Source of the DNA: a bacterium
GTDB taxonomy: Bacteria; Pseudomonadota; Alphaproteobacteria; Rs-D84; CACZYB01
Length of the DNA: 64,000 nt
Direction of reading: 5' to 3'
Assembly (NCBI GenBank): GCA_024692925.1
Contig: JAILLX010000088.1
Span: forward strand, 152-64,151
In this document: piece by piece, positions 1 through 64,000 of the stretch
Layout of the letters: each line of letters begins with the position of its first letter
Position numbering within the stretch: the first letter of the stretch is position 1
Translations under genes and position numbers: made by a program
The notes under the pieces: model-generated
Seen by the model: the letters and a program-made list of their open reading frames with translations, nothing else
Databases searched by the model: none
What the model was told of the DNA's origin: nothing

Positions 1-95
1 GGACCAGGACAACCAGTAAGTACAGTTGCACCCCAAACTATTGATGCCAAAATAGCAGTAGCTTTTGCTTTATTTCTTTTAGAGATTTTATTCAT
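1..95 (-). CDS. N-terminus of a lipoprotein/secreted protein; partial, continues beyond the window start
   Basis: Reverse-complement reads MNKISKRNKAKATAILASIVWGATVLTGCPG... (signal peptide with lipobox-like LTGC); ATG at 93-95. Confidence 0.4.
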   Translation of the reverse strand, partial: MNKISKRNKAKATAILASIVWGATVLTGCPG

Positions 96-307
96 CTTAT
101 TCTCCTTGTTTTTCATTATATAATAATAAATCATAGCAAAGAATATTTAATTTGTCAACTATTTTGTCAAAGTCCATATTCTTATACACTTATGCCTCAT
201 TATAACATAAAATATGTCTAAAAAAAAGACTTTTTTACAAAAATACTTTTACTTGCTTTTTATATTGGGATACTATAAAATTCGAATAAATATAAACGGA
301 GATAAAA

Positions 308-1537
308 ATGTATAGTGTAAAATCAGATTTCTTAAATATTCTTATGGAACGTGGACTTTTTAATCAATCAAGTGATTTGGAAGGTTTGGATAAAAAACTT
401 TGCTCTGGACCACAAATTGCATATTGGGGAACTGACCCAACAGCCGACAGTCTTCATATCGGAAATCTTGCATCACTTACAATGTTAAGATGGTGGCAAA
501 AAACCGGAAACAAACCTATTGTTTTGGTTGGTGGTGCAACTGGACGAATTGGTGATCCATCCGGCCGTTCAAGTGAAAGACCTATGATGACTGATGAAAT
601 TTTTGCTAAAAACCTTGAAGGAATAAAGAAATCTGCGGGCAAGTTTTTTAATTTTGGAACCGGCAAATCCGATGCAATTATAGTAAATAACTATGATTGG
701 TTCAAAGATATTACATATATGGATTTTTTAACAAAATACGGACGTTTTTTTTCTGTAAATGAAATGCTTAAACGTGAAAGTGTAAAGTTAAGACTTGACC
801 GTGAACAACCACTTTCATTTTTGGAATTTAACTATTCACTTTTTCAGGCATACGATTTTGTTGAAATACACAAAAATTATGGTGCAATAGTTCAATTTGG
901 TGGTGGCGATCAATGGGGAAATATTGTTTCCGGTGTTGATCTTGGTAAAAAGTTTGGTATAGAGTTATTTGCCCTTACAACCCCACTTATCACTGATGCA
1001 AATGGTGTAAAGTTTGGAAAATCTATGGGAAATGCAATTTGGCTTAACGAAGAAAAACTTTCATCCTACGATTACTATCAATTCTGGCGTAATGTAGATG
1101 ACAGGGATGTTGAAAAGTTATTAAAAATATTTACAGACCTTCCAATGGATGAAATTTTGAAACTTGCAAAACTTCAGGGTGCAGAAATCAACGAAGCAAA
1201 AAAGATTTTAGCATTTGAAGCAACAAAACTTTGTCGTGGTGAAGAAGAAGCTAAAAAAGCCGAAGCAACTGCAAAGGAAACATTCGAAAATGGCGGTATG
1301 GGTCAAGATTTGCCTACATTTGAAATGGCTTCTGATTTAAACATCATTGATGCCCTTGTATCAACATCACTTTGCAAATCAAAAAGTGATGCAAGACGAA
1401 TGATTACTGCAGGTGCAATTTCGGTAAATGGTGAAAAAATTACTGATGATAAGTTTTTAATTTCAAAATCTATGGCAACCGATGGCAAAATCTTACTTTC
1501 CAGCGGAAAAAAGAACAAGGCTGTACTAAAGGTATAA
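308..1537 (+). CDS. tyrS: tyrosyl-tRNA synthetase
   Basis: 409 aa; class I HIGH motif (SLHIGNLASL) and KMSKS-like KFGKSMGN; C-terminal S4-like domain. Confidence 0.93.
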   Translation: MYSVKSDFLNILMERGLFNQSSDLEGLDKKLCSGPQIAYWGTDPTADSLHIGNLASLTMLRWWQKTGNKPIVLVGGATGRIGDPSGRSSERPMMTDEIFAKNLEGIKKSAGKFFNFGTGKSDAIIVNNYDWFKDITYMDFLTKYGRFFSVNEMLKRESVKLRLDREQPLSFLEFNYSLFQAYDFVEIHKNYGAIVQFGGGDQWGNIVSGVDLGKKFGIELFALTTPLITDANGVKFGKSMGNAIWLNEEKLSSYDYYQFWRNVDDRDVEKLLKIFTDLPMDEILKLAKLQGAEINEAKKILAFEATKLCRGEEEAKKAEATAKETFENGGMGQDLPTFEMASDLNIIDALVSTSLCKSKSDARRMITAGAISVNGEKITDDKFLISKSMATDGKILLSSGKKNKAVLKV

Positions 1538-1544
1538 TAAAAAT

Positions 1545-2129
1545 ATGATTTATGTAATACGTCACGGTGAAACTGACTTAAATAAAATTGCTATTATGCA
1601 AGGTGGTGGAACAAACCCTCCACTTAATGAATTAGGTCATAAACAAGCGTTCGAACGTGGGCAAACTTTGGTCAACCTTGGGATTGAAAAAATTTATTGT
1701 TCTGATTTAATAAGGACCAAACAAACTGCGGATGAAATGAATAAATCTCTTAACCTTCCCATTACATACAACTCACTTCTTCGTGAAACATATTATGGTA
1801 TTATGGAAGGAAAAATGGAATCAGTAATAAATTCTAATCCTGCACTTCGTGCTATCTGCGATGCAATTGACAATGGCGATAATGATGCTCATTTCAAAGA
1901 TGGGGAAAGCCGTAATATGTCCGCAAGTCGTTTTGTAAAATTTCTTAAAACTCTTGATGACAAGACAAAAAATCTCCTTATCGTGACACATGGTGGTATT
2001 CTTCGCAATTACCTTAAGGTATATGGGAACATTGATTTTAAGGTTTCAAATTGTGGTGGAGCAAGTTTTGATTTGGATAAAAACCTTTGCCCTATAAATA
2101 TCACATTAATTGGAAAAGCCAGAGAATAA
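1545..2129 (+). CDS. histidine phosphatase family protein (phosphoglycerate-mutase-like)
   Basis: N-terminal RHGETD(L)N catalytic motif and VTHGG motif. Confidence 0.8.
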   Translation: MIYVIRHGETDLNKIAIMQGGGTNPPLNELGHKQAFERGQTLVNLGIEKIYCSDLIRTKQTADEMNKSLNLPITYNSLLRETYYGIMEGKMESVINSNPALRAICDAIDNGDNDAHFKDGESRNMSASRFVKFLKTLDDKTKNLLIVTHGGILRNYLKVYGNIDFKVSNCGGASFDLDKNLCPINITLIGKARE

Positions 2130-2220
2130 AAACCTATTAAAATTTTCATTTTCCCTATTGAAAAACAGAATATACCTCCCTATATAAAAAGGTATAAATA
2201 AAAAAAATCGGAGGTATATT

Positions 2221-2511
2221 ATGAATTTTAAACCATTATTTAATAATATTCTTGTTGAAAGAATGGAAGAAGAAACTACTACAAAGGGTGGTATAATTAT
2301 TCCTGATACTGCAAAGGAAAAACCATCACGTGGTCGTGTATTGGCTGTTGGTGAAGGTACTACATTTGAAAATGGAAACACAATACCTATGCGTGTAAAG
2401 GTTGGTGATATTGTTCTTTTCTCAAAATGGGGTGGAACCGAAATCAAACTTGATGGCAAAGACAGACTTATTATGAAAGAAACTGACGTTCTTGGAATTA
2501 TAAACGAATAA
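2221..2511 (+). CDS. groES: co-chaperonin GroES
   Basis: 96 aa; MNFKPL..ILVER...KGGIIIPDTAKEKP..G.VLAVGEG; immediately upstream of groEL; RBS ggagg before ATG. Confidence 0.95.
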   Translation: MNFKPLFNNILVERMEEETTTKGGIIIPDTAKEKPSRGRVLAVGEGTTFENGNTIPMRVKVGDIVLFSKWGGTEIKLDGKDRLIMKETDVLGIINE

Positions 2512-2520
2512 GGAGATTAA

Positions 2521-4179
<1,659 letters not shown>

Positions 4180-4202
4180 AAATTCAACCCTCCTTATAAA
4201 AC

Positions 4203-4233
4203 TTCCCCGATTCATTTCGGGGAGTTTTTTTAT
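4203..4233 (+). terminator. rho-independent terminator after groEL
   Basis: ccccga...tcgggg hairpin followed by T-run. Confidence 0.6.
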
Positions 4234-4297
4234 TTTAATTTTGCCAACAAAAAAGAGCTTCCTAAGAAGCCCTTTTAAACTAAAATACAATTAACAA

Positions 4298-4573
4298 TTA
4301 TTTGTTAACAGCATCTTTCAAAGTTTTACCAGCTTTGAATTTTGGTTGTACAGATGCTGGGATCTTAATTTCTTCACCAGTTCTTGGGTTGTGACCCTTT
4401 GTTGCTTTTCTCTTAGAAACTGAGAATGTACCAAAACCAATAAGTTTTACTTCTTCTTTTTTCTTCAAAGCTTTTGTTACAACATTGATGAAAGCTTCAA
4501 CAACTTCAGATGTTTTTGCTTTTGAAAGATCTGTTGCTTCTGCAATAGCATTGATGATATCATTTTTATTCAT
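4298..4573 (-). CDS. hup: HU family DNA-binding protein
   Basis: 91 aa; MNKNDII..IA....LSK; GFGTF..SKRKA..G.NPRTGEEI.IPA signature arm. Confidence 0.9.
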   Translation of the reverse strand: MNKNDIINAIAEATDLSKAKTSEVVEAFINVVTKALKKKEEVKLIGFGTFSVSKRKATKGHNPRTGEEIKIPASVQPKFKAGKTLKDAVNK

Positions 4574-4787
4574 AGTATATCTCCTTTTTAAGTTTTTACC
4601 TTTTCTTATGCATTGATTTTCAACACATACCTAGATTCTAACTATTAAAACACGCATAAGTCAACAAAAAAAGTTCAAAAAACCCTAAAAAACCCTTATT
4701 TTTTCCAAAAAAACGGGTTTTTTAACCTAAATTTTATGATTTGTCCCTATTTTTCAAATAAAAATACAGTCAAAAATCAAAGATTCT

Positions 4788-5426
4788 CTAATACAATCCA
4801 TCATAAATCTTGGCTTTTCCAGACTTAACTTCACCCGAAACTTGCAAGAAATATTTTGAATCATAAAGAGCCGCACCATCATCATTTGTTGAACATTTAT
4901 AATATGCGTCATCAGTCTTTTTATCACGACAATCCACATAAACACCATTACTAATAACATCATCCAACGAAACACGATTTGTTGCCAAAGCAAGAAGTAC
5001 TTCTGCGAATGCAAGAATAATAACACCTATAACAAGCATTGCAATATGCATCCACTTCATATCCCCTTCATACGAAGCCTTTACAAAAATCCACAAAATC
5101 ATAAACACCGCAGCAACATAAATAAGGCGTCTGAATTGTAAAAATAGTTTTTCCGCCCTTTGCACAAATTTTTTCCATGGACCAAGGTCAGCTTCACCAA
5201 AATGCAAATCACGAACCGAGCAATATGCCTCTAAATTTTCAGATTTTTTTGGTGCATTTTTCAAAACATTTGGACAATGAGTTTTTATCCTTTTTACCAT
5301 ATCATCAGTAAAACGAAAAGTCTGTGTATTAGTCGAAGAACGATGATATGTTGTCCTTCTTCTTTGTGCCATAGATGGACTTGCAATAAACAAAGCTAAC
5401 ATCAAAAACAAAATAAACTTTTTCAT
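4788..5426 (-). CDS. hypothetical secreted/membrane protein
   Basis: 212 aa; N-terminal signal peptide (MKKFILFLMLALFIASPSMA), internal hydrophobic helices; no recognisable catalytic motif. Confidence 0.45.
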   Translation of the reverse strand: MKKFILFLMLALFIASPSMAQRRRTTYHRSSTNTQTFRFTDDMVKRIKTHCPNVLKNAPKKSENLEAYCSVRDLHFGEADLGPWKKFVQRAEKLFLQFRRLIYVAAVFMILWIFVKASYEGDMKWMHIAMLVIGVIILAFAEVLLALATNRVSLDDVISNGVYVDCRDKKTDDAYYKCSTNDDGAALYDSKYFLQVSGEVKSGKAKIYDGLY

Positions 5427-5480
5427 TTTACATCTCCTATAAAAAACATATTAACACAAATACGCCCTGATTGCAAATAT

Positions 5481-6698
5481 TTATTCAGTAATTGACTTTA
5501 TTTCATTATTAGTTTCTATACCAATATCCTTTACCGTTTTGGCACCCAAAGCCTTCATATCTTCGGCAATAGAAATTGCATTCCCCCTTCCACTGGAAAG
5601 TTGTTTATACGCTTCTTCGTATGCCTTTCTTGCGGAACTAAGTCCTTTATCAATACCTTCCATATTACCGACAAAGCCAACCAATTTATCGTAAAGTTGC
5701 CCTGCCTTATCCGCAATCTTACTTGCATTTTGATTTTGTTTTTCAATATTCCACAAATTTTTCACAGTCCTAAGTATTGGAAGTATTGATGACGGCGTTG
5801 TAATTGCAACATTGTTTTTATAAGCATTATCATAGATTGTATTATCACCCTTTAATGCCTCAATATATGCATGTTCATTCGGAATAAACATAAATACGAA
5901 ATCAAGACTATTATCTTTCAAAAGTTTTTGATATTCCTTTGTCGAAAGTTCGGAAATATGTTTTTTAATTGAAGAAATATGAAGTTCCAAACAACGTTTT
6001 CTTTCTGCATCATCTTCGGATTTTACATAATCGACATAGTTGGAAATAGAAACCTTTGAATCGACAATAAGTTTTTTTCCATCCGGAAGAGAGATTATAC
6101 AATCCGGACGAAGATTTTCGCCATCTTCTCCCTTCAAATTAAATTGCATTTGATAATCTCTACCTTCTAAAAATCCAGCCATATCCAAAATGTTTTTAAG
6201 TTGGTTTTCACCCCAATCCCCCTGAATTTTGCTATTACCCTTTAATGCCTTCACCAAATCATCAGCATTTTTCGAAAGGGTTGTATTCATATTTTTTAAA
6301 TCTTCCAAATTCTTTTTTAAAAAACCTTTATCTTCCCTATTTATTTCATTTGTTCGTTCAATAAGGCTTTTAAAATTATTTATATCAGTTTTAAATGGAT
6401 TAAGTATAACCGACAAATTTTCTTTCTGTTCCCTATCTAAATCCGCCTTTTGATTTTTAAGAACTTTGTTGGAAATATTTTCAAATTTTTCCTCCATAGT
6501 TTTTTGCATATTCAAAAGATTATTCGAAACATTTTCCTTTTCAGTTTTCAAAATAAACTCTAATTTTTCCTTTTCAAATTTAAGTTTTAAAAAGGCATCT
6601 TTTATCTTATTTTTTTCATTAAAAGCCAAATACCAATTCAAAGATGCGATTATCGAAACTATGACAAAGACTATTAGTAAAATTGTTGATATTTCCAT
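5481..6698 (-). CDS. rmuC: DNA recombination protein RmuC
   Basis: 405 aa; N-terminal TM helix, long coiled coil, C-terminal RmuC-type region (FVFMFIPNEHAYIEAL..ITTPSSILPILRTV). Confidence 0.8.
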   Translation of the reverse strand: MEISTILLIVFVIVSIIASLNWYLAFNEKNKIKDAFLKLKFEKEKLEFILKTEKENVSNNLLNMQKTMEEKFENISNKVLKNQKADLDREQKENLSVILNPFKTDINNFKSLIERTNEINREDKGFLKKNLEDLKNMNTTLSKNADDLVKALKGNSKIQGDWGENQLKNILDMAGFLEGRDYQMQFNLKGEDGENLRPDCIISLPDGKKLIVDSKVSISNYVDYVKSEDDAERKRCLELHISSIKKHISELSTKEYQKLLKDNSLDFVFMFIPNEHAYIEALKGDNTIYDNAYKNNVAITTPSSILPILRTVKNLWNIEKQNQNASKIADKAGQLYDKLVGFVGNMEGIDKGLSSARKAYEEAYKQLSSGRGNAISIAEDMKALGAKTVKDIGIETNNEIKSITE

Positions 6699-6766
6699 TT
6701 TTATACCTTATATTATTAATTATCGAACAAATTATACTAACAATTTATAAAAAAAGAAAGATTAAA

Positions 6767-7306
6767 GTGGATAATAAACAAAAATTAACATTGGTAATTG
6801 AACCTGATCCAATACTTCATCAAATTTCAGAAAAGGTTGAAAATATCACCGCTGATTTGGATGATATTTTAAATGAAATGGCTGATATTATGGGACAATT
6901 TGATGGTATCGGGCTTGCCGCACCACAGGTTGGAATCCTAAAACGTATGATTATAATTGATGCCGAAACCATTGCACGTGAAGAAAAAACTTCTCTTCCT
7001 GAAAAAAGGTATCTTAAAATCATAAATCCTGAAATAATCGAAGTATCAAAGGAAACCTGTCTAAAAGAAGAAGGTTGTCTTTCACTTCCAACAATTTATT
7101 ACACTGTTGAACGTCCGGAAAAAATCACTATCAAATACTTTGATGAATCAGGTAAGGAAACAAAACTTTCTGCAAATGGACTTTTGGCACGTTGTATTGA
7201 ACACGAAATTGACCACCTAAACGGAAAAATTTTCATCGATTATGTTGGCCCAATGAAAAGAAAACTTGCACTTTCAAAATTAAGAAAGATGAAACCAAGA
7301 AAATGA
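6767..7306 (+). CDS. def: peptide deformylase (start reassigned to in-frame GTG; the listed ORF start overlaps rmuC)
   Basis: GIGLAAPQVG, EGCLS and HEIDHLNG motifs. Confidence 0.88.
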   Translation: MDNKQKLTLVIEPDPILHQISEKVENITADLDDILNEMADIMGQFDGIGLAAPQVGILKRMIIIDAETIAREEKTSLPEKRYLKIINPEIIEVSKETCLKEEGCLSLPTIYYTVERPEKITIKYFDESGKETKLSANGLLARCIEHEIDHLNGKIFIDYVGPMKRKLALSKLRKMKPRK

Positions 7307-7707
7307 TAGAAATAAAAACAACAAAGCAATTTTTAAAAAAAGATTTATTTGAATTATTCAATGCATCAAATTGGGATAGTGCAAAGTATACAACCATACT
7401 TAAAACTGCATTTAAAAATTCATCCAATGTAATTTCTGCATGGGATAATGAAAAACTTGTAGGAATAATTCGTGATTTAGATGATAAGGTATGGAATGCA
7501 AACATTGATTGCCTATTAATACATCCGGAATACAGACGAAATGGTATCGGAACAAAATTATTAACAACCATGCTTGATTTATTAAAAAATATTCAGTACA
7601 TAACCATCGCACCAAACGAACGTGAAACTTTTGCTTTTTACGAAAAATTTGGTTTCAAAGAAGTAAGCTCTGGTTGTTGTTTACAATTAAGTAATATTGA
7701 AAAATAA
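7303..7707 (+). CDS. GNAT family N-acetyltransferase
   Basis: 134 aa; acetyl-CoA binding R..G.G motif (YRRNGIGTKLL); lies between def and fmt. Confidence 0.65.
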   Translation: MIEIKTTKQFLKKDLFELFNASNWDSAKYTTILKTAFKNSSNVISAWDNEKLVGIIRDLDDKVWNANIDCLLIHPEYRRNGIGTKLLTTMLDLLKNIQYITIAPNERETFAFYEKFGFKEVSSGCCLQLSNIEK

Positions 7708-7718
7708 GGGTATAAATA

Positions 7719-8672
7719 ATGAACGATAAAGAAATTTTAGAAACAAATTCAAAAGAAAAATTAAAAATAGTATTTATGGGAACACCTGATTTCGCTGTAC
7801 CTGCACTTAAAAAATTGATTGAAAGACATAATGTCATCAGTGTTTTTACTAAAGAAGCAAAACCTGTTGGTCGCAATATGGTTTTAACAAAATCCCCTGT
7901 GCAAGTTGTTGCCGAAGAATACGGCATTCCTGTTCAAACACCAAAAAATTTCAAGGATGTTTTAAGTATAACAAAGGTTCAAATGTTCCATCCTGATATG
8001 ATTATAGTTTGTGCATACGGTGTAATTCTTCCGGAACGTGTTCTTGATATTCCACGTCTTGGATGTATAAATATCCACGCATCAATTCTACCTCGTCATC
8101 GTGGAGCCAACCCAATCCAAAGGGCAATTATGGCTGGCGACAGAATGGCTGGTGTCACAATTATGAATATGGATAAAGGTGTTGATACTGGTTCTATGCT
8201 TCTAAAGGATGCAATTCCTGTACCCCAAGATATGACCTATGGCGAATTGGAAAATGCGTTAAGTGAAATGGGCGGAAACCTTATTATCGAATATCTTGAT
8301 AATATGGATAACATTTTACCACAACGTCAACCTCGGGAATTTACTCTTGCTCCAAAATTGGAAAAAGAAGAAGCAATAATAAATTGGGAAAAAAATGCAA
8401 CAACTATTCATAATTTAGTTCGTGGTCTTTCGCCATATCCTTATGCAAAATTCACCCACAACGATAATGTAATAAAGTTGATAAAAAGTGAGGTTGTAAA
8501 GGAAACTACTGATAAACCTGCTGGTACAGTATTAAGCAATGATTTGCAAATTGCATGTGGCGAAGGAACTGTATTAAAGATTCTTTCCGTACAAAAGGCT
8601 GGCGGTAAAATCATAGATACAAAATCATTCCTTAACGGATATAAAATTGAAATTGGCGAAGTATTAAAATAA
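7719..8672 (+). CDS. fmt: methionyl-tRNA formyltransferase
   Basis: 317 aa; IVFMGTPDFAVP N-terminus and formyltransferase core; def-fmt linkage. Confidence 0.93.
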   Translation: MNDKEILETNSKEKLKIVFMGTPDFAVPALKKLIERHNVISVFTKEAKPVGRNMVLTKSPVQVVAEEYGIPVQTPKNFKDVLSITKVQMFHPDMIIVCAYGVILPERVLDIPRLGCINIHASILPRHRGANPIQRAIMAGDRMAGVTIMNMDKGVDTGSMLLKDAIPVPQDMTYGELENALSEMGGNLIIEYLDNMDNILPQRQPREFTLAPKLEKEEAIINWEKNATTIHNLVRGLSPYPYAKFTHNDNVIKLIKSEVVKETTDKPAGTVLSNDLQIACGEGTVLKILSVQKAGGKIIDTKSFLNGYKIEIGEVLK

Positions 8673-9415
8673 TGGTTAAATATTTTTTGGAAATAGAATA
8701 TGTCGGCACAAATTATTCTGGGTGGCAAATCCAAGATAATTCCCCATCTATTGAAGGTGCAATTGAAACCGCAATCCAAAAATTTTGTGGGGAAAAGACT
8801 CTTGTATATTCCAGCGGAAGAACTGATGCTGGTGTCCACGCAATCAAAATGCCTGCACATATTGAGCTTTCAAAAGAATATGACCCTTATAAAATTTTGA
8901 TGGGTGTGAATTTCCATCTTAAGGATGCCGGCCATACAATTTCTATTTTAACTGTAAAAAAAGTTGATGACGATTTTCACGCAAGGTTCAGTTGCAAAAA
9001 ACGACACTATATATACAAAATTTTAAACCGCCCTACCCGTCCAGTAATTGAAGAAAATCGTGCATGGTGGGTATATAATGAATTGGATGTTGATTTTATG
9101 AATAAGGTTGCACAACACCTTCTTGGCAAACACGATTTTTCAACTTTTCGTGCTGCTGAATGTCAGGCAAAATCACCAATCAAAACACTTGATGAAATAA
9201 GAGTTGAAAAAAATGGTGATGAAATTGACATCATCGTTTCTGCACAATCATTTTTACATCATCAAGTAAGAAATATGGTCGGAACTCTTGTCCTTATTGG
9301 AAAACACAAATGGACCGAACAAGATTTTATTGACGCATTCAATGCTTGTGATCGTCGCCGTGGTGGACCAACTGCCCCTGCATGCGGACTTTATTTTAAT
9401 TATGCCGAGTACTAA
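8672..9415 (+). CDS. truA: tRNA pseudouridine(38-40) synthase TruA
   Basis: 247 aa; YVGTNYSGWQ.Q and SSGRTDAGVHA catalytic Asp motif. Confidence 0.93.
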   Translation: MVKYFLEIEYVGTNYSGWQIQDNSPSIEGAIETAIQKFCGEKTLVYSSGRTDAGVHAIKMPAHIELSKEYDPYKILMGVNFHLKDAGHTISILTVKKVDDDFHARFSCKKRHYIYKILNRPTRPVIEENRAWWVYNELDVDFMNKVAQHLLGKHDFSTFRAAECQAKSPIKTLDEIRVEKNGDEIDIIVSAQSFLHHQVRNMVGTLVLIGKHKWTEQDFIDAFNACDRRRGGPTAPACGLYFNYAEY

Positions 9416-9416
9416 A

Positions 9417-9665
9417 ATGCCAAAACAAATTTTTCAAATACATCTTTGCCCCAATTCCAAAAAAGATAAAATCGCCGGAACATTCAACGGCAAAATAAAA
9501 ATTTCCATCACTGCACAACCCATTGATGGAAAGGCAAACGAAGCCCTCATTAAATTTTTATCAAAAAAATTTCATATTTCGAAAAGTTCCATTGAAATAT
9601 TAAAGGGGCTAACCTCCCGTGAAAAAACTATTTCAATCGATTCGGAAAACGAAATAAAAATGTAA
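9417..9665 (+). CDS. DUF167/YggU family protein
   Basis: In-frame ATG 2 nt after the truA stop; ...ITAQPIDGKANEALIKFLSKKF...SSIEILKG..SREK motif pattern typical of UPF0235. Confidence 0.7.
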   Translation: MPKQIFQIHLCPNSKKDKIAGTFNGKIKISITAQPIDGKANEALIKFLSKKFHISKSSIEILKGLTSREKTISIDSENEIKM

Positions 9666-9917
9666 TTATTTTTTCTTCCAATTTCTTTCTAATTCAGAAA
9701 TAATTTCTTTTGCACTAACACCTATGGCATGAGCTACATCCAAAAATTCTATTACATCAAGACGTCTGTCGCCATTTTCATATTTTGAAATATATGATTG
9801 ATTTTTATGCAATACATCAGCCAATTTTTTCTGTGTAAGGCCCATTCTTTTTCTTGCATTAAAAATAAGTTTTAAAAAAAGTTTATTATTATCATTTAAT
9901 TGTCTTGTCATTTTCAA
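9666..9917 (-). CDS. XRE-family helix-turn-helix transcriptional regulator
   Basis: 83 aa; LTQKKLADVLHKNQSYISKYENGDR HTH_3-type motif. Confidence 0.8.
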   Translation of the reverse strand: MKMTRQLNDNNKLFLKLIFNARKRMGLTQKKLADVLHKNQSYISKYENGDRRLDVIEFLDVAHAIGVSAKEIISELERNWKKK

Positions 9918-10048
9918 ATCCTCCGTTAATTAAGATTATACAAAAGTATCCTTTAAATGCAATACCATAATTGATACCGACTCTAATAAAAAATTATTCT
10001 AAATTTTCAAAAAAACAAAGAAGTTGAAATTCAAAAAAATAAACAAAA

Positions 10049-10303
10049 TTACTTTTTCCCCTTTCTAATCATATTTTTTATAAAGGAAACAAGATATCGT
10101 TCTCCCTCTAAAAATCTTAATTCTGCATCACTTGATGTTGGCGACAAATAGCGATTAAGTGTAATTGAAACCAAATATTCCAAAACTTTTTTTCCACAAT
10201 CAGTATTAAAAGTTTTTACAAAATAAATAGGCATAACTTCTAACTCTTTTTTAAAATCTTTATCTTCCAATAAATCATTCATTCCTAATAAATCCTTTTT
10301 CAT
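10049..10303 (-). CDS. hypothetical protein (start reassigned to MKKDLLG)
   Basis: ORF with G-rich RBS; no recognisable motif; last gene of the minus-strand phage-like block. Confidence 0.35.
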   Translation of the reverse strand: MKKDLLGMNDLLEDKDFKKELEVMPIYFVKTFNTDCGKKVLEYLVSITLNRYLSPTSSDAELRFLEGERYLVSFIKNMIRKGKK

Positions 10304-10372
10304 AATTTCCCCCATAAATAAAAAAGGGTACCTTTTAAAAAGATACCCTATAAAAAATAATAACAAAAATTT

Positions 10373-11032
10373 TTATATAAATATTTGACCAGTCATTTTA
10401 AGTGTCTTTGGAAATGCTTTAAGACTACTGTTTCCACTTACAAAAATATGACCATTAACAAAATTATTTCCTGCAAAACTTAATGCTTCCGAATTAATAA
10501 GGTATATATTTCCAATCACATGGAAATTTTTCGGAATTTTTACAAAGTTAATATCTTTGATATACAAATCACCTTCGATTCGCACATTGGATTTAAGATA
10601 TTCCAAATGTCCCTTTGTAAACAAAACATTACCACTTATAACCTTAACTTTTGACGAAGATTTTTTAAATTTCACAACATTAGTTTTCTTCGAAGTCAAA
10701 ACTTGTTTACGGCAATTTTTACCATTACAAAGCAACTTTGCCTTATTCAAATATCTATCGCTTGCATAATTTTTAAGACCCGCAGAAAGAGGAATTCCTC
10801 TTTTAAACTCAACACCATCATCATAAACAAAATTAACTTTCGTAGGTCTTGCAAAAGGAACAAAAATATTTTCTGGTTTATCTTCTTTATTAGCCTTTAT
10901 ATAAGCACGAATTTCCGCCTTTTTAACTTCTTTTGCTGATTTTTTATAAGTTTTCATATAAACAAAACCACCCAAAATCATCAAAAATAATCCGGTAAAA
11001 ACAAGCATATATCTTTTTTGTTCAGTATTCAT
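10373..11032 (-). CDS. membrane-anchored hypothetical protein with C-terminal repeat-like region
   Basis: 219 aa; N-terminal TM helix; C-terminal N/I/G-rich repetitive segment (leucine-rich-repeat-like). Confidence 0.45.
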   Translation of the reverse strand: MNTEQKRYMLVFTGLFLMILGGFVYMKTYKKSAKEVKKAEIRAYIKANKEDKPENIFVPFARPTKVNFVYDDGVEFKRGIPLSAGLKNYASDRYLNKAKLLCNGKNCRKQVLTSKKTNVVKFKKSSSKVKVISGNVLFTKGHLEYLKSNVRIEGDLYIKDINFVKIPKNFHVIGNIYLINSEALSFAGNNFVNGHIFVSGNSSLKAFPKTLKMTGQIFI

Positions 11033-11111
11033 AATAACACCTTTTGGTTCAATTTATAGCTATAATTTATCCTCAAAATATTTATTTGTCAACTATTTTG
11101 TTTATTTTTTG

Positions 11112-11981
11112 TCATATTTTAAAATCAGTCCTAATTTTAAATGGAATATTAGGCAATTTCCGCACATTTCTTATTCTTCCACCAACAACAGCCGGCATTT
11201 TCACAGGCTCAGCCAAAATTGCACCAGCAACACTATCCAAACCATCATCATGAACATTGCTATCAACATTCCAGTCTGTAAATTCGCCAATAAACGGAGT
11301 ATTTTTCACTGATTCGTTCACAAAAAGATAGCCCGCAGACACAACCGCATCAAACGCATCCAAAATCCTAAGCTCCTTTGAAACCTTTGAAGTTTTTGCA
11401 ACAACAACCGTATCAATTCCCATTTTCAAAAGTTCGGATCTTAAAAACTCTGGTAAAAATTTACCAATACCATTACTTTCAACATTAATAAGCGGTACAA
11501 AATTTCTTTTTAAAAATCGCCCAACACTTTGACATTGATATCGTGCAGATTGCACATCCTCGCCGTCCTTAAAATAAAGATATTCCACATCATGCAGGTA
11601 ATACCGCCCATCTTCATCAATGAAAACAACTGACACAACCGAACCATCACCATTTTTGGAACCATACGCCGGATCCCACCAACAAGACATACTGATAATT
11701 CGTTTATCCATAATGGAAAAGAAAAGTTCCCTATTCCGCTCCTCTCGTTTTATCTCGGCATCATAGAATGAAAGTTTATTCACATCAAACCTTCCATCAC
11801 TAATATCAACCGGACAAAGCATCATCTGGGCTGAAAATTTTTTCATACCAACTGATTTTTTAAGTTGTTCTATTTTCTCCAACGGAAACTTTTCTTCCCA
11901 AACTGACTTTCCATTTTCAATAACCGGAATTTTCAAGACATCATAACCAATCAAAAAAGCATCGAAAACATCATCACTCAT
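11112..11981 (-). CDS. phage terminase large subunit, C-terminal nuclease (RNase H-like) domain only
   Basis: 289 aa; WWDPAYGSKNGDGSVVSVV (beta1 catalytic Asp) and C-terminal HDDGLDSVAGAI terminase signature; ATG overlaps the portal stop (ATGAGTGA). Confidence 0.8.
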   Translation of the reverse strand: MSDDVFDAFLIGYDVLKIPVIENGKSVWEEKFPLEKIEQLKKSVGMKKFSAQMMLCPVDISDGRFDVNKLSFYDAEIKREERNRELFFSIMDKRIISMSCWWDPAYGSKNGDGSVVSVVFIDEDGRYYLHDVEYLYFKDGEDVQSARYQCQSVGRFLKRNFVPLINVESNGIGKFLPEFLRSELLKMGIDTVVVAKTSKVSKELRILDAFDAVVSAGYLFVNESVKNTPFIGEFTDWNVDSNVHDDGLDSVAGAILAEPVKMPAVVGGRIRNVRKLPNIPFKIRTDFKI

Positions 11982-13485
11982 TTTTTACATCAATCAAATT
12001 TTCCGGCACAGAAAATGTCTTTGCAAGCCACAATGCAACCGCCTTTTTATCGACAATATTTGTTGCCTCTGTCCCAAGTTCAGAAAGAGCCTTTATCCAT
12101 GCCAAAATATTTTCCGCATCACGCACCGCCTGATTTTTTGCAAGTGGTGATTGATACTTCAAATCAACCTCATGCCCATCAATAAATATGTCTTCTATCT
12201 CACCCCTGCGTTTCAAAATTGAAACCGCACGAAGAATAACCGGCGTCAAAAATTCAGATTGAAGTCGGCCATATGTTGCACCCAAAATTCGGCTCATCTG
12301 ATTTGTTCGTTCAATAACTTCTGTCGCAGTCATCTTTGCCGAATTAAAAGATAAAATTTGATCCACCAAAAGACTGTGATTTATCTTTGCCCTTAAATCC
12401 GAAAGGACCAATTGCGAAACATCGAAATCCGCACCGGTCCTAAGTGGTGTAAGCCCACTTGACCCCACCGCCTTTGGAATAATTGTTCCCGGAGCCAAAG
12501 TAATATTTTCGATATTAAGGACACCATCATCATCCGCTTGCCAAACACCACTTACTGCAATTGATGCATTTTTAAGGATAAGTTCCACCACCTTATTTGC
12601 AGTTTTTATATCAGGCAAAGCACTCATCACCGGCGATCTTCCATAAATTTCTGATGGTACTTTCATCCATCTGAAACAAATGAACGGTGAGTTTGCAAAC
12701 ACCCCTGTTTTAAGGACAAATTTATGCCCAAGTTTAAGACAATTATTTTCATCAATTACGAATGCAACATAATTATAACCCTGTTGCCCACATGCATTTA
12801 TCCTTGGCAAAACAGCTTCTATCACCGTCACCATTTCATCCGGATTTTTATTTATATATGAAAGTTGTACTTCATCAAATTCAAAATTTGAAAACCTTAA
12901 TTTCAAATTCAAAAGTGAAAGATTTGTCCTTCTGAAAACCGTATCCAACTTACCATTCAAATTTTCCTCTAATGCAATTTCATTCATTGGCACCGCAGTA
13001 AATTTGAATGCAGAAACATCACCAACCTGATTTTCTTCCATAAGCATTACCGCAGTTCCAATAGTAATCAAATCCAAATAACACTGATGAGCTTCCACAT
13101 AAAAATTTGATCTATCGAAATGAGATTGCAAAGTTTTTTGTATCTTTTCCAATTGTTTGTATTTTTCGGATTTTGTATCTGCATCATCAATCACATCAAC
13201 ACCAAACCCAAGTCCAAACCATCGTGACCATGGTGGAGTAAGTTCCGATAAAATACTTCCTGCTAATTTTGCAACACCACTTTCCGCAGTCGAATCAAAA
13301 ATATCAGGACTTTTCTTTTTTGAATATTGCCCACCGGTAAAAAGTCCACCTTTTTGTGGCAAGGCAAAATCATAACATTCATTCCAATCTGGTTCCCACT
13401 CCAACCTTTTTTCCATTGCCAATTTGTATCTTGAATAAATTTTTTCAAGTTCCATTTCATCAACAACATATCTGTTTTCAAGCAT
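11974..13485 (-). CDS. T7 gp8-like head-to-tail connector (portal) protein
   Basis: 503 aa; alignable by eye to T7 gp8 (D..DSTAESGVAKLAG..L..L.PPW region; conserved YGRS motif in VPSEIYGRSPVMSAL). Confidence 0.8.
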   Translation of the reverse strand: MLENRYVVDEMELEKIYSRYKLAMEKRLEWEPDWNECYDFALPQKGGLFTGGQYSKKKSPDIFDSTAESGVAKLAGSILSELTPPWSRWFGLGFGVDVIDDADTKSEKYKQLEKIQKTLQSHFDRSNFYVEAHQCYLDLITIGTAVMLMEENQVGDVSAFKFTAVPMNEIALEENLNGKLDTVFRRTNLSLLNLKLRFSNFEFDEVQLSYINKNPDEMVTVIEAVLPRINACGQQGYNYVAFVIDENNCLKLGHKFVLKTGVFANSPFICFRWMKVPSEIYGRSPVMSALPDIKTANKVVELILKNASIAVSGVWQADDDGVLNIENITLAPGTIIPKAVGSSGLTPLRTGADFDVSQLVLSDLRAKINHSLLVDQILSFNSAKMTATEVIERTNQMSRILGATYGRLQSEFLTPVILRAVSILKRRGEIEDIFIDGHEVDLKYQSPLAKNQAVRDAENILAWIKALSELGTEATNIVDKKAVALWLAKTFSVPENLIDVKNE

Positions 13486-13507
13486 ATTAAACCCCTTTTC
13501 TTAAATT

Positions 13508-13542
13508 AAAAAAATCCCTTTAAGATAAAATTCTTAAAGGGA
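13508..13542 (-). terminator. rho-independent terminator downstream of ftsZ (minus strand)
   Basis: tccctttaag/cttaaaggga 10-bp stem followed by T-run on the minus strand. Confidence 0.6.
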
Positions 13543-13563
13543 GGTTAAAAAAAATTATAACTA

Positions 13564-15252
13564 TTATTTACTGCTATTATCCTTTTTAAATATTGCCGGA
13601 ATATGCATAGTTTCTTCCATTTTTTGCAACATTTCCATAATATCAGTTTGTTGAGCTTCTTGCTTTTGTTCTTCAAGTCCGCCCGCTAAAAATACGACAT
13701 TATCATCTTCGTGTTTTTCAGTTTTTTCCAATGCTTTCACTTCTAAATTTTCAGATTTCGAAAGCTTTGAATCATCATCACCGAATGTATCAACATCATC
13801 AAAGAAATTATCCTCTTTTGATTCGCCAAGCATATCAAAAAATGATGACAAAGGACTTTTCTTTTTTCCATTACCGCCGTTTGGATCGGTTGGATCATCA
13901 TCGCCATTATCATCATCTTTTTTTGAAACTTCAGCCTCATTCTTTTTTGTAATTTCTTCGGCTTCACGATTTATAAAATCGTCAATACTAAGTGATTCAT
14001 TTTTTTTCATAAAAGCGTCAAAACTATTATCTTCGGTTTGTCCCATATCCTTAAACAAACTTTCAGGTTCAGTTTTTTCATTATCCAAAACAAGTTCGTT
14101 TGCCCCAAGTTCATCAATTGCGACCGAAGGGTCTTTTTCAAATGTTTCGTTATCTATTGGCAAAGGTTTTTCTTCGACTTTTTTCTCTTCCTTTCTATCC
14201 GAAGAAAGAGAAGTCATAAAATCATTCACAACAGGTTTTGTCGCAAAAACATTACCATTTGAAACTGCTTCAGAAAGCCCAGTTGCAATAATCGCCACCT
14301 TTAAATTTTCGCCCATATTTGCATCAAAGCAAGTACCAAGATAAAAGTTTGTTTCATCGCCATCAATTTCACGTCTGATGCTATTCATCACCTCGGCTGG
14401 TTCATCCAAAGAAAGGTTTTCCGGATTCGCAGTAATATTCACCAAAACCGACCTTGCCCCCCTTATATCATTACCGGAAAGCATTGGGTTTTGCAAAACG
14501 CCACTTACTGCCTTAATCGCCCTATCCTCACCACTTTGAACTGATGTACCGATAAGGGTTCTTCCACTTTCCTCCATAACCGCACGAATATCCGCAAAAT
14601 CAAGGTTTATTGTACCTGGGATACGGATTAAATCAGTAATATTTTTCACCCCTTCATAAAGGACATTATCCGAAACCTTAAACGCATTCAAAAATGTCAT
14701 TTGCTTTCCCGCAACATGATAAAGGTTTTGATTAGGAAGCACGATATAAGAGTCCACATTTGGAACCAACTTTGCAATTGCATCGTTTGCAATTTTTTCC
14801 TTTTTCTTTCCTTCAAATTCAAACGGAGTAGTAATAATCGCCACGGTCAAAATTCCCTTTTCCCGAGCAAGCCCAGCAATCACCGGCATTGCACCACTAC
14901 CTGTACCGCCACCCATACCAGCAGTCAAAAAAAGTATATTAGTATTTTTAATTATATCAGAAATTTCGCCACTTGATTCTTCGGCTGCCTTCTGCCCAAC
15001 TTCTGGCCTTGAACCGGCACCAAACCCCTTGGTTGTCTGTTTACCAAGTTGAATTTTTTTCGAAGCCTTTGATTGAATAAGCGATTGTGCATCCGTATTT
15101 GCCACAACAAAATCGACACCATCGATTCCCTGACTAATCATATTATTTACGGCATTACAACCAGCCCCACCAACACCCATTACGGTAATTCGTGGAATAA
15201 AATTTTGAATTTCGTCGTCATTTGATTTATATCCGAAATTTCCTTCAATCAT
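13564..15252 (-). CDS. ftsZ: cell division GTPase FtsZ (long acidic C-terminal linker)
   Basis: 562 aa; ITVMGVGGAGCNAV, tubulin signature LFLTAGMGGGTGSGAMPVIA, NLDFADIRAVM; C-terminal HIPAIFKK resembles conserved DIPAFLR peptide. Confidence 0.92.
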   Translation of the reverse strand: MIEGNFGYKSNDDEIQNFIPRITVMGVGGAGCNAVNNMISQGIDGVDFVVANTDAQSLIQSKASKKIQLGKQTTKGFGAGSRPEVGQKAAEESSGEISDIIKNTNILFLTAGMGGGTGSGAMPVIAGLAREKGILTVAIITTPFEFEGKKKEKIANDAIAKLVPNVDSYIVLPNQNLYHVAGKQMTFLNAFKVSDNVLYEGVKNITDLIRIPGTINLDFADIRAVMEESGRTLIGTSVQSGEDRAIKAVSGVLQNPMLSGNDIRGARSVLVNITANPENLSLDEPAEVMNSIRREIDGDETNFYLGTCFDANMGENLKVAIIATGLSEAVSNGNVFATKPVVNDFMTSLSSDRKEEKKVEEKPLPIDNETFEKDPSVAIDELGANELVLDNEKTEPESLFKDMGQTEDNSFDAFMKKNESLSIDDFINREAEEITKKNEAEVSKKDDDNGDDDPTDPNGGNGKKKSPLSSFFDMLGESKEDNFFDDVDTFGDDDSKLSKSENLEVKALEKTEKHEDDNVVFLAGGLEEQKQEAQQTDIMEMLQKMEETMHIPAIFKKDNSSK

Positions 15253-15398
15253 AATCTCCCCCTTTTGACTTCATTCCCTAAGTATACCATAAAAAAAGCA
15301 AAAAGTTAAGATATAAAAAGCAAAAACGAAAAATATTTTTATTGACTAATCAGAACCAAACACATCCATTCCGGACTTGATTTGGAATCCACAAAAAA

Positions 15399-15908
15399 TT
15401 ATTCGCTAATACTTACATTTGACAAAGCATTATTGCAATCTTCTGCCTTATCCATAAGTTCAGCAAGTTCCTTTGTCGATGATGCCGAAAGTGCCACCGA
15501 AACCAGATTTGCACCTGTCGCCACACCCGAAGCAATAGTCGATGCCAACCGCAAATTTTTCAACTTTGCATTATTATCTTTGTTTATATTTGTCTCAGAT
15601 TTTGCATTAGCTTTTTCACCAATTGCTATATTGTCTTTTTCTTCATTAGCCTTAATAATCTTGCCCGCCTTTAACGCAGCCATTGTGGATGTAGTCGCAC
15701 CAACACCACTTGCCACGGTCGCAACACCCGATGTCACACTGGTTCCAATTGATTTTGATTTCACTTCATTAAGCACAGATTTATCAAACACACAAGTGGA
15801 AATTACCGCCTCTATATTCTCAGCCTGCTTTTTAATTTTTGTGGAAGAAAGCTTTGCCTCCGCCCCAGTTGATACAAAAGCCAACAAAACCAAAATTAAT
15901 TTTTTCAT
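15399..15908 (-). CDS. secreted Gly/Ala/Thr-rich protein
   Basis: 169 aa; signal peptide; GVATVASGVGATTS / GVATGANLVS glycine-zipper-like segments; stop abuts the start of the upstream 553-aa gene. Confidence 0.45.
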   Translation of the reverse strand: MKKLILVLLAFVSTGAEAKLSSTKIKKQAENIEAVISTCVFDKSVLNEVKSKSIGTSVTSGVATVASGVGATTSTMAALKAGKIIKANEEKDNIAIGEKANAKSETNINKDNNAKLKNLRLASTIASGVATGANLVSVALSASSTKELAELMDKAEDCNNALSNVSISE

Positions 15909-17569
15909 TATTCTTCTCCATAACTTTCAAGTTCAGCATTATAAGAGTTGTAAAGCAATTTCAATGCCGACATTTTTGACTCACATTCTTGCAAATGCGA
16001 AAGTGCAGAATCCGCAGTCGCAACCGCTGCCAAAGAAAGAGCAAATGTTCCACCCGATGTTAAAAGTGACCCAGCATTAAGTCCCGCCTGTACCCAATCC
16101 AAAGTATGCGAAGTCTTTACATTGCTATCCACCGACTTTTCGATACTTTTTCTTTGAGAAATCTTACTATTGTTTTCTTCTATCTTTTTAATTCTATTCT
16201 CAAGAAGAACTAAACTATCAGTCATATTTGTTAAACCAGTATCGCTAACATAATTAGATGGATTATTTCTTGCATCACTCCAAATCTCAACAGAAATATT
16301 ATCAGCTTCATTTTTCAACTCTGCATACCTTTTTTCATAAGATTTATCAAATTTATCCTTAGAATCATAACTCAAACCATAAGACTGAATTCTTGCCTTA
16401 CAAGAACCTGCTATCTTATCATCGACAAATTCAGGTTTTTTATTATTATCCAACTTTGTATACTTTTTACATTCAGTAATTTTACTTCCATCATTAGACC
16501 ATTTTACACCACCCATTTCACCTTCAAATTTTAAGAAATCGAAAGTTTTTTCATTAACTTTTTTCTCGACTTCTTTATCATTAAGATTTACTCCTAAGTC
16601 CTTCTTTTTTTCTGCAATCTTAGATTCAAGCTCTTCTTTTGCTCTTAATACACAACCCAATTTTTCTGTTGCAAGCTTGCTCTCATCTAACTTAGTACTT
16701 TCAACCAGACTAAGATCTATCGAAGATTTACAATCATCCTTAGTCGACTTATCTTCTTCACCAGAAACATCTGTTATTTTATTATACTGTTCTATTTTCT
16801 TGCCTACCTCGTTGGTCTTCTTAACATTCACAACACCAACTGCGGTTGCACCACCCGAAAGCAACATACCACCAACCGAAAGCCCAGTCGACCAACCAAG
16901 TTGACCTTTCAACTTTTCCATATCGTCATAAAATGCCGAGCAAGAAGACTTTGCATCATTTATCGCACTAACAATCTTTGGCACAAATTCCGCCACATCA
17001 ACAAACTGTTCATAATCAAATGACATATAGTTCACATCGACATCCGACCTTACAATTTTTAAACGGCGGGAAAGTGCAAATGTTTCAAGTTGAGATTTGC
17101 TTGCCTCCACCAATTCAATTGTATACGAATACCCTGCAAGCAATGGCTGACATTCGAACCCAGCCTCTGCACTATACGAAACAATATCCCCAGATGATGA
17201 AATTCCGGTTAGTTTCATATACGGACCAAAGCAAAGTGTTTCATTAAGCCCTGCTGATCCATTTGATTTATAATATGCCGAAACACTAGGGAGCAACATC
17301 GTCGCCAAATCATACTTCACATCATACCTAAGTTTTGTATCAAAAACCGCAGAGTCGGCAATAAACCTATGTGTCGAAGTTTGTATTGATGAACCTGACG
17401 ATGAACTACTTGAACTGGAAGATGAAGTCGATGACCTACTTGCCCTTAATTCAGATGATGATGTTGCACGTTTCGAAGATCTTGTACTTTTCTTCTTTTT
17501 TGCAAAGGCACCATCGCCCAACCCAAGGCAAAGACTTAAAACCAAACCAGAAACAATAACTTTTCTCAT
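15908..17569 (-). CDS. secreted coiled-coil protein with basic Ser/Arg-rich N-terminal module
   Basis: 553 aa; signal peptide, KKKKSTRSSKRATSSSELRASRSS, poly-Ser, long coiled coil, Gly-rich hydrophobic segments; paralogous to 47176..48756. Confidence 0.5.
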   Translation of the reverse strand: MRKVIVSGLVLSLCLGLGDGAFAKKKKSTRSSKRATSSSELRASRSSTSSSSSSSSSSGSSIQTSTHRFIADSAVFDTKLRYDVKYDLATMLLPSVSAYYKSNGSAGLNETLCFGPYMKLTGISSSGDIVSYSAEAGFECQPLLAGYSYTIELVEASKSQLETFALSRRLKIVRSDVDVNYMSFDYEQFVDVAEFVPKIVSAINDAKSSCSAFYDDMEKLKGQLGWSTGLSVGGMLLSGGATAVGVVNVKKTNEVGKKIEQYNKITDVSGEEDKSTKDDCKSSIDLSLVESTKLDESKLATEKLGCVLRAKEELESKIAEKKKDLGVNLNDKEVEKKVNEKTFDFLKFEGEMGGVKWSNDGSKITECKKYTKLDNNKKPEFVDDKIAGSCKARIQSYGLSYDSKDKFDKSYEKRYAELKNEADNISVEIWSDARNNPSNYVSDTGLTNMTDSLVLLENRIKKIEENNSKISQRKSIEKSVDSNVKTSHTLDWVQAGLNAGSLLTSGGTFALSLAAVATADSALSHLQECESKMSALKLLYNSYNAELESYGEE

Positions 17570-17696
17570 TCCAATTCTCCCATAAATATATTAAACATAG
17601 TACCATATTTTTGGACATAATCCAAGCAATATTTGAAAAAATTTACTTTTTTTGTTGCGTTTTAGTAAAATATCGGTTATAAACTATACATCCGAT

Positions 17697-17772
17697 GGCG
17701 AGGTAGCTCAGTTGGTAGAGCAAAGGACTGAAAATCCTTGTGTCGGCAGTTCGATTCTGCCCCTAGCCACCA
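17697..17772 (+). tRNA. tRNA-Phe (GAA)
   Basis: Cloverleaf by hand: acceptor GGCGAGG/CCUAGCC (one G4.A69 mismatch), D-loop AGUUGGUAG, anticodon loop cuGAAaa, T-loop UUCGAUU, encoded CCA. Confidence 0.88.
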
Positions 17773-17779
17773 TAAATTC

Positions 17780-17810
17780 ACTCCCCACTGTTTTGTGGGG
17801 AGTTTTTTTA
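17780..17810 (+). terminator. rho-independent terminator after tRNA-Phe
   Basis: ctccccac...gtggggag hairpin + T-run. Confidence 0.6.
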
Positions 17811-17828
17811 TTTCGAAAAATGATTATT

Positions 17829-19016
17829 TTATTTTGAATTATATTCCGATATTCCAAGGAAATCCTCTAATTTTACTGATCCTTTTTTTAAACTTTCCGT
17901 TCCCTTTACAAACATATTGTCACAATCAAGATATCCCTTTAAACGAGTCTGAAGTTCAGAATACCAAGGTTTTTCCTTTAATCCATTAAGTATAAATTTC
18001 AAATTTTCATTCATTTTATTTGAATGATTACGAATAGTCATATCCAAAAATGGGTTATAATCCTTAATACTACTTTCGGAATGTATTTCCGCTATCTTTG
18101 CAAAAGCCGAATACATATCAAAATTTAGTTTACTTCCATCAACAATGCTATTCATAATACTTTTACGCATTGAAAAAAACACACCACCAGAAGTCAAAGT
18201 TTTATAGACATTATCAATATTTTCATCCATTAACTTTTCATTAAACTCAATCAATGAAAGCCCTTCATCTTCCAACCTACTTTCCAAAGATTCGGAATGG
18301 GATTTATTACCACCATCACCCTTTAACCCCATATCATTTGCAATACTTGCAACCTTCACAGAAACATCATCTTCATGGGAAGATACAAATTTTTTCCCCA
18401 TTTCACCCAATGAAAGTTTTACAACATTATCCCTCAAAATATGAAACAATATAGAATTTTTTTCCTCATCCGATTTTGCATTTTCATAATCGAATTTAGT
18501 ATAATAATCAGCTACCTCTAAAATCTGTTTTACCTCATCTTCTGTATAATTCGAAGTTTTATAAACAGCAGAGTTTTTGCCAATTTCATACAATTTATCC
18601 CCTTTTTGTACTGGCTTAACAATAAAGGCATTATCAGGCAACACCAATCCCGTATCAGGATTAGGAATAAACCATGTATCATCTACCGAAACACTTTGTG
18701 GATTTACATTTTTACTAACCAACTCATTATATGGTATCAACACTACAAAAGGAGTTTTATCCCAATTCCCAGCCATATGAGATGTTACCACTTGATTTAA
18801 TGTTACATGCACACTAGCCCTAGGAAGCTTATAATCCGTAGCCATACCAGTAGTTTCAATATATCGCTCGCCATTCAAATTAACCTTTGGCTCATACTTT
18901 GTTGCATGAACACAAACCCAATTTTTCACATCAGACATATAGTCCACTTTGGCTTTTTTATCTTTTAATTCAAAAGATTCTACTTTTTCTAATAATTCCA
19001 TTTTTGCTCCTATCAA
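17829..19016 (-). CDS. hypothetical protein
   Basis: 395 aa intact ORF, no recognisable motifs; lies between the terminase ATPase half and tRNA-Phe. Confidence 0.45.
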   Translation of the reverse strand: MIGAKMELLEKVESFELKDKKAKVDYMSDVKNWVCVHATKYEPKVNLNGERYIETTGMATDYKLPRASVHVTLNQVVTSHMAGNWDKTPFVVLIPYNELVSKNVNPQSVSVDDTWFIPNPDTGLVLPDNAFIVKPVQKGDKLYEIGKNSAVYKTSNYTEDEVKQILEVADYYTKFDYENAKSDEEKNSILFHILRDNVVKLSLGEMGKKFVSSHEDDVSVKVASIANDMGLKGDGGNKSHSESLESRLEDEGLSLIEFNEKLMDENIDNVYKTLTSGGVFFSMRKSIMNSIVDGSKLNFDMYSAFAKIAEIHSESSIKDYNPFLDMTIRNHSNKMNENLKFILNGLKEKPWYSELQTRLKGYLDCDNMFVKGTESLKKGSVKLEDFLGISEYNSK

Positions 19017-20083
19017 AACCCAAAATTATTATAGCATTTTTACAAATCAAAAAACAATAATTAAAAAAAGCAAATATTCCATTCAATTCTAAAGGTAATC
19101 ATTAAAAATATCCTCCATATTTTAAACGAAAAACCAACACAAAAACACCCAACATTTTCCAATCCTCAAATCCATATTGTTCATTTATTGACAAATATTT
19201 ATTTTAGTCCTAAAAATTTGAGAATTCTCGAAAAAAAATAACAAAAAAGTGATTTTTTTATTTGAAATTTAAAAATTAAATTGCTAAAAAAGAACTATGT
19301 TTCGACCGATTCGAGAATCGATTCTATTTTTTACAAAAAGAATCGGTTTTTAAAGTGCTTTTTCTAGTGATTTTTCACTAGACAATTTGATTTTTCAAAA
19401 AGAATCTTAAAATTTTTAACTGATTGATTTTACAGTAAAATTTTTTGTTTTTCTTAGTTTAAAAAGTTGCCAAAAAAAGAATCGCTTGACTTTTTTTGTC
19501 GAGTAGTTTAAGAATCTAGCTATGAAACGAATTTGAAATATATTTTTAAGTTTGTTTTCACAGTTATTCCCTGTTGCGTTCCTTTTCTCTCCTTTCCTCC
19601 TTCTCTCCTCGCAACGGGGAATTTTTTTTATCTTGAGCAAGATATCCGAGTAAACAACCTTCCCTTGCCATTGCAAAGCAAAGGCGTGACAATCCATAAT
19701 AAGACAAACACATCTACTGTCACCCTGAACTTGTTTCAGGGTCCAGATCCCGAAATAAATTCGGGATGACCAAAGTTGGCGGAAATATCCCACTTTACCA
19801 TTACGAGAAATCCTAGAATTGCTGGTTTGTATACTCGGTTGGCTCCGATAAAAAAATCCCTTAAGTCGAGGAGAGAGAGAAAATAAGGAGGGAATGACTT
19901 AAGGGATATACTGGCTTTCACCAGACTTGCCGAAATGAGGGGTCGTCTCGGCAAATTTTGTTTTCGTATTAACGAATTGACTTCATTATACAAATTTATT
20001 TTTCTTTGTCAATATATTTTTGAAAAAAATTTTTATTTGTATAATATTTTTAATTTTTTCAGTAAAATCAATAGGTTTTTATT
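19017..20083. promoter_or_regulatory. ~1.07 kb non-coding region: AT-rich iterated AAAAAGAATC repeats and palindromes, then a GC-richer block of long hairpins
   Basis: AAAAAGAATC at 19335, 19397, 19474 (+AAGAATC 19509); palindromes gagaattctc, gaatcgattc, ctagtga-N5-tcactag; hairpins 19569-19619 and 19858-19905 with complementary CT-/GA-rich 28-31 nt loops. Confidence 0.5.
19719..19743. repeat. palindromic hairpin repeat, copy A (gtcaccctgaacttgtttcagggtc)
   Basis: Same unit as at 41931, 42046, 42377; stem carries a compensatory change (ccctgaa/ttcaggg vs tcctgaa/ttcagga); preceded by shared 18-nt box aatccataataagacaaa (19691-19708). Confidence 0.7.
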
Positions 20084-20683
20084 CTAAGTTTTATAAATTG
20101 TATCCAATGTATGAGGTGTCCCAATAAAAATTTGCATACCATTTGGCACCAAAATAAAGCTATATTCCAAAAGTTTCTCTCTCAAATCTTGTCTTTTTTG
20201 AAAAGTATCGCAATTTTTTGGTACCTCCACATCATCACAAATCACAACATCAGCCCTACTTCCCGTAGCATTAGACATAAGTCCCACCGCCATCATAGAT
20301 GGATCCCGCAAAGCCACATCACGTGCCACGGTAAAACTTCCCGACGCCCACTCTGATTTTTTCTCAGGTCTAATTTCTTCTAACAAAGGAAAAGTTTCAA
20401 TAATTCGCTTAACATTTCTGACCATCTTTTTTGCCAAAACTGTATCCGCCGCAACCACTAAAATCCTAAGGTTCGGATTAGTATATAAAAGCCACGCACA
20501 AAACACACCAACTATTGTTGACTTTCCACTACTTCGAAACGCCATCAAAAGACCTTTTTTATTTTCAGATTTGTAAATATTCAAAAGCCACTTTGCAATA
20601 CGTATATGGTGCGATGGTGTCGAAAGTCCCTGAAATTTATTCCAATCCAAAAGGAATTTTTCAAAATCAACTTTTTCAACCAT
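20084..20683 (-). CDS. phage terminase large subunit, N-terminal ATPase domain only
   Basis: 199 aa; Walker A AFRSSGKST, ILVVAADTVLAKK, Walker B GSRADVVICDDVE, IFIGTPHT: matches Terminase_6N-type ATPase core; ORF stops after the ATPase domain. Confidence 0.82.
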   Translation of the reverse strand: MVEKVDFEKFLLDWNKFQGLSTPSHHIRIAKWLLNIYKSENKKGLLMAFRSSGKSTIVGVFCAWLLYTNPNLRILVVAADTVLAKKMVRNVKRIIETFPLLEEIRPEKKSEWASGSFTVARDVALRDPSMMAVGLMSNATGSRADVVICDDVEVPKNCDTFQKRQDLREKLLEYSFILVPNGMQIFIGTPHTLDTIYKT

Positions 20684-20684
20684 T

Positions 20685-21110
20685 TTATACTATATTCAAA
20701 TCACCAAATGAATCCAACAAATCCAAACTTTTCTTTCGCATAGTCAAAAGATTTTTATTTTTCTTATAGTTATAATTTATATCATTCGAAGCCAAAGCAA
20801 GATCGGAAAAATATTCCTTATTTTTAATTTCATCCTCTGCTTCTCTTTCCATACTACCAAGAAGGACTGCCGAAGACCCATCTGTAAAATCCACACCATT
20901 TGATGCCATCTTTGCTTTTTTACTTGCAACTTTTGATTTAAGAAGGTTTCTTTTTTCCTCCTCATAAAGTTCTTGTTTTTTCCTTAAATTATCCTCTTGA
21001 ATCTTTGCTTCTTTTTTTGCTAATTTTTTTGATTTTTTAGCATCTTGTATATCCATCACGGTTTTCGCAGCAGAAACAACTCCACCAATCACCGCAGCCG
21101 TAGTTCCCAT
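20685..21110 (-). CDS. hypothetical coiled-coil protein (position of T7 gp13-like internal/assembly protein)
   Basis: 141 aa; follows the gp12-like gene as gp13 does in T7; no direct motif. Confidence 0.35.
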   Translation of the reverse strand: MGTTAAVIGGVVSAAKTVMDIQDAKKSKKLAKKEAKIQEDNLRKKQELYEEEKRNLLKSKVASKKAKMASNGVDFTDGSSAVLLGSMEREAEDEIKNKEYFSDLALASNDINYNYKKNKNLLTMRKKSLDLLDSFGDLNIV

Positions 21111-21122
21111 AATAAATACCTC

Positions 21123-22997
21123 CTATCTTATTACATCAACCAACATTGACATATTTAAAATTTTTAATTTACAAGGAGCCGAACTTTGAATTTTAAACAA
21201 AGGAATTTGGTAATTTTTAACAAAACCTTTTCCACGAATTTTTACATCACCAGAAAAATATTCATCATTAAGAATTATATTTTTAAGTCCCGCCCCTGTA
21301 TCTACTTCCAACTTTTCTGTATCCATAAGTCGTAAATTAAGTTCCAACAGTCTTACCGCCTTTGGAATAAAGCTTGAACCAACAAACAAAGGTAAAGGAC
21401 AAAAGATATGAGTAAAAGGAAGCCCAACAACAATATTTTTACAAGGCTTCGGCAAACTAACTTCATTATTTTCCACCCGTAAATTATAAATTTCACCATC
21501 CGCAACAACTACTACATCTTTATTATTTAAAAAGTCCAAATCAGTAATAGTCGAAATTTCCGTTATCGAAGATATTTTCTTTGCTTTATCAAGAAATAAA
21601 TCTTCATCAAAAACTTCTAAACTATAGGTTCCATCTCGTTCCACAACGACATAAACTTTATCAAATAACACAGCCAACGATTTAAACTTTCCATTGGTTT
21701 TATATTGCACCCACGCATTTGTATTATGACTTTTGTTTATAAGAAGTACTGCCAAAGTTCCATCTTCCTGTACAACATAAAGCCTTCGTTTTTTAACATT
21801 ATAATCTTGTTCCAATGGATTATTAAGAAGATGTGACGAAAGCAAAATTAAATCTTCGGATGAATAATTTTCACTTAAATCGCCATAGAAAAACTCTCTT
21901 ATTTCCTTTTTATTTCTTGCCACAAAAATTGTTGAACCTTCTACAAATTTCGGAGCAATATACCTATCATCCACCGACCCAATTTTTGTTTGTTGACTAA
22001 CACTGATATTCGACGGAGTAATCGGATTCCCAACAACCATCCATTCGGAATCAGATGTAAAAACTTGTAAATGTTTACCGGCAAAAACCGAAACTATTTG
22101 ATTACGCTTGTCTGAAAAAATATCAAATTCAATAGCTTCATCATCAAGTCCACTTCCCAAATCGAAATTAAAGTATTCACCAATTTTTGAAAACCACAAC
22201 CTATTTTTTAAAACATCAGTTCCACCAATCACAAGTCTGTTTTGATAAAAAGCAATACTTGCCGGATATCCACTTTTCTCAGAAAATGCCTGTTCTTGCC
22301 AATTTGCATCTGCATCTTTTGAATTCAAATCCACATTAACAGTTGCATTTGCAACACGTCCCGTAGAAACAGAATTTATCAGTATTTCTCCACCATTTAT
22401 CAAAATCTTCACACCGACATAAATACTGGAAAACAAAGATTGACTTGCCACAATTTTTATTTCCCCAGTTGTCCCATTAGGTGTCAATGTAATCCCTTCG
22501 GTACCATCAATTCTTGTATACGGTTCACACGAATATCCATATGTCGGATGTTTAGGATATATCCAAAAAGCAATAGTCCATGTTCCAACCAACTTATTAT
22601 ACCTAATAATCCGAGGCGGAATAAAAGGATGAACCAAATACAAAGTTTGTCCCTTTTGCACCCATCGCATCTTTGGCAAATCAGAAAGAGTATACGGTGA
22701 ATCTAATGTAGTCACAAACTCACCATTTTTATTAAAAATATCAATATATTCATCTCTGAAAAAAAGTAAAAACATACTGTCTTCGGAATATTCAAAGGCA
22801 ATAATTTTCCCATTTGATTCCAAACTTGAAACAAATTTCAAACCGCTTCGTCTTTCAATACCACCTGTCTGAATCACATCAAAATTAGTAAGGTTCATCG
22901 CCGAACTTCTGTATGCCGAAATATTTCCACGCCCAAACAAATTTCGTGAAAGTTCGCCAAACGAAAAATCATTATAAGTAATACTTTGTTTTGCCAT
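21123..22997 (-). CDS. T7 gp12-like tail tubular protein B
   Basis: 624 aa; KNRLWFSKIGEYFNFDLGSGLDDEAIEFD aligns to T7 gp12 RNRLGFLSG..AKYFNFYP..LSDDDPID; gene order gp11-gp12 preserved. Confidence 0.7.
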   Translation of the reverse strand: MAKQSITYNDFSFGELSRNLFGRGNISAYRSSAMNLTNFDVIQTGGIERRSGLKFVSSLESNGKIIAFEYSEDSMFLLFFRDEYIDIFNKNGEFVTTLDSPYTLSDLPKMRWVQKGQTLYLVHPFIPPRIIRYNKLVGTWTIAFWIYPKHPTYGYSCEPYTRIDGTEGITLTPNGTTGEIKIVASQSLFSSIYVGVKILINGGEILINSVSTGRVANATVNVDLNSKDADANWQEQAFSEKSGYPASIAFYQNRLVIGGTDVLKNRLWFSKIGEYFNFDLGSGLDDEAIEFDIFSDKRNQIVSVFAGKHLQVFTSDSEWMVVGNPITPSNISVSQQTKIGSVDDRYIAPKFVEGSTIFVARNKKEIREFFYGDLSENYSSEDLILLSSHLLNNPLEQDYNVKKRRLYVVQEDGTLAVLLINKSHNTNAWVQYKTNGKFKSLAVLFDKVYVVVERDGTYSLEVFDEDLFLDKAKKISSITEISTITDLDFLNNKDVVVVADGEIYNLRVENNEVSLPKPCKNIVVGLPFTHIFCPLPLFVGSSFIPKAVRLLELNLRLMDTEKLEVDTGAGLKNIILNDEYFSGDVKIRGKGFVKNYQIPLFKIQSSAPCKLKILNMSMLVDVIR

Positions 22998-23005
22998 TAC
23001 TCCTC

Positions 23006-23569
23006 CTATTTTCTTGCATCAATCAAAGAAAAATTTTTCAAAGATTCTGTTGTTTGTTGCATACCATCTATTGATTTTGCTTCTTTTATTTCAGAATTAA
23101 AAAGCCTGTAAAATAATGAATATTTTGATGTATCATTCAAAAGAGAAATCGAAAGTTCGGCAGCCATCAAATAAATAAATGATGAAACAAAAAGTGGTGA
23201 AAAACAATCCTCTCCTACATCAGAAATATACTCAAGTTCCACTTCTTCATCATTACAAAACAAATAGCTCCCTGCAATTTTGTATTTTACTCCTGATGAA
23301 ATTTTCACCGCCCTTAAAAAATCAGCCGGAAGAATATATGCATAACTGTAATCATAACGATTAACATCATCAGCCCTTGTCAACAACGCTGTTTTCAAGG
23401 CAAAACTCCACGCATAAAGGCAAAGAAGTTTTTGTTTTAATCCCAAATAAATACTTTCACAAATTTCCGATTCAACAGTTCCATCTTCAAAAGAAGTTAT
23501 CGAATTCGCCCCAATTTTATTAAGGGCTTTTGAACATAATTCAATATTTGAAAAACTCATATTACTCAC
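23006..23569 (-). CDS. T7 gp11-like tail tubular protein A
   Basis: 187 aa; N-terminus ELCSKALNKIGANSITSFEDG aligns to T7 gp11 [23 protein letters not shown]; size matches (196 aa). Confidence 0.65.
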   Translation of the reverse strand: MSNMSFSNIELCSKALNKIGANSITSFEDGTVESEICESIYLGLKQKLLCLYAWSFALKTALLTRADDVNRYDYSYAYILPADFLRAVKISSGVKYKIAGSYLFCNDEEVELEYISDVGEDCFSPLFVSSFIYLMAAELSISLLNDTSKYSLFYRLFNSEIKEAKSIDGMQQTTESLKNFSLIDARK

Positions 23570-23615
23570 CTTTTCCCTTTTTAAAAAAAGGGGGTCATTG
23601 CCCCCTTAAAATTTA

Positions 23616-23861
23616 CTAAACAACAGAAGATATACTTACTACACCCGCAGTAATCGCACTTACAACAAATATAGTTGTTTCCATTGTTCCATTTATAGAA
23701 GAAGATACAACAATCAAATCACCAACATTATAAATATTTGCAACATCGTTAAAATATCCTGATGTTGAAACAACACTCTTTGCATCTTCTGTTTTATAAT
23801 GCCACAAAGTAAAACCATTCGCATACGCAAGAACAGATAAATTTTTTGAATTCATACTCAT
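23616..23861 (-). CDS. hypothetical small protein between the capsid and tail tubular A genes
   Basis: 81 aa intact ORF; hydrophobic C-terminus. Confidence 0.35.
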   Translation of the reverse strand: MSMNSKNLSVLAYANGFTLWHYKTEDAKSVVSTSGYFNDVANIYNVGDLIVVSSSINGTMETTIFVVSAITAGVVSISSVV

Positions 23862-23896
23862 TTTATTTTTTCCTTTCCTTTTTTTATTTATAAAGC

Positions 23897-24727
23897 CTAA
23901 GCAATTGTTGCATCATCATCGCAAAGGATTTTTACAATACCTAAATTATCAATAAGTTTTGCACCCTGACTCATACAATTTGATACGAAATGAGATGCTC
24001 TTTCGCCATGCCATGAAATATCAGTTTTTACATCACAACCTGATGCATGACCTATTGCATTTTTGTGATAAATAAAGCAACTACGATTACCATCAGCAAT
24101 TGGCAAAGAATTATGTAAAATCCAATTAATTCCCATCCATTTTCTTGATTCTGTACCTTTCAAAAGAGGATATGAATCACCAACATAATCAGCACTGGAA
24201 AATTCTTCCATACTTAAAAGTTCATTCCATTGATGCACACCAACAACACCAAATCTTTGGCCATCATCCGGCACATCATTTGCATTTAAAAATTCTAATG
24301 CTTCAAAAATTTTTGATTTAGTAAGACCTGTTGAACCGGCACTAACCGCATTTGTTGCTTTATCAAGTTCTGAAATAATAAGTTCATCACTTTTTCTTCC
24401 CAAAGCATACGCACCAGCCGATGCAACAACTCTTCTTTCATCAATGTTTGTTTTAAGTTCATCAAGCTCGTCAACCCAATCCCCAGCATAGTAATCAGTA
24501 AGTACACATTCAACTGGTGTATGATCCAAATTCATCACTGGAACAAGTCCGTGTCTTGATTTAGTCGAAGCAATCCCCTTACCAATTTTTTGAAAAGTTG
24601 TTGAACTACCTCTTACATCATTTTTTGTTCTAACTGTTGAACGAAGTTTTGTTCCCATTTGTTGAAAAGCAAGGTGAACTTCCGCTTCGAATTGTTTTAT
24701 AAATACATTATCAATAGATACTGACAT
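23897..24727 (-). CDS. T7 gp10-like major capsid protein (HK97 fold)
   Basis: 276 aa; FEAEVHLAFQQ..RSTVRTKNDVRGSSTTFQKIGKG..ASAGAYALGRKSDELIISEL aligns to T7 gp10A FGGEVLTAF..SVTTSRHMVRSISSGKSAQFPVLGR..SQLGESLAMAADGAVLAEI. Confidence 0.78.
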   Translation of the reverse strand: MSVSIDNVFIKQFEAEVHLAFQQMGTKLRSTVRTKNDVRGSSTTFQKIGKGIASTKSRHGLVPVMNLDHTPVECVLTDYYAGDWVDELDELKTNIDERRVVASAGAYALGRKSDELIISELDKATNAVSAGSTGLTKSKIFEALEFLNANDVPDDGQRFGVVGVHQWNELLSMEEFSSADYVGDSYPLLKGTESRKWMGINWILHNSLPIADGNRSCFIYHKNAIGHASGCDVKTDISWHGERASHFVSNCMSQGAKLIDNLGIVKILCDDDATIA

Positions 24728-24835
24728 ATTTTAATCTCCTATATTTTATTAAAAAAAAGAGCAATATTTCTATTACCCAAACAAAAAATCCGCCTTGAAA
24801 CCAAGACGGATAAAAGTATAATTAAATCTTAAATT

Positions 24836-25396
24836 TTATTTTTTTACTTTTGTAATAATTGGTTCAATTCCCCTTACAATTCCATGCATCGAAGATATTG
24901 TAAACAAAACAGAAGCAAAAAATAGTACGAAAATTTGCACCGAAGATTCAATCAACTGTTTCGAATATTTTGTTAAAACCAAAAGATCTGTGTAAAACAA
25001 AATTGCAAATGCGAATGATACCAAAAATGAAACCAAAAGTTCGTATTTAAAAGATTTATTAAACACATATTCTATCTTTAATTTTTTCGATTTAATCATA
25101 ACATATTTTAAAATACCACACACAATAATAAAAGGCATAAATACTTTCACAATATTAAAAATTGCATCCACAACACCAATAAACATTATTTCGATTGGGT
25201 TCATTGCAAATCCAACAAGTTTATAAGTTTCCAACTTTTTAACAAAGGATTGTGTAAAGCATAAAATTACAGAAAGTACCAATACTGTTTTAATTATTGC
25301 ACCGGTATGATTATAAAAAAATCCCAACAATTTTCCAAAAAACGAAGATTTTTTATTTTCCTGTTTTCTGGTCTTGTTGGGATCCGAAACTACCAA
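24836..25396 (-). CDS. hypothetical polytopic membrane protein
   Basis: 186 aa; ~4 hydrophobic helices. Confidence 0.45.
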   Translation of the reverse strand: MVVSDPNKTRKQENKKSSFFGKLLGFFYNHTGAIIKTVLVLSVILCFTQSFVKKLETYKLVGFAMNPIEIMFIGVVDAIFNIVKVFMPFIIVCGILKYVMIKSKKLKIEYVFNKSFKYELLVSFLVSFAFAILFYTDLLVLTKYSKQLIESSVQIFVLFFASVLFTISSMHGIVRGIEPIITKVKK

Positions 25397-25404
25397 AGAA
25401 ATTT

Positions 25405-25839
25405 CTACTTCTTTGCTACTTTTTTTTTTGCTACTGGTTTAACAGCTTTCTTAACAGAAGCAACTTTTACAGCAGCTTTCTTAACAACGATTTTCTTTTT
25501 TGCTGGAGCTTTTACTGCAACTTTTTTTGCAGGAGCTTTTTTAGCAACTACTTTTTTAGCAGGAGCCTTTTTAACAGCAACCTTTTTAGCAGGAGCTTTT
25601 TTAGCAACTACTTTTTTAGCAGGTGCTTTTTTAACAGCAACTTTTTTTGCAACTACTTTTTTTGCTGGAGCTTTTTTAACAGCTACTTTTTTAGCAGGTG
25701 CCTTTTTAGCAGGAGCTTTCTTAACAGTAACTTTTTTTACTTCAACTTTTTTAACAGTAGTTTTTTTAACTTCAACTTTTTTTGCAGCTGGTTTTTTAGC
25801 AGCAGGTTTTACAGTTTTTTTAATTATACTTTTAAACAT
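25405..25839 (-). CDS. histone H1-like / Hc1-like Lys-Ala-rich DNA-binding protein (start reassigned to MFKS with AAGGAG RBS)
   Basis: ~144 aa; almost entirely KKAPAKKV(A/V)V decapeptide repeats; pI strongly basic. Confidence 0.72.
   Translation of the reverse strand: MFKSIIKKTVKPAAKKPAAKKVEVKKTTVKKVEVKKVTVKKAPAKKAPAKKVAVKKAPAKKVVAKKVAVKKAPAKKVVAKKAPAKKVAVKKAPAKKVVAKKAPAKKVAVKAPAKKKIVVKKAAVKVASVKKAVKPVAKKKVAKK
25440..25830. repeat. tandem ~30-nt coding repeats inside the H1-like gene
   Basis: gcaggagcttttttagcaactacttttttag... repeated >8x; the antisense ORFs 25297..25909 are artefacts of this repeat. Confidence 0.75.
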
Positions 25840-25929
25840 AATTCTCTCCTTAATTAAAACAAAAGACAATTACAATATACCACATAAAAAAGAATACTGC
25901 AATACTTAAATTAAAAAAATGCAAAAAAA

Positions 25930-26523
25930 TTATTCATCACCATACAAAAATTTAAAACCATCATCAACTTTTTTTATAAAATTTTTATCATTATCTCTCC
26001 AATATTTTGGATCCTTCATCATCTCTTTTAATTTTTCTTCTGTAATGACATCAGCAACTTCACCAGATTTTGCCATAACTTTTGGTTCACCCGAAGTCAT
26101 CATATTGTAAAGTGCAATCACGCCATAAAAAGATGTATTCAAAGATTGATAAATTTCAGCCGGTAAATTTTTATCAGCCCACAAAGAAATTTGTCGTGCA
26201 ATTTCATCAAATCTTTCTTCACCACCAAAATAATTTTCAAGCTTTGATAATTCTTTGTAAAGTTTAAATTCATTAACAACTTCCCTGATTTTTGGAATCA
26301 TAATTTCCGCAGCCAAATCATAAACAAGTTGTGCCTGTTCATTTGTAAATCCTGCAACTTTAAGCCTTTTGTTTACCTCTTCATCAATTGTTAAAAATTG
26401 GCTGTGAAGAACTATTTCATATCCCTTTTCTGCACCATCAGTTTTAAGTGCCAAATCCAAAATATCTTTGTTTGGATTAGTTTGCTTTTCATCCTGTTTT
26501 ATTTCAATTTTTTTATCTTCCAT
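25930..26523 (-). CDS. acidic helical protein, possible capsid scaffolding protein
   Basis: 197 aa; acidic, helical; position upstream of the capsid gene as gp9 is in T7; no direct motif. Confidence 0.3.
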   Translation of the reverse strand: MEDKKIEIKQDEKQTNPNKDILDLALKTDGAEKGYEIVLHSQFLTIDEEVNKRLKVAGFTNEQAQLVYDLAAEIMIPKIREVVNEFKLYKELSKLENYFGGEERFDEIARQISLWADKNLPAEIYQSLNTSFYGVIALYNMMTSGEPKVMAKSGEVADVITEEKLKEMMKDPKYWRDNDKNFIKKVDDGFKFLYGDE

Positions 26524-26637
26524 TTTTACCTCTATATAATTTAGTTTTCAAAAAATCAAACAACTCTATTAAAAAGAAATATTTGAATTTTCGTTTTTTA
26601 AATATTAACTTTAAAAGGAAACAAAGTTTCGACATAC

Positions 26638-26850
26638 TTATTTTTTTTTAGAATTTAGTTCATCGATTTTTGTTTGCAAACTGTCGGTAAGTTCACGACC
26701 CAAAAATATCACTCCGAACAAAGGAATAATAATCTGAAGTAAATCAATCAAACTTACATCGCCAACCAAATACATCGCAATACAAGAAATAAAACTTACA
26801 ACTGATGTGACCAAAGTTTTTTTATTTTTTAAGCAACCACCAATATTCAT
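26638..26850 (-). CDS. possible holin-like small membrane protein (start at internal MNIGG)
   Basis: ~70 aa; two TM helices followed by charged C-terminus (..LTDSLQTKIDELNSKKK). Confidence 0.3.
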   Translation of the reverse strand: MNIGGCLKNKKTLVTSVVSFISCIAMYLVGDVSLIDLLQIIIPLFGVIFLGRELTDSLQTKIDELNSKKK

Positions 26851-26866
26851 AATAACTCCTTTATTT

Positions 26867-27331
26867 TTACACATAAACATCAAAGAAAGAAAAACCATCC
26901 ACAATAAATTTTGGTTTAACATTGTTTGTTAAAAGATGGCTTTCCAATTTTTTATGAAAAGACAAAATATTTGAAAACTCTTCTTTTAAATTTCCACTTA
27001 ACACTTCATTTGCAATCTTTAAACATTTTTTGAAAACAGAATTATCAACACAAATTTCATCCATCATTTTCAAATTTTTCCAACATCGAAGTGATGTAAG
27101 TTCACTAACCATATTTGGTACATCATCAGAAATTTCCGCCTCAAAAATAAATCTGTTCATCAAAGTATTTGCAATCAATTCAATAAATTTATCACTTGGA
27201 TTTTTTGTTATTGCAAACAAAGTCTTTGCAAAAATAAATTTATTGATATTAGAATTAAGTTTAAGTTTTTTTATAAAATTTTTCTTTTCACCAACAATCA
27301 ATTTATTTACCTCCTGAAATTTTTTCCTCAA
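26867..27331 (-). CDS. hypothetical protein
   Basis: 154 aa ORF; no motifs. Confidence 0.35.
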   Translation of the reverse strand: MRKKFQEVNKLIVGEKKNFIKKLKLNSNINKFIFAKTLFAITKNPSDKFIELIANTLMNRFIFEAEISDDVPNMVSELTSLRCWKNLKMMDEICVDNSVFKKCLKIANEVLSGNLKEEFSNILSFHKKLESHLLTNNVKPKFIVDGFSFFDVYV

Positions 27332-27599
27332 TACGCAAAAGATGAGCCGTCAGTCTGTTTTCCACATCTTTCAAACAAGAAATAGATGCATAATTAACTG
27401 CGACATCAACCCTAAAGGAGGCAAGATTTTCAATCAAAGTAATTACATCTTTTTTTGATTTTGCCTCTACCTCCTTTACATAATTTTGCAAAAGGTAAAT
27501 ACTATTTTTCAAAAGCCAAAACCCACCCGCAAACAATGGAATTTCGACAACACTTATCCACCAGGATAAATTTATATTTTCCATTTTCACCCCCAACAA
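27303..27599 (-). CDS. hypothetical protein with N-terminal TM helix and coiled coil
   Basis: 98 aa; WWISVVEIPLFAGGFWLL TM segment. Confidence 0.35.
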   Translation of the reverse strand: MLGVKMENINLSWWISVVEIPLFAGGFWLLKNSIYLLQNYVKEVEAKSKKDVITLIENLASFRVDVAVNYASISCLKDVENRLTAHLLRIEEKISGGK

Positions 27600-27814
27600 T
27601 TTATGATTTTCGACCTAATGGGATAAGGAAATAATTTGCAAGAAAAGAAATTCATTGCAAACTTTTAAAACAACTTAAAAAAGAAATAAAAACGAAAAAG
27701 ACAAAGATTACTTTGGATATACTTATCCCATTAGTTGCCAAACACTATACCACATTTTTATCAAATTGTCAAGAACAAAATTGGAACAAATTTATTTTTC
27801 AAAACAAAAATCTG

Positions 27815-28315
27815 CTATAAATCAAGGCAATACCTTGAGTTTTTAAGGATAATATTTTTTTGTTTTCCAGTAATTTCTTCGATTTTTTTCCTTAAATTAT
27901 AGATATGCGTAGCCAAACTTTTCATCTGGGATTCGGTATTTTTTGAAAAAATCGCAATCGCCAAATCAGATGCCAAAATACCATCACTATTATTCATCAA
28001 TAACGAAAGAATTTTCACCTCTATATCCGTAAGCAATGCAACCTTATCACAAAATTTCATTTGTTTTAATTTTTGATTTAATGACATATTTCCAAATACA
28101 ATATCAACATTTTCACTTATCTTTGAAACCAAGTAAAATATATCAACCGGCTTTTCAAATACCATAGTTTCATTTACAACAATCCTGTCACCCAAATCAT
28201 CAAATACAAAATCCCCAGACCCCCTATCCACAACCTTAAATCCAAAAGTTGTAAATAAATCAGCAAAAGTCTGATACAAAATTTTATCGTCTATATTTAA
28301 ACAAATTGTCTTCAT
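27815..28315 (-). CDS. OmpR/PhoB-type winged-helix regulator with degenerate receiver-like N-terminus
   Basis: 166 aa; C-terminus LTDIEVKILSLLMNN.DGILASDLAIAIF......MKSLATHIYNLRKKIEEIT..KNIILKNSRYCL matches trans_reg_C; N-terminal alpha/beta region without the canonical phospho-Asp context. Confidence 0.6.
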   Translation of the reverse strand: MKTICLNIDDKILYQTFADLFTTFGFKVVDRGSGDFVFDDLGDRIVVNETMVFEKPVDIFYLVSKISENVDIVFGNMSLNQKLKQMKFCDKVALLTDIEVKILSLLMNNSDGILASDLAIAIFSKNTESQMKSLATHIYNLRKKIEEITGKQKNIILKNSRYCLDL

Positions 28316-28396
28316 AACTCCCTATTATAAAATATAAACTTGTATTTATAAAGTAAAAAATGTATAATAGGAACATATTAATAAAGGAGATAAAAA

Positions 28397-29023
28397 ATGA
28401 AAAATTTTATAAAAGTTTTATCAATAGTTTCACTTCTTGCTGGTTGTAGTGCAGCTTACACACAAATGTCGAAAAGTGATATGGAAATCAAAACCAATAT
28501 GACAAAGACAATATGGCTTACACCAACAAACCCTGCTGACACAACAATCTTTGTTCAAAGCAGAAATACTTCTGATAACAAATCATTCAATGATTTAGGA
28601 AAATATATAAAAGTTGCATTAGAAGAAAAGGGCTATCAAACAACAAACAATCCAAAAACTGCAACATTCGTTCTTCAGGCAAATGTCCTAAAGGCTATAC
28701 TTTACAACAAGAGCATAAGCGAAGATAAGGCATCATCCGATGCATCAGTAGCAGCCCTTGGAACTGGACTTCTTGTTGGAAGAAAAAATAACGATTTGAC
28801 AAGTGTTCTTGCCGGTGCTGGTGCTGGACTTGCAACAATGTATTTCGATGCAAAAACAAAGGATGCAACCTACATTGTACAAGTTGATATAAGAATTTTA
28901 GAGGGAAAAACTCCATACACAACTGTTCTTAATTTAGAGGCATCCCAAGTAAACCTTGCACCAGAAGACGCAACTTCAAAGATAAAAGAAAACATTGCTA
29001 ATTCATTATCTGGTTTATTCTAG
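28397..29023 (+). CDS. traT: TraT-like outer-membrane lipoprotein (complement resistance/surface exclusion family)
   Basis: 208 aa; lipobox LLAGCS; MEIKTNMTKTIWLTPTN..TIFVQSRNTSDNK aligns to F-plasmid TraT LEVKTQMSETIWLEP..TVFLQIKNTSDKD; ..QANVLKA.. conserved. Confidence 0.78.
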   Translation: MKNFIKVLSIVSLLAGCSAAYTQMSKSDMEIKTNMTKTIWLTPTNPADTTIFVQSRNTSDNKSFNDLGKYIKVALEEKGYQTTNNPKTATFVLQANVLKAILYNKSISEDKASSDASVAALGTGLLVGRKNNDLTSVLAGAGAGLATMYFDAKTKDATYIVQVDIRILEGKTPYTTVLNLEASQVNLAPEDATSKIKENIANSLSGLF

Positions 29024-29043
29024 TATAAAGAAAGGTAAAAAAT

Positions 29044-29074
29044 TTCCCCATCATAAGGTGGGGATTTTTTATTT
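29044..29074. terminator. bidirectional rho-independent terminator between traT-like and tsaB
   Basis: tcccca...tgggga hairpin flanked by A-run and T-run. Confidence 0.55.
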
Positions 29075-29656
29075 TGCCTTAACCTTTGCATAATGCGGTT
29101 TAATATAGGTTGGTTCAATTGGTTTCTGTTCAAAAGTTGACTTATCAAAAGTTTTTTCCACCTGCAAAAGCACCTTTTCAACATTTACCTTTAAATCAAA
29201 ATAAACAAATTCCAGCGGATGAAAGTTTTCTTTTTTTACAAGTTTACCTTCCTCCAACAACTTTCCATCACACGAAAATTTTGCAACAAAAAGTTCCGAC
29301 ATCCCAGACGGAATTGCAATATAAAAATCTTCACCTTTTTTTTCTACCTCATCCATCACAGAATAAAGCAATGCCGTAAAGTTATTAAGGGTTATAACTG
29401 GCACACCAACCGCAATATTAAACCCTTTCACCACCGAAAGCCCAAGCCTTATCCCTGTAAATGACCCCGGACCAGACAAACACACAATAAAATCCAAATC
29501 TGAAATTTTATTTTTTCCTAAAGCCTCACTAATCAAAGGAAAAATTTTTTCTGATTGTTGAACCTGATTGGAACTTTCGACCAAATTAAACTTGTCGCCA
29601 TCTTTAAACCCAAGGCTTAAATTTTTTTCCACAGTATTTATATATAAACTTTTCAT
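29069..29656 (-). CDS. tsaB: tRNA threonylcarbamoyladenosine biosynthesis protein TsaB (start at MKSLYI)
   Basis: GPGSFTGIRLG motif characteristic of YeaZ/TsaB. Confidence 0.82.
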   Translation of the reverse strand: MKSLYINTVEKNLSLGFKDGDKFNLVESSNQVQQSEKIFPLISEALGKNKISDLDFIVCLSGPGSFTGIRLGLSVVKGFNIAVGVPVITLNNFTALLYSVMDEVEKKGEDFYIAIPSGMSELFVAKFSCDGKLLEEGKLVKKENFHPLEFVYFDLKVNVEKVLLQVEKTFDKSTFEQKPIEPTYIKPHYAKVKAK

Positions 29657-29724
29657 ATTTTGGTTGACCCTTTTACTTTTCGTTATTATAATATCAAAAG
29701 GTGAGGAAAAAACAAGAGGGAAAA

Positions 29725-30672
29725 ATGGCAAATAAAAAAATCGATTCCGAAAGATATAATTTACCTGTGACTATTAAAGAGCTTGGCTCGTTCGCAACAA
29801 CATTGTTTGAATTTTCAACCGATGCAATGCTTGTATTGGATGCAGTTGGAAAAATTTCCGCAATAAACACTGCACTTTGCAACCTTATCGGTGATGAAAA
29901 GGAAAATATCATCGGTCGTATTCCAGACTTTTTATTTGCTGGACAATCTGATGTTTCATCATACAAAAATTTCATCCGTGATTTAATAAGTAATGGTTAT
30001 TGGTCAGGTCAAGTTTTCGGAAGAAATAAATCCGGTGCTGTTATTCCATTGGATTTACATTTTTCTGCGGTCTATAACGAACTTGGGGAGGCAAATCATT
30101 ATGTTGGAATTTGCTCTTCAATCTATTCTTATATATCACAAATGAACGAAATTTCGTTTGATCCAAACATTGATCCACTTACAAAAATTTACAACGCCAA
30201 CGCATTTTTGCACCGTTTGGAACATAATATTCACAAGATTGAAAAGGATATGTCTGTCCTTTCCCTTCTTTATATTGATATTGATAATTTCCACGAACTT
30301 GCAAAACAGGATAACTACCACGCAGGCGACATAATTCTTAAAAACCTTGGCTCTACACTTAAGGAAACATTGGAAGAAAGTGATACTGTTGCACGATTAA
30401 AAGGTGATATTTTCTGTGTTATAATACAGGATATTTATACACAAGAAAGTATTGATGAAATGGTAAACAAGATTTTTGCAAAAATTACAAAACCTTATGT
30501 CTTACACCCAAAAATTGAAAAAGTTTCCATCAGTATTGGTGTTGCAACATTCCCAATTTCTGGCGAAACACCACAAAACTTGCTTGCATCTGCCGCATCC
30601 GCCGCAAAGGAAGCAAAGGTCAAGGGTGGAAATCAAATTTCATACCACAAATTGTTAACTGATATTGAATAA
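29725..30672 (+). CDS. PAS domain / degenerate GGDEF domain protein (start at MANKK after an AGAGGG RBS)
   Basis: GGDEF fold (RLKGDIFCVI, ...SISIGVATFP) but the signature is KGDIF instead of GGDEF; N-terminal PAS-like segment. Confidence 0.7.
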   Translation: MANKKIDSERYNLPVTIKELGSFATTLFEFSTDAMLVLDAVGKISAINTALCNLIGDEKENIIGRIPDFLFAGQSDVSSYKNFIRDLISNGYWSGQVFGRNKSGAVIPLDLHFSAVYNELGEANHYVGICSSIYSYISQMNEISFDPNIDPLTKIYNANAFLHRLEHNIHKIEKDMSVLSLLYIDIDNFHELAKQDNYHAGDIILKNLGSTLKETLEESDTVARLKGDIFCVIIQDIYTQESIDEMVNKIFAKITKPYVLHPKIEKVSISIGVATFPISGETPQNLLASAASAAKEAKVKGGNQISYHKLLTDIE

Positions 30673-31533
30673 TTAAATTTTCTTTGAAAGTTCAAAAAAC
30701 ATCTCTGGGCTGATTTCTTCGGCCCTTTGTGTTTCTTTTATCCCAAGCACAGAAAATACTTTAAGCATTTCCTCTGCACTTGCAAATAATGGTTTAAGTG
30801 TTGAACGAACCATCTTTCTTCGTTCGGAAAATGCCTGTTTTACAACTTCGGTAAGTTTAAGCAAAAGTTCAGTTGATGGTTGAGTTGGTTTCGCACGAAA
30901 TTCCACAATACACGAAGTCACCTTTGGTGCCGGAGTAAAACAAGTCCTTGGCACTTTAAACAAAATTTTTACATCATTGGTAATTTGAGATACAATTGAA
31001 ATTCTGCCATAATCTTTTGTTTTTGGTTTTGCAGTAATTCTTTCCCCAACTTCCAATTGAAACATCAATGTCATAGAGTTAATAATATCCGCATCAAAAA
31101 GCCACTTCGCAGTCAAAGGTATTGAAACATTATACGGAAGATTTGCACAAATTCTGAAATCACAATCACTTGCATATTTAGATTTCAACATCTTAAAATC
31201 CACCAAAAGAGCATCAGATTCAATAATTTCCAACCTGTCGCCGTATGTTTGTTGAAGTTCCTTTAAAATACCGATTGCCCTGTTATCAAGTTCTATTGCA
31301 ATAACTTTTTTTGCATTATTTTTAAGCAAAGCTCGTGTAAGTCCAGCCGGTCCAGAACCAACCTCCACAACAACAGAATTTTGGATATTTGGAACCGATT
31401 TTGCGATTTTATCAGTCAAATTCAAATCCAAAATAAAATTTTGCCCCAATGATTTTAATGCTTTTAAATTATATCTTTCTATAAAATCCGAGATAGGAGG
31501 CAATCCATCATAATAATTTTCTGTCATCTTCAA
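30673..31533 (-). CDS. rsmA: 16S rRNA (adenine1518/1519-N6)-dimethyltransferase RsmA/KsgA
   Basis: 286 aa; GQNFILD, VVEVGSGPAGLTRALL SAM-binding motif, NLPYNVS. Confidence 0.9.
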   Translation of the reverse strand: MKMTENYYDGLPPISDFIERYNLKALKSLGQNFILDLNLTDKIAKSVPNIQNSVVVEVGSGPAGLTRALLKNNAKKVIAIELDNRAIGILKELQQTYGDRLEIIESDALLVDFKMLKSKYASDCDFRICANLPYNVSIPLTAKWLFDADIINSMTLMFQLEVGERITAKPKTKDYGRISIVSQITNDVKILFKVPRTCFTPAPKVTSCIVEFRAKPTQPSTELLLKLTEVVKQAFSERRKMVRSTLKPLFASAEEMLKVFSVLGIKETQRAEEISPEMFFELSKKI

Positions 31534-31601
31534 TTCTGTTGTTTTTTAGTTAACCTTATGGTATAATAACCTAAGTTTTTGAAATAAGAAAGGAGAAAAT
31601 T

Positions 31602-32102
31602 ATGAAATTTAAAAATGATATGGGTCGTTCCATGATGGAAATGATACTTTACCTTGGTTTAATTGTGGTTCTTACTGCATCAACACTAAAGATGTACGCT
31701 GACTCTGTTGAAAAAACCCGTATAATAAAATTTGAAAATCAGGTTGATGATTTAAGGGAGTATGTAAACACCTATTTCCTTGGCCGTCCACTTCCTACTG
31801 ATAACAATGTATATAAAACATCATTTGCAAATGCTATTGGCGGAACAACAAAACTTGATGACCCTTGGGGTGGTGTAATTACCCTAAAAACAATAGATGC
31901 AAATAAAAGTTTCAGTATGACCTTTACTGGCAAGGATCAAAAAACTTGCATCAACATTGGTAATACCTTACTTACAAAGGACAGTTTTTCTGTCACAATT
32001 GGTTCTGTTGCTCTTACTGGTGACAATTTAACTATTGCAAAGGTTGCCGAAAATTGTAAAACAACAAATAACACAATTATTGGTTCGTTTTATAAGAACT
32101 AA
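31602..32102 (+). CDS. prepilin-type N-terminal cleavage/methylation domain protein (pilin/pseudopilin-like)
   Basis: 166 aa; ..DMG|RSMMEMILYLGLIVVLTAS: Gly followed by Glu at +5 and a hydrophobic helix, the class III signal peptide pattern. Confidence 0.45.
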   Translation: MKFKNDMGRSMMEMILYLGLIVVLTASTLKMYADSVEKTRIIKFENQVDDLREYVNTYFLGRPLPTDNNVYKTSFANAIGGTTKLDDPWGGVITLKTIDANKSFSMTFTGKDQKTCINIGNTLLTKDSFSVTIGSVALTGDNLTIAKVAENCKTTNNTIIGSFYKN

Positions 32103-32278
32103 ACCTTAAAAAATACTTGATTTTTTTGAAAAGGTGGTGTACATTTACATCACCTTTCTGTTTGATAGATTCTTTTGAAATATGAAAAGGATTATTTTCA
32201 AGCGGATAATTCAAAGGATTTTGGCGGGCGTCAAAATTTAAAATTAAAACCTTTGAAAACCCATAAGGAGTATAAATT

Positions 32279-32623
32279 ATGGCATTTTACGAAACAGTAT
32301 TTGTTTTGAGACAAGATTTAACTTCACAACAAGTTGAAGATATTTCTAAAGATTTCAAAAAAATACTTTCCGATGGTAAGGCAAAATTACTTAAGGAAGA
32401 AAACTGGGGACTTCGTTCTCTTGCTTATAAAATCAACAAAAATAAAAAAGGTCATTATGTTCTTTTGGAAACAGAAGCACCTGCATCTGCAATTTCTGAA
32501 TTCGAAAGAAAGTTGGGCTTAAACGAAAACGTTTTAAGGTTTATGACAATTAAACTTGATAAACCATCCGAAGGTCCATCACCTATACTTTCACAAAAAG
32601 ATACAAAAGATGAAAGGAAATAA
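32279..32623 (+). CDS. rpsF: 30S ribosomal protein S6
   Basis: 114 aa; [14 protein letters not shown]...; rpsF-rpsR-rplI operon. Confidence 0.9.
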
Positions 32624-32625
32624 AA

Positions 32626-32850
32626 ATGGCTATTCAAGAAAAAGTTATGAGAAAGAAAACAGATCCTTTAAAATCAGTTAACATTGATTATAAAGATGTA
32701 AAACTTCTAAGAAAATTTATTTCTGAACGTGGTAAAATTGTTCCAAGAAGAATTTCTGGTACATCTGCAAAAAGTCAAAGACAACTTGCAAATGCAATTA
32801 AACGTGCAAGATATATTGCATTATTACCATACGTTGCAAACAATGAATAG
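32626..32850 (+). CDS. rpsR: 30S ribosomal protein S18
   Basis: 74 aa; ..[45 protein letters not shown]. Confidence 0.9.
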
Positions 32851-32859
32851 GAGATAAAA

Positions 32860-33462
32860 ATGGAAGTTATTTTATTAGAAAAAGTTGGTAAACTTGGTCA
32901 TCTTGGTGACAAGGTTACTGTAAAAGATGGTTATGCAAGAAATTTCCTTATTCCTACAGGTAAAGCTTTGCGTGTGACAAAGGCAAACATCGAAATGTTC
33001 GAAGCACAAAAGGCTGAACTTGCAAAGAAAAGTGAAGAAGCTAAAAAAGTTGCTGAAACAATTTCTGCAAAAATCAATGGTAAATCTTTCGTTGTGATAA
33101 GACAAGCTGGCGACACTGGTCACCTTTATGGTTCTGTTTCAACACGTGATTTGGCTGCTGTTTTCAAAGCTGCTGGTGCTGATGTTGATTACACAAAAAT
33201 CACAATTGATACACCTATCAAAGAAATTGGTATTTACGAAGTAAAGGTTGCATTGCACCCTGAAATTGTTGATACTGTAAAAATTAACGTTGCAAGATCA
33301 GAAGAAGAAGCAAAAGTTGCTGAAATCACTGCTGAAAAAGAAGCTAAACTTGCTAAAGAAAAAGCTGAAAAAGCAAAAGCTGAAGCAAAGGCTGAAAAAG
33401 AAGCAAAAGAAGCTGAACTTGCAAAGGCTTCTGCTGAAAAGAAAGAAGAAGCAAACGCTTAA
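32860..33462 (+). CDS. rplI: 50S ribosomal protein L9 with Lys/Ala/Glu-rich C-terminal extension
   Basis: 200 aa; MEVILLEKVGKLGHLGDKVTVKDGYARNFLIP... Confidence 0.88.
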   Translation: MEVILLEKVGKLGHLGDKVTVKDGYARNFLIPTGKALRVTKANIEMFEAQKAELAKKSEEAKKVAETISAKINGKSFVVIRQAGDTGHLYGSVSTRDLAAVFKAAGADVDYTKITIDTPIKEIGIYEVKVALHPEIVDTVKINVARSEEEAKVAEITAEKEAKLAKEKAEKAKAEAKAEKEAKEAELAKASAEKKEEANA

Positions 33463-33483
33463 TTTGATTTTCTTTATAAAATT

Positions 33484-33512
33484 ATCCCCTCATTTTTCGA
33501 GGGGATTTTTTA
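33484..33512 (+). terminator. rho-independent terminator after rplI
   Basis: tcccctc...gagggga + T-run. Confidence 0.6.
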
Positions 33513-33594
33513 TTTCAGTAAATATATTTCAGTAAATATTATCAAAAAAATACCCCAGCCAAACCGACTGGGGATAAAACTTAAAAACAAGAAA

Positions 33595-33774
33595 TTAATC
33601 TCTTGTATATCTGCATTTCCAACCATTAGCCTTGTTTGTCTTCATAAAGCCATGGATATCATCAGTTGTTCGGATTGTTTGACCACCCTTTGTGCATTCA
33701 GCACCAGAAATTGTTCCTGCAAAAACATCCGAAGCAATTATTGAAAACAATGCAACTATAAATAATTTTTTCAT
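33595..33774 (-). CDS. small secreted protein (59 aa, 2 Cys), below the ORF-track length cutoff
   Basis: Hand translation MKKLFIVALFSIIASDVFAGTISGAECTKGGQTIRTTDDIHGFMKTNKANGWKCRYTRD*; signal peptide. Confidence 0.3.
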   Translation of the reverse strand: MKKLFIVALFSIIASDVFAGTISGAECTKGGQTIRTTDDIHGFMKTNKANGWKCRYTRD

Positions 33775-33840
33775 TTTATACTCCTTCTATTTTATTAGAA
33801 TACATTCTTATTTTATCATAATTTATTTTTTCAGTCAAAT

Positions 33841-33870
33841 AAAAAAATCGCCCTTAAAAACCAAGGGCGA
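33841..33870 (-). terminator. rho-independent terminator after the lipoprotein gene (minus strand)
   Basis: tcgccctt/aagggcga stem then T-run on the minus strand. Confidence 0.55.
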
Positions 33871-33890
33871 CTTTCTAAACTTTGTTGAAA

Positions 33891-35042
33891 TTATTTTTCG
33901 AATACACGAACTTCATCAAAATCAACATTTTCAGTCTTCATTGTGATTGCAACACGACTTGCAGGAAGACCCATTTCAGTCAAAGCATTCATAACAGCCT
34001 TAACATCTTTCTTTACATTTGCAGAAGGTTTTCCCTGAGGAGCAACACCAACAACTTCAAATGTAGCAGATGGATTTCTTTCCAATGAACGGCTTAATGC
34101 TTGATAAAGTGGTTCTTCGAATTCAACATTTGTCTTGTCAAATTTTACAACAGCAATAGGTCTTACAGCAACAGGTGCAGATACCTTTTCAACAACAGAT
34201 ACTGGTGCACGCATTGGAACCATAACGTTTCTGTCTTCCTTTACCATTGGTTGTCTTCTAGGAGCAGGAGCTCTTCTTGAAGCATAGCCATATTCTTGTT
34301 CATTTTCTTCCATGAAAGCATTGTATGCATCATCACTTGAGAACATTGAACCACCGTTTGCAAAGAAATCAGTTGATGAACCGCCCATACCATAAAGTTT
34401 TCCGTTCTTTATGTTAAGTGCAACATCATTAAGGTTGTATTTTTCATTTTCAACATATGCTTGTTGTCTTTCTGCTTCGGCATTAAGTTGACGAGCAAAG
34501 ATTGAAATATTTGAACCAATTTGTTTTGCTTCTTCTTCCAATGATTTCAATTGTTTGTGTTCATCTTCTGTTGCACCACGGATTTTGTATGATGCTTGGA
34601 TAGAACCAACCATATAGTCAACCATTGATTGATCAGATTCTACATCTGCAACAAGTCTTTTTATATCAAAAGCAATGTTGTTAATTTTTTCAAGTTTTGC
34701 ACGTGCTTCTTTCCATTCATCCATAAGTTCAGGATTTCCTGGTGTTGTGCCAAGTTGCAATTTTGAATTGATTTGAGCAACAGCACTTCTGTAGTCAGAA
34801 ACAGCAGTGTTTGTTTCGTTTCTCATAACTTGCAAAGCATCTTTTCTGCCATCAACAAGTTTTTTAAGTTCTGCTTGTTCAGAGCCAAAATTTGCAATTT
34901 TATTTTTGATAAAAGTACCATCAAATGCAGTTGATGATTCTTTTGCTGGTTTAGATGTTTCACTACCTGCGAATAATGTATCAGATGTTGAAGAACAAGC
35001 ACCCAAAACAACTACTGAAAGTAATGCTATAAGTTTTTTCAT
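33891..35042 (-). CDS. hypothetical lipoprotein with coiled-coil region
   Basis: 383 aa; lipobox VLGACSS; central coiled coil; Pro/Arg-rich linker; C-terminal domain of unknown type. Confidence 0.5.
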   Translation of the reverse strand: MKKLIALLSVVVLGACSSTSDTLFAGSETSKPAKESSTAFDGTFIKNKIANFGSEQAELKKLVDGRKDALQVMRNETNTAVSDYRSAVAQINSKLQLGTTPGNPELMDEWKEARAKLEKINNIAFDIKRLVADVESDQSMVDYMVGSIQASYKIRGATEDEHKQLKSLEEEAKQIGSNISIFARQLNAEAERQQAYVENEKYNLNDVALNIKNGKLYGMGGSSTDFFANGGSMFSSDDAYNAFMEENEQEYGYASRRAPAPRRQPMVKEDRNVMVPMRAPVSVVEKVSAPVAVRPIAVVKFDKTNVEFEEPLYQALSRSLERNPSATFEVVGVAPQGKPSANVKKDVKAVMNALTEMGLPASRVAITMKTENVDFDEVRVFEK

Positions 35043-35135
35043 TTGATAACCCCTTTGTGTTAAAGTTAATACCTGTTTTTATTTACAGTTGTTTAAATAA
35101 TAAAATATTTCTTTAAAAAAAGCAACATTTTCTTA

Positions 35136-35753
35136 TTATTTTTTTACATATTTCTTTATATAGTTAACAGCCTCTTTTGGAGTTTTAACTATTTTGAAAA
35201 ATTTTTTATTAGTTTCGGGAATAAATCCTGTTGAAATTAACGAGTCAACCAACTTTTCAAATGGTTTGAAAAAACCATCTACATCCAACAAGATAAGAGG
35301 TTTTTTAACAATATCTTTACCAAGTTTTTCCGGATCCTTGCTTCCGAAAAGTTTGTTATGTTTTGCAATTATTTCTTTGCTAACAAGTATTTCAAATAAC
35401 TCGTCAAATGTTCCAAATCCACCAGGAGAAACAATAAAAGCATCTGACGCATCAATAAATCCGCGTTTTCTTAGTTGTATATTTTTAACTATTTCAAATT
35501 TTGTTCCCTTAATAGGTTCTTCGAAATCAGCAATAATTTTTGTTGTAATACCAAAAATTTTACCCTTTAATGCCAAAACGCCATTGGCAACTTTTCCCAT
35601 TAAACCTTTTCCACCGGCACCATAAACAAGACGCATATTGTTTTTTGCAATAAGGTTGCCAACTTCTGCTACAACATCAGCATATTTTTTCTTATTACCC
35701 AATTCTGCACCACAAAAGACACATACAGAAATTTTCTTTTTTAAAATAGACAT
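35136..35753 (-). CDS. LOG family protein (cytokinin riboside 5'-monophosphate phosphoribohydrolase-like, TIGR00730)
   Basis: 205 aa; YGAGGKGLMG and SPGGFGTFDELFE (PGGxGTxxE) motifs. Confidence 0.85.
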   Translation of the reverse strand: MSILKKKISVCVFCGAELGNKKKYADVVAEVGNLIAKNNMRLVYGAGGKGLMGKVANGVLALKGKIFGITTKIIADFEEPIKGTKFEIVKNIQLRKRGFIDASDAFIVSPGGFGTFDELFEILVSKEIIAKHNKLFGSKDPEKLGKDIVKKPLILLDVDGFFKPFEKLVDSLISTGFIPETNKKFFKIVKTPKEAVNYIKKYVKK

Positions 35754-35874
35754 TTAGAGATTCCTTCTTATTAAAAAAATTTAACCATTTTCTATAATAT
35801 CAAATTTTATGCACTCTTTCAATAAAATACTTATTGATTTTTTAGAAAATGTCGTATATACTGTCTGCCATAAC

Positions 35875-35948
35875 GGTCGGTTGGCAGAGAGGCTATGCAG
35901 AGGACTGCAAATCCTTGTACACTGGTTCGAATCCGGTATCGACCTCCA
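35875..35948 (+). tRNA. tRNA-Cys (GCA)
   Basis: Acceptor GGUCGGU/AUCGACC, 3-bp D-stem with G13.A22 as in other tRNA-Cys, anticodon loop cuGCAaa, T-loop UUCGAAU, encoded CCA. Confidence 0.82.
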
Positions 35949-35973
35949 ACTTTATTTTTAAAGGAGTAAATTT

Positions 35974-36498
35974 TTGGCTGATAAAAACAATAGCTTATCG
36001 CTTAATGTAAATGAAAAAATTCGCGCTCGCGAAGTTCGCTTGATAAATCAAAATGGTGATAATGTTGGTATCGTTTCTGTGTCAGAAGCATTGAATATGG
36101 CACGCGATGCTGGACTTGATCTTCTTGAAATCTCACCACAGGCAAATCCACCTGTATGCAAAATTATGGACTATGGCAAGTGGAAGTATGAGGAACAAAA
36201 AAAACAATCAGAGGCGAAAAAGGCACAAAAGGTTGTTGAAACAAAAGAACTTAAAATCCGCCCAAACATTGATGTTCATGATTTTCAGGTTAAAATCAAG
36301 GCTGCAACTCGTTTTATTGAGGATGGAAACAAGGTTAAATTCACCGTTCGTTTCAAAGGTCGTGAAATCACAAATCAGGATTCCGGCATCCAACTTTTAA
36401 ACAGGGTTAAGGCTGAACTTGGCGATATTATAAAGGTTGATAAGGAACCAATGATGGAAGGCAGACAGATGATAATGTTTGTTGTTCCAAATAAATAA
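35974..36498 (+). CDS. infC: translation initiation factor IF-3
   Basis: 174 aa; IRAREVRLINQNGDNVGIVS..AL..A...GLDLLEISP.A.PPVCKIMDYGK. Confidence 0.9.
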   Translation: MADKNNSLSLNVNEKIRAREVRLINQNGDNVGIVSVSEALNMARDAGLDLLEISPQANPPVCKIMDYGKWKYEEQKKQSEAKKAQKVVETKELKIRPNIDVHDFQVKIKAATRFIEDGNKVKFTVRFKGREITNQDSGIQLLNRVKAELGDIIKVDKEPMMEGRQMIMFVVPNK

Positions 36499-36503
36499 AA
36501 TTT

Positions 36504-36531
36504 ACCCCGCCACAAGGTGGGGATTTTTTTT
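36504..36531 (+). terminator. rho-independent terminator after infC
   Basis: accccgcc...ggtgggga + T-run. Confidence 0.6.
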
Positions 36532-36599
36532 GATTTTCTTCTCATAGCAAAAACCTCCAAAATGTGCTATCTTTCTTTCAAGTGAAGGAGGAAAGATTT

Positions 36600-37196
36600 A
36601 TGGCAAATATTTTACTTATCTATGGTCATCCAAAAACACCAACCAGTTTTAATTTTGCATTAAAGGAAAAACTTGTTTCTGCGATAAAAAATAAGGGACA
36701 TAACATTCTTGTTCGTGATTTGTATGAGGTAAGTTTTAATCCGCTTTTGTCATCTGAAGATTTGGCAAAATTGCATAATAATGAAATTCCCGAAGATATA
36801 AAACAAGAGCAAGAATTCATAAAAAATGCTGATGTGATAATTTTCATTTATCCAATATGGTGGGCAGGAAGTCCCGCAATCATAAAGGGTTATATTGACC
36901 GAGTATTTTCCTATGGTTTTGCATATATGTATAAGGGGAGTAAAGTAGTCGGACTTTTGACTGATAAACGAGCTATTGTAATAAATTCTAATGGTTCACC
37001 CTATGACTTTTATAAAAACGAAGGATTCTATAGTGCCATTAAAAAAACTGTTGATGAAGGAATTTTCAAATTCTGTGGTTTTAAAAGGGTAAAACATCTT
37101 TTCTTTGGTGGGATTATGAATAAAACTATGGAAGAAAAAGATGAAAATATAAAACAGGCGATTGATGAAACAATTATCGAGATAGAGGCAAAATAA
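36600..37196 (+). CDS. flavodoxin-like fold NAD(P)H dehydrogenase (quinone) family protein (start at MANILLIYGHP after an AGGAGG RBS)
   Basis: ILLIYGHPK...SFN..L motif typical of Flavodoxin_2/NQO-like proteins. Confidence 0.65.
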   Translation: MANILLIYGHPKTPTSFNFALKEKLVSAIKNKGHNILVRDLYEVSFNPLLSSEDLAKLHNNEIPEDIKQEQEFIKNADVIIFIYPIWWAGSPAIIKGYIDRVFSYGFAYMYKGSKVVGLLTDKRAIVINSNGSPYDFYKNEGFYSAIKKTVDEGIFKFCGFKRVKHLFFGGIMNKTMEEKDENIKQAIDETIIEIEAK

Positions 37197-37197
37197 A

Positions 37198-37230
37198 ATT
37201 CCCCACCAAAGATGGGGAATTTTTTCTTTT
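37198..37230 (+). terminator. rho-independent terminator
   Basis: ttccccacc...gatggggaa + T-run. Confidence 0.55.
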
Positions 37231-37242
37231 AAACAGATACAA

Positions 37243-37947
37243 TTAGAATTGTACGCCATATTTCAATGTAAGAACATTGTCTATATCATCGATTTTTGCT
37301 TCATGAGTATAAGCCAATGACCATAGACCACCCTTTAGGTAATTTACTTGTGCAGTCACAGCCATTGAATTTTCATCATCTTGACCATACCAAGAGAATT
37401 CATCAACAATTGTATATTTAAGTCCAAGACTTGCAGATACACGATCATCAAATGAGTATGCACCTTCTAAACCAAGAACTATATTGTTTGTATCTGTATA
37501 ATCTTTTACATCGATATGTTCAACACCTGCTTGTGCAGCAAGAGTATATTTCTTTGTTTGTTTACCGAATTTCAAACCAGCATCCCATGCAGTATAATCA
37601 CCGATAACATCTTCATCTATTGCTGTTTGATAATGAGCATAGATATCAGAAATGAATGAACCTGATGAAAGTCTGTATGCACCACCAATGTTGAATGAAC
37701 CAAAGCCGTCTTCACCATCTTCTTTATCTTGATCGATATAGTTTACAAAGCCGTCAACAACCAATCTGTTTGTAATACCATAACCAAACTTTTGTTGCAA
37801 AGTATATTCTGTATCAGCTTTTGCAACTGATGTTTTTGAATAAAGTTTACCTTTTGCAGGTGCATAAAGTGGATCTTCCACATTTGCATTTGCAGCAGAT
37901 GAAACAGCTAAAACAGCAAGTAATGATAATAATGATATTTTTTTCAT
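37243..37947 (-). CDS. outer-membrane beta-barrel protein (porin/OmpW-like)
   Basis: 234 aa; signal peptide ending AANA; alternating amphipathic strands; C-terminal ...TLKYGVQF with terminal Phe. Confidence 0.6.
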   Translation of the reverse strand: MKKISLLSLLAVLAVSSAANANVEDPLYAPAKGKLYSKTSVAKADTEYTLQQKFGYGITNRLVVDGFVNYIDQDKEDGEDGFGSFNIGGAYRLSSGSFISDIYAHYQTAIDEDVIGDYTAWDAGLKFGKQTKKYTLAAQAGVEHIDVKDYTDTNNIVLGLEGAYSFDDRVSASLGLKYTIVDEFSWYGQDDENSMAVTAQVNYLKGGLWSLAYTHEAKIDDIDNVLTLKYGVQF

Positions 37948-38038
37948 ATTATATCTCCTTTTTTTAGTTTAACATACAAGATTTTCACCCTGTTGATAAG
38001 AATCTTATCCTAAAACAAGAAGATTGTAAAGAGTTTAT

Positions 38039-38821
38039 TTATCTTGAAAAATCAGTACTTTTGGATAATTGATTATCCATTTTCAAAAGTTCAAGCAACT
38101 TATTTTTACCCATTTCGAACATCTCGTCACGGCTTTTTGAAATATCATCCGACAATGCAATTTCAGTATTATCAGTTGGGGTTGAAACAACCTCCTCCTG
38201 TGGCATTGCGAAACTTGGTACTTCATCAACCTTTGTTTCAGGTTCTGAAAACGCTGGCACATCGGACATATTTTCAATAACCTCCTCCATAACCGGAGTA
38301 AATTCAGGAACTGCAAATTCAATATTATCCCCCAAATCCAATTCAGCTTCTGCCTTTTTAATTTCATCTGATGAAAAATCAACTGATGGTACAGAAAATT
38401 CCGGAACATCAGCAACACTATTTTCTTGTGGCATAGAAAAACTTGGCACTTCCTCCGCCATCTCCTCCTGTAGCATTGCGAAACTTGGTACTTCCTCAAC
38501 CTTTGTTTCAGGTTCCGAAAATGCTGGCACATCATCAACCTTAACTTCGTTTTGCACAGGATTTTCAGCAGTTTCTTTTACTTCTGGTTTTACTTCAACC
38601 TGACCATTTTCCAAACGGCTTCGTATTTCATTGACAAGTTGTTGATGCCTATCCTTAACAGAAATTTCTTCATCCTTTTTACGGCTTTCACCATAGCCAT
38701 CAGCCCATCTTGTTTTAAGTGGTTCCACATTCATAACGGATCTCATTTGTTCATCAGTAAGCCCGTATGATTTTTTCATATTTTCATATTCTTCAAGTGG
38801 TACTTGTCTTACTTCAGCCAT
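38039..38821 (-). CDS. acidic protein with internal ~80-aa tandem repeats (start at MAEVRQ)
   Basis: DVPAFSEPETKVEEVPSFAM.QEE... repeated twice; strongly acidic; no known domain. Confidence 0.45.
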   Translation of the reverse strand: MAEVRQVPLEEYENMKKSYGLTDEQMRSVMNVEPLKTRWADGYGESRKKDEEISVKDRHQQLVNEIRSRLENGQVEVKPEVKETAENPVQNEVKVDDVPAFSEPETKVEEVPSFAMLQEEMAEEVPSFSMPQENSVADVPEFSVPSVDFSSDEIKKAEAELDLGDNIEFAVPEFTPVMEEVIENMSDVPAFSEPETKVDEVPSFAMPQEEVVSTPTDNTEIALSDDISKSRDEMFEMGKNKLLELLKMDNQLSKSTDFSR

Positions 38822-38875
38822 AAAAAATTCTCCTTCTAAAACAGAAGTATAACACAAAAAATTTTTTATTTCAAA

Positions 38876-40141
38876 TTATTTAGAAAGTTTCAATTTTATT
38901 GTATCAAGGTCATAAATACCTTCACATTTTCCAAGACCCGCAACCGTAATTTTTGATGAAAAAATTTTCTGTGCAGTATTTTTTATATCATCCAGCGAAA
39001 GTGATTCAATAAGTTGTATTGACTCAGAAAACGGAATATGCTTTCCAAAGTGTTGCATTTGACGACCCAAAACCCTTGCCCTTGCAGTTGAATTTTCCAA
39101 ACTCATTAACACACTGGACTTATAACTTATCTTTGCACGTTCAAATTCACGTTCAGTAATACCATCACAAATCTTTAAAATTTCACCGGCTGTTGCATCA
39201 ATAACCTTGTTAATCTTTTCCGGTACGGTGGAAGTATAAATATAAAAATGTCCGGTATCGGAATAATTACTTACACTTGAATATATTGTGTAAACAAGGT
39301 TGTGTTTTTCCCTTACCTCTTGGAAAAGTCGGGATGACATTCCCCCGCCAAGGGTATTGCAAAGAATGTTTTCACAAAAAACTTCTTTCCTGTCAAAAAG
39401 GTTTGTTGCTTCGAACCCAAGCATAAGGTGTACTTGCTCCAAATCTTTGTTTTTGATAAAGTACCCACCCTCGTATTTTGCAGGTGGTGTTGGTGGACAT
39501 CCAGCCACAGTCAAATTTGTGAAATATTTTTTTGCAAGTTCAATAACTTTTTCCTCATCAAAATTTCCTGATACCACAAGGAAAAGTTTATCGGCACAAT
39601 AATTTGTTTTGATATAGGATTTAAGCATATCCGGAGTAATAGAACGTATCGTTTCATCAGTACCCAAAATTGCCCGCCCAAGTGGTTGGTTTGGATATGC
39701 CACCTCGCCATAGTAATCATAAATCACATCATCCGGAGTATCCAGCGAGCTATAATATTCCTGTAAAATAACATTCCTTTCCTTCGAAGTTTCATTTTCA
39801 TCGAAAACAGAGTTTTGAATAATATCCGCCAAAATATCAATGCTTACTTCTAAATATTCCTTTAATGTTTTGGTATAAAAAAAGGTATGATCCTTTGAGG
39901 TATAGGCGTTAATATCGCCCCCAATATCTTCGATAATTTCAGCAATATCCTTATATGTTTTAGTAGTAGTCCCCTTAAAAGCCATATGTTCCAAAAAGTG
40001 TGAAATTCCGTTAATTTCCTTTGTTTCATTACGTGAACCAACACTTGCCCACACACCACAAAAAACCGTTTCAATCGAAGGGTTAAAATCCGACACAACC
40101 GTAAATCCATTTTCCAACTTTGTAATTCTTACATTCTTCAT
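38876..40141 (-). CDS. M16 family zinc metallopeptidase (pitrilysin/processing-peptidase-like)
   Basis: 421 aa; inverted zinc motif HFLEHMAFKGT (HxxEH). Confidence 0.85.
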   Translation of the reverse strand: MKNVRITKLENGFTVVSDFNPSIETVFCGVWASVGSRNETKEINGISHFLEHMAFKGTTTKTYKDIAEIIEDIGGDINAYTSKDHTFFYTKTLKEYLEVSIDILADIIQNSVFDENETSKERNVILQEYYSSLDTPDDVIYDYYGEVAYPNQPLGRAILGTDETIRSITPDMLKSYIKTNYCADKLFLVVSGNFDEEKVIELAKKYFTNLTVAGCPPTPPAKYEGGYFIKNKDLEQVHLMLGFEATNLFDRKEVFCENILCNTLGGGMSSRLFQEVREKHNLVYTIYSSVSNYSDTGHFYIYTSTVPEKINKVIDATAGEILKICDGITEREFERAKISYKSSVLMSLENSTARARVLGRQMQHFGKHIPFSESIQLIESLSLDDIKNTAQKIFSSKITVAGLGKCEGIYDLDTIKLKLSK

Positions 40142-40268
40142 AACACACCTCTTTTTAATGATAGTAAAATAGTATCACCTGCCCTGATTAAAATCAAATA
40201 AAAAAGTATTTACAATAAGTATTATATACTTTATACTTTAAGAAAATAAGTCACAAAAAGGAGAAAAA

Positions 40269-41864
40269 ATGTTAAACAAAAGAAGCATAGGAAAAATTTT
40301 ACTTTCTGTTTTTGTAATATCATCACTACTTATTACTGGTGATAGTATTGTAAATGCAGCAAAGAAAAGATCATCAAAACGTGCAAGTAGCACATCAAAC
40401 AAAAAGAAAACTTCATCAAAAAAATCCGGTTCAAAACGTTCGGCAAGTTCTAAATCATCGAAACGTGCCGCAAGTACAAATTCACGTCGTGCCGCAAGTA
40501 CAAATTCCCGCCGTGCCGCACGAACAAACTCTCGCCGTGCTGCCGCTGCTGCACGAAGAATTTCTGGTGCAACAACATCAACTGCTTCCACATCAAAAAG
40601 GTCATCGGGTAATCAATGTCCTGTTGGAAGAGTAGTAAGATATGCTTCTGATGAACAAACATATTATTATGCAAGAAAGAAAACTTGTACTGCACCTGAA
40701 AATGCACACGAAGAATCATGGGATTCAAGTTCTAATTTAAAAAAGATGGCATGGATCGAAGCATCCGAAGCTGTATACTTCACCTGTGATGAAAATTTCA
40801 CAAAAAAGGGAACTGCATGTATCGATGCATACGGTATTTGCCCTCTTGATACTGCACTTGAAAAATCAGGAAAGGATTACATAAATCCAAATACGGATGA
40901 GGCTTGCTCTGCTCCGGAAAAATCAATTTTATCAAAACTTACTGATGAGGAAGCCGAAAACGCAGGATACGATTCCGCATATAAATTCTCTTGCCCTGAA
41001 AATTATTATTCAAGCGAGTTAACAGCTGGATACATTGCACAATGTAATGAATGCCCTGATGGATATACTGCACCTGCTGGTTCCACATCAAAGGATGCCT
41101 GTGTAAATCCATTGGATAAGGTATCATGCGATGCCGGAAACGGATATGTCGATGGCACATGTACCCCATGTGCTGCTGGTACTTTCTCTCTTGGTGGAAA
41201 GACACAATGTAATACTTGTCTTGCAACAGGTGTTGCGACATGTGATGCCACAAATGGAAAGGCTTTGACCTGTAAGACTGGCTATTATATGAGTGATGGT
41301 AATTGCGTAGCAGAAAAATCTTGTGGTACAGGGGCTGCGACATGTGATAAATCTACTGGAAAAGCAACAAAATGTAATGGTGGTTATAAGTTGTTAAGCA
41401 ACGGTACATGTGAAATTTGTCCTGCTGGTACTTATGCAAGGGCTGGTTCACAAGTATGTTCTCCATGTAATGATTACTACTGGTCTAACCCTGGTTCTGC
41501 ATCTTGCGGTCGAATTCAAATTAAAATTACTTACTCTCATTGGAACAATGACAATGAAGCAGGAAGAACTTGTGCCGCTTCAAAACAACAATGGTTTAAC
41601 GCTGGAACAACTGTTCAATGTAATAATGCAACATTTGGTGACCCTGCGGTAGGTCGTGGTAAGGGTTGTGGTGCCGAATGTGCTCACCTTTCAAGTGAAG
41701 GACAAACCATTGAACTTGGTTCATGCCGAAAACTTCCATGTGATATTTACGGAAGAAGTGGCGACAGAACTATAAAACTTAATGCTGATGGTACCGCTGA
41801 TGGTAAGGGTTCTGGTTGGTCCAATACTTACAGCAGGGTTTCATCAAATATGGTAAGATGGTAA
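40269..41864 (+). CDS. secreted cysteine-rich repeat protein with basic Ser/Arg/Ala-rich N-terminal module
   Basis: 531 aa; signal peptide; KRASSTSNKKKTSSKK...STNSRRAASTNSRRAARTNSRRAAAAARR; >40 Cys in repeated C..C(P).G.Y(.A.AG....C..C) units resembling eukaryotic furin-like/GCC2-GCC3/VSP-type repeats. Confidence 0.55.
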   Translation: MLNKRSIGKILLSVFVISSLLITGDSIVNAAKKRSSKRASSTSNKKKTSSKKSGSKRSASSKSSKRAASTNSRRAASTNSRRAARTNSRRAAAAARRISGATTSTASTSKRSSGNQCPVGRVVRYASDEQTYYYARKKTCTAPENAHEESWDSSSNLKKMAWIEASEAVYFTCDENFTKKGTACIDAYGICPLDTALEKSGKDYINPNTDEACSAPEKSILSKLTDEEAENAGYDSAYKFSCPENYYSSELTAGYIAQCNECPDGYTAPAGSTSKDACVNPLDKVSCDAGNGYVDGTCTPCAAGTFSLGGKTQCNTCLATGVATCDATNGKALTCKTGYYMSDGNCVAEKSCGTGAATCDKSTGKATKCNGGYKLLSNGTCEICPAGTYARAGSQVCSPCNDYYWSNPGSASCGRIQIKITYSHWNNDNEAGRTCAASKQQWFNAGTTVQCNNATFGDPAVGRGKGCGAECAHLSSEGQTIELGSCRKLPCDIYGRSGDRTIKLNADGTADGKGSGWSNTYSRVSSNMVRW

Positions 41865-41885
41865 TCATAATATAACTAATAAAAA

Positions 41886-41916
41886 GACCCTGAAATTCAT
41901 TCAGGGCCTTTTTTTG
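41886..41916 (+). terminator. terminator-like hairpin (degenerate member of the hairpin repeat family) after the Cys-rich gene
   Basis: gaccctgaa attcat ttcagggcc + T-run. Confidence 0.5.
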
Positions 41917-41930
41917 TCGCATAATACCTT

Positions 41931-41955
41931 GTCATCGTGAACTTGTTTCAGGATC
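41931..41955. repeat. palindromic hairpin repeat, copy B (gtcatcgtgaacttgtttcaggatc)
   Basis: Matches copies at 19719, 42046 and 42377(rc). Confidence 0.65.
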
Positions 41956-42045
41956 TAAAACTAATATCCTGTCATTGCGAACCTCACAGTGGCACGGTAA
42001 TCCATAATAAGACAAATATATCCTTTGTCACACTTATATATAATT

Positions 42046-42070
42046 GTCATCCTGAACTTGTTTCAGGATC
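42046..42070. repeat. palindromic hairpin repeat, copy C, overlapping the 3' end/stop of the GIY-YIG gene; preceded by the 18-nt box taatccataataagacaaa (41998-42016)
   Basis: gtcatcctgaacttgtttcaggatc; 8-bp stem atcctgaa/ttcaggat with 5-nt loop. Confidence 0.7.
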
Positions 42071-42360
42071 TAAAACAAACTATCATACAAATCATTAAAA
42101 TCTGGATTTTTACTTTTAATTAAATTTATCTTCCAATCTCTGTGCCAATTTTTAAGTTGTCGTTCTCTTGAAACCATAAGATAAGGATCATCATAAATTT
42201 CATAATAAACAAGTTTTTCAACATTATATTTTTTTGAAAATCCTTTAAAAATTTTATTTTTATGTTCATAAATTCTTTTTTGTAAATCTGATGTAGAACC
42301 AATATAAAATACATTATTTTTTAAATTCGTTAAAATATAAATATAATATTGTTTTGACAT
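42070..42360 (-). CDS. small GIY-YIG nuclease domain protein (YhbQ/UPF0213-like); start reassigned to ATG (MSKQYY)
   Basis: ~96 aa; YYIYILTN (GIY), FYIGST (YIG), R.YEH motif. Confidence 0.8.
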   Translation of the reverse strand: MSKQYYIYILTNLKNNVFYIGSTSDLQKRIYEHKNKIFKGFSKKYNVEKLVYYEIYDDPYLMVSRERQLKNWHRDWKINLIKSKNPDFNDLYDSLF

Positions 42361-42376
42361 ATTTTTTAATCTCAAA

Positions 42377-42401
42377 GATCCTGAAACAAGTTCAGGATGA
42401 C
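42377..42401. repeat. palindromic hairpin repeat, copy D in inverted orientation, 17 nt upstream of the GIY-YIG start
   Basis: gatcctgaaacaagttcaggatgac = reverse complement of copy C. Confidence 0.7.
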
Positions 42402-42433
42402 CCTCCCCTCTATCATTATAAAAGACTACTCTT

Positions 42434-43681
42434 CTACTGATACCTTAATGCCTCAATCGGATCAAGTTTTGTTGCCTTAATCGCAGGGAAAATTCCTGAC
42501 GCAATTCCAACAACAATTGCAACTGAAAATGAAATTATCACGGTAAGCATTGATATTGGCACATTCTTTTCCAACAAAACGCCAACAACTTGCGATATAC
42601 CAATACCCAAAACCATTCCAACCATACTTCCAATAAACGAAATCAAAATCGCCTCCAAAAGGAATTGATAAAGTATATAGGAATTTTTCGCACCAATCGC
42701 CTTTCGTATACCAATCTCACGCGTACGTTCGGTCACGGAAACAAGCATCATATTCATAATACCAATACTTCCAACAATAAGGGATATCGAAGCAATCGAC
42801 GCCAACAAAATCGAAAGATATGTTCCAACCGACTTTACAGTTTCGACCATCTCGGTCATATCATCCACCCTAAAATCATTTTCCGCACCAGGTTTAAGAC
42901 GTCGAGATTCGCGTAGGGCATTTTCAATATACTTTTTTGCCTTTGAAATATTTTTATCACTATCCACCTGTGCCATAATATAGCTTACACGATTCGGAAT
43001 ATAACTTCCCCTAATACGTCTACGATAAGTTGTCACCGGCATAATCACAGTTTCGTCCCTGTCGACGCCACCCATACCTTGACCCTTTGCCTTTAACACA
43101 CCCTTTACAATAAACGGAATATTACTTACACGCACAGTTTTCCCAATCGCACTTTCACCACCTGGGAAAAGATTCGCTTCAATAGTTTTTCCAATCAACA
43201 CATAAGCCTGTGCCGATTTCACATCACGTTCGGAAAGTCCCTCGCCTCGTTCAATCTCCCACTTTCCAGTAGAAAGATAATCCGGAGTCGACGCAACAAT
43301 TGATGCGGTATAATTTTCATTTCCATAAATAATTTGTGCCGTACCATTAACAATAGGCGACACTGCCTTTATATATTTAAGTTTTCTTATCACATCCGCA
43401 TCACCAGTTTTAACCACAGTTTGCCCACCACTTTTCACACCCGACGTTGCAACAAATTCCGGTCTGATAAGCAAAAGATTACTTCCCATTCCGGCGAAAC
43501 TGTCGTTAATCATATTCTGTACAGTTTGCCCCGCCGCAACCATAATCACAACTGCACACACACCAATAATGATACCAAGTGTTGTCAAAAACGAACGAAG
43601 TTTATTTGACTTTATCGAAATCCAAGACTCACGAAAAACAGCATTGGACATATGAATTTTTTGATCAAGTTTTTCTTCCAT
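42434..43681 (-). CDS. ABC transporter permease, MacB/LolE (FtsX) family
   Basis: 415 aa; N-terminal TM, large periplasmic domain, three C-terminal TMs; MacB-like architecture. Confidence 0.82.
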   Translation of the reverse strand: MEEKLDQKIHMSNAVFRESWISIKSNKLRSFLTTLGIIIGVCAVVIMVAAGQTVQNMINDSFAGMGSNLLLIRPEFVATSGVKSGGQTVVKTGDADVIRKLKYIKAVSPIVNGTAQIIYGNENYTASIVASTPDYLSTGKWEIERGEGLSERDVKSAQAYVLIGKTIEANLFPGGESAIGKTVRVSNIPFIVKGVLKAKGQGMGGVDRDETVIMPVTTYRRRIRGSYIPNRVSYIMAQVDSDKNISKAKKYIENALRESRRLKPGAENDFRVDDMTEMVETVKSVGTYLSILLASIASISLIVGSIGIMNMMLVSVTERTREIGIRKAIGAKNSYILYQFLLEAILISFIGSMVGMVLGIGISQVVGVLLEKNVPISMLTVIISFSVAIVVGIASGIFPAIKATKLDPIEALRYQ

Positions 43682-44388
43682 TATCGTTTTCCCTTAAATT
43701 CACTTACCGGACCATCATAATGCACGACACCATCAATTATGTAAATAAGGCGTTTTGCAAAATCCGCAATATCCGGTTCATGCGTGACAAGAACAATAGT
43801 TTTTCCATCTTCGTTTAATTTTTGGAAAAGGTTCATAATTTCAACCGAAGTTTTTGTATCCAAATTTCCGGTTGGTTCATCCGCCAAAATAAGTTTTGGA
43901 TTATTGATAAGTGCACGTGCAATTGCAACCCTTTGTTGCATACCACCCGAAATCTGACTTGGAAATCTATCAACAAAATCCTTTAGCCCAACATGTTCAA
44001 GCATCTCCCTTGCCCGTTTATGTTGAGTATCCAAATCATACCCCGCATAAATAAGAGGAATTGAAACATTATCAAGCAAAGATCTTTTCATCAAAAGGTT
44101 AAACCCCTGAAACACAAAACCGATTTTTTCACTTCGAACATTTGCAAGCTGGTCATCATTCATTCCCGATACAACTTCGCCACCAATTTTATAAACACCT
44201 GATGTCGGAGTATCAAGACAACCAAGCGTATTCATAAGAGTGGACTTACCACTTCCACTTGGTCCCATAATTGCAACAAATTCACCTTCTTCTATTGAAA
44301 AATTTACATCCTTTAAAACAGGATACGGATCCCCAACAGCCATAGGATAACTTTTATATAAATGTTCTACTTCTATAACTTTTGCCAT
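43681..44388 (-). CDS. ABC transporter ATP-binding protein (MacB/LolD-type)
   Basis: 235 aa; Walker A GPSGSGKST, signature LSGGMQQRVAIARAL, Walker B LILADEPTGNLD. Confidence 0.9.
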   Translation of the reverse strand: MAKVIEVEHLYKSYPMAVGDPYPVLKDVNFSIEEGEFVAIMGPSGSGKSTLMNTLGCLDTPTSGVYKIGGEVVSGMNDDQLANVRSEKIGFVFQGFNLLMKRSLLDNVSIPLIYAGYDLDTQHKRAREMLEHVGLKDFVDRFPSQISGGMQQRVAIARALINNPKLILADEPTGNLDTKTSVEIMNLFQKLNEDGKTIVLVTHEPDIADFAKRLIYIIDGVVHYDGPVSEFKGKR

Positions 44389-44398
44389 AGGTCTTTTC

Positions 44399-45613
44399 CT
44401 ACATCATTGGTGGACCACGTCTATTTCTTCCGCCGAACGATGATGACTTTTTTGATTTTTTAGCTTTAAGTTCACCCTCATACAAAAAATCAGAAATAAT
44501 CATATCCCCATCTTTTAATTCCGAAGATATAATTTCAGTAATCGCACCATTTGTAATACCCTTTACAACCTTAACTGCTCTTATATCTTTTTCACCTTTT
44601 TTAAAGGTATAAACAAATGTTTCATTAGGAAGCAATGTTTTATTTTCCGGATAGATTATATAGCTTTGCAATGCCTCATCTGGTTTAAATTGAAGAACAT
44701 AATTTTCAATAGAAAGGACATTATTTTTTCTTAATGTATCCACATCAACAAACGCAGTCATCCCCGGAAGAAGTTTTCCTTCCTTATTATCGATTTTTAT
44801 AATAACATTATAGATAACAACATTTTGTTCAGTTGTTGGATTAAGTCGCACCTGATCCACAACACCATGGAATGTTTCAACCGGAAAAGCATCAACCGTA
44901 AAATCTACATTCTGACCTTTTTTTATATTACCAATATCCGCCTCTGAAATACTCGCTTCAATCTGCATTTTAGTTAAATCTTCCGCAATAGTAAAAAGTG
45001 TTGGTGCAGAAAATGACGAAGCAATAGTTTGCCCTTCCTCCACATCCTTTGAAATAACGACACCCGATACCGGAGATTTAATTTCAGCATATTCAATATT
45101 GCGTTTGCTTCGTTCATTATTTGCCTTTGCCGCAATATAATCAGCCTCCGCACTTGCCAAATCAGTCACAGCTTGATCCAATTCAAATTTTGCAATATAT
45201 CCCTCATTAAACAAAGACTCGGTTCTTTCTTTATCAAGCCTTGCTAAATCAAACTTTGCCTTTGCCTGAGCCATCTTTGCCTCAGTCGAATTTATATCTT
45301 CAATCAAAAGGGATTTATCAATTTGTGCAAGAAGTTGTCCTTCCTTCACCTCTGCATTATAATCAACATAAATCTTGTCAACTATACCTGAAACTTGTGC
45401 ACCAACAGACACAACATTCACCGGATTTATTGTACCAGTTGCACTTACTGATGAATGCACATCTTGATTTGATAACTTTGCAAATTCAAAAAGTTCTGGT
45501 TTAAGGTTAAGTGGTTTATTTCTTCCAAAAAAAAGTTTATATGCACCAAATATGGCACCCAAAATAATAATTGAAACTATAACTTTCTTTTTATTTACAT
45601 TTTCTAAAACCAT
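44399..45613 (-). CDS. HlyD/MacA-family periplasmic adaptor (membrane fusion protein)
   Basis: 404 aa; N-terminal TM, coiled-coil hairpin, beta-barrel/lipoyl-like C-terminal region. Confidence 0.78.
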   Translation of the reverse strand: MVLENVNKKKVIVSIIILGAIFGAYKLFFGRNKPLNLKPELFEFAKLSNQDVHSSVSATGTINPVNVVSVGAQVSGIVDKIYVDYNAEVKEGQLLAQIDKSLLIEDINSTEAKMAQAKAKFDLARLDKERTESLFNEGYIAKFELDQAVTDLASAEADYIAAKANNERSKRNIEYAEIKSPVSGVVISKDVEEGQTIASSFSAPTLFTIAEDLTKMQIEASISEADIGNIKKGQNVDFTVDAFPVETFHGVVDQVRLNPTTEQNVVIYNVIIKIDNKEGKLLPGMTAFVDVDTLRKNNVLSIENYVLQFKPDEALQSYIIYPENKTLLPNETFVYTFKKGEKDIRAVKVVKGITNGAITEIISSELKDGDMIISDFLYEGELKAKKSKKSSSFGGRNRRGPPMM

Positions 45614-45628
45614 CTAGCCTCCAATATT

Positions 45629-47011
45629 TTATTTTAGTTCACCAAGATTTTTTAAATTAAGTTCACCCGCTGATTTAAGAAGGGCAACCTTTGCAGTATA
45701 AAGTCCATACTGTGCAGCAATAAGTTCCTGTCTTGCAGAAAGAAGTTTTGATTGTGCTTCCATAAGACTTATAATATCGCCTTTTCCTGCCTTAAATGAA
45801 CCAAGGGCAACCCTTTCGTTTTCAACTGCACTTTCAAAAAGTTTCTTTGCAATAGTAAGAGCTTTTACACTTGTCTTATAACCATTATACGCGGTCACAA
45901 CACTAAGTTCGACATCTTGTTCTAATTGTTTCAAAGCCTCTTTGTCTGCTGCATATTGATATTTTGCATTACGGAGCGAATAAGTATTTTCAAATCCAGT
46001 AAATATTGGCATAGAAATTTTTACACCCAAAGCCCAATAATCTTGATCTTTTTCCAAACTATTTACTTCTGGATCAACATCAGTCCATGTTCTTGAACCA
46101 AATGCAGAAATCGTTGGGAAATAAGTTGCACTTGCCGATCTTACACCTGCATAACTTGCCTTAACTACCGCAGCCTTTGCCTGTAAATCAGGTCTTTTTG
46201 CCAAAGCAAGTTTCACCAAATCATCAACTGATTTATTAATAAGTTCATCTGTTGTATCAGCAAATGATTGAACAAGTCTTATCTCCTGTGATGGAGGAAG
46301 TCCCAAATAACTTGCAAGTTTTGCATTTGCGGTAATTACAACTTGCTCTTGCTTTGTCACCTGAAGTTGTGCCTGTGCATAAGCAGTTTCCGCCTGCAAA
46401 GTATCAGCCTTTGATGACATTCCTAATTCAAACTTTTTACTTGCAAGTTCAAACGATTTCAAACTTGCCTCTTCATTTGCCTTAACCGCAGCCAATTCCT
46501 CCACCGCAGAAAGAGCATCATAATATGCAACTATTGTATCGTATGCAACCTGTTGCAAAGTATTATTGTATTGAAAATTCATCGAATTCATTGATTGAAA
46601 AGTTTTTTCAACCGCAGATTCTCTTTTTCCAAAATCATACAAAAGCCAACTAAGTGATAAACCAGCCTCTGCCCCCTTTGAAACAGTTTCAACACCATCT
46701 GGATTTACCATATAATTTGTTGAATCAGATTTTGTATAACCCGCACTTGCATTTATTTGTGGAAGATATGAACCCAATGTTCCCTTATACGCAGTTTCAC
46801 CAACCTTTGTTGAAAGCCAAGCCTGTCTTGTTGTCGGATTATTGCACATAGCAAGTTCAATTACATCAGCCAAGTTAAGTGCATCCTTTGTCACATCCTT
46901 TGTAATATTACAAGAACTACTAATATTAACACTTTTATTTTCTACATTTTCCGAAGCCATAACATTTGTTGATAAAAGCAAAGCCATAGCCAATATTGAT
47001 ACTTTTTTCAT
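45629..47011 (-). CDS. TolC-like outer-membrane efflux protein (start at MKKVSIL)
   Basis: Signal peptide; two internally repeated helical-hairpin halves typical of the OEP family. Confidence 0.72.
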   Translation of the reverse strand: MKKVSILAMALLLSTNVMASENVENKSVNISSSCNITKDVTKDALNLADVIELAMCNNPTTRQAWLSTKVGETAYKGTLGSYLPQINASAGYTKSDSTNYMVNPDGVETVSKGAEAGLSLSWLLYDFGKRESAVEKTFQSMNSMNFQYNNTLQQVAYDTIVAYYDALSAVEELAAVKANEEASLKSFELASKKFELGMSSKADTLQAETAYAQAQLQVTKQEQVVITANAKLASYLGLPPSQEIRLVQSFADTTDELINKSVDDLVKLALAKRPDLQAKAAVVKASYAGVRSASATYFPTISAFGSRTWTDVDPEVNSLEKDQDYWALGVKISMPIFTGFENTYSLRNAKYQYAADKEALKQLEQDVELSVVTAYNGYKTSVKALTIAKKLFESAVENERVALGSFKAGKGDIISLMEAQSKLLSARQELIAAQYGLYTAKVALLKSAGELNLKNLGELK

Positions 47012-47175
47012 AAAAATTACTCCTTTATACATATCCTTTAATTATAGTTTAAAAAGAAAATAGTGTCAAATTATTTAAACTCCTATATCTAAGTTTTTAT
47101 TATTTTTGTCATTAACTTAACAAAAAAATAAACCCCATACAAAAAGCACGGGGTTTAAGAAGTACCAAAAAAAAG

Positions 47176-48756
47176 TTATTGTGCAGAATTTAACGCATCA
47201 AGACAATCCTTTGCCATATCTGCATCTTTTTCCACCTTTGAAATTGCCACCACAGAAAGTGCAGTTGACGCACCCGAAGTACCGGTTGTCACACCTGCCA
47301 ATATTGTTGTAGCAAGGTTCAAATTCTTTTCTTTCTTTTTTCCCTTTTCGGAATCATCAGAACGAACCTTATCATTATTTGCCATAATTGATGTCACAGT
47401 ACCAGCACCAGCCGTAGCAGTTCCAACTGATGAAATAATACCTGATGCCAACATAACATTTGAAACTTTTTCAATATTTTTTTCATCAAACGGAGAACAT
47501 TTTTCTGCAATATTTGATGCAAGTTTATATGTTGCATCTTCGATTGACATTTCTTCGGCTTCGAACTCTGCTTTTATTTGTTTAAGTTCTGCAATTTTCG
47601 CATTACATGTAGCCATTCTTTTTACCAAAGTTTTCGCCCTACCTGTTGAAACAAATGATGAAACAGTTGATACAGTCGAAGTAGCAGTTGCACCTGCCAT
47701 AAGTCCAGTTCTTATATTACCCAAAGTTTTTGAAGTTTGTTCATCCTTTGAATTTTTTAAATTATTTCGTGCATTAACTTCATCAACCTTTGCCTGTAAT
47801 GTTGTTTCGTTATCTTTTTCCGCATCATAGGATGCAAGTTTTCCAGACAATTCTTCAGTATTAGAAATTGATGAATATGGTTCAAGTTTTTGCAATGCAT
47901 CATATTGTTGTCTAAGAATATTTGCATTAACCGACGGACCTTCTTCAAAAGGATTAAGATCTACCTTACCAACTTCTTTAAAATATTGACCATAAAGTTC
48001 ATCAATTTTCTTTGCTTCTTCAATCATTTTTTCATTATCTTCAGCATTTTTAGCTTCATCAAAAGCAAACCATGCTTCACCAACCACACCTTTTACTTCA
48101 TCAATTTTTTCTTGTGTAAGCTCATCTTTTACCAAAGCAATTTCTTGACTATTTTCGATTCGTTTATCAACTGAACCCTTTACCAAACTTACTGCCAATG
48201 CACCACCCGCAGCCATTGTTCCCAAACCGGATGATACTGTTGTTGCGGTTGCCCATCCTCTTATCACAGCCAAATCATCTGCAATTCCTGAACATGCACT
48301 TGATGCTTCGGTAAGTTTAGCAGCAAATTTTGTTTTAAGTGCATTTAATGCTTTTGAAGATTTAAGTTCTGATTTCAACGCATTATTTTCCATTGTCAAT
48401 TGTTGTTCAGTAGAAAGTGCTGTACCATCTGCATTTGTGACAGAAGAAGAAACTGAACCATCCGAATATGTTTGTGTTGTTGTTATTGTACCATCAGCAT
48501 TTACAACAGTATTTGTTGAAACCAAAGTGGCTGGTTCCGGAGTTGCCACAACATTTTCTGGTACCACAGGTACCACAGTATCAGTTGTTGTATAAATTGC
48601 AGTAGTAGAACTAGCCGCAAGTTTTGAAGCCGATGCCGCCCTACGTCTTTTTGCAGTATACCTGTTTGTTTTTGCATCCGCAGTTAATGGAAATACTATA
48701 ATTTCATTCAAAATAATAGCACTTAAAGTAAGAATACTTATTTTTTTATTTTTCAT
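47176..48756 (-). CDS. secreted coiled-coil protein with basic N-terminal module and Gly/Ala/Thr-rich segments
   Basis: 526 aa; signal peptide; RRRAASASKLAASS; GLGTMAAGGALAVS, GTATAGAGTVTS, GVTTGTSGASTALS; paralogue of 15908..17569. Confidence 0.5.
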   Translation of the reverse strand: MKNKKISILTLSAIILNEIIVFPLTADAKTNRYTAKRRRAASASKLAASSTTAIYTTTDTVVPVVPENVVATPEPATLVSTNTVVNADGTITTTQTYSDGSVSSSVTNADGTALSTEQQLTMENNALKSELKSSKALNALKTKFAAKLTEASSACSGIADDLAVIRGWATATTVSSGLGTMAAGGALAVSLVKGSVDKRIENSQEIALVKDELTQEKIDEVKGVVGEAWFAFDEAKNAEDNEKMIEEAKKIDELYGQYFKEVGKVDLNPFEEGPSVNANILRQQYDALQKLEPYSSISNTEELSGKLASYDAEKDNETTLQAKVDEVNARNNLKNSKDEQTSKTLGNIRTGLMAGATATSTVSTVSSFVSTGRAKTLVKRMATCNAKIAELKQIKAEFEAEEMSIEDATYKLASNIAEKCSPFDEKNIEKVSNVMLASGIISSVGTATAGAGTVTSIMANNDKVRSDDSEKGKKKEKNLNLATTILAGVTTGTSGASTALSVVAISKVEKDADMAKDCLDALNSAQ

Positions 48757-48789
48757 AATAAAGACCTTTCCTTCTTTGTTAACTAATAA

Positions 48790-49060
48790 ACGTCTTATTC
48801 AAAAAGGCGGGGAGTTCGAAAAGTCATATAACCTGAAACGACTTCTTTGATCTTTAAGGGAAAACCCTCTGAACATACATCAAAGACTCCCCATTTATTT
48901 TATGGGGAAGATTATCGGGGCATAACAAAAGATATTATGCCACGCAGGTTATTTTGAGCTTTCGACAGCCCGTATCCTCTCGAATACTAGGAACAGAACC
49001 TCTCCATTCCATAGGACTAATAGTACCATAATTTTGCATTATTGTAAATAAGAATTTGAT
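48790..49060. ncRNA. candidate structured non-coding element (family unidentified) in the divergent intergenic region upstream of dut
   Basis: GC-richer than surroundings; nested helices ggggagt..tctttgat..(gggaaaaccc)..atcaaaga..actcccc; ggggcataa-N10-ttatgcc; no ORF of 60 aa or more. Confidence 0.25.
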
Positions 49061-49107
49061 TTTCAAAATCCCTATGCTAAACTTTGAAAAAAAGAAAAGG
49101 AGTTATT

Positions 49108-49572
49108 ATGCCAAAAGTAAATGCAAAAATTTTATATCTTTCAAATTATGATAAATCATGGGGACCTATGACCTATGCTCATCCAACCGATACCGGATTC
49201 GATATTCGTGCATGCAATACCGAAGACATTGTTGTAAACAAGGGCGAACGTGTTATTGTCCCAGCGGGATTTAAAATTATGCCACAGGATGGCTTTGCAC
49301 TTCAAATCCGTGCCAGAAGTGGTAATGCTTTCAAACTTGGGCTTTCTATGCCAAACGGACTTGGCACCATAGACAATGGCTACCTTGGGGAAATAGGTGT
49401 TTTAGTCGTAAACGTTGGAAATGAACCCTTTACCATCACCCGTGGTATGAAAATTGCCCAAGGCGTTGTCGAACCAGTTTACCAATTCGAATTCGAAGAA
49501 GTTTTTGACGAAAAAGATTTAGGTTCATCCATTAGGGGTACTAGCGGTTTTGGTTCAACCGGCACAAAATAA
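49108..49572 (+). CDS. dut: dUTP diphosphatase (start at MPKV after an AAGGAG RBS)
   Basis: GFDIRA, RSG, GTIDNGYLGEIGV and C-terminal RGTSGFGSTG motifs. Confidence 0.9.
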   Translation: MPKVNAKILYLSNYDKSWGPMTYAHPTDTGFDIRACNTEDIVVNKGERVIVPAGFKIMPQDGFALQIRARSGNAFKLGLSMPNGLGTIDNGYLGEIGVLVVNVGNEPFTITRGMKIAQGVVEPVYQFEFEEVFDEKDLGSSIRGTSGFGSTGTK

Positions 49573-49669
49573 AGACTTTATTTATAAATCTTCATAAATA
49601 AAATGTTGACAAAAATATTTTTATTTTATAAAATAACCTCATTATAAATTCTTTTTAAAAGAGGTTATT

Positions 49670-51067
49670 ATGGAACTTATAAGGCGTAATTCTTTTTTTG
49701 GTTCTCTTGTTATATCATACAAGGAACTTTTTCCAGAAGGAATTGATGAACGAATTGGTGTGTCAAAAGAACACATTACAAAAATTGGAAAAAGGGTATC
49801 TCATACAAAAGAAAATATTTATGGATGGGAAGAAAATATTATTTCTTCACAAATAGATTTTAATAAACCTATATTACTTTGCCTTGGTGGTTCAGGCATT
49901 GATGAAAATAAACTTGCAAACGGTATTGCTAAACTTTCCCAAGAACTTATTGGAAGAAAAAATATTAATGACAAAGAAGTACAAATCCTATCTGCTGTAT
50001 ATCCAAAAGATGTGCAAATGCTTGGCGAAGAACGCAAACAATTCAAACTTGGTCAAAAACGCAACAGAGTTGATTATATCTATGCAGTATATGATACAAT
50101 TTTTTTACCAATTTTATTTAGCAATTACCAAAAACAACATGCCCTATTTGAAATATCAAGAAATTTCCCAGGTGTCAGTTTAAACATAGAAGGTAAATCC
50201 GTATCTATACCACAGGCTATACAAGACCTAAAAATAGAAGGTTTCGATTCCATAAAGAAAAAACTCAGAAACATAACAATACTTTCACATTGTCATGGTT
50301 CATTTGTCGCATGCGAATTAATAAATTATTTGCGTGAGGATTTAGAAACACTTCAATTTTCTAATAACAAGATAAACGAGTTATTAGGTGAAATTACAAA
50401 TATTATGCTAAGCCCTCGTGATGGTGTCCAAAGAATAGAAGGACCTCTTAATATTGGGTTCACCCTTGCATCAGACAATCTTGAAGGTGGCATCACCGAA
50501 CAAATACGTAAGGGTAAAAATACATCCGTTTCTGATTTCACAGATAAACTTTTATCAAATAAAATAAAAGGAAGTGATACCTTTTATTTCAAATATGGCT
50601 CATTATACAATTTTTGGGATACTGATAAATTTGGTGCTGATTTCAGATTTGTAAAAGATTATGACGAAGACGGAATGTCTTACTCTCCTTCTGATATGAT
50701 TTACAGAGAAGTTTTTATGGGAAATCATTTTCATCTTTTTGAAAATTATTGCTCTATTACTGGAAAATATGACGAAGAAGGTATTGGTACTATCTCAAAA
50801 AATGAAATAGGAAGAAATTTCACAAAAATAATTGCAAAGACTTTACAAAATGCGATTTCTCTTTCTGCACTTGGTGCAAAACGTACATTAAAAGAAGTAA
50901 TTTCCAACGAAACTGAACTTGGCTTCCGTCAAGGTACAGATTCAGAAAATCCTCATTTCAAAAATGTAAAATTCGATGGAAATTTAGAAGATTTTGCACA
51001 CACCTATGAATTAAAAATTGCAAACAAAGTAAAAAATATTCCTATTGATACACAAAATCAAAGATAG
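49670..51067 (+). CDS. hypothetical protein (possible alpha/beta-hydrolase-like core, weak)
   Basis: 465 aa intact ORF; ILSHCHGSF resembles a nucleophile-elbow context; no firm assignment. Confidence 0.4.
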   Translation: MELIRRNSFFGSLVISYKELFPEGIDERIGVSKEHITKIGKRVSHTKENIYGWEENIISSQIDFNKPILLCLGGSGIDENKLANGIAKLSQELIGRKNINDKEVQILSAVYPKDVQMLGEERKQFKLGQKRNRVDYIYAVYDTIFLPILFSNYQKQHALFEISRNFPGVSLNIEGKSVSIPQAIQDLKIEGFDSIKKKLRNITILSHCHGSFVACELINYLREDLETLQFSNNKINELLGEITNIMLSPRDGVQRIEGPLNIGFTLASDNLEGGITEQIRKGKNTSVSDFTDKLLSNKIKGSDTFYFKYGSLYNFWDTDKFGADFRFVKDYDEDGMSYSPSDMIYREVFMGNHFHLFENYCSITGKYDEEGIGTISKNEIGRNFTKIIAKTLQNAISLSALGAKRTLKEVISNETELGFRQGTDSENPHFKNVKFDGNLEDFAHTYELKIANKVKNIPIDTQNQR

Positions 51068-51069
51068 AA

Positions 51070-51384
51070 CTAATCGTGATGGTGGTGACAGTGGCAATCA
51101 CAGTCATCATCTTCACAATGACATTCTTCGCATTCACAATCTTCGTGACAATCACAATCATCATCTTCGGCGAAAACTTCCTCTTCTGATGCTCCCGCCT
51201 CCATTAAGGCTTGCTTTTTCTTATCAATTTTTACATTAACCGAAGCATATTCATCCTCAAAACCATACTTTTTAGCAATAGCTTCATTTTCTATAAATTT
51301 AGAAATTTCATCTTCGGAAAGACCCATTTCCCTTGCTTTTTTAATAATTTCTTCTGTTGTCATTTTATAACCTTTCGTTTGCAA
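51070..51384 (-). CDS. small protein with Cys/His/Asp-rich metal-binding-like C-terminal tail
   Basis: ~100 aa; C-terminus DDDCDCHEDCECEECHCEDDDCDCHCHHHHD. Confidence 0.5.
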   Translation of the reverse strand: MQTKGYKMTTEEIIKKAREMGLSEDEISKFIENEAIAKKYGFEDEYASVNVKIDKKKQALMEAGASEEEVFAEDDDCDCHEDCECEECHCEDDDCDCHCHHHHD

Positions 51385-51474
51385 ATATTTTACCGAAAAT
51401 TAAATATAAATCAATAAGAAAAAAGTTCTTGCAATTTAAAAAATATATTATATAATTATCCTATCTTTTGGGTT

Positions 51475-51551
51475 GGGTGACTAGCTCAGTTGGCTAGAGC
51501 ATCTCGTTTACACCGAGGAGGTCTGGGGTTCGAGTCCCTAGTCACCCACCA
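51475..51551 (+). tRNA. tRNA-Val (TAC)
   Basis: Acceptor GGGUGAC/GUCACCC, D-loop AGUUGGCUAG, anticodon loop uuUACac, T-loop UUCGAGU, encoded CCA. Confidence 0.88.
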
Positions 51552-51675
51552 TTCTTCACAATCATCATTATTTAATAAAAAATCAAACGGTTTAGCTATT
51601 GAAAATAAGTATTGAATTAACAAAATCCTTGCAAAAAAAAATATGTTAGGGTATCTTTACCTTTGTTTTATGGCT

Positions 51676-51751
51676 GTCCCTATCGTCTAGAGGCCTAGGA
51701 CACAAGATTCTCATTCTTGCAACATGGGTTCGACTCCCATTAGGGATACCA
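51676..51751 (+). tRNA. tRNA-Glu (CTC anticodon)
   Basis: GUCCCUAUCGUCUAGAGGCCUAGGACA... closely matches bacterial tRNA-Glu; anticodon loop uuCUCau; encoded CCA. Confidence 0.82.
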
Positions 51752-51845
51752 AATTTTAATGTCGCTTGCCAATATCGGAAACAACCTTGCTTACTTCTAA
51801 ACTCCTCACTAACACCGTTCGTCGTTAAGGTTGCGCAAGAACGTT

Positions 51846-51896
51846 TTCGACTCCCATTAGGGATACCAAATCTTAATATCGCTTGCCAATATCGGA
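51846..51896 (+). pseudogene. partial tandem duplicate of tRNA-Glu 3' end plus ~28 nt of its downstream flank
   Basis: 49/51 nt identical to 51729..51779 (ttcgactcccattagggatacca + aaat(t/c)ttaat(g/a)tcgcttgccaatatcgga); no intact 5' half. Confidence 0.55.
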
Positions 51897-51985
51897 TTAC
51901 TTTACACACCATTTCCAAGGCAAATTGAAATTTGTAAAAAATACCCCTTTAAAACAAAGGGGTAATATTTTATTTAATACTAAAC

Positions 51986-52591
51986 CTATTTTATATCTTC
52001 ACGATTTGTAATAACTTTATCAATCAAGCCAAAGTTCAAAGCCTCTTCTGCACTCATAAAATTATCACGTTCAACCGCTCTTTCAACTTCTTCAATAGGT
52101 CTATTACAATGTTCACTGTAAAGTTTATTCATACGCTTGCGAATATTAAGTATCTCCCTTGCATGAATTTCTATATCCGTAGCCTGTCCCTGAAAACCAC
52201 CCAAAGGTTGATGTATCATAATCCTTGAGTTTGGAAGAGAAAATCTTTTTCCCTTTGCACCACCGGCAAGAAGGAATGAACCCATCGAACATGCCTGACC
52301 AATACAAAGAGTTGCAACATCAGGTTTAATATATTGCATAGTATCATAAATTGCCATACCCGAAGTAATCACACCACCAGGAGAATTGATATACATATAA
52401 ATATCCTTATCCGGATTTTCAGATTCCAAAAATAAAAGCTCAGCCACAATCAAACTTGCCGATGCATCATTTACTTCACCATTTAAAAAGACGATTCTTT
52501 CCTTCAATAGCCTTGAAAATATATCATAACTTCTCTCCCCACGGCCAGTTTGTTCCACAACCATAGGAACCAAATCCATTTTTTCGTTCAT
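51986..52591 (-). CDS. clpP: ATP-dependent Clp protease proteolytic subunit
   Basis: 201 aa; catalytic Ser context [11 protein letters not shown], His IMIHQPLGG. Confidence 0.95.
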
Positions 52592-52739
52592 AATTTACTC
52601 CTTTGTTTATTTTATAAGTGTATTATACATTTTTTTCTTGCAATTTCAAAGAAAAATATGTAAAATGTACATACATTCTTGAAATCGAAAAGAGTGGGAG
52701 CCGAAAAGCCCCGCTTTTTTTAATAACTAAAGGAATAAA

Positions 52740-53255
52740 ATGTTAATAAACGAAAAAATTGAAAGTATTTTAGAATCCACCGCAAGGGAATATGGCCTTA
52801 ATATTGTACAGGTTTCATATTTAAGACAGACTTTACAAATTTTGGTTGAAAAAATTGATTTGTCCCCTGTCGGTGTTGATGAAATTGAAAAGGCAAGCAA
52901 GGCTTTCTCTGCTATCCTTGATGTTGAGGATTTAATAAAGGATAAATATATGCTTGAGGTAAGTTCTGCGGGAATGGATCGTCCACTTGTAAAACTTGCT
53001 GATTACACTCGTTTCTGTGGTCGTGATGTAAAGCTCGAACTTAAAATGCCCCGTAATTCCGAGGATAACCGCAAGCGACTAAAAGGAAAAATTACAAAAG
53101 TTGAAGGTTCAAAAATATTTTTGGAAACAACTTTGGATGAAAAATTACAAACTGTTGATTTCGAGTTTGATAATGTTTTGAAATGCAAACTTTTAATCTC
53201 AGATGATTTTATTAAACAACTTTTAAAAGAAGATAAAAACGAAAGGAAAAAATAA
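52740..53255 (+). CDS. rimP: ribosome maturation factor RimP
   Basis: 171 aa; LEVSSAGMDRPL motif; directly upstream of nusA. Confidence 0.85.
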   Translation: MLINEKIESILESTAREYGLNIVQVSYLRQTLQILVEKIDLSPVGVDEIEKASKAFSAILDVEDLIKDKYMLEVSSAGMDRPLVKLADYTRFCGRDVKLELKMPRNSEDNRKRLKGKITKVEGSKIFLETTLDEKLQTVDFEFDNVLKCKLLISDDFIKQLLKEDKNERKK

Positions 53256-53257
53256 AA

Positions 53258-54799
53258 ATGTATAAATCTTTATCTTTGCCAAGACCTGAACTTGTTGCTA
53301 TTGCAAACAGTGTTAGTTTAGAAAAAAATATTGATGCAGAAATTGTTTTCAAATCATTAGAAGCAGCCGTTGAAAAAGTTGCAAAAAACAAATATGGTTA
53401 TGACTACAATATCATCGCTCATATCGATAGAAAAGATGGTAAAATCACTATTATCAAAAGACTTACTGTTGTTGGTGATAAAATTGTTGATGAAAATGGT
53501 GAAGAAATTCCATTCGATTCTAACACTATGATTTCAGTTAAGGATGCAAAGAAAAAAGATGCAAGTTTAGAAGAAGGTTCTTTTGTTGATGAAGAATTGC
53601 TTCCTGTTGATTTTGGTCGTTCAAATTTTCAGGCTGTTCGTCAAATAGTTCTTCAAAAAATTAAATCCGCAGAAAAGGAAAAAGAATTTGCTGAATTTTC
53701 TGATAAAGGTTTAACTGTAATCAATGGTATCGTAAAACGTAATGAATACGGTGTTGTTTATGTTGATATCAATGGAAAAGCCGAAGGTATTATCAAAAGA
53801 AACGAAGGTATTCCTCGTGAAAATCTTCATGTTGGTGACAGAATTCGTGCATTGATTCTTGAAGTAAAAAGGGATAACAATGGCCCACAAATTTTCTTAA
53901 CACGTTCACATCCAATGTTCTTGGCTAAACTTTTTGAAGCTGAAATTCCAGAAGTTTACGAAGGTGTTATCGAAGTAAAATCTGTTGCACGTGATCCTGG
54001 TTCAAGGGCAAAAGTTGCTGTTCTTGCAAAAGAAGCATCTCTTGATCCTGTTGGTGCATGTGTTGGTATGAAAGGAAGCCGTATTCAAAACATCGTAAAC
54101 GAACTTGCTGGTGAAAAAATTGATGTTATTGAATGGACCGAAAACGTTGCAAACTTGGCTGTTGAAGCATTGGCTCCTGCAAAAGTTGTAAAAGTTATCG
54201 TTGACGAAGAAGCAAAGAAAATCGAAGCTGTTGTTGAAGATGATCAACTTTCACTTGCAATTGGTCGTCACGGTCAAAACGTACGTTTGGCATCACAACT
54301 CCTTGGTTGGGGTATTGATGTTCTAAGTGAAGAACAATCTTCTGAAAAACATCAAAAAGAAGTTAAGGAAAAAACAGATAAATTTATTTCTGCCCTCGAC
54401 ATCGATGATGTTATCGCACACCTTTTGGTTGTAGAAGGTTTCACAAGCATCGAAGAAATTGCATTTGTTTCAATTGATGAACTTAAAGCAATTGAAGGAT
54501 TCGATGAAGATTTGGCAAACGAACTTCAATCCCGTGCAAAGGCATTTGTTGAAAAACAAAAGAAAGAATTTGAAACTGAATCAAAGAAAATTGGTATCGA
54601 CAATACCCTTGTTTCATTCGATGGTTTAAGCCAAGAAATGATTTTAAAACTTGGTCAAAATGGTGTTAAAACATTGGATGACTTGGCTGACCTTGCTTCT
54701 GATGAACTTGTTGAAATTCTTGGCAAAGATTCAATGAATGAAAAAGAAGCTGAACAAATCATTATGAAAGCAAGAGAACATTGGTTCGAAAATAAATAA
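53258..54799 (+). CDS. nusA: transcription termination/antitermination factor NusA
   Basis: 513 aa; S1 and tandem KH domains (..GMKGSRIQNIV..), C-terminal acidic repeats. Confidence 0.95.
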   Translation: MYKSLSLPRPELVAIANSVSLEKNIDAEIVFKSLEAAVEKVAKNKYGYDYNIIAHIDRKDGKITIIKRLTVVGDKIVDENGEEIPFDSNTMISVKDAKKKDASLEEGSFVDEELLPVDFGRSNFQAVRQIVLQKIKSAEKEKEFAEFSDKGLTVINGIVKRNEYGVVYVDINGKAEGIIKRNEGIPRENLHVGDRIRALILEVKRDNNGPQIFLTRSHPMFLAKLFEAEIPEVYEGVIEVKSVARDPGSRAKVAVLAKEASLDPVGACVGMKGSRIQNIVNELAGEKIDVIEWTENVANLAVEALAPAKVVKVIVDEEAKKIEAVVEDDQLSLAIGRHGQNVRLASQLLGWGIDVLSEEQSSEKHQKEVKEKTDKFISALDIDDVIAHLLVVEGFTSIEEIAFVSIDELKAIEGFDEDLANELQSRAKAFVEKQKKEFETESKKIGIDNTLVSFDGLSQEMILKLGQNGVKTLDDLADLASDELVEILGKDSMNEKEAEQIIMKAREHWFENK

Positions 54800-54820
54800 T
54801 AAAAGTAAAAGAGGTATTTT

Positions 54821-57307
54821 ATGGCTGAAAAATTAACATTAAAACTTGGAACTAAACTAAGTTCTTCCGCATCACGTGGTGGTATCGAAGTTGAAGTTAT
54901 TAAGAAAAGACGTGTATTTTCAAATGCTGGAAATACCTCTGAAACTTCAACGGCTCCTACTATCTCCAAACAGGAACAAGAACAGGCGGATAAACTTAAA
55001 TCCATTCTTGAAAATGCCCGAAAGATAGAAGAACAATCAAAAGCCGAAGCTGAAAAAGAAGCCGAAGTTGAACGTGAACGTCAGGCATTAATTGAAAAAG
55101 AAAGAAAGGAACAAGAAGAACTTCAAAAACAAGCACAGGAGGTATTGGAAGAAACAAAACCTACTCCTGCCCCTGTTGAATCTTCTCCTGCTCCAATAGA
55201 AGAAAAATCTGAACCTCAAGAAAAGGTAAAATATAAAAAGAACAAAGACGCATACGAAGATGATGACGAAGAAGAAGATTCATCAAATGGAAAGAAAAAA
55301 ACATCTGATAAAAATAAATCTTCAAAAAAATTCTCTGATAGAAAGATGAATTTTTCAAATGTTGTTGTTTCAAGTAGCGATCTTGATTTCGATGATGACG
55401 ATGATGAGCAAGAAGAACGCTCTGCATCTTTGACATCAGCAATGGAATTTGTTGGCACACACCAACACCGTCGTTCATTTGCTTCTATAAAAAGACAAAA
55501 GGAAAAAAATTACCGTAAATTTATGGAACATCAGGAACCAAAGGAAGTTCAAAAAACTTATCACGAAGTTATTCTTCCTGAAACAATTACAGTTAAGGAT
55601 TTGGCTATCCGTATGGCTGAAAAAAGTAGTGATGTTATAAAAACTATGATGAAACTTGGTATTATGGCAACAATTAACCAAGTTATTGATGCCGATACTG
55701 CTGAACTTATCGTTATGGAATTTGGTCATACTGTGAAACGTGTTTCCGATGCTGATACAATTACATCTATTTTGAAAAACGATACCGAAGATGCGGTATG
55801 GCAACCTCGCCCACCTGTTGTGACAGTAATGGGACACGTTGACCATGGTAAAACTTCACTTCTTGACGCATTCAGACAAACTGATGTCGTAAGTGGTGAA
55901 GCTGGCGGTATCACACAACACATTGGTGCATACCAAATCACAAACAAAACTGGTCGTAAGATTACATTCATTGATACACCAGGGCACGAAGCATTCTCTG
56001 CAATGCGTGCACGTGGTGTGAATGTGACTGATATTGTTATTTTGGTTGTTGCTGCAAACGATGGTATTATGCCACAAACTGTTGAGGCTATTAACCATGC
56101 AAAGGCAGCAAAGGTTCCAATGATTGTTGCAATTAACAAAATCGATTTACCAGAAGCAAACCCAGAAAAGGTTCGTATGGAACTTTTACAACACGGTTTG
56201 GTTGTTGAAAAACTTGGTGGGGATGTCCTTGATGTTGAAATCTCGGCAAAGAAAAAACTCAACCTTGATAAACTCGAAGAACTTCTTCTTCTCCAGGCTG
56301 ATGTTTTGGAATTAAAGGGAAATACTGCGGGTCACGCAACTGGTGCTGTTATCGAAGCAAAAATGGAACAAGGTCGTGGTTCAACCGCAACCGTTTTGGT
56401 TCAAAAGGGTATCCTTAAAAAAGGTGATATTTTCGTATCTGGTTCATCCGTTGGTCGTGTTCGTGAACTTCTTGATGAATTCGGCAAAAAGGTACAAAAG
56501 GCCGAACCATCACAACCTGTTGTTGTCCTTGGGTTCGAAGGAACACCTGTTGCAGGTGATGACTTTGTCGTTGTTGAATCTGATGCAAAGGCTCGTGAAG
56601 TTGCAGAATACAGAAAACGCAAAGAAAAAGAACGCCAAATGGTTGCTAAAAAATCCAACTGGCAGGAACTTTTCCAAAATATTAAAGAAGGTAAAGCTGA
56701 AACTCTTCCTGTTATTATTAAGGCAGATACCCAAGGTTCAGCCGAAGCTATTGCCGATTCGCTTTTGAAAATCAAATCTGAAAAGGTAAAGGTCCAAGTT
56801 ATGCACTCTGGCGTTGGTGCGATAAATGAATCCGATATAACATTGGCAAAAACTACTGGTGCAGTTGTTCTTGGTTTCAATGTTCGTGCAAATACTAATG
56901 CAAAGGATCAGGCAAAACACGATGATGTCGATATTCGCTACTATTCAGTTATTTATAATATGATTGATGATGTAAAAGTATTGATGTCCGGACTTCTTGC
57001 TCCTGTTATCAAGGAAAACTTTATTGGTTACGCCGATGTTCTTCAGGTATTCAACGCTGGTAAGGCAAAGGCTGCCGGCTGTAAGGTAACCGAAGGTATC
57101 GTTAAAAAAGGTTGTGGCGTTCGTATGCTTCGTGATAATGTTGTTATCTTCGAAGGAAAACTTGCTCAACTTAAACGTATGAAAGAAGATGTGAAAGAAG
57201 TTCGTTCCGGTATGGAATGTGGTATTTCATTTGAAAACTTTAATGATATACTTCCTGGTGACAGGCTTGAATGTTTCGAAACCGAAGAAGTCAAAGCAAC
57301 ACTTTAA
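54821..57307 (+). CDS. infB: translation initiation factor IF-2
   Basis: 828 aa; G-domain VVTVMGHVDHGKTSLLD, DTPGHEAF, NKID; nusA-infB linkage. Confidence 0.95.
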   Translation: MAEKLTLKLGTKLSSSASRGGIEVEVIKKRRVFSNAGNTSETSTAPTISKQEQEQADKLKSILENARKIEEQSKAEAEKEAEVERERQALIEKERKEQEELQKQAQEVLEETKPTPAPVESSPAPIEEKSEPQEKVKYKKNKDAYEDDDEEEDSSNGKKKTSDKNKSSKKFSDRKMNFSNVVVSSSDLDFDDDDDEQEERSASLTSAMEFVGTHQHRRSFASIKRQKEKNYRKFMEHQEPKEVQKTYHEVILPETITVKDLAIRMAEKSSDVIKTMMKLGIMATINQVIDADTAELIVMEFGHTVKRVSDADTITSILKNDTEDAVWQPRPPVVTVMGHVDHGKTSLLDAFRQTDVVSGEAGGITQHIGAYQITNKTGRKITFIDTPGHEAFSAMRARGVNVTDIVILVVAANDGIMPQTVEAINHAKAAKVPMIVAINKIDLPEANPEKVRMELLQHGLVVEKLGGDVLDVEISAKKKLNLDKLEELLLLQADVLELKGNTAGHATGAVIEAKMEQGRGSTATVLVQKGILKKGDIFVSGSSVGRVRELLDEFGKKVQKAEPSQPVVVLGFEGTPVAGDDFVVVESDAKAREVAEYRKRKEKERQMVAKKSNWQELFQNIKEGKAETLPVIIKADTQGSAEAIADSLLKIKSEKVKVQVMHSGVGAINESDITLAKTTGAVVLGFNVRANTNAKDQAKHDDVDIRYYSVIYNMIDDVKVLMSGLLAPVIKENFIGYADVLQVFNAGKAKAAGCKVTEGIVKKGCGVRMLRDNVVIFEGKLAQLKRMKEDVKEVRSGMECGISFENFNDILPGDRLECFETEEVKATL

Positions 57308-57310
57308 AAA

Positions 57311-57337
57311 AACCTCCCATCTGGGAGGTTTTATTTT
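57311..57337. terminator. bidirectional terminator between convergent infB and parE
   Basis: cctccca tc tgggagg hairpin flanked by A-run/T-run. Confidence 0.6.
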
Positions 57338-57338
57338 A

Positions 57339-59318
57339 TTAAATATCCAAATCTTTGGTAAACTTTGCTCCTTCCTGAATAAATCGAAAACGATAATCCG
57401 GATTTTTACCCATAAGATTCGCAACCAAGTTTTTCGTATTTTGCAAATCTTCCAATCCCTCTTCTGTCTTTGGTGGAATTTCGATTCGCAAAAGTTGTCT
57501 TGTTTTTGGATCCATTGTTGTTTCCTTCAACTGTGATGGCATCATTTCACCAAGACCTTTGAATCGATTAATTTCAACTTTCTTACCTTTGAAATGCTTT
57601 GCAATAATCCTATCTTTTTCTTCATCATCCATCGCATAGAACGAAGTCTTTCCATCCGTCACCTTAAAAAGAGGAGGAAGAGCAATATAAAGATGTCCAT
57701 TTTGAATCAAATCAGGCATCTGTTCAAGGAAAAATGTCATAAGAAGGGAGGCAATATGTGCACCATCCACATCGGCATCAGTCATAATAATAACCCTGTC
57801 GTAACGAAGTTTATCTTCGTTATAATCACGACCAACACCACAACCAATCGCCTCTGTAATATCTTGAATTTCCTTGTTTGCCTGAAGTTTTTCATTACTC
57901 GAACTTGCAACATTCAAAATTTTACCACGAAGTGGAAGTATCGCCTGTGTAAGTCGGTTTCTTGCCTGCTTTGCCGAACCACCCGCAGAATCTCCCTCAA
58001 CAATAAACATCTCTGTATCACTTCTATCCTTACTCGAACAATCAGCAAGTTTTCCCGGAAGACGAAGTTTTTTCGTAGGAGTTTTACGAAGTGTTTCCTT
58101 TAATTTTTTAAGTTTCAACCTTGCTTCACTTTTTTCAACTATATAATCAAGCAAAAGGTTTGCTTCCTTTGGATTCGATGTAAGGTAATAATCGAAATAA
58201 TCCTTTACCGCATTATCAACTAACCTTGTTGCCTCAGCCGATGAAAACTTTTCCTTTGTCTGGCCCTGAAATTGTGGATTTTTGAAAAACAAAGATAAAA
58301 TCACAACTGCATCATCAAAAACATCTTCGGTAATAACATTTGAAAACTTTTTATTTCCAACCATATCCGCAAAATTTTTAAGACTCCTAAGCACTGCTGA
58401 TTTAAGTCCGGATTCGTGTGTTCCACCTTCTGGTGTTGGAATAGTATTACAGTAAGAATTTAAAAATCCACCATCATTTCCCTCTTCGTGCGGAGTATCA
58501 ATCCACGACATCGCAACCTCAACCTTTCCCATTTCGGATGCAAGATTCGATTCGCTATAGAAAATATTTGAAACGACTTGTGGCCTTGTTTTAATAGTTT
58601 CAGCCAAATAATCTTTAATTCCATTTGGAAAACAAAGCACAGTTTCCGCCGGCACATTTCCATCCTGTGGAAGCAAAGATTCGTCACACTTCCAATTTAT
58701 TTTTACCCCTTTAAAAAGGAACGCCTTTGACCTTATCATTCTGTAAAGTCGCAAAGGTTTAAATATATTATTTTCCCCAAAAATTTCAGCATCAGGTTTA
58801 AATGTAATCTTTGTTCCCCGTGTCTTTGTCTTTCCAATAATTTCCAACTTTGTTTGTGGAATACCACGTGAATATTTTTGTGAATAAATATTTCCATCAC
58901 GGAAAACTTCCACATTCATAAATTCAGAAAGTGCATTCACAACCGATGATCCCACACCATGAAGTCCACCCGATGTTTGATAAACTTTATTCGAAAACTT
59001 TCCACCACTATGAAGTGTAGTCAAAATAACTTCCAACGCAGATTTTTCTGGATACTTTGGATGATTATCAACCGGAATACCACGACCATTATCTGTCACA
59101 CAAATTGTATTATCAGGAAAAAGTTCCACCCAAATTTCGTTTGCAAAACCTGCACCAACTTCATCCATGGAATTATCAACAATTTCCGAAACCAAATGAT
59201 GAAGTGCAGTTGCATCAATACCACCAATATACATACCTGGACGAAGTCTTACTGGCTCCAAACCTTCTAAAACTTGAATATCCTTTGCTGAATATGAACT
59301 TTCTACCATAATACTCAC
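57339..59318 (-). CDS. parE: type IIA topoisomerase ATPase subunit, most likely topoisomerase IV subunit B (ParE) by length
   Basis: 659 aa; LEGLEPVRLRPGMYIGG, GHKL ATPase and Toprim (EGDSAGGSAKQ) motifs; too short for alphaproteobacterial GyrB. Confidence 0.75.
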   Translation of the reverse strand: MSIMVESSYSAKDIQVLEGLEPVRLRPGMYIGGIDATALHHLVSEIVDNSMDEVGAGFANEIWVELFPDNTICVTDNGRGIPVDNHPKYPEKSALEVILTTLHSGGKFSNKVYQTSGGLHGVGSSVVNALSEFMNVEVFRDGNIYSQKYSRGIPQTKLEIIGKTKTRGTKITFKPDAEIFGENNIFKPLRLYRMIRSKAFLFKGVKINWKCDESLLPQDGNVPAETVLCFPNGIKDYLAETIKTRPQVVSNIFYSESNLASEMGKVEVAMSWIDTPHEEGNDGGFLNSYCNTIPTPEGGTHESGLKSAVLRSLKNFADMVGNKKFSNVITEDVFDDAVVILSLFFKNPQFQGQTKEKFSSAEATRLVDNAVKDYFDYYLTSNPKEANLLLDYIVEKSEARLKLKKLKETLRKTPTKKLRLPGKLADCSSKDRSDTEMFIVEGDSAGGSAKQARNRLTQAILPLRGKILNVASSSNEKLQANKEIQDITEAIGCGVGRDYNEDKLRYDRVIIMTDADVDGAHIASLLMTFFLEQMPDLIQNGHLYIALPPLFKVTDGKTSFYAMDDEEKDRIIAKHFKGKKVEINRFKGLGEMMPSQLKETTMDPKTRQLLRIEIPPKTEEGLEDLQNTKNLVANLMGKNPDYRFRFIQEGAKFTKDLDI

Positions 59319-59415
59319 CTCTTTAAATTACTTGAAAACTATACTTTTTTTATTTGCAAAAGGCAAGTTTTTTTAATAAACTAAAAAGCAATAAAAAAAG
59401 AAAGGGAGATAAAAA

Positions 59416-61056
59416 GTGAATTTCGAAGAAATACAAAGTTATAATCAATTAAAAAAACATTCTGTGTTTTTAAGCGATGCTACAATTTACAGTTTATTTA
59501 AACAAGACAAAGACAGATTTTCAAAATTTTCACAATCATTCAGCGACATACTTTTTGACTTTTCAAAAAATTTAATTGATGAAAAAGCATTTGACCTTCT
59601 TTTAAAAAGTGCCGAACAATTAGAATTAAAAGAAAAAATTCGTGATATGTTTGATGGTGTAAAAATCAACTCTACCGAAAGACGAAGCGTTCTTCATACC
59701 GCACTTCGTTCAAAATCCCAAAGCATAAAGGTTGATGGTAAAAACATTATGGATGATATAAAATCCACAAACAAAGCAATGTATACCTTTGCTGAAAATG
59801 TTCGAAATGGTGTTTTCAAGGGAATAAATGGAACAAGGATTCTTGATGTCGTAAATATCGGCATTGGTGGTTCATACCTTGGTCCACTTATGGCAACCGA
59901 AGCACTTAAACCATACAAAACACCACTTATTAACTTTCATTTTGTTTCAAATGTTGATGGTACTGATATAAAGGAAACATTAAAAAAGTTATCACCTGAA
60001 ACAACATTATTCATAATCGCAAGTAAAACTTTTACAACTGATGAAACAATGACAAACGCCGAAACTGCAAAGGAATGGATTGTAAAAACATTAGGTCAAA
60101 ATGCCATAGGTTATCATTTCTGTGCCGTAAGTTCCAATGTCGATTTGGCTGTGAAATTTGGTATAAAGAAAGAAAATATTTTTGGATTCGGCAACTATGT
60201 TGGTGGAAGATATTCTATGTGGGGTCCAATCGGTCTTCCATTGCTTATTGCAATTGGTTCTGAAAAATTTAATGAATTTCTTGATGGTGCAAGAAAAGCT
60301 GATGAGCATTTTCTAAACACTCCATTTGAAAAAAACATTCCTGTTATTATGGCACTTCTTTCTATATGGAATGTTAATTTTTTGGGAATCACCGCCGAAG
60401 CCGTACTTCCATACGATAATTATTTAAGATATGTTCCACTATATCTTCAACAACTTGTCATGGAAAGTAATGGTAAATCCATTGACAGAAACGGCAAACC
60501 TGTTTCATATAAAACCTGCCCTGTTGTATTTGGTGAAGTTGGTACCAACGGACAACATTCATTCTATCAACTTTTGCATCAGGGAACAGAAAAGATTCTT
60601 TGTGATTTCATACTTCCTGTAATTTCACATAATGAAACTGGTATGCATCAAGAAAAACTTCTTGCAAATGGCATTGCCCAAACCGAAGCATTGATGAAGG
60701 GTAAATCACCAAAAGAAGTATTTGAAGAATTAAAGGAACAAAAACTTTCCGATGCCGAAATTGCAAAACTTTTACCATACAAAGTTTTTACCGGCAACCG
60801 TCCATCAAACACATTTTTAATAAAGGAAATAACACCTGAAACATTCGGAATGTTAATTGCTTTTTACGAACATAAAACTTTCGTAGAAGGTGTATTTTGG
60901 AACATTAATTCATTCGATCAATTCGGTGTTGAACTTGGCAAACAACTTGCAAAAAGAGTTTTAACAGATTTACAAAATCCATCAATGGATTTATTGAATG
61001 AATACGATTCTTCTACTGCAAGTTTAATTGAAATAGTAAAGGATATAAGAAAATAA
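59416..61056 (+). CDS. pgi: glucose-6-phosphate isomerase
   Basis: 546 aa; ..INSTERRSVLHTALR.., GIGGSYLGP, ..QLVMESNGK.. PGI signatures. Confidence 0.9.
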   Translation: MNFEEIQSYNQLKKHSVFLSDATIYSLFKQDKDRFSKFSQSFSDILFDFSKNLIDEKAFDLLLKSAEQLELKEKIRDMFDGVKINSTERRSVLHTALRSKSQSIKVDGKNIMDDIKSTNKAMYTFAENVRNGVFKGINGTRILDVVNIGIGGSYLGPLMATEALKPYKTPLINFHFVSNVDGTDIKETLKKLSPETTLFIIASKTFTTDETMTNAETAKEWIVKTLGQNAIGYHFCAVSSNVDLAVKFGIKKENIFGFGNYVGGRYSMWGPIGLPLLIAIGSEKFNEFLDGARKADEHFLNTPFEKNIPVIMALLSIWNVNFLGITAEAVLPYDNYLRYVPLYLQQLVMESNGKSIDRNGKPVSYKTCPVVFGEVGTNGQHSFYQLLHQGTEKILCDFILPVISHNETGMHQEKLLANGIAQTEALMKGKSPKEVFEELKEQKLSDAEIAKLLPYKVFTGNRPSNTFLIKEITPETFGMLIAFYEHKTFVEGVFWNINSFDQFGVELGKQLAKRVLTDLQNPSMDLLNEYDSSTASLIEIVKDIRK

Positions 61057-62820
61057 ATGTCTATCAGAGTATTATCACAAAATTTAATAAACCAAATTGC
61101 TGCTGGTGAAGTAATCGAACGCCCAGCCAGTGTTGTAAAAGAACTTATGGAAAACTCAATTGATGCTGGTGCAACAAAAATTGAAATTACTGTTCGTGAT
61201 GCCGGTAAATCATATATTTGTGTTTGTGATAATGGTTCTGGTATGAACAAAGATGATTTACAAAGTTGTATTCTTCGTCATGCGACATCAAAACTTCCAA
61301 CCGATGATTTGATGAACATAAATTACCTTGGATTCCGTGGCGAAGCGATTCCATCTATCGCCTCTGTTTCAAAAATGAAAATTACAACAAACGATGGCAA
61401 TGAATGTTGGTGTTTGGAAATAGAAAACGGCGATGTAAAAAAACTTTCTCCGGCAAGTAATACAAAGGGAACAAAAATTGAAGTTTCAAATTTATTTTAT
61501 ACCGTTCCTGCACGACTTAATTTTTTAAAAACTGATCGTGGCGAAATGTCAACTATAATTGATACAGTCGAAAGAATTGCCCTTTGCCATCCAGATAAAA
61601 CTTTTATCTTAAATGATACTTTGGTACTTCGCCCAACAGATAAACTTTCACGTGTATGTTCCGTCCTTGGAAAAGATTTTAAACAAAATGCGATTGAGGT
61701 AAATGCCGAAGCACACAACCTTAAAATCGAAGGGTTTATTTGTCGCCCAACATATACAAAGGGAACATCTGCAAACCAATATCTTTATGTCAATGGTCGA
61801 AGCCTAAAAGATAAACTTTTATTCGGTGCATTAAAGGCTGGATATATGGATACAATGGAAAAGGGTAAATACCCAAGTGTTTGTCTTTGGCTTACTATTC
61901 CTAACTCTGATATTGATGTAAACGTCCATCCGCAAAAGGCCGAGATTCGTTTTAAGGAACAAGGTTTAATTCGTGGTGTTCTTATAAATGTAATAAGAAA
62001 ACATATTGCCGAAGCTCCGGTAAACCCAAATGTTATAAATTTAAAAGATTCGTTTAAACCACAAAGTTTTAATTCGAAAATTTTGGATTTGAATACTAAT
62101 GTACAACAAAATAATTTTTCCCAAACTTCAAACAATTTTAATTTTGTTGCAGAAAATGTTCAAACATCATTTGATAATAAAATTTTACCACTAAGTATAA
62201 ACAAGGAAACAATCGCAACTGATTCGCCTGCTGACTATATTACTTATCCACTTGGAACTGCACGTGGACAATTGCATAATACCTACATTATTTCACAAAC
62301 AACTGATGGTATTGTTATTGTGGACCAACACGCATGCCACGAAAGATTAGTTTATGAAAAAATCAAACGACAACTCGCCGAAGGTGGTATCAAACGTCAA
62401 ATTATGCTTATACCTGAAATTGTTGAACTTGGTGAAAAAAAGGCAGGTGCAGTTTTAGATATTGCCGATGAACTTGAAAAATTTGGTTTACTTATCGAAG
62501 AATTTGGCAAAGGTGCCATTGTGATTCGTGAAATGCCATCACTTCTTGGTGATGCTGATTTGCAGGGATTAATCAAACAAATTGCCGAAGATATTGATGA
62601 CTTGAATAAGGCAAAAATTCTTGAAAATAAAATTGCAATGATGGCAAAAACTTATGCGTGTCATACCTCGATTCGTGCCGGTAAAACATTAACCATTGAT
62701 GAAATGAACGAACTTTTAAGACAGGTCGAAGCATCCGAAAATGCGGGCGAATGTAATCACGGTCGACGTGCCTATATCAAAATGAATCTTTATGATTTAG
62801 GAAAACTTTTCGACAGATAA
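61057..62820 (+). CDS. mutL: DNA mismatch repair protein MutL
   Basis: 587 aa; N-terminal GHKL ATPase (IAAGEVIERPASVVKELMENSIDAGA, DNGSGM) and C-terminal dimerisation domain. Confidence 0.9.
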   Translation: MSIRVLSQNLINQIAAGEVIERPASVVKELMENSIDAGATKIEITVRDAGKSYICVCDNGSGMNKDDLQSCILRHATSKLPTDDLMNINYLGFRGEAIPSIASVSKMKITTNDGNECWCLEIENGDVKKLSPASNTKGTKIEVSNLFYTVPARLNFLKTDRGEMSTIIDTVERIALCHPDKTFILNDTLVLRPTDKLSRVCSVLGKDFKQNAIEVNAEAHNLKIEGFICRPTYTKGTSANQYLYVNGRSLKDKLLFGALKAGYMDTMEKGKYPSVCLWLTIPNSDIDVNVHPQKAEIRFKEQGLIRGVLINVIRKHIAEAPVNPNVINLKDSFKPQSFNSKILDLNTNVQQNNFSQTSNNFNFVAENVQTSFDNKILPLSINKETIATDSPADYITYPLGTARGQLHNTYIISQTTDGIVIVDQHACHERLVYEKIKRQLAEGGIKRQIMLIPEIVELGEKKAGAVLDIADELEKFGLLIEEFGKGAIVIREMPSLLGDADLQGLIKQIAEDIDDLNKAKILENKIAMMAKTYACHTSIRAGKTLTIDEMNELLRQVEASENAGECNHGRRAYIKMNLYDLGKLFDR

Positions 62821-62883
62821 AAACTCCTTGCTTTTAATCACGATTCTGTGTATTATATATGTATAAAATATAAGGAGGATAAT

Positions 62884-63234
62884 ATGAAAAAATTTTTATT
62901 TGGTATAGTTGCATCGCTTTCACTTTTTGCATGTTCAACCGCTGAAAAACCTGCACTCGAAGTTGTAGAAGATAGACAAATTGAATCCGCTATTCCTCAG
63001 GAGTTCATATCTGCATTCACTGAAAGTTCAAATGAAACATGTATTGAAAGCGGTAATGATATAAATGATTGCCAATGTTATTCAAACGAAATTGTTTCAA
63101 CATTTACAGCCAATGATTTTTCAAAGATTATCGATTCTATAAATAACTCCGAAGATTTTAATGAAATTGTTCAGGATCCAGAAATCGGACCAAAAATAAT
63201 TAATGCTTCAATAAAATGTTTTAATAAAGATTAA
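62884..63234 (+). CDS. hypothetical lipoprotein (start at MKKFLFG after AAGGAGG)
   Basis: Lipobox SLFACS; 4 Cys; small. Confidence 0.45.
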   Translation: MKKFLFGIVASLSLFACSTAEKPALEVVEDRQIESAIPQEFISAFTESSNETCIESGNDINDCQCYSNEIVSTFTANDFSKIIDSINNSEDFNEIVQDPEIGPKIINASIKCFNKD

Positions 63235-63242
63235 AAAAAATT

Positions 63243-63268
63243 TCCCCCTCTAATCAGAGGGGGTTTTA
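63243..63268 (+). terminator. rho-independent terminator
   Basis: ccccctc taat cagaggggg hairpin + T-run. Confidence 0.55.
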
Positions 63269-63285
63269 ATTACAATCAATAAACA

Positions 63286-63900
63286 TTAATGTGCAAAGAT
63301 ATCATCTTCACCAAAACCATTCAAATCCAAAGCACACCTTGTTGGTAAAAATTTAAAGGCATCCTTTGCATAATCCAAACGATTCTCTCTTTTTAACTTT
63401 TCAATTAAAATATCCTTGATTCGGTGAAGATATTCCACATCACCCGCCGCATATTTAATTTGTTTTTCCGAAAGATGAGGCACCGCCCAATCACTTGTTT
63501 GTTCATCCTTATTCAAATCGATATCAAACATTTCTTTTACCAAAGCCTTTAAACTATGTTTATCAGTCGATGTTCTGGAAAGTTTTGACGCAATCTTTGT
63601 GCAAAAAATCGGAGCCACATCCACACCCAAACATTTTTTAATCATTGCAACATCAAACCTTGCAAAATGAAAAATTTTTTCAATCTTTGGATTCGCAAGT
63701 AATGATTTTAAATTAGGACAATTATACGGAGGATTAACTTTTACAACATAAATAATTCCCTTCCCATCCGTAAGCTGTACAACACAAAGTCTATCCCTAA
63801 GCATAGAAAGCCCAGTCGCTTCTGTATCCACAGCAATAGATTTTGAAAATTTAAGATTCTTTGGAAGATCTCCTTCTAAATATATGATTTTATTTTCCAT
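63286..63900 (-). CDS. rnd: 3'-5' exonuclease domain protein (RNase D-like, DEDDy family)
   Basis: 204 aa; AVDTEATGL exo I motif, FHFARFD, Y..D motif. Confidence 0.78.
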   Translation of the reverse strand: MENKIIYLEGDLPKNLKFSKSIAVDTEATGLSMLRDRLCVVQLTDGKGIIYVVKVNPPYNCPNLKSLLANPKIEKIFHFARFDVAMIKKCLGVDVAPIFCTKIASKLSRTSTDKHSLKALVKEMFDIDLNKDEQTSDWAVPHLSEKQIKYAAGDVEYLHRIKDILIEKLKRENRLDYAKDAFKFLPTRCALDLNGFGEDDIFAH

Positions 63901-64000
63901 TTTTACACCTCATAAAATTTTACATAAAAACATTATAGTATGATTCTTAAATCAAAGCAAGAAACAATTTACCGATTCTTTCCCAAAAAATCTAAGGTTT

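What the first reader, a model, noticed from the sequence alone, without database searches (positions are those of the whole stretch)
40269..41864. Eukaryote-like cysteine-rich repeat protein (CxxC..G.Y furin/GCC2-GCC3/VSP-type units) in a bacterial genome
After the basic N-terminal module, the protein carries more than 40 cysteines arranged in recurring units such as CNECPDGYTAPAGSTSKDAC, CTPCAAGTFSLGGKTQC, CEICPAGTYARAGSQVCSPC and CKTGYYMSDGNC. This spacing is characteristic of eukaryotic furin-like, TNFR or Giardia VSP-type repeats and is rare in bacteria outside host-associated lineages. It is a candidate host-interaction or adhesin protein, possibly horizontally acquired.
Basis: partly seen in the sequence, partly recalled or inferred. 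Interest (0 to 1): 0.55.

Follow-up and report, generated by a model that had tools for sequence, protein, structure and literature searches.

The report
Secreted cysteine-rich modular protein, gut alphaproteobacterium
This is a real, native gene of an uncultured gut alphaproteobacterium for an exported, disulfide-rich modular protein whose middle part is built from the cysteine-rich units known from animal and protist receptors (ephrin-receptor/TNF-receptor type). It is one member of a domain-shuffled bacterial family, not a recent import from a eukaryote.

Summary
The ORF (40269-41864, +, 531 aa) and all four quoted motifs are real, but it has 32 cysteines, not more than 40. That is 6.0% Cys against 0.93% in the other 53 genes.

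Layout:
- Sec-type signal peptide
- 85-residue acid-free polybasic Ser/Ala-rich stretch (26 K/R)
- conserved N-module (117-278, no Pfam family)
- Cys-rich repeats (279-413)
- 118-residue C-terminal beta-domain (no Pfam family, no PDB fold match)

The query is below Pfam's thresholds (Ephrin_rec_like, formerly GCC2_GCC3, 15 vs 23.1 bits). Homologues aligned over the same region pass clearly (up to 96 bits). An AlphaFold model (pLDDT 90.5) matches the mastigoneme protein Mst1, the EphA4 ectodomain, ELAPOR1, TNF receptors and the CaSR cysteine-rich domain. Furin-like and Giardia VSP models gave no hit.

Recent horizontal transfer is not supported. Codon use and GC3 are typical of the window, and paralogues occur in several ruminant-gut Alphaproteobacteria MAGs. 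The N- and C-modules matched no named eukaryotic protein.

The family keeps the signal peptide, polybasic stretch and N-module, and swaps the C-terminal parts. Most likely it is an exported binding protein with a rigid disulfide stalk, but that function is inferred. GenBank lists it as 'hypothetical protein' (MCR5506898.1).

The parts
40209..40237 (+). promoter-like site (TTTACA-17-TATACT)
   Evidence: Consensus scan, 10 of 12 matches. The number of such sites in the region is not above the shuffled expectation, so this is suggestive only.
40258..40263 (+). ribosome-binding site AAGGAG, 5 nt before the ATG
   Evidence: Read directly from the sequence.
40269..41864 (+). complete CDS, 531 aa, 32 Cys; identical to GenBank MCR5506898.1 'hypothetical protein K6F04_03565'
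40269..40358 (+). Sec-type signal peptide (residues 1-30): n-region MLNKRSIGK, hydrophobic core ILLSVFVISSLLI, c-region ending VNA|A
   Evidence: Sequence inspection. A-x-A-like sites lie at the same place in homologues. No signal-peptide predictor was available.
40359..40613 (+). polybasic, acid-free Ser/Ala/Thr-rich low-complexity region (residues 31-115; 26 K/R, 0 D/E, pI ~12)
   Evidence: This stretch was not included in the structure model (the model starts at residue 105). A comparable stretch precedes the N-module in most full-length family members.
40464..40540 (+). 24-nt tandem repeat x3.2 encoding (A)ASTNSRR units inside the polybasic region
40614..41102 (+). family-defining N-module (residues 116-278). 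It has 10 invariant Cys: two ~70-aa four-Cys units (117-190, 191-262) plus the first CxxCPxGY...C unit (259-278).
   Evidence: Invariant columns in A1/A7. Internal duplication by hhalign: E 3.6e-5, probability 71%. pLDDT about 88-96. No Pfam family; only weak Sushi/CCP hints.
41103..41507 (+). variable Cys-rich stalk (residues 279-413, 16 Cys). It holds Ephrin_rec_like/TNFR-type units (298-314, 381-397, 400-413) and 'TGVATCD..G....C..GY......C' units (314-346, 352-381).
41508..41861 (+). C-terminal beta-rich domain (residues 414-531, 6 Cys) with the motif CNNATFGDPAVGRGKGC. Together with the last CxxC unit it forms a conserved module that also occurs in small stand-alone secreted proteins.
   Evidence: Model of residues 395-531: pLDDT 91.0, pTM 0.85. 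No Pfam hit. No PDB fold match; best Foldseek E is 0.4.
41888..41915 (+). intrinsic-terminator-like hairpin plus T-run, also readable on the - strand

Best explanation
The gene is native to an uncultured, low-GC gut alphaproteobacterium. It encodes a Sec-exported protein that folds in an oxidising compartment with up to 16 disulfides.

Shown: it is one member of a lineage-specific, domain-shuffled family. The constant front end is a signal peptide, an acid-free polybasic Ser/Ala-rich stretch and a ~160-residue N-module with 10 conserved Cys. It is joined to interchangeable C-terminal parts. In this member those parts are a stalk of ephrin-receptor-like/TNFR-type cysteine-rich units and a 118-residue beta-domain of unrecognised fold.

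Inferred: the repeats act as a rigid, protease-resistant spacer, as they do in Eph receptors, ELAPOR1, TNFRs and the algal mastigoneme. The C-terminal domain is the ligand-binding head. The polybasic N-terminus holds the protein on an anionic surface (its own LPS or envelope, or a partner's glycans). On this reading the protein is a surface or extracellular binding protein (adhesin-like).

The repeat module is of a type otherwise mainly eukaryotic. When and in which direction it crossed domains is unresolved, but the transfer was not recent.
For: - ORF, RBS and terminator are present.
- Cys is 6.0% against 0.93% elsewhere in the window. The Cys count is even in each module (10, 16 and 6).
- Repeat type: sub-threshold Pfam hits on the query; homologues above the Ephrin_rec_like cut-off; a family profile hits Mst1 at 1.2e-28, ELAPOR1 at 2e-9, then CaSR, thyroglobulin and TNFRSF21.
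- Structure: the AF2 model has pLDDT 90.5. Foldseek top hits are mastigoneme 8wa2, EphA4, ELAPOR1, TNFRs and CaSR, plus viral TNFR and ephrin-receptor-like proteins.
- Family and modularity: 21 homologues by word search and 157 at E<=1e-3 among 1.84 billion representatives. Of the sequences fetched, 51 carry the N-module and 54 match the C-module profile (about 40 over most of its length, the rest only the FGDP unit). Only four distinct proteins combine N- and C-modules. At least five other C-terminal types were seen.
- Taxonomy: named hits and all five genome loci are 'MAG: Alphaproteobacteria bacterium' (one titled 'uncultured proteobacterium'). At least two of those MAGs are from ruminant gut, and one MAG holds two paralogues.
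- Native composition: GC3 and codon usage lie inside the window's range.
- The basic stretch is conserved in position in most full-length N-module proteins.
Against: - The query itself fails every Pfam gathering threshold.
- No experiment, localisation signal or secretion-system link shows the protein leaves the periplasm. There is no lipobox, beta-barrel, sortase-type or known C-terminal sorting signal.
- From general knowledge of E. coli Sec export, a strongly positive early mature region hinders translocation. The polybasic stretch directly after the cleavage site is therefore odd and unexplained.
- No ligand is known, and the C-domain has no recognisable lectin or adhesin fold.
- There is no conserved synteny to hint at a pathway.
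- The N-module fold could not be searched on its own.
Confidence: 0.55

Rival explanations
1. Recent horizontal acquisition of a eukaryotic (host or protist) gene, kept as a mimic of a host receptor.
For: - The repeat type is regarded as eukaryotic in origin, with bacterial cases read as transfers (PMC6993872).
- Strong repeat-only hits include Carpediemonas membranifera (P0030, E 1.1e-28), Entamoeba invadens (P0083) and an oyster PCSK5-like protein (P0075).
Against: - GC3 of 0.214 and codon usage are typical of the window.
- The gene has a bacterial RBS, signal peptide and terminator.
- The N-module and C-module matched no named eukaryotic protein.
- The family has many diverged paralogues in several MAGs.
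- The E-values to eukaryotic giants sum up to 20 short repeat matches and carry little phylogenetic information.
Confidence: 0.07
2. An envelope or periplasmic structural protein with no role in contacting other cells. The polybasic stretch would bind the bacterium's own membranes or peptidoglycan, and the Cys-rich part would stiffen or space the envelope.
For: - Only a Sec signal is present and no outer-membrane translocation signal was found.
- Two other exported proteins in the window also start with a short basic stretch, suggesting a general envelope-related feature of this lineage.
Against: - Extensive swapping of C-terminal modules and multiple paralogues per genome is more typical of exposed, diversifying proteins than of structural envelope parts.
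- The C-module also occurs as small stand-alone secreted proteins without the basic stretch.
Confidence: 0.2
3. A polymorphic toxin- or bacteriocin-like effector: a constant N-terminal delivery part with variable C-terminal 'warheads'.
For: - The architecture is a conserved front end with variable C-termini.
- The C-module occurs as small secreted proteins.
Against: - No toxin, peptidase, nuclease or pore-forming domain appears in Pfam or NCBIfam.
- There is no candidate immunity gene. The next gene is a GIY-YIG protein on the other strand.
- There is no link to T6SS, CDI or Rhs genes, and the neighbourhood is not conserved.
Confidence: 0.08
4. Inverted topology. By the positive-inside rule the polybasic flank stays in the cytoplasm, the hydrophobic segment is an anchor, and the CxxC-rich part binds metal rather than forming disulfides.
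For: There are 26 K/R directly after the hydrophobic segment against 3 before it. CxxC pairs can bind zinc (general knowledge).
Against: - The repeats are homologous and structurally similar to extracellular disulfide-bonded modules.
- A-x-A cleavage motifs are conserved in the family.
- The Cys counts are even in each module.
Confidence: 0.03

Closest known systems
Pfam PF07699 Ephrin_rec_like (formerly GCC2_GCC3) repeats, as in Eph-receptor cysteine-rich regions, ELAPOR1 and Chlamydomonas mastigoneme Mst1
   Same: The CxxCPxG(T/Y)(Y/F)...G....C spacing is shared. Homologues score above the family cut-off. The family profile hits Mst1 and ELAPOR1 in the PDB. The fold matches 8wa2, 4m4p and 9vqm.
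   Different: The query's own score is below the cut-off (15 vs 23.1 bits). The host is a bacterium. The repeats are flanked by an N-module and a C-domain that matched no eukaryotic protein. There is no kinase, transmembrane or other receptor part.
TNF-receptor cysteine-rich domains (PF00020, PF23091), including viral decoy receptors
   Same: The fold is an elongated ladder of disulfide-bonded modules. Foldseek hits DcR3, CD40, 4-1BB and TNFR1 and iridovirus and poxvirus TNFR homologues. TNFR_ELAPOR1_6th scores 23.6 bits.
   Different: There is no PF00020 hit on the query. E-values are weak (1e-3 to 1e-1) and TM-scores low, as expected for flexible repeats. Nothing suggests TNF-like ligand binding.
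Cysteine-rich surface proteins of anaerobic protists (Giardia VSP/HCMP type; Carpediemonas 'TNFR-Cys domain' protein KAG9397448.1; Entamoeba EIN_448670)
   Same: These also have many CxxC and GY-containing units. The Carpediemonas protein matches query residues 299-413 at 37% identity in 20 stretches. The Entamoeba protein matches at E 8.7e-9.
   Different: The Pfam VSP model gave no hit. The protist proteins are giant repeat arrays with membrane anchors, whereas this protein has only about six units between unrelated modules.
Eukaryotic-like proteins (ELPs) of bacterial symbionts
   Same: It is a eukaryote-type extracellular module in a bacterium with a reduced, host-associated lifestyle. Rumen Alphaproteobacteria MAGs are described as metabolically reduced (PMC8992543).
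   Different: Classical ELPs (ankyrin, LRR, U-box, TBC) act inside host cells after injection. This one is disulfide-rich and Sec-exported, so it would act outside cells.
Sushi/CCP modules (for the N-module only)
   Same: There is a weak motif-level resemblance around 'EAVYFxCxxGY....C': Pfam Sushi 14.1 bits, E 0.065, and the CFHR1 CCP structure at E 0.01.
   Different: The scores are below threshold, and the cysteine spacing and tryptophan position do not fit the canonical CCP pattern. This is a lead only.

Membership tests
Pfam PF07699 Ephrin_rec_like (ex-GCC2_GCC3) | Whole-protein HMM score at or above the gathering threshold (23.1 bits) | tested here: not met
   The query scores 15.0 bits, E 0.021, in three stretches.
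Pfam PF07699 Ephrin_rec_like (ex-GCC2_GCC3) | Homology by transitivity: relatives aligned over the same repeats are bona fide members | tested here: met
   P0004 50.1, P0005 26.5, P0008 51.1, P0013 48.8, P0040 79, P0171 89.2 and P0175 95.7 bits. Query residues 286-531 align to the P0040 locus at E 5.6e-26. The A4 profile, which contains the query, hits Mst1 'ephrin type A/B receptor-like domain' at 1.2e-28.
Pfam PF07699 Ephrin_rec_like (ex-GCC2_GCC3) | Cysteine pattern CxxC-P/A-x-G-x-aromatic ... G ... C in tandem | tested here: met
   Units lie at residues 259-278, 298-314, 381-397 and 400-413.
Pfam PF07699 Ephrin_rec_like (ex-GCC2_GCC3) | TNFR-like disulfide-ladder fold | tested here: met
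   In the AF2 model this region has pLDDT about 81-97. Foldseek hits 8wa2 (prob 0.99), EphA4 ectodomain, ELAPOR1, TNFRs and CaSR CRD.
TNFR_c6 (PF00020) | HMM match above 29.4 bits | tested here: not met
   No hit on the query at E<=10. Some relatives reach 20-35 bits.
Furin-like (PF00757) / Giardia VSP (PF03302) | Any HMM match | tested here: not met
   Neither family is listed for the query at E<=10, nor for relatives at E<=0.01 or E<=0.001.
Sushi/CCP (PF00084), N-module only | HMM score of at least 20.7 bits and the four-Cys, one-Trp CCP pattern | tested here: inconclusive
   14.1 bits, E 0.065. The N-module profile hits the CFHR1 CCP at E 0.01 with no stretch significant on its own. The spacing differs from canonical CCP.
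Polymorphic toxin systems | Recognisable C-terminal toxin domain and an adjacent immunity gene | tested here: not met
   No toxin domain. The downstream gene is a GIY-YIG protein on the opposite strand. Neighbourhoods are not conserved.
Known Gram-negative surface-display families (autotransporters, lipoproteins, T9SS/PEP-CTERM-type sorting) | Beta-barrel translocator, lipobox or C-terminal sorting domain | tested here: not met
   No such Pfam or NCBIfam hit. There is no Cys at the signal-peptide cleavage region.
Horizontally acquired island gene | Atypical GC3 or codon usage relative to neighbours; mobile-element flanks | tested here: not met
   GC3 is 0.214 against 0.13-0.34, and the gene ranks 7th of 54 by codon-usage log-likelihood. 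No relatives were found in viral contigs.

The most novel reading that the evidence does not exclude
The conserved front end (signal peptide, acid-free polybasic repeat and duplicated four-Cys N-module) could be a lineage-specific display or sorting cassette of reduced-genome gut Alphaproteobacteria. It would present interchangeable heads on a disulfide-braced, eukaryote-type stalk, and these bacteria would use it to attach to eukaryotic cells (gut protists or host epithelium or mucus) or to partner bacteria. The C-terminal 'CNNxTFGDPxxGxxKxC' beta-domain would then be a new binding fold.
Probability: 0.2. Interest if true: 0.65.

Novelty: new variant of a known kind. Interest (0 to 1): 0.4.

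Why it matters
It shows that ephrin-receptor/TNFR-type cysteine-rich units, usually treated as a eukaryotic invention, are built into a sizeable native protein family of uncultured gut Alphaproteobacteria. It also defines two confidently modelled but unannotated modules (the N-module and the C-terminal beta-domain) and a conserved polybasic N-terminal stretch. These bacteria have no cultured representatives and reduced metabolism. Their exported proteins are among the few handles on how they interact with hosts, protists or other microbes. If the polybasic early mature region is truly exported, it would also be an exception to the charge bias known for Sec substrates. The finding does not by itself open a long-standing question, and the gene is already deposited as a hypothetical protein.

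Tried and rejected
- NCBIfam gave only low-complexity matches to the basic region, all far below their cut-offs.
- A word-indexed homologue search with the C-module alone found only a 99% identical fragment. It had to be repeated with an alignment.
- A sequence search of the query against the PDB found nothing.
- Synteny: none of the window's neighbours recur within 6 kb of the homologues in L003-L007. I therefore dropped two ideas: that the adjacent MacB/MacA/TolC-type operon exports the protein, and that the adjacent M16 peptidase processes the Arg/Ser/Ala-rich stretch.
- Phage carriage: no relative was found in IMG/VR viral contigs. Two broader alignments were too diverse to scan with.
- Literature: the 2026 preprint on 'cysteine-rich repeats' as HGT markers describes a different pattern (Cx6-9Cx5-7Cx8-11Cx7-8CC), not this one. 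The rumen-ciliate symbiont preprint does not mention Alphaproteobacteria. No paper on this family was found.
- The overlapping minus-strand ORF 40238..40591 was dismissed as a by-product of the repetitive coding sequence.
Full report
**1. The observation**

The ORF 40269..41864 (+) encodes 531 residues.

The protein has 32 cysteines, not more than 40. That is 6.0% Cys against 0.93% in the other 53 ORFs of the window. The binomial P is 2.5e-16.

The gene looks like a self-contained transcription unit:
- a promoter-like site at 40209-40237;
- AAGGAG at 40258-40263, five bases before the ATG;
- a hairpin plus T-run at 41888-41906.

An exact look-up shows the window is a 64.6-kb contig of a GenBank MAG labelled 'bacterium'. 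The protein is MCR5506898.1, 'hypothetical protein K6F04_03565'. The window's ParE falls in a 90%-identity cluster with 'Alphaproteobacteria bacterium' MAG proteins.

**2. Anatomy**

- Residues 1-30 are a Sec-type signal peptide ending VNA|A. This is from sequence inspection; homologues have A-x-A-like sites at the same place.
- Residues 31-115 hold 12 K, 14 R, 25 S, 16 A and no acidic residue, with pI about 12. A 24-nt tandem repeat (x3.2) encodes ASTNSRR units.
- Residues 116-278 are the part conserved across the family, with ten invariant Cys. Its two halves (117-190 and 191-262) align profile-to-profile with all cysteines in register (hhalign E 3.6e-5, probability 71%). It is probably an internal duplication of a ~70-residue four-Cys unit, followed by the first CxxCPxGY unit.
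- Residues 279-413 hold 16 Cys in two kinds of unit. One is CxxC-P/A-x-G-T-Y/F...C. The other is 'TGVATCD..G....C..GY......C', which Pfam does not model; P0019, made of seven such units, has no Pfam hit.
- Residues 414-531 form a beta-rich domain with six Cys and the motif CNNATFGDPAVGRGKGC.

The Cys counts per module (10, 16 and 6) are all even. That fits disulfide bonding.

**3. The repeat type**

On the query, Pfam gives only sub-threshold hits: NCD3G 25 bits, TNFR_ELAPOR1_6th 23.6 bits and Ephrin_rec_like 15 bits against a cut-off of 23.1. All three describe TNFR-like cysteine-rich modules. Furin-like and VSP models do not hit.

Relatives that align over the same region pass the Ephrin_rec_like cut-off clearly:

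| Protein | Ephrin_rec_like score (bits) |
|---|---|
| P0004 | 50 |
| P0008 | 51 |
| P0013 | 49 |
| P0040 | 79 |
| P0171 | 89 |
| P0175 | 96 |

A profile that includes the query's last unit hits several PDB sequences:
- the Chlamydomonas mastigoneme protein Mst1, deposited as 'ephrin type A/B receptor-like domain-containing', at 1.2e-28;
- ELAPOR1 at 2e-9;
- then thyroglobulin, CaSR and TNFRSF21.

An AlphaFold2 model of residues 105-531 has mean pLDDT 90.5. Its best PDB matches by Foldseek are the mastigoneme (E 1e-4, prob 0.99), the EphA4 ectodomain, ELAPOR1, DcR3, CD40, 4-1BB, TNFR1 and the CaSR cysteine-rich domain. In the viral library it matches iridovirus and poxvirus TNFR homologues and a giant-virus ephrin-receptor-like protein.

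It holds through homologues and structure rather than through the query's own HMM score.

**4. The other two modules**

*N-module.* It has no Pfam family. The only hints are a Sushi match of 14 bits and a marginal profile hit to the CCP modules of CFHR1 (E 0.01). These are leads, not membership.

*C-terminal module.* Together with the preceding CPxYxWSxxGxxxC unit, it recurs in many small (170-250 aa) proteins. These consist of a signal peptide, two to five Ephrin_rec_like units and this domain. One of them sits on a 231-kb bacterial contig between a T4SS coupling protein and glycosyltransferases.
- Modelled alone, the domain has pLDDT 91.0 and pTM 0.85.
- It has no Pfam hit and no PDB fold match; the best Foldseek E is 0.4 with TM-scores below 0.25.
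- Its FGDPxxGxxKxC stretch also occurs as a ~50-residue tandem unit in unrelated bacterial proteins (P0021, P0097, P0106, P0120), which likewise lack a Pfam family.

**5. The family**

The word-indexed search found 21 homologues. Those with names are 'MAG: Alphaproteobacteria bacterium'. The exhaustive search of 1.84 billion representatives found 157 proteins at E<=1e-3.

With HMMs built here, the counts among the sequences fetched were as follows:
- 51 carry the N-module;
- 54 match the C-module profile, about 40 over most of its length and the rest only the FGDP unit;
- only four distinct proteins combine the two: the query, P0005/P0199, P0024 and P0050.

Most full-length N-module proteins have a polybasic stretch in front (net charge +8 to +18 in a 40-residue window). 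The small C-module proteins do not.

Behind the N-module the family carries at least five other kinds of C-terminus:
- glycine-rich domains ending in ..MY;
- EGF-like 'C.C..GY.GDG' arrays;
- coiled-coil linkers;
- a 'YTCIDGWTNHW' domain;
- others.

A scan of one genome per species found five loci. All are MAGs titled Alphaproteobacteria (one 'uncultured proteobacterium') with 31-35% GC, and at least two (water deer rectum, RUG) are from ruminant gut. One MAG has two paralogues. Neighbouring genes are not conserved.

**6. Origin**

GC3 of the gene is 0.214, against 0.13-0.34 for neighbours. Its synonymous-codon log-likelihood under the rest of the window ranks 7th of 54, next to ordinary cellular genes. 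Its slightly higher overall GC (0.41) probably reflects its Ala/Gly/Cys/Ser-rich composition. No relative was found in viral contigs.

Repeat-only matches include the following:
- a Carpediemonas membranifera 'TNFR-Cys domain' protein (E 1.1e-28, summed over 20 stretches);
- an Entamoeba invadens protein;
- an oyster PCSK5-like protein.

The literature treats Ephrin_rec_like as having emerged in early eukaryotes, with bacterial cases as transfers (PMC6993872). My reading is that the repeat module may well have crossed domains at some point, in an unknown direction. This gene, however, is a long-resident member of a bacterial family and not a recent acquisition.

**7. How it most likely works**

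Shown:
- export signal;
- disulfide-type modules;
- modular family with swapped C-termini;
- native composition.

Inferred:
- the repeats form a rigid spacer, as in their eukaryotic counterparts;
- the C-terminal domain is the binding head;
- the polybasic stretch tethers the protein to an anionic surface.

Rumen Alphaproteobacteria MAGs (orders RF32 and Rs-D84) are described as small and metabolically reduced, possibly dependent on other microbes (PMC8992543). That would fit a need for attachment proteins, but this is context and not evidence. I did not place this MAG in an order.

One oddity rests on general knowledge and was not tested here. In E. coli, a strongly positive early mature region hinders Sec export, yet this family has eight K/R within the first 18 mature residues.

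The rivals and why I rank them lower:

| Rival | Confidence |
|---|---|
| Purely periplasmic or envelope role | 0.2 |
| Toxin-like effector | 0.08 |
| Recent eukaryote-to-bacterium transfer | 0.07 |
| Inverted topology with metal binding | 0.03 |

The evidence for and against each is given in the rival-explanations section.

**8. Verdict**

The domain assignment is right in kind. The transfer idea is not supported as a recent event, and the function is still inferred.

It is a new variant of a known kind: a bacterial exported protein family that combines eukaryote-type Ephrin_rec_like/TNFR units with two uncharacterised modules and a conserved polybasic start. Interest is moderate (0.4).

Noticed in passing
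window 15908-17569 (-) and 47176-48756 (-): Two further exported proteins (553 and 526 aa) begin with a signal peptide followed at once by a short basic K/R/S-rich stretch. They are distant paralogues of each other (BLASTP E 2e-4, colinear over ~400 residues). They have Gly/Ala/Ser/Thr-rich hydrophobic segments and no Pfam family. Basic early mature regions may be a habit of this lineage.
   Followed up: partly
window ~11112-24727 (-): T7/podovirus-like structural genes by PHROGs: major head, two tail tubular proteins, internal virion protein, portal/adaptor and terminase. The terminase large subunit is in two pieces about 8 kb apart: 20084-20683 matches profile positions 270-459, and 11112-11981 matches 468-712. 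Between them lie an FtsZ-like gene, tRNA-Phe and other cellular-looking genes. This could be a prophage remnant, a rearrangement or a mis-assembly.
   Followed up: partly
window 42434-47032 (-): A complete MacB permease / ABC ATPase / HlyD-MacA adaptor / TolC-like outer-membrane factor operon lies convergent with the target gene. It is not found next to homologues elsewhere, so it is probably unrelated.
   Followed up: partly
window 38876-40141 (-): An M16 (insulinase/MPP-type) peptidase with an HFLEH motif and no signal peptide lies divergently next to the target. The target's acid-free Arg/Ser/Ala-rich stretch resembles MPP substrates in composition only. The adjacency is not conserved in other loci.
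   Followed up: partly
proteins P0021, P0097, P0106, P0120 (metagenomic; not in the window): These are bacterial proteins made of tandem ~50-residue units 'C..E.G.C.F.G...V.YGA......C.N..FGDP..G..K.C'. They share the FGDPxxGxxKxC stretch with the target's C-domain. No Pfam family covers the unit; only sub-threshold Cys_Knot_tox hits appear.
   Followed up: partly
proteins P0001, P0002, P0003, P0007, P0023, P0039, P0044, P0069, P0073: Many family members end in a glycine-rich domain (GGxGGxG runs), several of them ending in the residues ..MY. P0001 and P0002 showed no Pfam match to it at E<=0.01. It is one of the interchangeable heads.
   Followed up: no
L003 5866-7605 (P0008, MAG RGIG8969): This homologue lacks the signal peptide and the whole polybasic region. 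Its first ~45 residues read like a frameshifted version of the N-terminus of P0006/P0009. Possible causes are repeat collapse in assembly, a pseudogene, or on/off variation through the repetitive coding DNA.
   Followed up: no
window 38039-38821 (-): A 260-aa strongly acidic protein has repeated '(D/E)VP(S/A)F(S/A)(E/M)P(E/Q)' units and no Pfam family.
   Followed up: no

Follow-up and report, generated by a model that had tools for sequence, protein, structure and literature searches.

The closest described relative of the locus analysed here is the Ssn/SRM system, known from SsnA and its NTS repeats in Neisseria meningitidis (Chenal et al., Nat Commun 2025, PMC11893778). The SsnA nuclease consists of one GIY-YIG domain and binds SRM/NTS hairpins only as single-stranded DNA, with no binding to double-stranded DNA or RNA. 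Cleavage is strand-specific and falls upstream of the hairpin, a few nucleotides 5′ of its GTC tag, and it was abolished by mutations of Y6, Y17 and the cofactor-binding glutamate E64. On the DNA side, mutagenesis showed that the GTC directly 5′ of the palindrome, the C directly 3′ of it and the hairpin-forming palindrome itself mattered, and that the identity of the loop was dispensable. SRMs were found with 71% of homologues, and on both sides in 42% (PMC11893778).

A second, older body of work concerns the superfamily of CGTC-tagged REPs (Di Nocera, De Gregorio and Rocco 2013, PMC3733652); the name Di Nocera does not occur in the text of PMC11893778. The superfamily comprises four families and includes Neisseria dRS3 and Rickettsia RPE-4 and RPE-6. 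Its members carry a CGTC or TGTC tag, an 8–9 bp stem starting with A-T pairs, a loop of 4–5 nt and a short 3′ tail. They occur mostly as inverted dimers, in many phyla and in tens to thousands of copies per genome, and the authors concluded that no enzyme is dedicated to them (PMC3733652).

Our window, the whole 64-kb stretch of DNA that was analysed, comes from an uncultured low-GC MAG, not from a Neisseria, and its nearest relatives in sequence likewise stem from metagenome assemblies. An ssnA-type gene at 42073–42360 on the minus strand (stop TAG at 42070–42072) follows macA, an ABC ATPase gene and macB on the same strand and encodes a 96-aa protein with a single GIY-YIG domain (Pfam PF01541, E 1.3e-18, residues 4–79). 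An exact-protein lookup returned no record of this sequence. BLASTP against the 94-aa SsnA orthologue of N. gonorrhoeae, recovered from NZ_CP119140 and used in place of the meningococcal sequence, gave a full-length alignment with 43% identity over 89 of 94 residues (E 2e-29; the published homology threshold for Ssn proteins is E < 1e-10, PMC11893778), and hhalign returned a probability of 99.9% against the same orthologue. Residues Y8, Y19 and E66 align with Y6, Y17 and E64 of meningococcal SsnA; among 37 homologues Y19 and E66 never vary and Y8 hardly does. The AF2 model forms one compact domain (pLDDT 92.9), its best PDB matches are the GIY-YIG folds of 1zg2, Slx1 and UvrC, and neither Pfam nor the model places an accessory DNA-binding domain in the protein. 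Homology, a single domain of about 94–100 aa, the key residues and hairpins on both sides of the gene are all shared with the Ssn family (cd10448), in which the protein is a single-domain GIY-YIG nuclease of about 95 aa. Judged from its sequence, the 96-aa protein is a full-length SsnA homologue of the Ssn type that keeps the activity-critical residues.

The gene had originally been labelled YhbQ-type. The UPF0213 protein BH0048 (PDB 1zg2) does resemble it in length (about 100 aa), in its single GIY-YIG domain and in fold (Foldseek E 3.8e-4). However, sequence similarity is marginal, since a profile of the 37 homologues reached BH0048 with just E 0.0033 (20 bits), compared with 2e-29 to gonococcal SsnA, and BH0048 lacks the C-terminal KQLKNWHRDWKINLI block conserved in the Ssn clade; the label is therefore inaccurate. 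The best match in NCBIfam, a group I intron endonuclease, stayed far under its cut-off (30.3 versus 56 bits). Homing endonucleases have separate DNA-binding domains and cut double-stranded DNA at long asymmetric sites. The free-standing GIY-YIG enzymes among them (phage T4 Seg, I-TevI) have the catalytic domain in common with the window protein, and possibly a homing-like spread of the cassette, but the window protein carries no extra domain.

The gene is bracketed by members of a hairpin family. A scan of the window recovered the 25-nt unit GTCAYCCTGAACTTGTTTCAGGRTC at all four positions given in the original prediction, namely 19719 (+, copy A), 41931 (+, one mismatch, copy B), 42046 (+, copy C) and 42377 (−, copy D), against 0.00 matches expected from 100 shuffles. 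A fifth copy that had been overlooked, A′ (GTCATCCCGAATTTATTTCGGGATC), brings the number of intact units to five. Each folds into the 8-bp stem and 5-nt loop originally described, and all five read (T/G)GTC-A[7 nt]-loop-[7 nt]T-C, with TGTC in A, B and C and GGTC in A′ and D. The first stem pair is A-T and the second Y-R; the stem consensus YSCYGAA is AT-rich, the loop YTTRT is strongly conserved, and the units lack a T-tract.

Copies C (42046–42070, +) and D (42377–42401, −) are the arms of a perfect 26-nt inverted repeat separated by 304 nt, with both tags pointing away from the gene. C overlaps the TAG stop of the ssnA-type gene, as originally noted, by 1 nt. The distance from D, on the upstream side, to the ATG (42360) is 16 nt and not the 17 nt first counted. 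Copy B (41931–41955, +) stands head-to-tail with C; a single C to G substitution disrupts one of its stem pairs, which marks it as a weakened or decaying copy (−3.3 kcal/mol, z −1.4; −6.1 kcal/mol for C). Copy A (19719–19743, +) shows the paired stem change CCCTGAA/TTCAGGG that had been pointed out in it, and such compensatory changes recur. A′ (19746–19770, −; stem TCCCGAA, loop TTTAT) lies 2 nt from A and carries a further one, so A and A′ are the left and right halves of an inverted doublet that encloses no gene.

The published SRM string, HGTCWYN(0-2)YYVSBRHN(0-5)WNVSBRGN(0-2)RNCYNB in the Methods text of PMC11893778, found no match anywhere in the window, the five units included; NTS-type controls did match. 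It misses the units because their AT-rich stem fails the V/S positions, so SRM membership is argued here from shared anatomy and from the association with the gene. Across the 84 homologous loci sampled, the string matched at only 7. The features that mattered in meningococcal mutagenesis, a GTC 5′ of the palindrome, a C 3′ of it and the palindrome itself, are present in all five units. As in the Ssn system, (C/T)GTC-tagged hairpins with an 8-bp stem flank the gene on both sides, and repeats far outnumber genes. Whereas the window units combine YSCYGAA stems with a YTTRT loop, NTS has TTCCCGCG, and the strong conservation of a loop whose identity is dispensable in N. meningitidis suggests that the rules of recognition may differ. 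The gonococcal orthologue is itself flanked by NTS, although its repeats face tag-inward upstream and downstream, unlike those of the window. By these comparisons, the window locus is a new example of the known Ssn system.

The same hairpins also fit the CGTC/TGTC-tagged REPs, with which they share the tag, the A-T start of an 8-bp stem, the 5-nt loop, the tail, the inverted pairs (15 of 20 close pairs) and a range of many phyla. In contrast to the 2013 description, both the window and the Ssn paper supply an associated gene, ssnA. The hairpin sequence as such gave no relevant match in the literature. RAYTs are homologues of HUH/Y1 transposases that act through covalent intermediates and recognise GTAG-tagged REPs. 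REP/REPIN-RAYT systems resemble the present one in that a single-copy nuclease gene lies between inverted short palindromes, the repeat greatly outnumbers the gene, inverted doublets occur and hairpins are recognised in single-stranded DNA. Unlike RAYTs, Ssn proteins are hydrolytic GIY-YIG nucleases, and we rejected a REP-RAYT or IS200-IS605 assignment on finding no HUH/Y1 transposase, the sole gene between the inverted hairpins being the GIY-YIG nuclease.

The proposed tie between the hairpins and the gene that they bracket recurs well beyond this genome. The homologous genes compared numbered 84 and came from more than 12 phyla. One or more tagged hairpins lie within 200 nt of 71 of them; 50 are flanked on both sides, and in 44 the arrangement is that of the window, with tags facing outward upstream and downstream. 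Under a stricter hairpin definition with a fixed 5-nt loop, hairpins occur at 5.6/kb up to 150 nt from the gene and at 0.07/kb elsewhere in the same loci. CTGAA-type stems account for 129 of 178 flanking hairpins among close homologues. Protein and hairpin subtype show a weak covariation signal (57.5% versus 53.1% identity, uncorrected for phylogeny). Starting from the hairpins, ssnA was found on 1 of 120 hairpin-bearing viral contigs, where it is not adjacent to a hairpin, so the association is one tested from the side of the gene. Viral contigs also provided 153 independent units, in which each of the four unconstrained stem pairs is of Watson-Crick type in 136–150 cases, against shuffle maxima of 73–140, with up to four pair types per free stem position. 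GTC is preceded by C in 76 of these units and by T in 58, and the asymmetric tag and tail are their most conserved portions. The repeat family is real: its hairpins share one structure, and their stems show compensatory changes.

We therefore consider it very probable that the locus is an ssnA-SRM module, in which the gene of an Ssn-family site-specific single-stranded DNA endonuclease is bracketed by its own recognition hairpins. By analogy with N. meningitidis SsnA, the units would fold when the DNA becomes single-stranded, as in transforming or conjugative DNA, during replication or in recombination intermediates. The nuclease would then bind the folded unit on one strand only and cut a few nucleotides 5′ of the tag, within variable flanking sequence. 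Cuts are predicted on the plus strand beside A, C and, weakly, B, and on the minus strand beside A′ and D. Those at C (about 42039–42043, plus strand) and D (about 42404–42408, minus strand) would both fall just outside the ends of the cassette, on opposite strands. A candidate role, modelled on Neisseria, is the restriction of SRM-bearing single-stranded DNA or the modulation of its recombination. Self-propagation of the cassette together with its hairpins is another candidate, and is compatible with a role in restriction.

The second of these roles leads to the question of whether the cassette is an autonomous mobile element and the solitary hairpins and doublets are non-autonomous forms derived from it, a relation like that of REPINs to RAYTs. 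Mobility was raised as a hypothesis in the Discussion of PMC11893778. Nicks outside both hairpin ends could allow host repair or recombination to copy the unit into hairpin-bearing sites in a homing-like manner. Such an account adds a claim about dispersal and is thus compatible with an ssnA-SRM module; we regard it as possible but doubtful. Gastranaerophilales cassettes with 94–96% nucleotide identity sit in unrelated contexts, and their similarity stops near the hairpins, at −14 to −44 and +25 to +50; between loci L130 and L133 the common segment runs from about the start of the upstream hairpin (−44) to the distal edge of the hairpin downstream (+25). The nearest relatives of the protein (82% and 78%) are likewise found in other contexts, each with SRM arrays. 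Nine relatives of this genome align with it across macB at 80–85% nucleotide identity, but the similarity breaks off precisely at the stop of macB, and they have neither ssnA nor SRM within 40.8 kb. The GC content of 42000–42599, which holds the cassette, is 27.5%, compared with 36–41% in neighbouring windows, and the gene-free doublets, together with the predominance of plus-then-minus order among close pairs, point the same way. On the other hand, to our knowledge GIY-YIG nucleases hydrolyse DNA and are not known for strand-transfer chemistry, and we found no evidence of transposition chemistry for the cassette. Its outer flanks, GGGGAGG and AATTATA, contain no target-site duplication. Close relatives lack the cassette, but the comparison of related loci offers no clean empty site beside macB, because the whole 37.2–42.4 kb segment downstream of macB is rearranged in relatives, as a 5-kb variable island. 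Nor is there one at the 19.7-kb doublet, where relative L292 has a decayed sister hairpin, a tag remnant and local duplications; by its sequence this site reflects hairpin turnover and not a clean indel. The two hairpins nearest the gene differ in stem in 30 of 44 pairs, and recombination between dispersed hairpins could explain relocation as well. These alignments lend support to relocation at the level of the cassette, with boundaries at the hairpins; that the nuclease disperses the hairpins is a hypothesis.

An action of the hairpins in RNA, as 5′-UTR and 3′-UTR stem-loops or terminators for the mRNA of the nuclease and its neighbours, with a regulatory link to the protein, appears improbable. 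It would suit the position of D before the ATG and of C at the stop codon, both within the transcript, the scarcity of units in ORFs (53 of 154, compared with 1922 of 2400 random positions), the location of REPs mainly downstream of genes described in PMC3733652, and a terminator with the same stem 25 nt from the hairpin array. Yet the units lack a T-tract, are found in either orientation and in doublets, and are best conserved in their asymmetric tag and tail, which would be irrelevant to a plain stem-loop; meningococcal SsnA, moreover, does not bind RNA (PMC11893778). Rfam searches named no matching family: across the whole window only tRNAs reached the gathering score, and nothing relevant appeared at E ≤ 10 around both hairpin sites. 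That the hairpins serve as a double-stranded operator pair for repression of the gene by its own product is highly improbable, as the sole support is their symmetrical placement around the gene. The 96-aa nuclease domain brings no DNA-binding module, the characterised homologue does not bind double-stranded DNA (PMC11893778), and most copies of the motif are distant from ssnA, as the viral contigs illustrate. The operator/terminator pair offered as an alternative in the original prediction finds no support, given the missing T-tracts, the orientation-specific tags and a homologue that binds neither of the two nucleic acids concerned.

The ssnA-SRM module goes beyond the Ssn paper in three respects: an AT-rich CTGAA subtype that the published string misses, closely similar cassettes in different contexts, and close relatives without the cassette. 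Since this subtype escapes the published motif and is dominant among close homologues of this protein, the Ssn system is probably undercounted in the association figures and genome censuses published so far. The hairpins also link the Ssn work with the older literature on CGTC-tagged REPs, which concluded that there was no dedicated enzyme. The breakpoints of near-identical cassettes in unrelated surroundings lie at the hairpins, which gives comparative support to relocation of the unit, and each new enzyme-hairpin pair is a candidate site-specific single-stranded DNA cutter for biotechnology. A bolder proposal, which we advance only tentatively, is that hairpin-ssnA-hairpin forms an autonomous mobile cassette of about 360 bp whose nuclease drives a homing-like spread within and between phyla. 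That would make SsnA the long-missing enzyme behind both the generation and the dispersal of CGTC/TGTC REPs, and the CTGAA subtype would mark an extensive unexplored branch among Patescibacteria, Melainabacteria, Bacteroidota and gut MAGs.

Around the intact units lie decayed remnants. An 18-nt box had been reported to precede both A and C; it is present, at 19691–19708 and 41999–42016, but it proved to be the tail and flank of a decayed sister-type SRM. On the plus strand, this sister hairpin reads TGCCATTGCA...GACAATCCAT at 19666–19697 (feature 19666–19708 with the box) and TGTCATTGCGA...GGTAATCCAT at 41970–42005 (41970–42016 with the box), both copies ending in AATCCAT. Because the box belongs to the sister hairpin, the two sites have a two-hairpin module in common. 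L292 retains a recognisable counterpart of the 19666–19708 copy, TCATTGCGAAG...GCAATCCATAAT. A match to GTCATTGTGAA at 51112 falls inside a Cys/His/Asp-rich coding region and was taken as chance. Finally, the hairpin at 41886, first described as a degenerate family member serving as a terminator, is indeed like an intrinsic terminator, and bidirectional (41881–41913); it lies where the macAB-ssnA unit and a gene for a Cys-rich protein converge. It shares its 7-bp stem, CCCTGAA/TTCAGGG, with copy A but lacks a GTCA tag, so that its descent from the hairpin family is no more than plausible.

The hairpins and the small nuclease gene between them belong to the Ssn system and its Ssn-related motifs (SRMs), although the hairpin subtype seen here escapes the published motif. 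The core biology of this ssnA-hairpin pair has already been published (PMC11893778); new here are the gap in the motif, the link to the question of CGTC-tagged REPs, and comparative evidence for relocation of the hairpin-ssnA-hairpin cassette. Overall, the observation in the original prediction, a hairpin family tightly flanking a GIY-YIG gene, was confirmed and extended, while its interpretation was only partly right.

SsnA was described as a 94-aa single-domain GIY-YIG protein (cd10448), and its gene is the one most frequently flanked by NTS-type repeats; at least one SRM accompanies 71% of its homologues, and in 42% both flanks carry one (Chenal et al. 2025, PMC11893778). Binding requires the hairpin to be in ssDNA and on the tagged strand; the enzyme cuts a few nt 5′ of the GTC tag, is inactive on dsDNA and RNA, and depends critically on the C after the palindrome for binding and on the three bases ahead of it for cleavage. 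In N. meningitidis, SsnA reduces transformation by repeat-bearing DNA (PMC11893778).

The 96-aa ORF at 42073-42360 (minus strand) encodes a GIY-YIG domain (Pfam E 1.3e-18) and is located 3′ of a macA / ABC ATPase / macB-type efflux operon on the same strand, convergent with the gene for a Cys-rich secreted protein. The 531-aa predicted secreted protein encoded at 40269-41864 combines a Ser/Arg/Ala-rich repetitive N-terminal region with Cys-rich repeats; its only domain matches, TNFR-like and NCD3G, are below threshold. As an SsnA reference we utilised two N. gonorrhoeae chromosomes, filed as plasmids in PLSDB and obtained by tblastn, whose locus encodes a 94-aa protein with NTS repeats on its flanks. 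The window protein matches this gonococcal protein over its full length with 43% identity (E 2e-29; hhalign probability 99.9%). Its residues Y8, Y19 and E66 align with Y6, Y17 and E64 of SsnA, which were mutated by Chenal et al. 2025; in our homologue alignment Y19 and E66 never vary and Y8 hardly does. The UPF0213/YhbQ representative 1zg2 matched only at E 0.0033, and the earlier label "YhbQ-type" is therefore inaccurate, despite a GIY-YIG fold common to 1zg2 and the predicted model. At the N. gonorrhoeae ssnA of NZ_CP119140.1 (1880760-1884044), a 2.17-Mb chromosome and one of the two PLSDB records, the NTS orientation is opposite to that in the window: the upstream copy is reversed and the downstream copies are forward.

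All four predicted copies of the 25-nt unit GTCAYCCTGAACTTGTTTCAGGRTC were located, at 19719 (A, plus), 41931 (B, plus, one mismatch), 42046 (C, plus) and 42377 (D, minus), with no match in 100 shuffles. Folding gives every unit an 8-bp stem and a 5-nt loop, with the stem of B weakened by a G-G mismatch. Units C and D form a perfect 26-nt inverted repeat, spaced by 304 nt, that brackets the ORF as predicted; one base of C lies in the stop codon, and D ends 16 nt upstream of the ATG and not 17. Relaxing the pattern uncovered a fifth unit, A′ (GTCATCCCGAATTTATTTCGGGATC, 19746-19770), with an additional compensatory stem change. It lies on the minus strand 2 nt from A, so that this site is an inverted doublet enclosing no gene. 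The 18-nt box reported ahead of A and C was found at both places (19691 and 41999) and covers the tail of a decayed sister hairpin (TGTCATTGCGA...AATCCAT) plus its flank, which reveals a two-hairpin module common to both sites. The supposed degenerate member at 41886 indeed scores as a bidirectional intrinsic terminator (41881-41913) and has the CCCTGAA stem of copy A without its tag. The window hairpins correspond to no Rfam family.

NTS-type controls are recognised by the degenerate SRM string of Chenal et al. 2025, but no unit of the window is, and the string finds a match in only 7 of 84 sampled loci. The AT-rich CTGAA subtype of the window has the SRM anatomy yet falls outside the published pattern. 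Homologues of 50-80% identity are spread over MAGs and isolates from many phyla (Patescibacteria, Melainabacteria, several proteobacterial classes, Campylobacterota, Atribacterota, Spirochaetes, Elusimicrobia, Bacteroidota, Ignavibacteria, Chloroflexota, Planctomycetota and Nitrospirae). These genes are flanked as in the window, by a tag-outward unit shortly 5′ of the ATG and, level with the stop or just past it, a reverse-complement unit; some annotated homologues even extend into the hairpin (C-termini ...LDPETSSG, N-termini MLNLFQ...). Defining units structurally (GTC[AT], 8-9 bp stem with at most one mismatch, 3-7 nt loop, C after the stem) placed one within 200 nt of the gene in 71/84 cases and on both sides in 50. 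The window's arrangement was present in 44 of the 84, and solely the opposite one in four. With units defined more strictly, by an 8-bp stem and a loop of exactly 5 nt, density was 5.6/kb within 150 nt of the gene vs 0.07/kb elsewhere in these loci. Where the CTGAA type is missing, most loci have the sister type GTCATTCCCGCGAAGGCGGGAATCC, which is the Neisseria dRS3/NTS repeat. An Ignavibacteriaceae MAG (L187, 3862-6144) has three ssnA paralogues in a 2.3-kb stretch, flanked by units devoid of the GTCA tag; in some of these units the loop is interrupted by other GC-rich palindromes, e.g. GATGCTGAAAgcaccgcaaaggcgggatcccgccaaaggcgtggacAAGTTCAGCAT. Downstream of ssnA in L140, L149, L153 and L154, loops are expanded to 30-60 nt with CTGAA/TTCAG stems intact (e.g. 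GTCATCCTGAAaagtagattttattgaatga...cacttaTTCAGGATC), compatible with the published cleavage despite loop extension (PMC11893778).

Hairpins of this family are common in viral-classed contigs: a pattern with four stem pairs left free matched at least 120 IMG/VR contigs (L001-L120). Among the matches listed, the free pairs are Watson-Crick in 136-150 of 153 units (shuffle maxima 73-140), with up to four different pair types at a single stem position; the four pairs co-vary across the units. In the same listed matches, GTC is preceded by C in 76 and T in 58 of the 153 units, only 53/154 units lie inside ORFs vs 1922/2400 random positions, and 15 of 20 close pairs consist of a plus copy followed by a minus copy. 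A nuclease homologue is encoded on only one of the 120 listed contigs, not adjoining the hairpin, so most hairpins are distant from any such gene. Di Nocera et al. 2013 (PMC3733652) defined CGTC/TGTC-tagged REPs in five phyla, with 8-9 bp stems starting with A-T pairs, 4-5 nt loops and short tails, mostly as inverted dimers, and concluded that they "apparently lack a dedicated transposase". The name 'Di Nocera' was searched for in Chenal et al. 2025 (PMC11893778) without a hit, and our literature search found no follow-up work to that paper. Another tagged type, GTCATACCGCGGAAACGCGGTATC, forms inverted doublets beside macB homologues in two metagenome contigs (L280 2276-2347, L284 5250-5321) and resembles NTSvar (CGTCATACTCGGG...) of the Ssn paper (PMC11893778).

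The data establish that the protein is homologous to SsnA and retains its active-site residues, that the hairpins have the SRM anatomy and covarying stems, and that gene and hairpins are linked. By analogy with the N. meningitidis enzyme, units would fold when the DNA is single-stranded, and the nuclease would bind the tagged strand and nick a few nt 5′ of GTC. On the plus strand, nicks are predicted near 19712-19716, 41924-41928 (weak) and 42039-42043, and on the minus strand near 19773-19777 and 42404-42408; the two of the cassette would lie just beyond its ends, on opposite strands.

The repeat-gene-repeat layout resembles an insertion sequence, and a domesticated element has been proposed (PMC11893778). 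Could the cassette be a simple mobile element whose nuclease disperses the hairpins? Gastranaerophilales cassettes of 94-96% nucleotide identity occupy unrelated contexts, with similarity ending at -14 to -44 and +25 to +50, and the segment common to L130 and L133 begins approximately at the start of the upstream hairpin and stops at the outer end of the downstream one. The nearest protein relatives (82% and 78%) likewise sit in other contexts, with hairpin arrays. Similarity to nine relatives of the window genome, 80-85% identical in nucleotide sequence across macB, breaks off precisely at the stop of that gene; they have neither ssnA nor a tagged hairpin in 40.8 kb. The 600-nt interval with the cassette (42000-42599) has a GC content of 27.5% vs 36-41% in its neighbours. 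However, the 37.2-42.4 kb segment is wholly rearranged among relatives and thus offers no clean empty site, no target-site duplication is visible, and the hairpins nearest the gene differ in stem in 30/44 pairs. At the 19.7-kb doublet site, the relative L292 keeps a decayed sister hairpin and a ...GGATGAC remnant, a pattern that points to turnover rather than insertion. Moreover, no strand-transfer chemistry is known for GIY-YIG enzymes. On balance, the sequence comparisons support relocation of the hairpin-ssnA unit; dispersal driven by the nuclease is a hypothesis.

Four near-identical Gastranaerophilales cassettes (L138, L139, L141, L143) have reshuffled flanks, suggesting that cassettes or hairpins are recombination breakpoints; L143 joins the upstream context of L139, beside a tRNA 3′ end, to the downstream context of L138. 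In the window, 36000-42434 includes a variable island between macB and ~37.2 kb. The match to 36585-37198 comes ~40 nt after macB in L261, and L209 and L215 carry the 36.0-37.4 kb segment inverted, with 2.5-3 kb of other DNA between it and macB. The hairpin doublet lies in ~1.07 kb without genes (19017-20083), between two convergent terminator-like hairpins (19570-19636, plus; 19847-19907, minus) with long CU-rich loops rich in CCUCC. These may be the ends of small RNAs with anti-Shine-Dalgarno-like loops; terminator-like units of this region are locally duplicated in L292 (2493-2571, 2723-2782).
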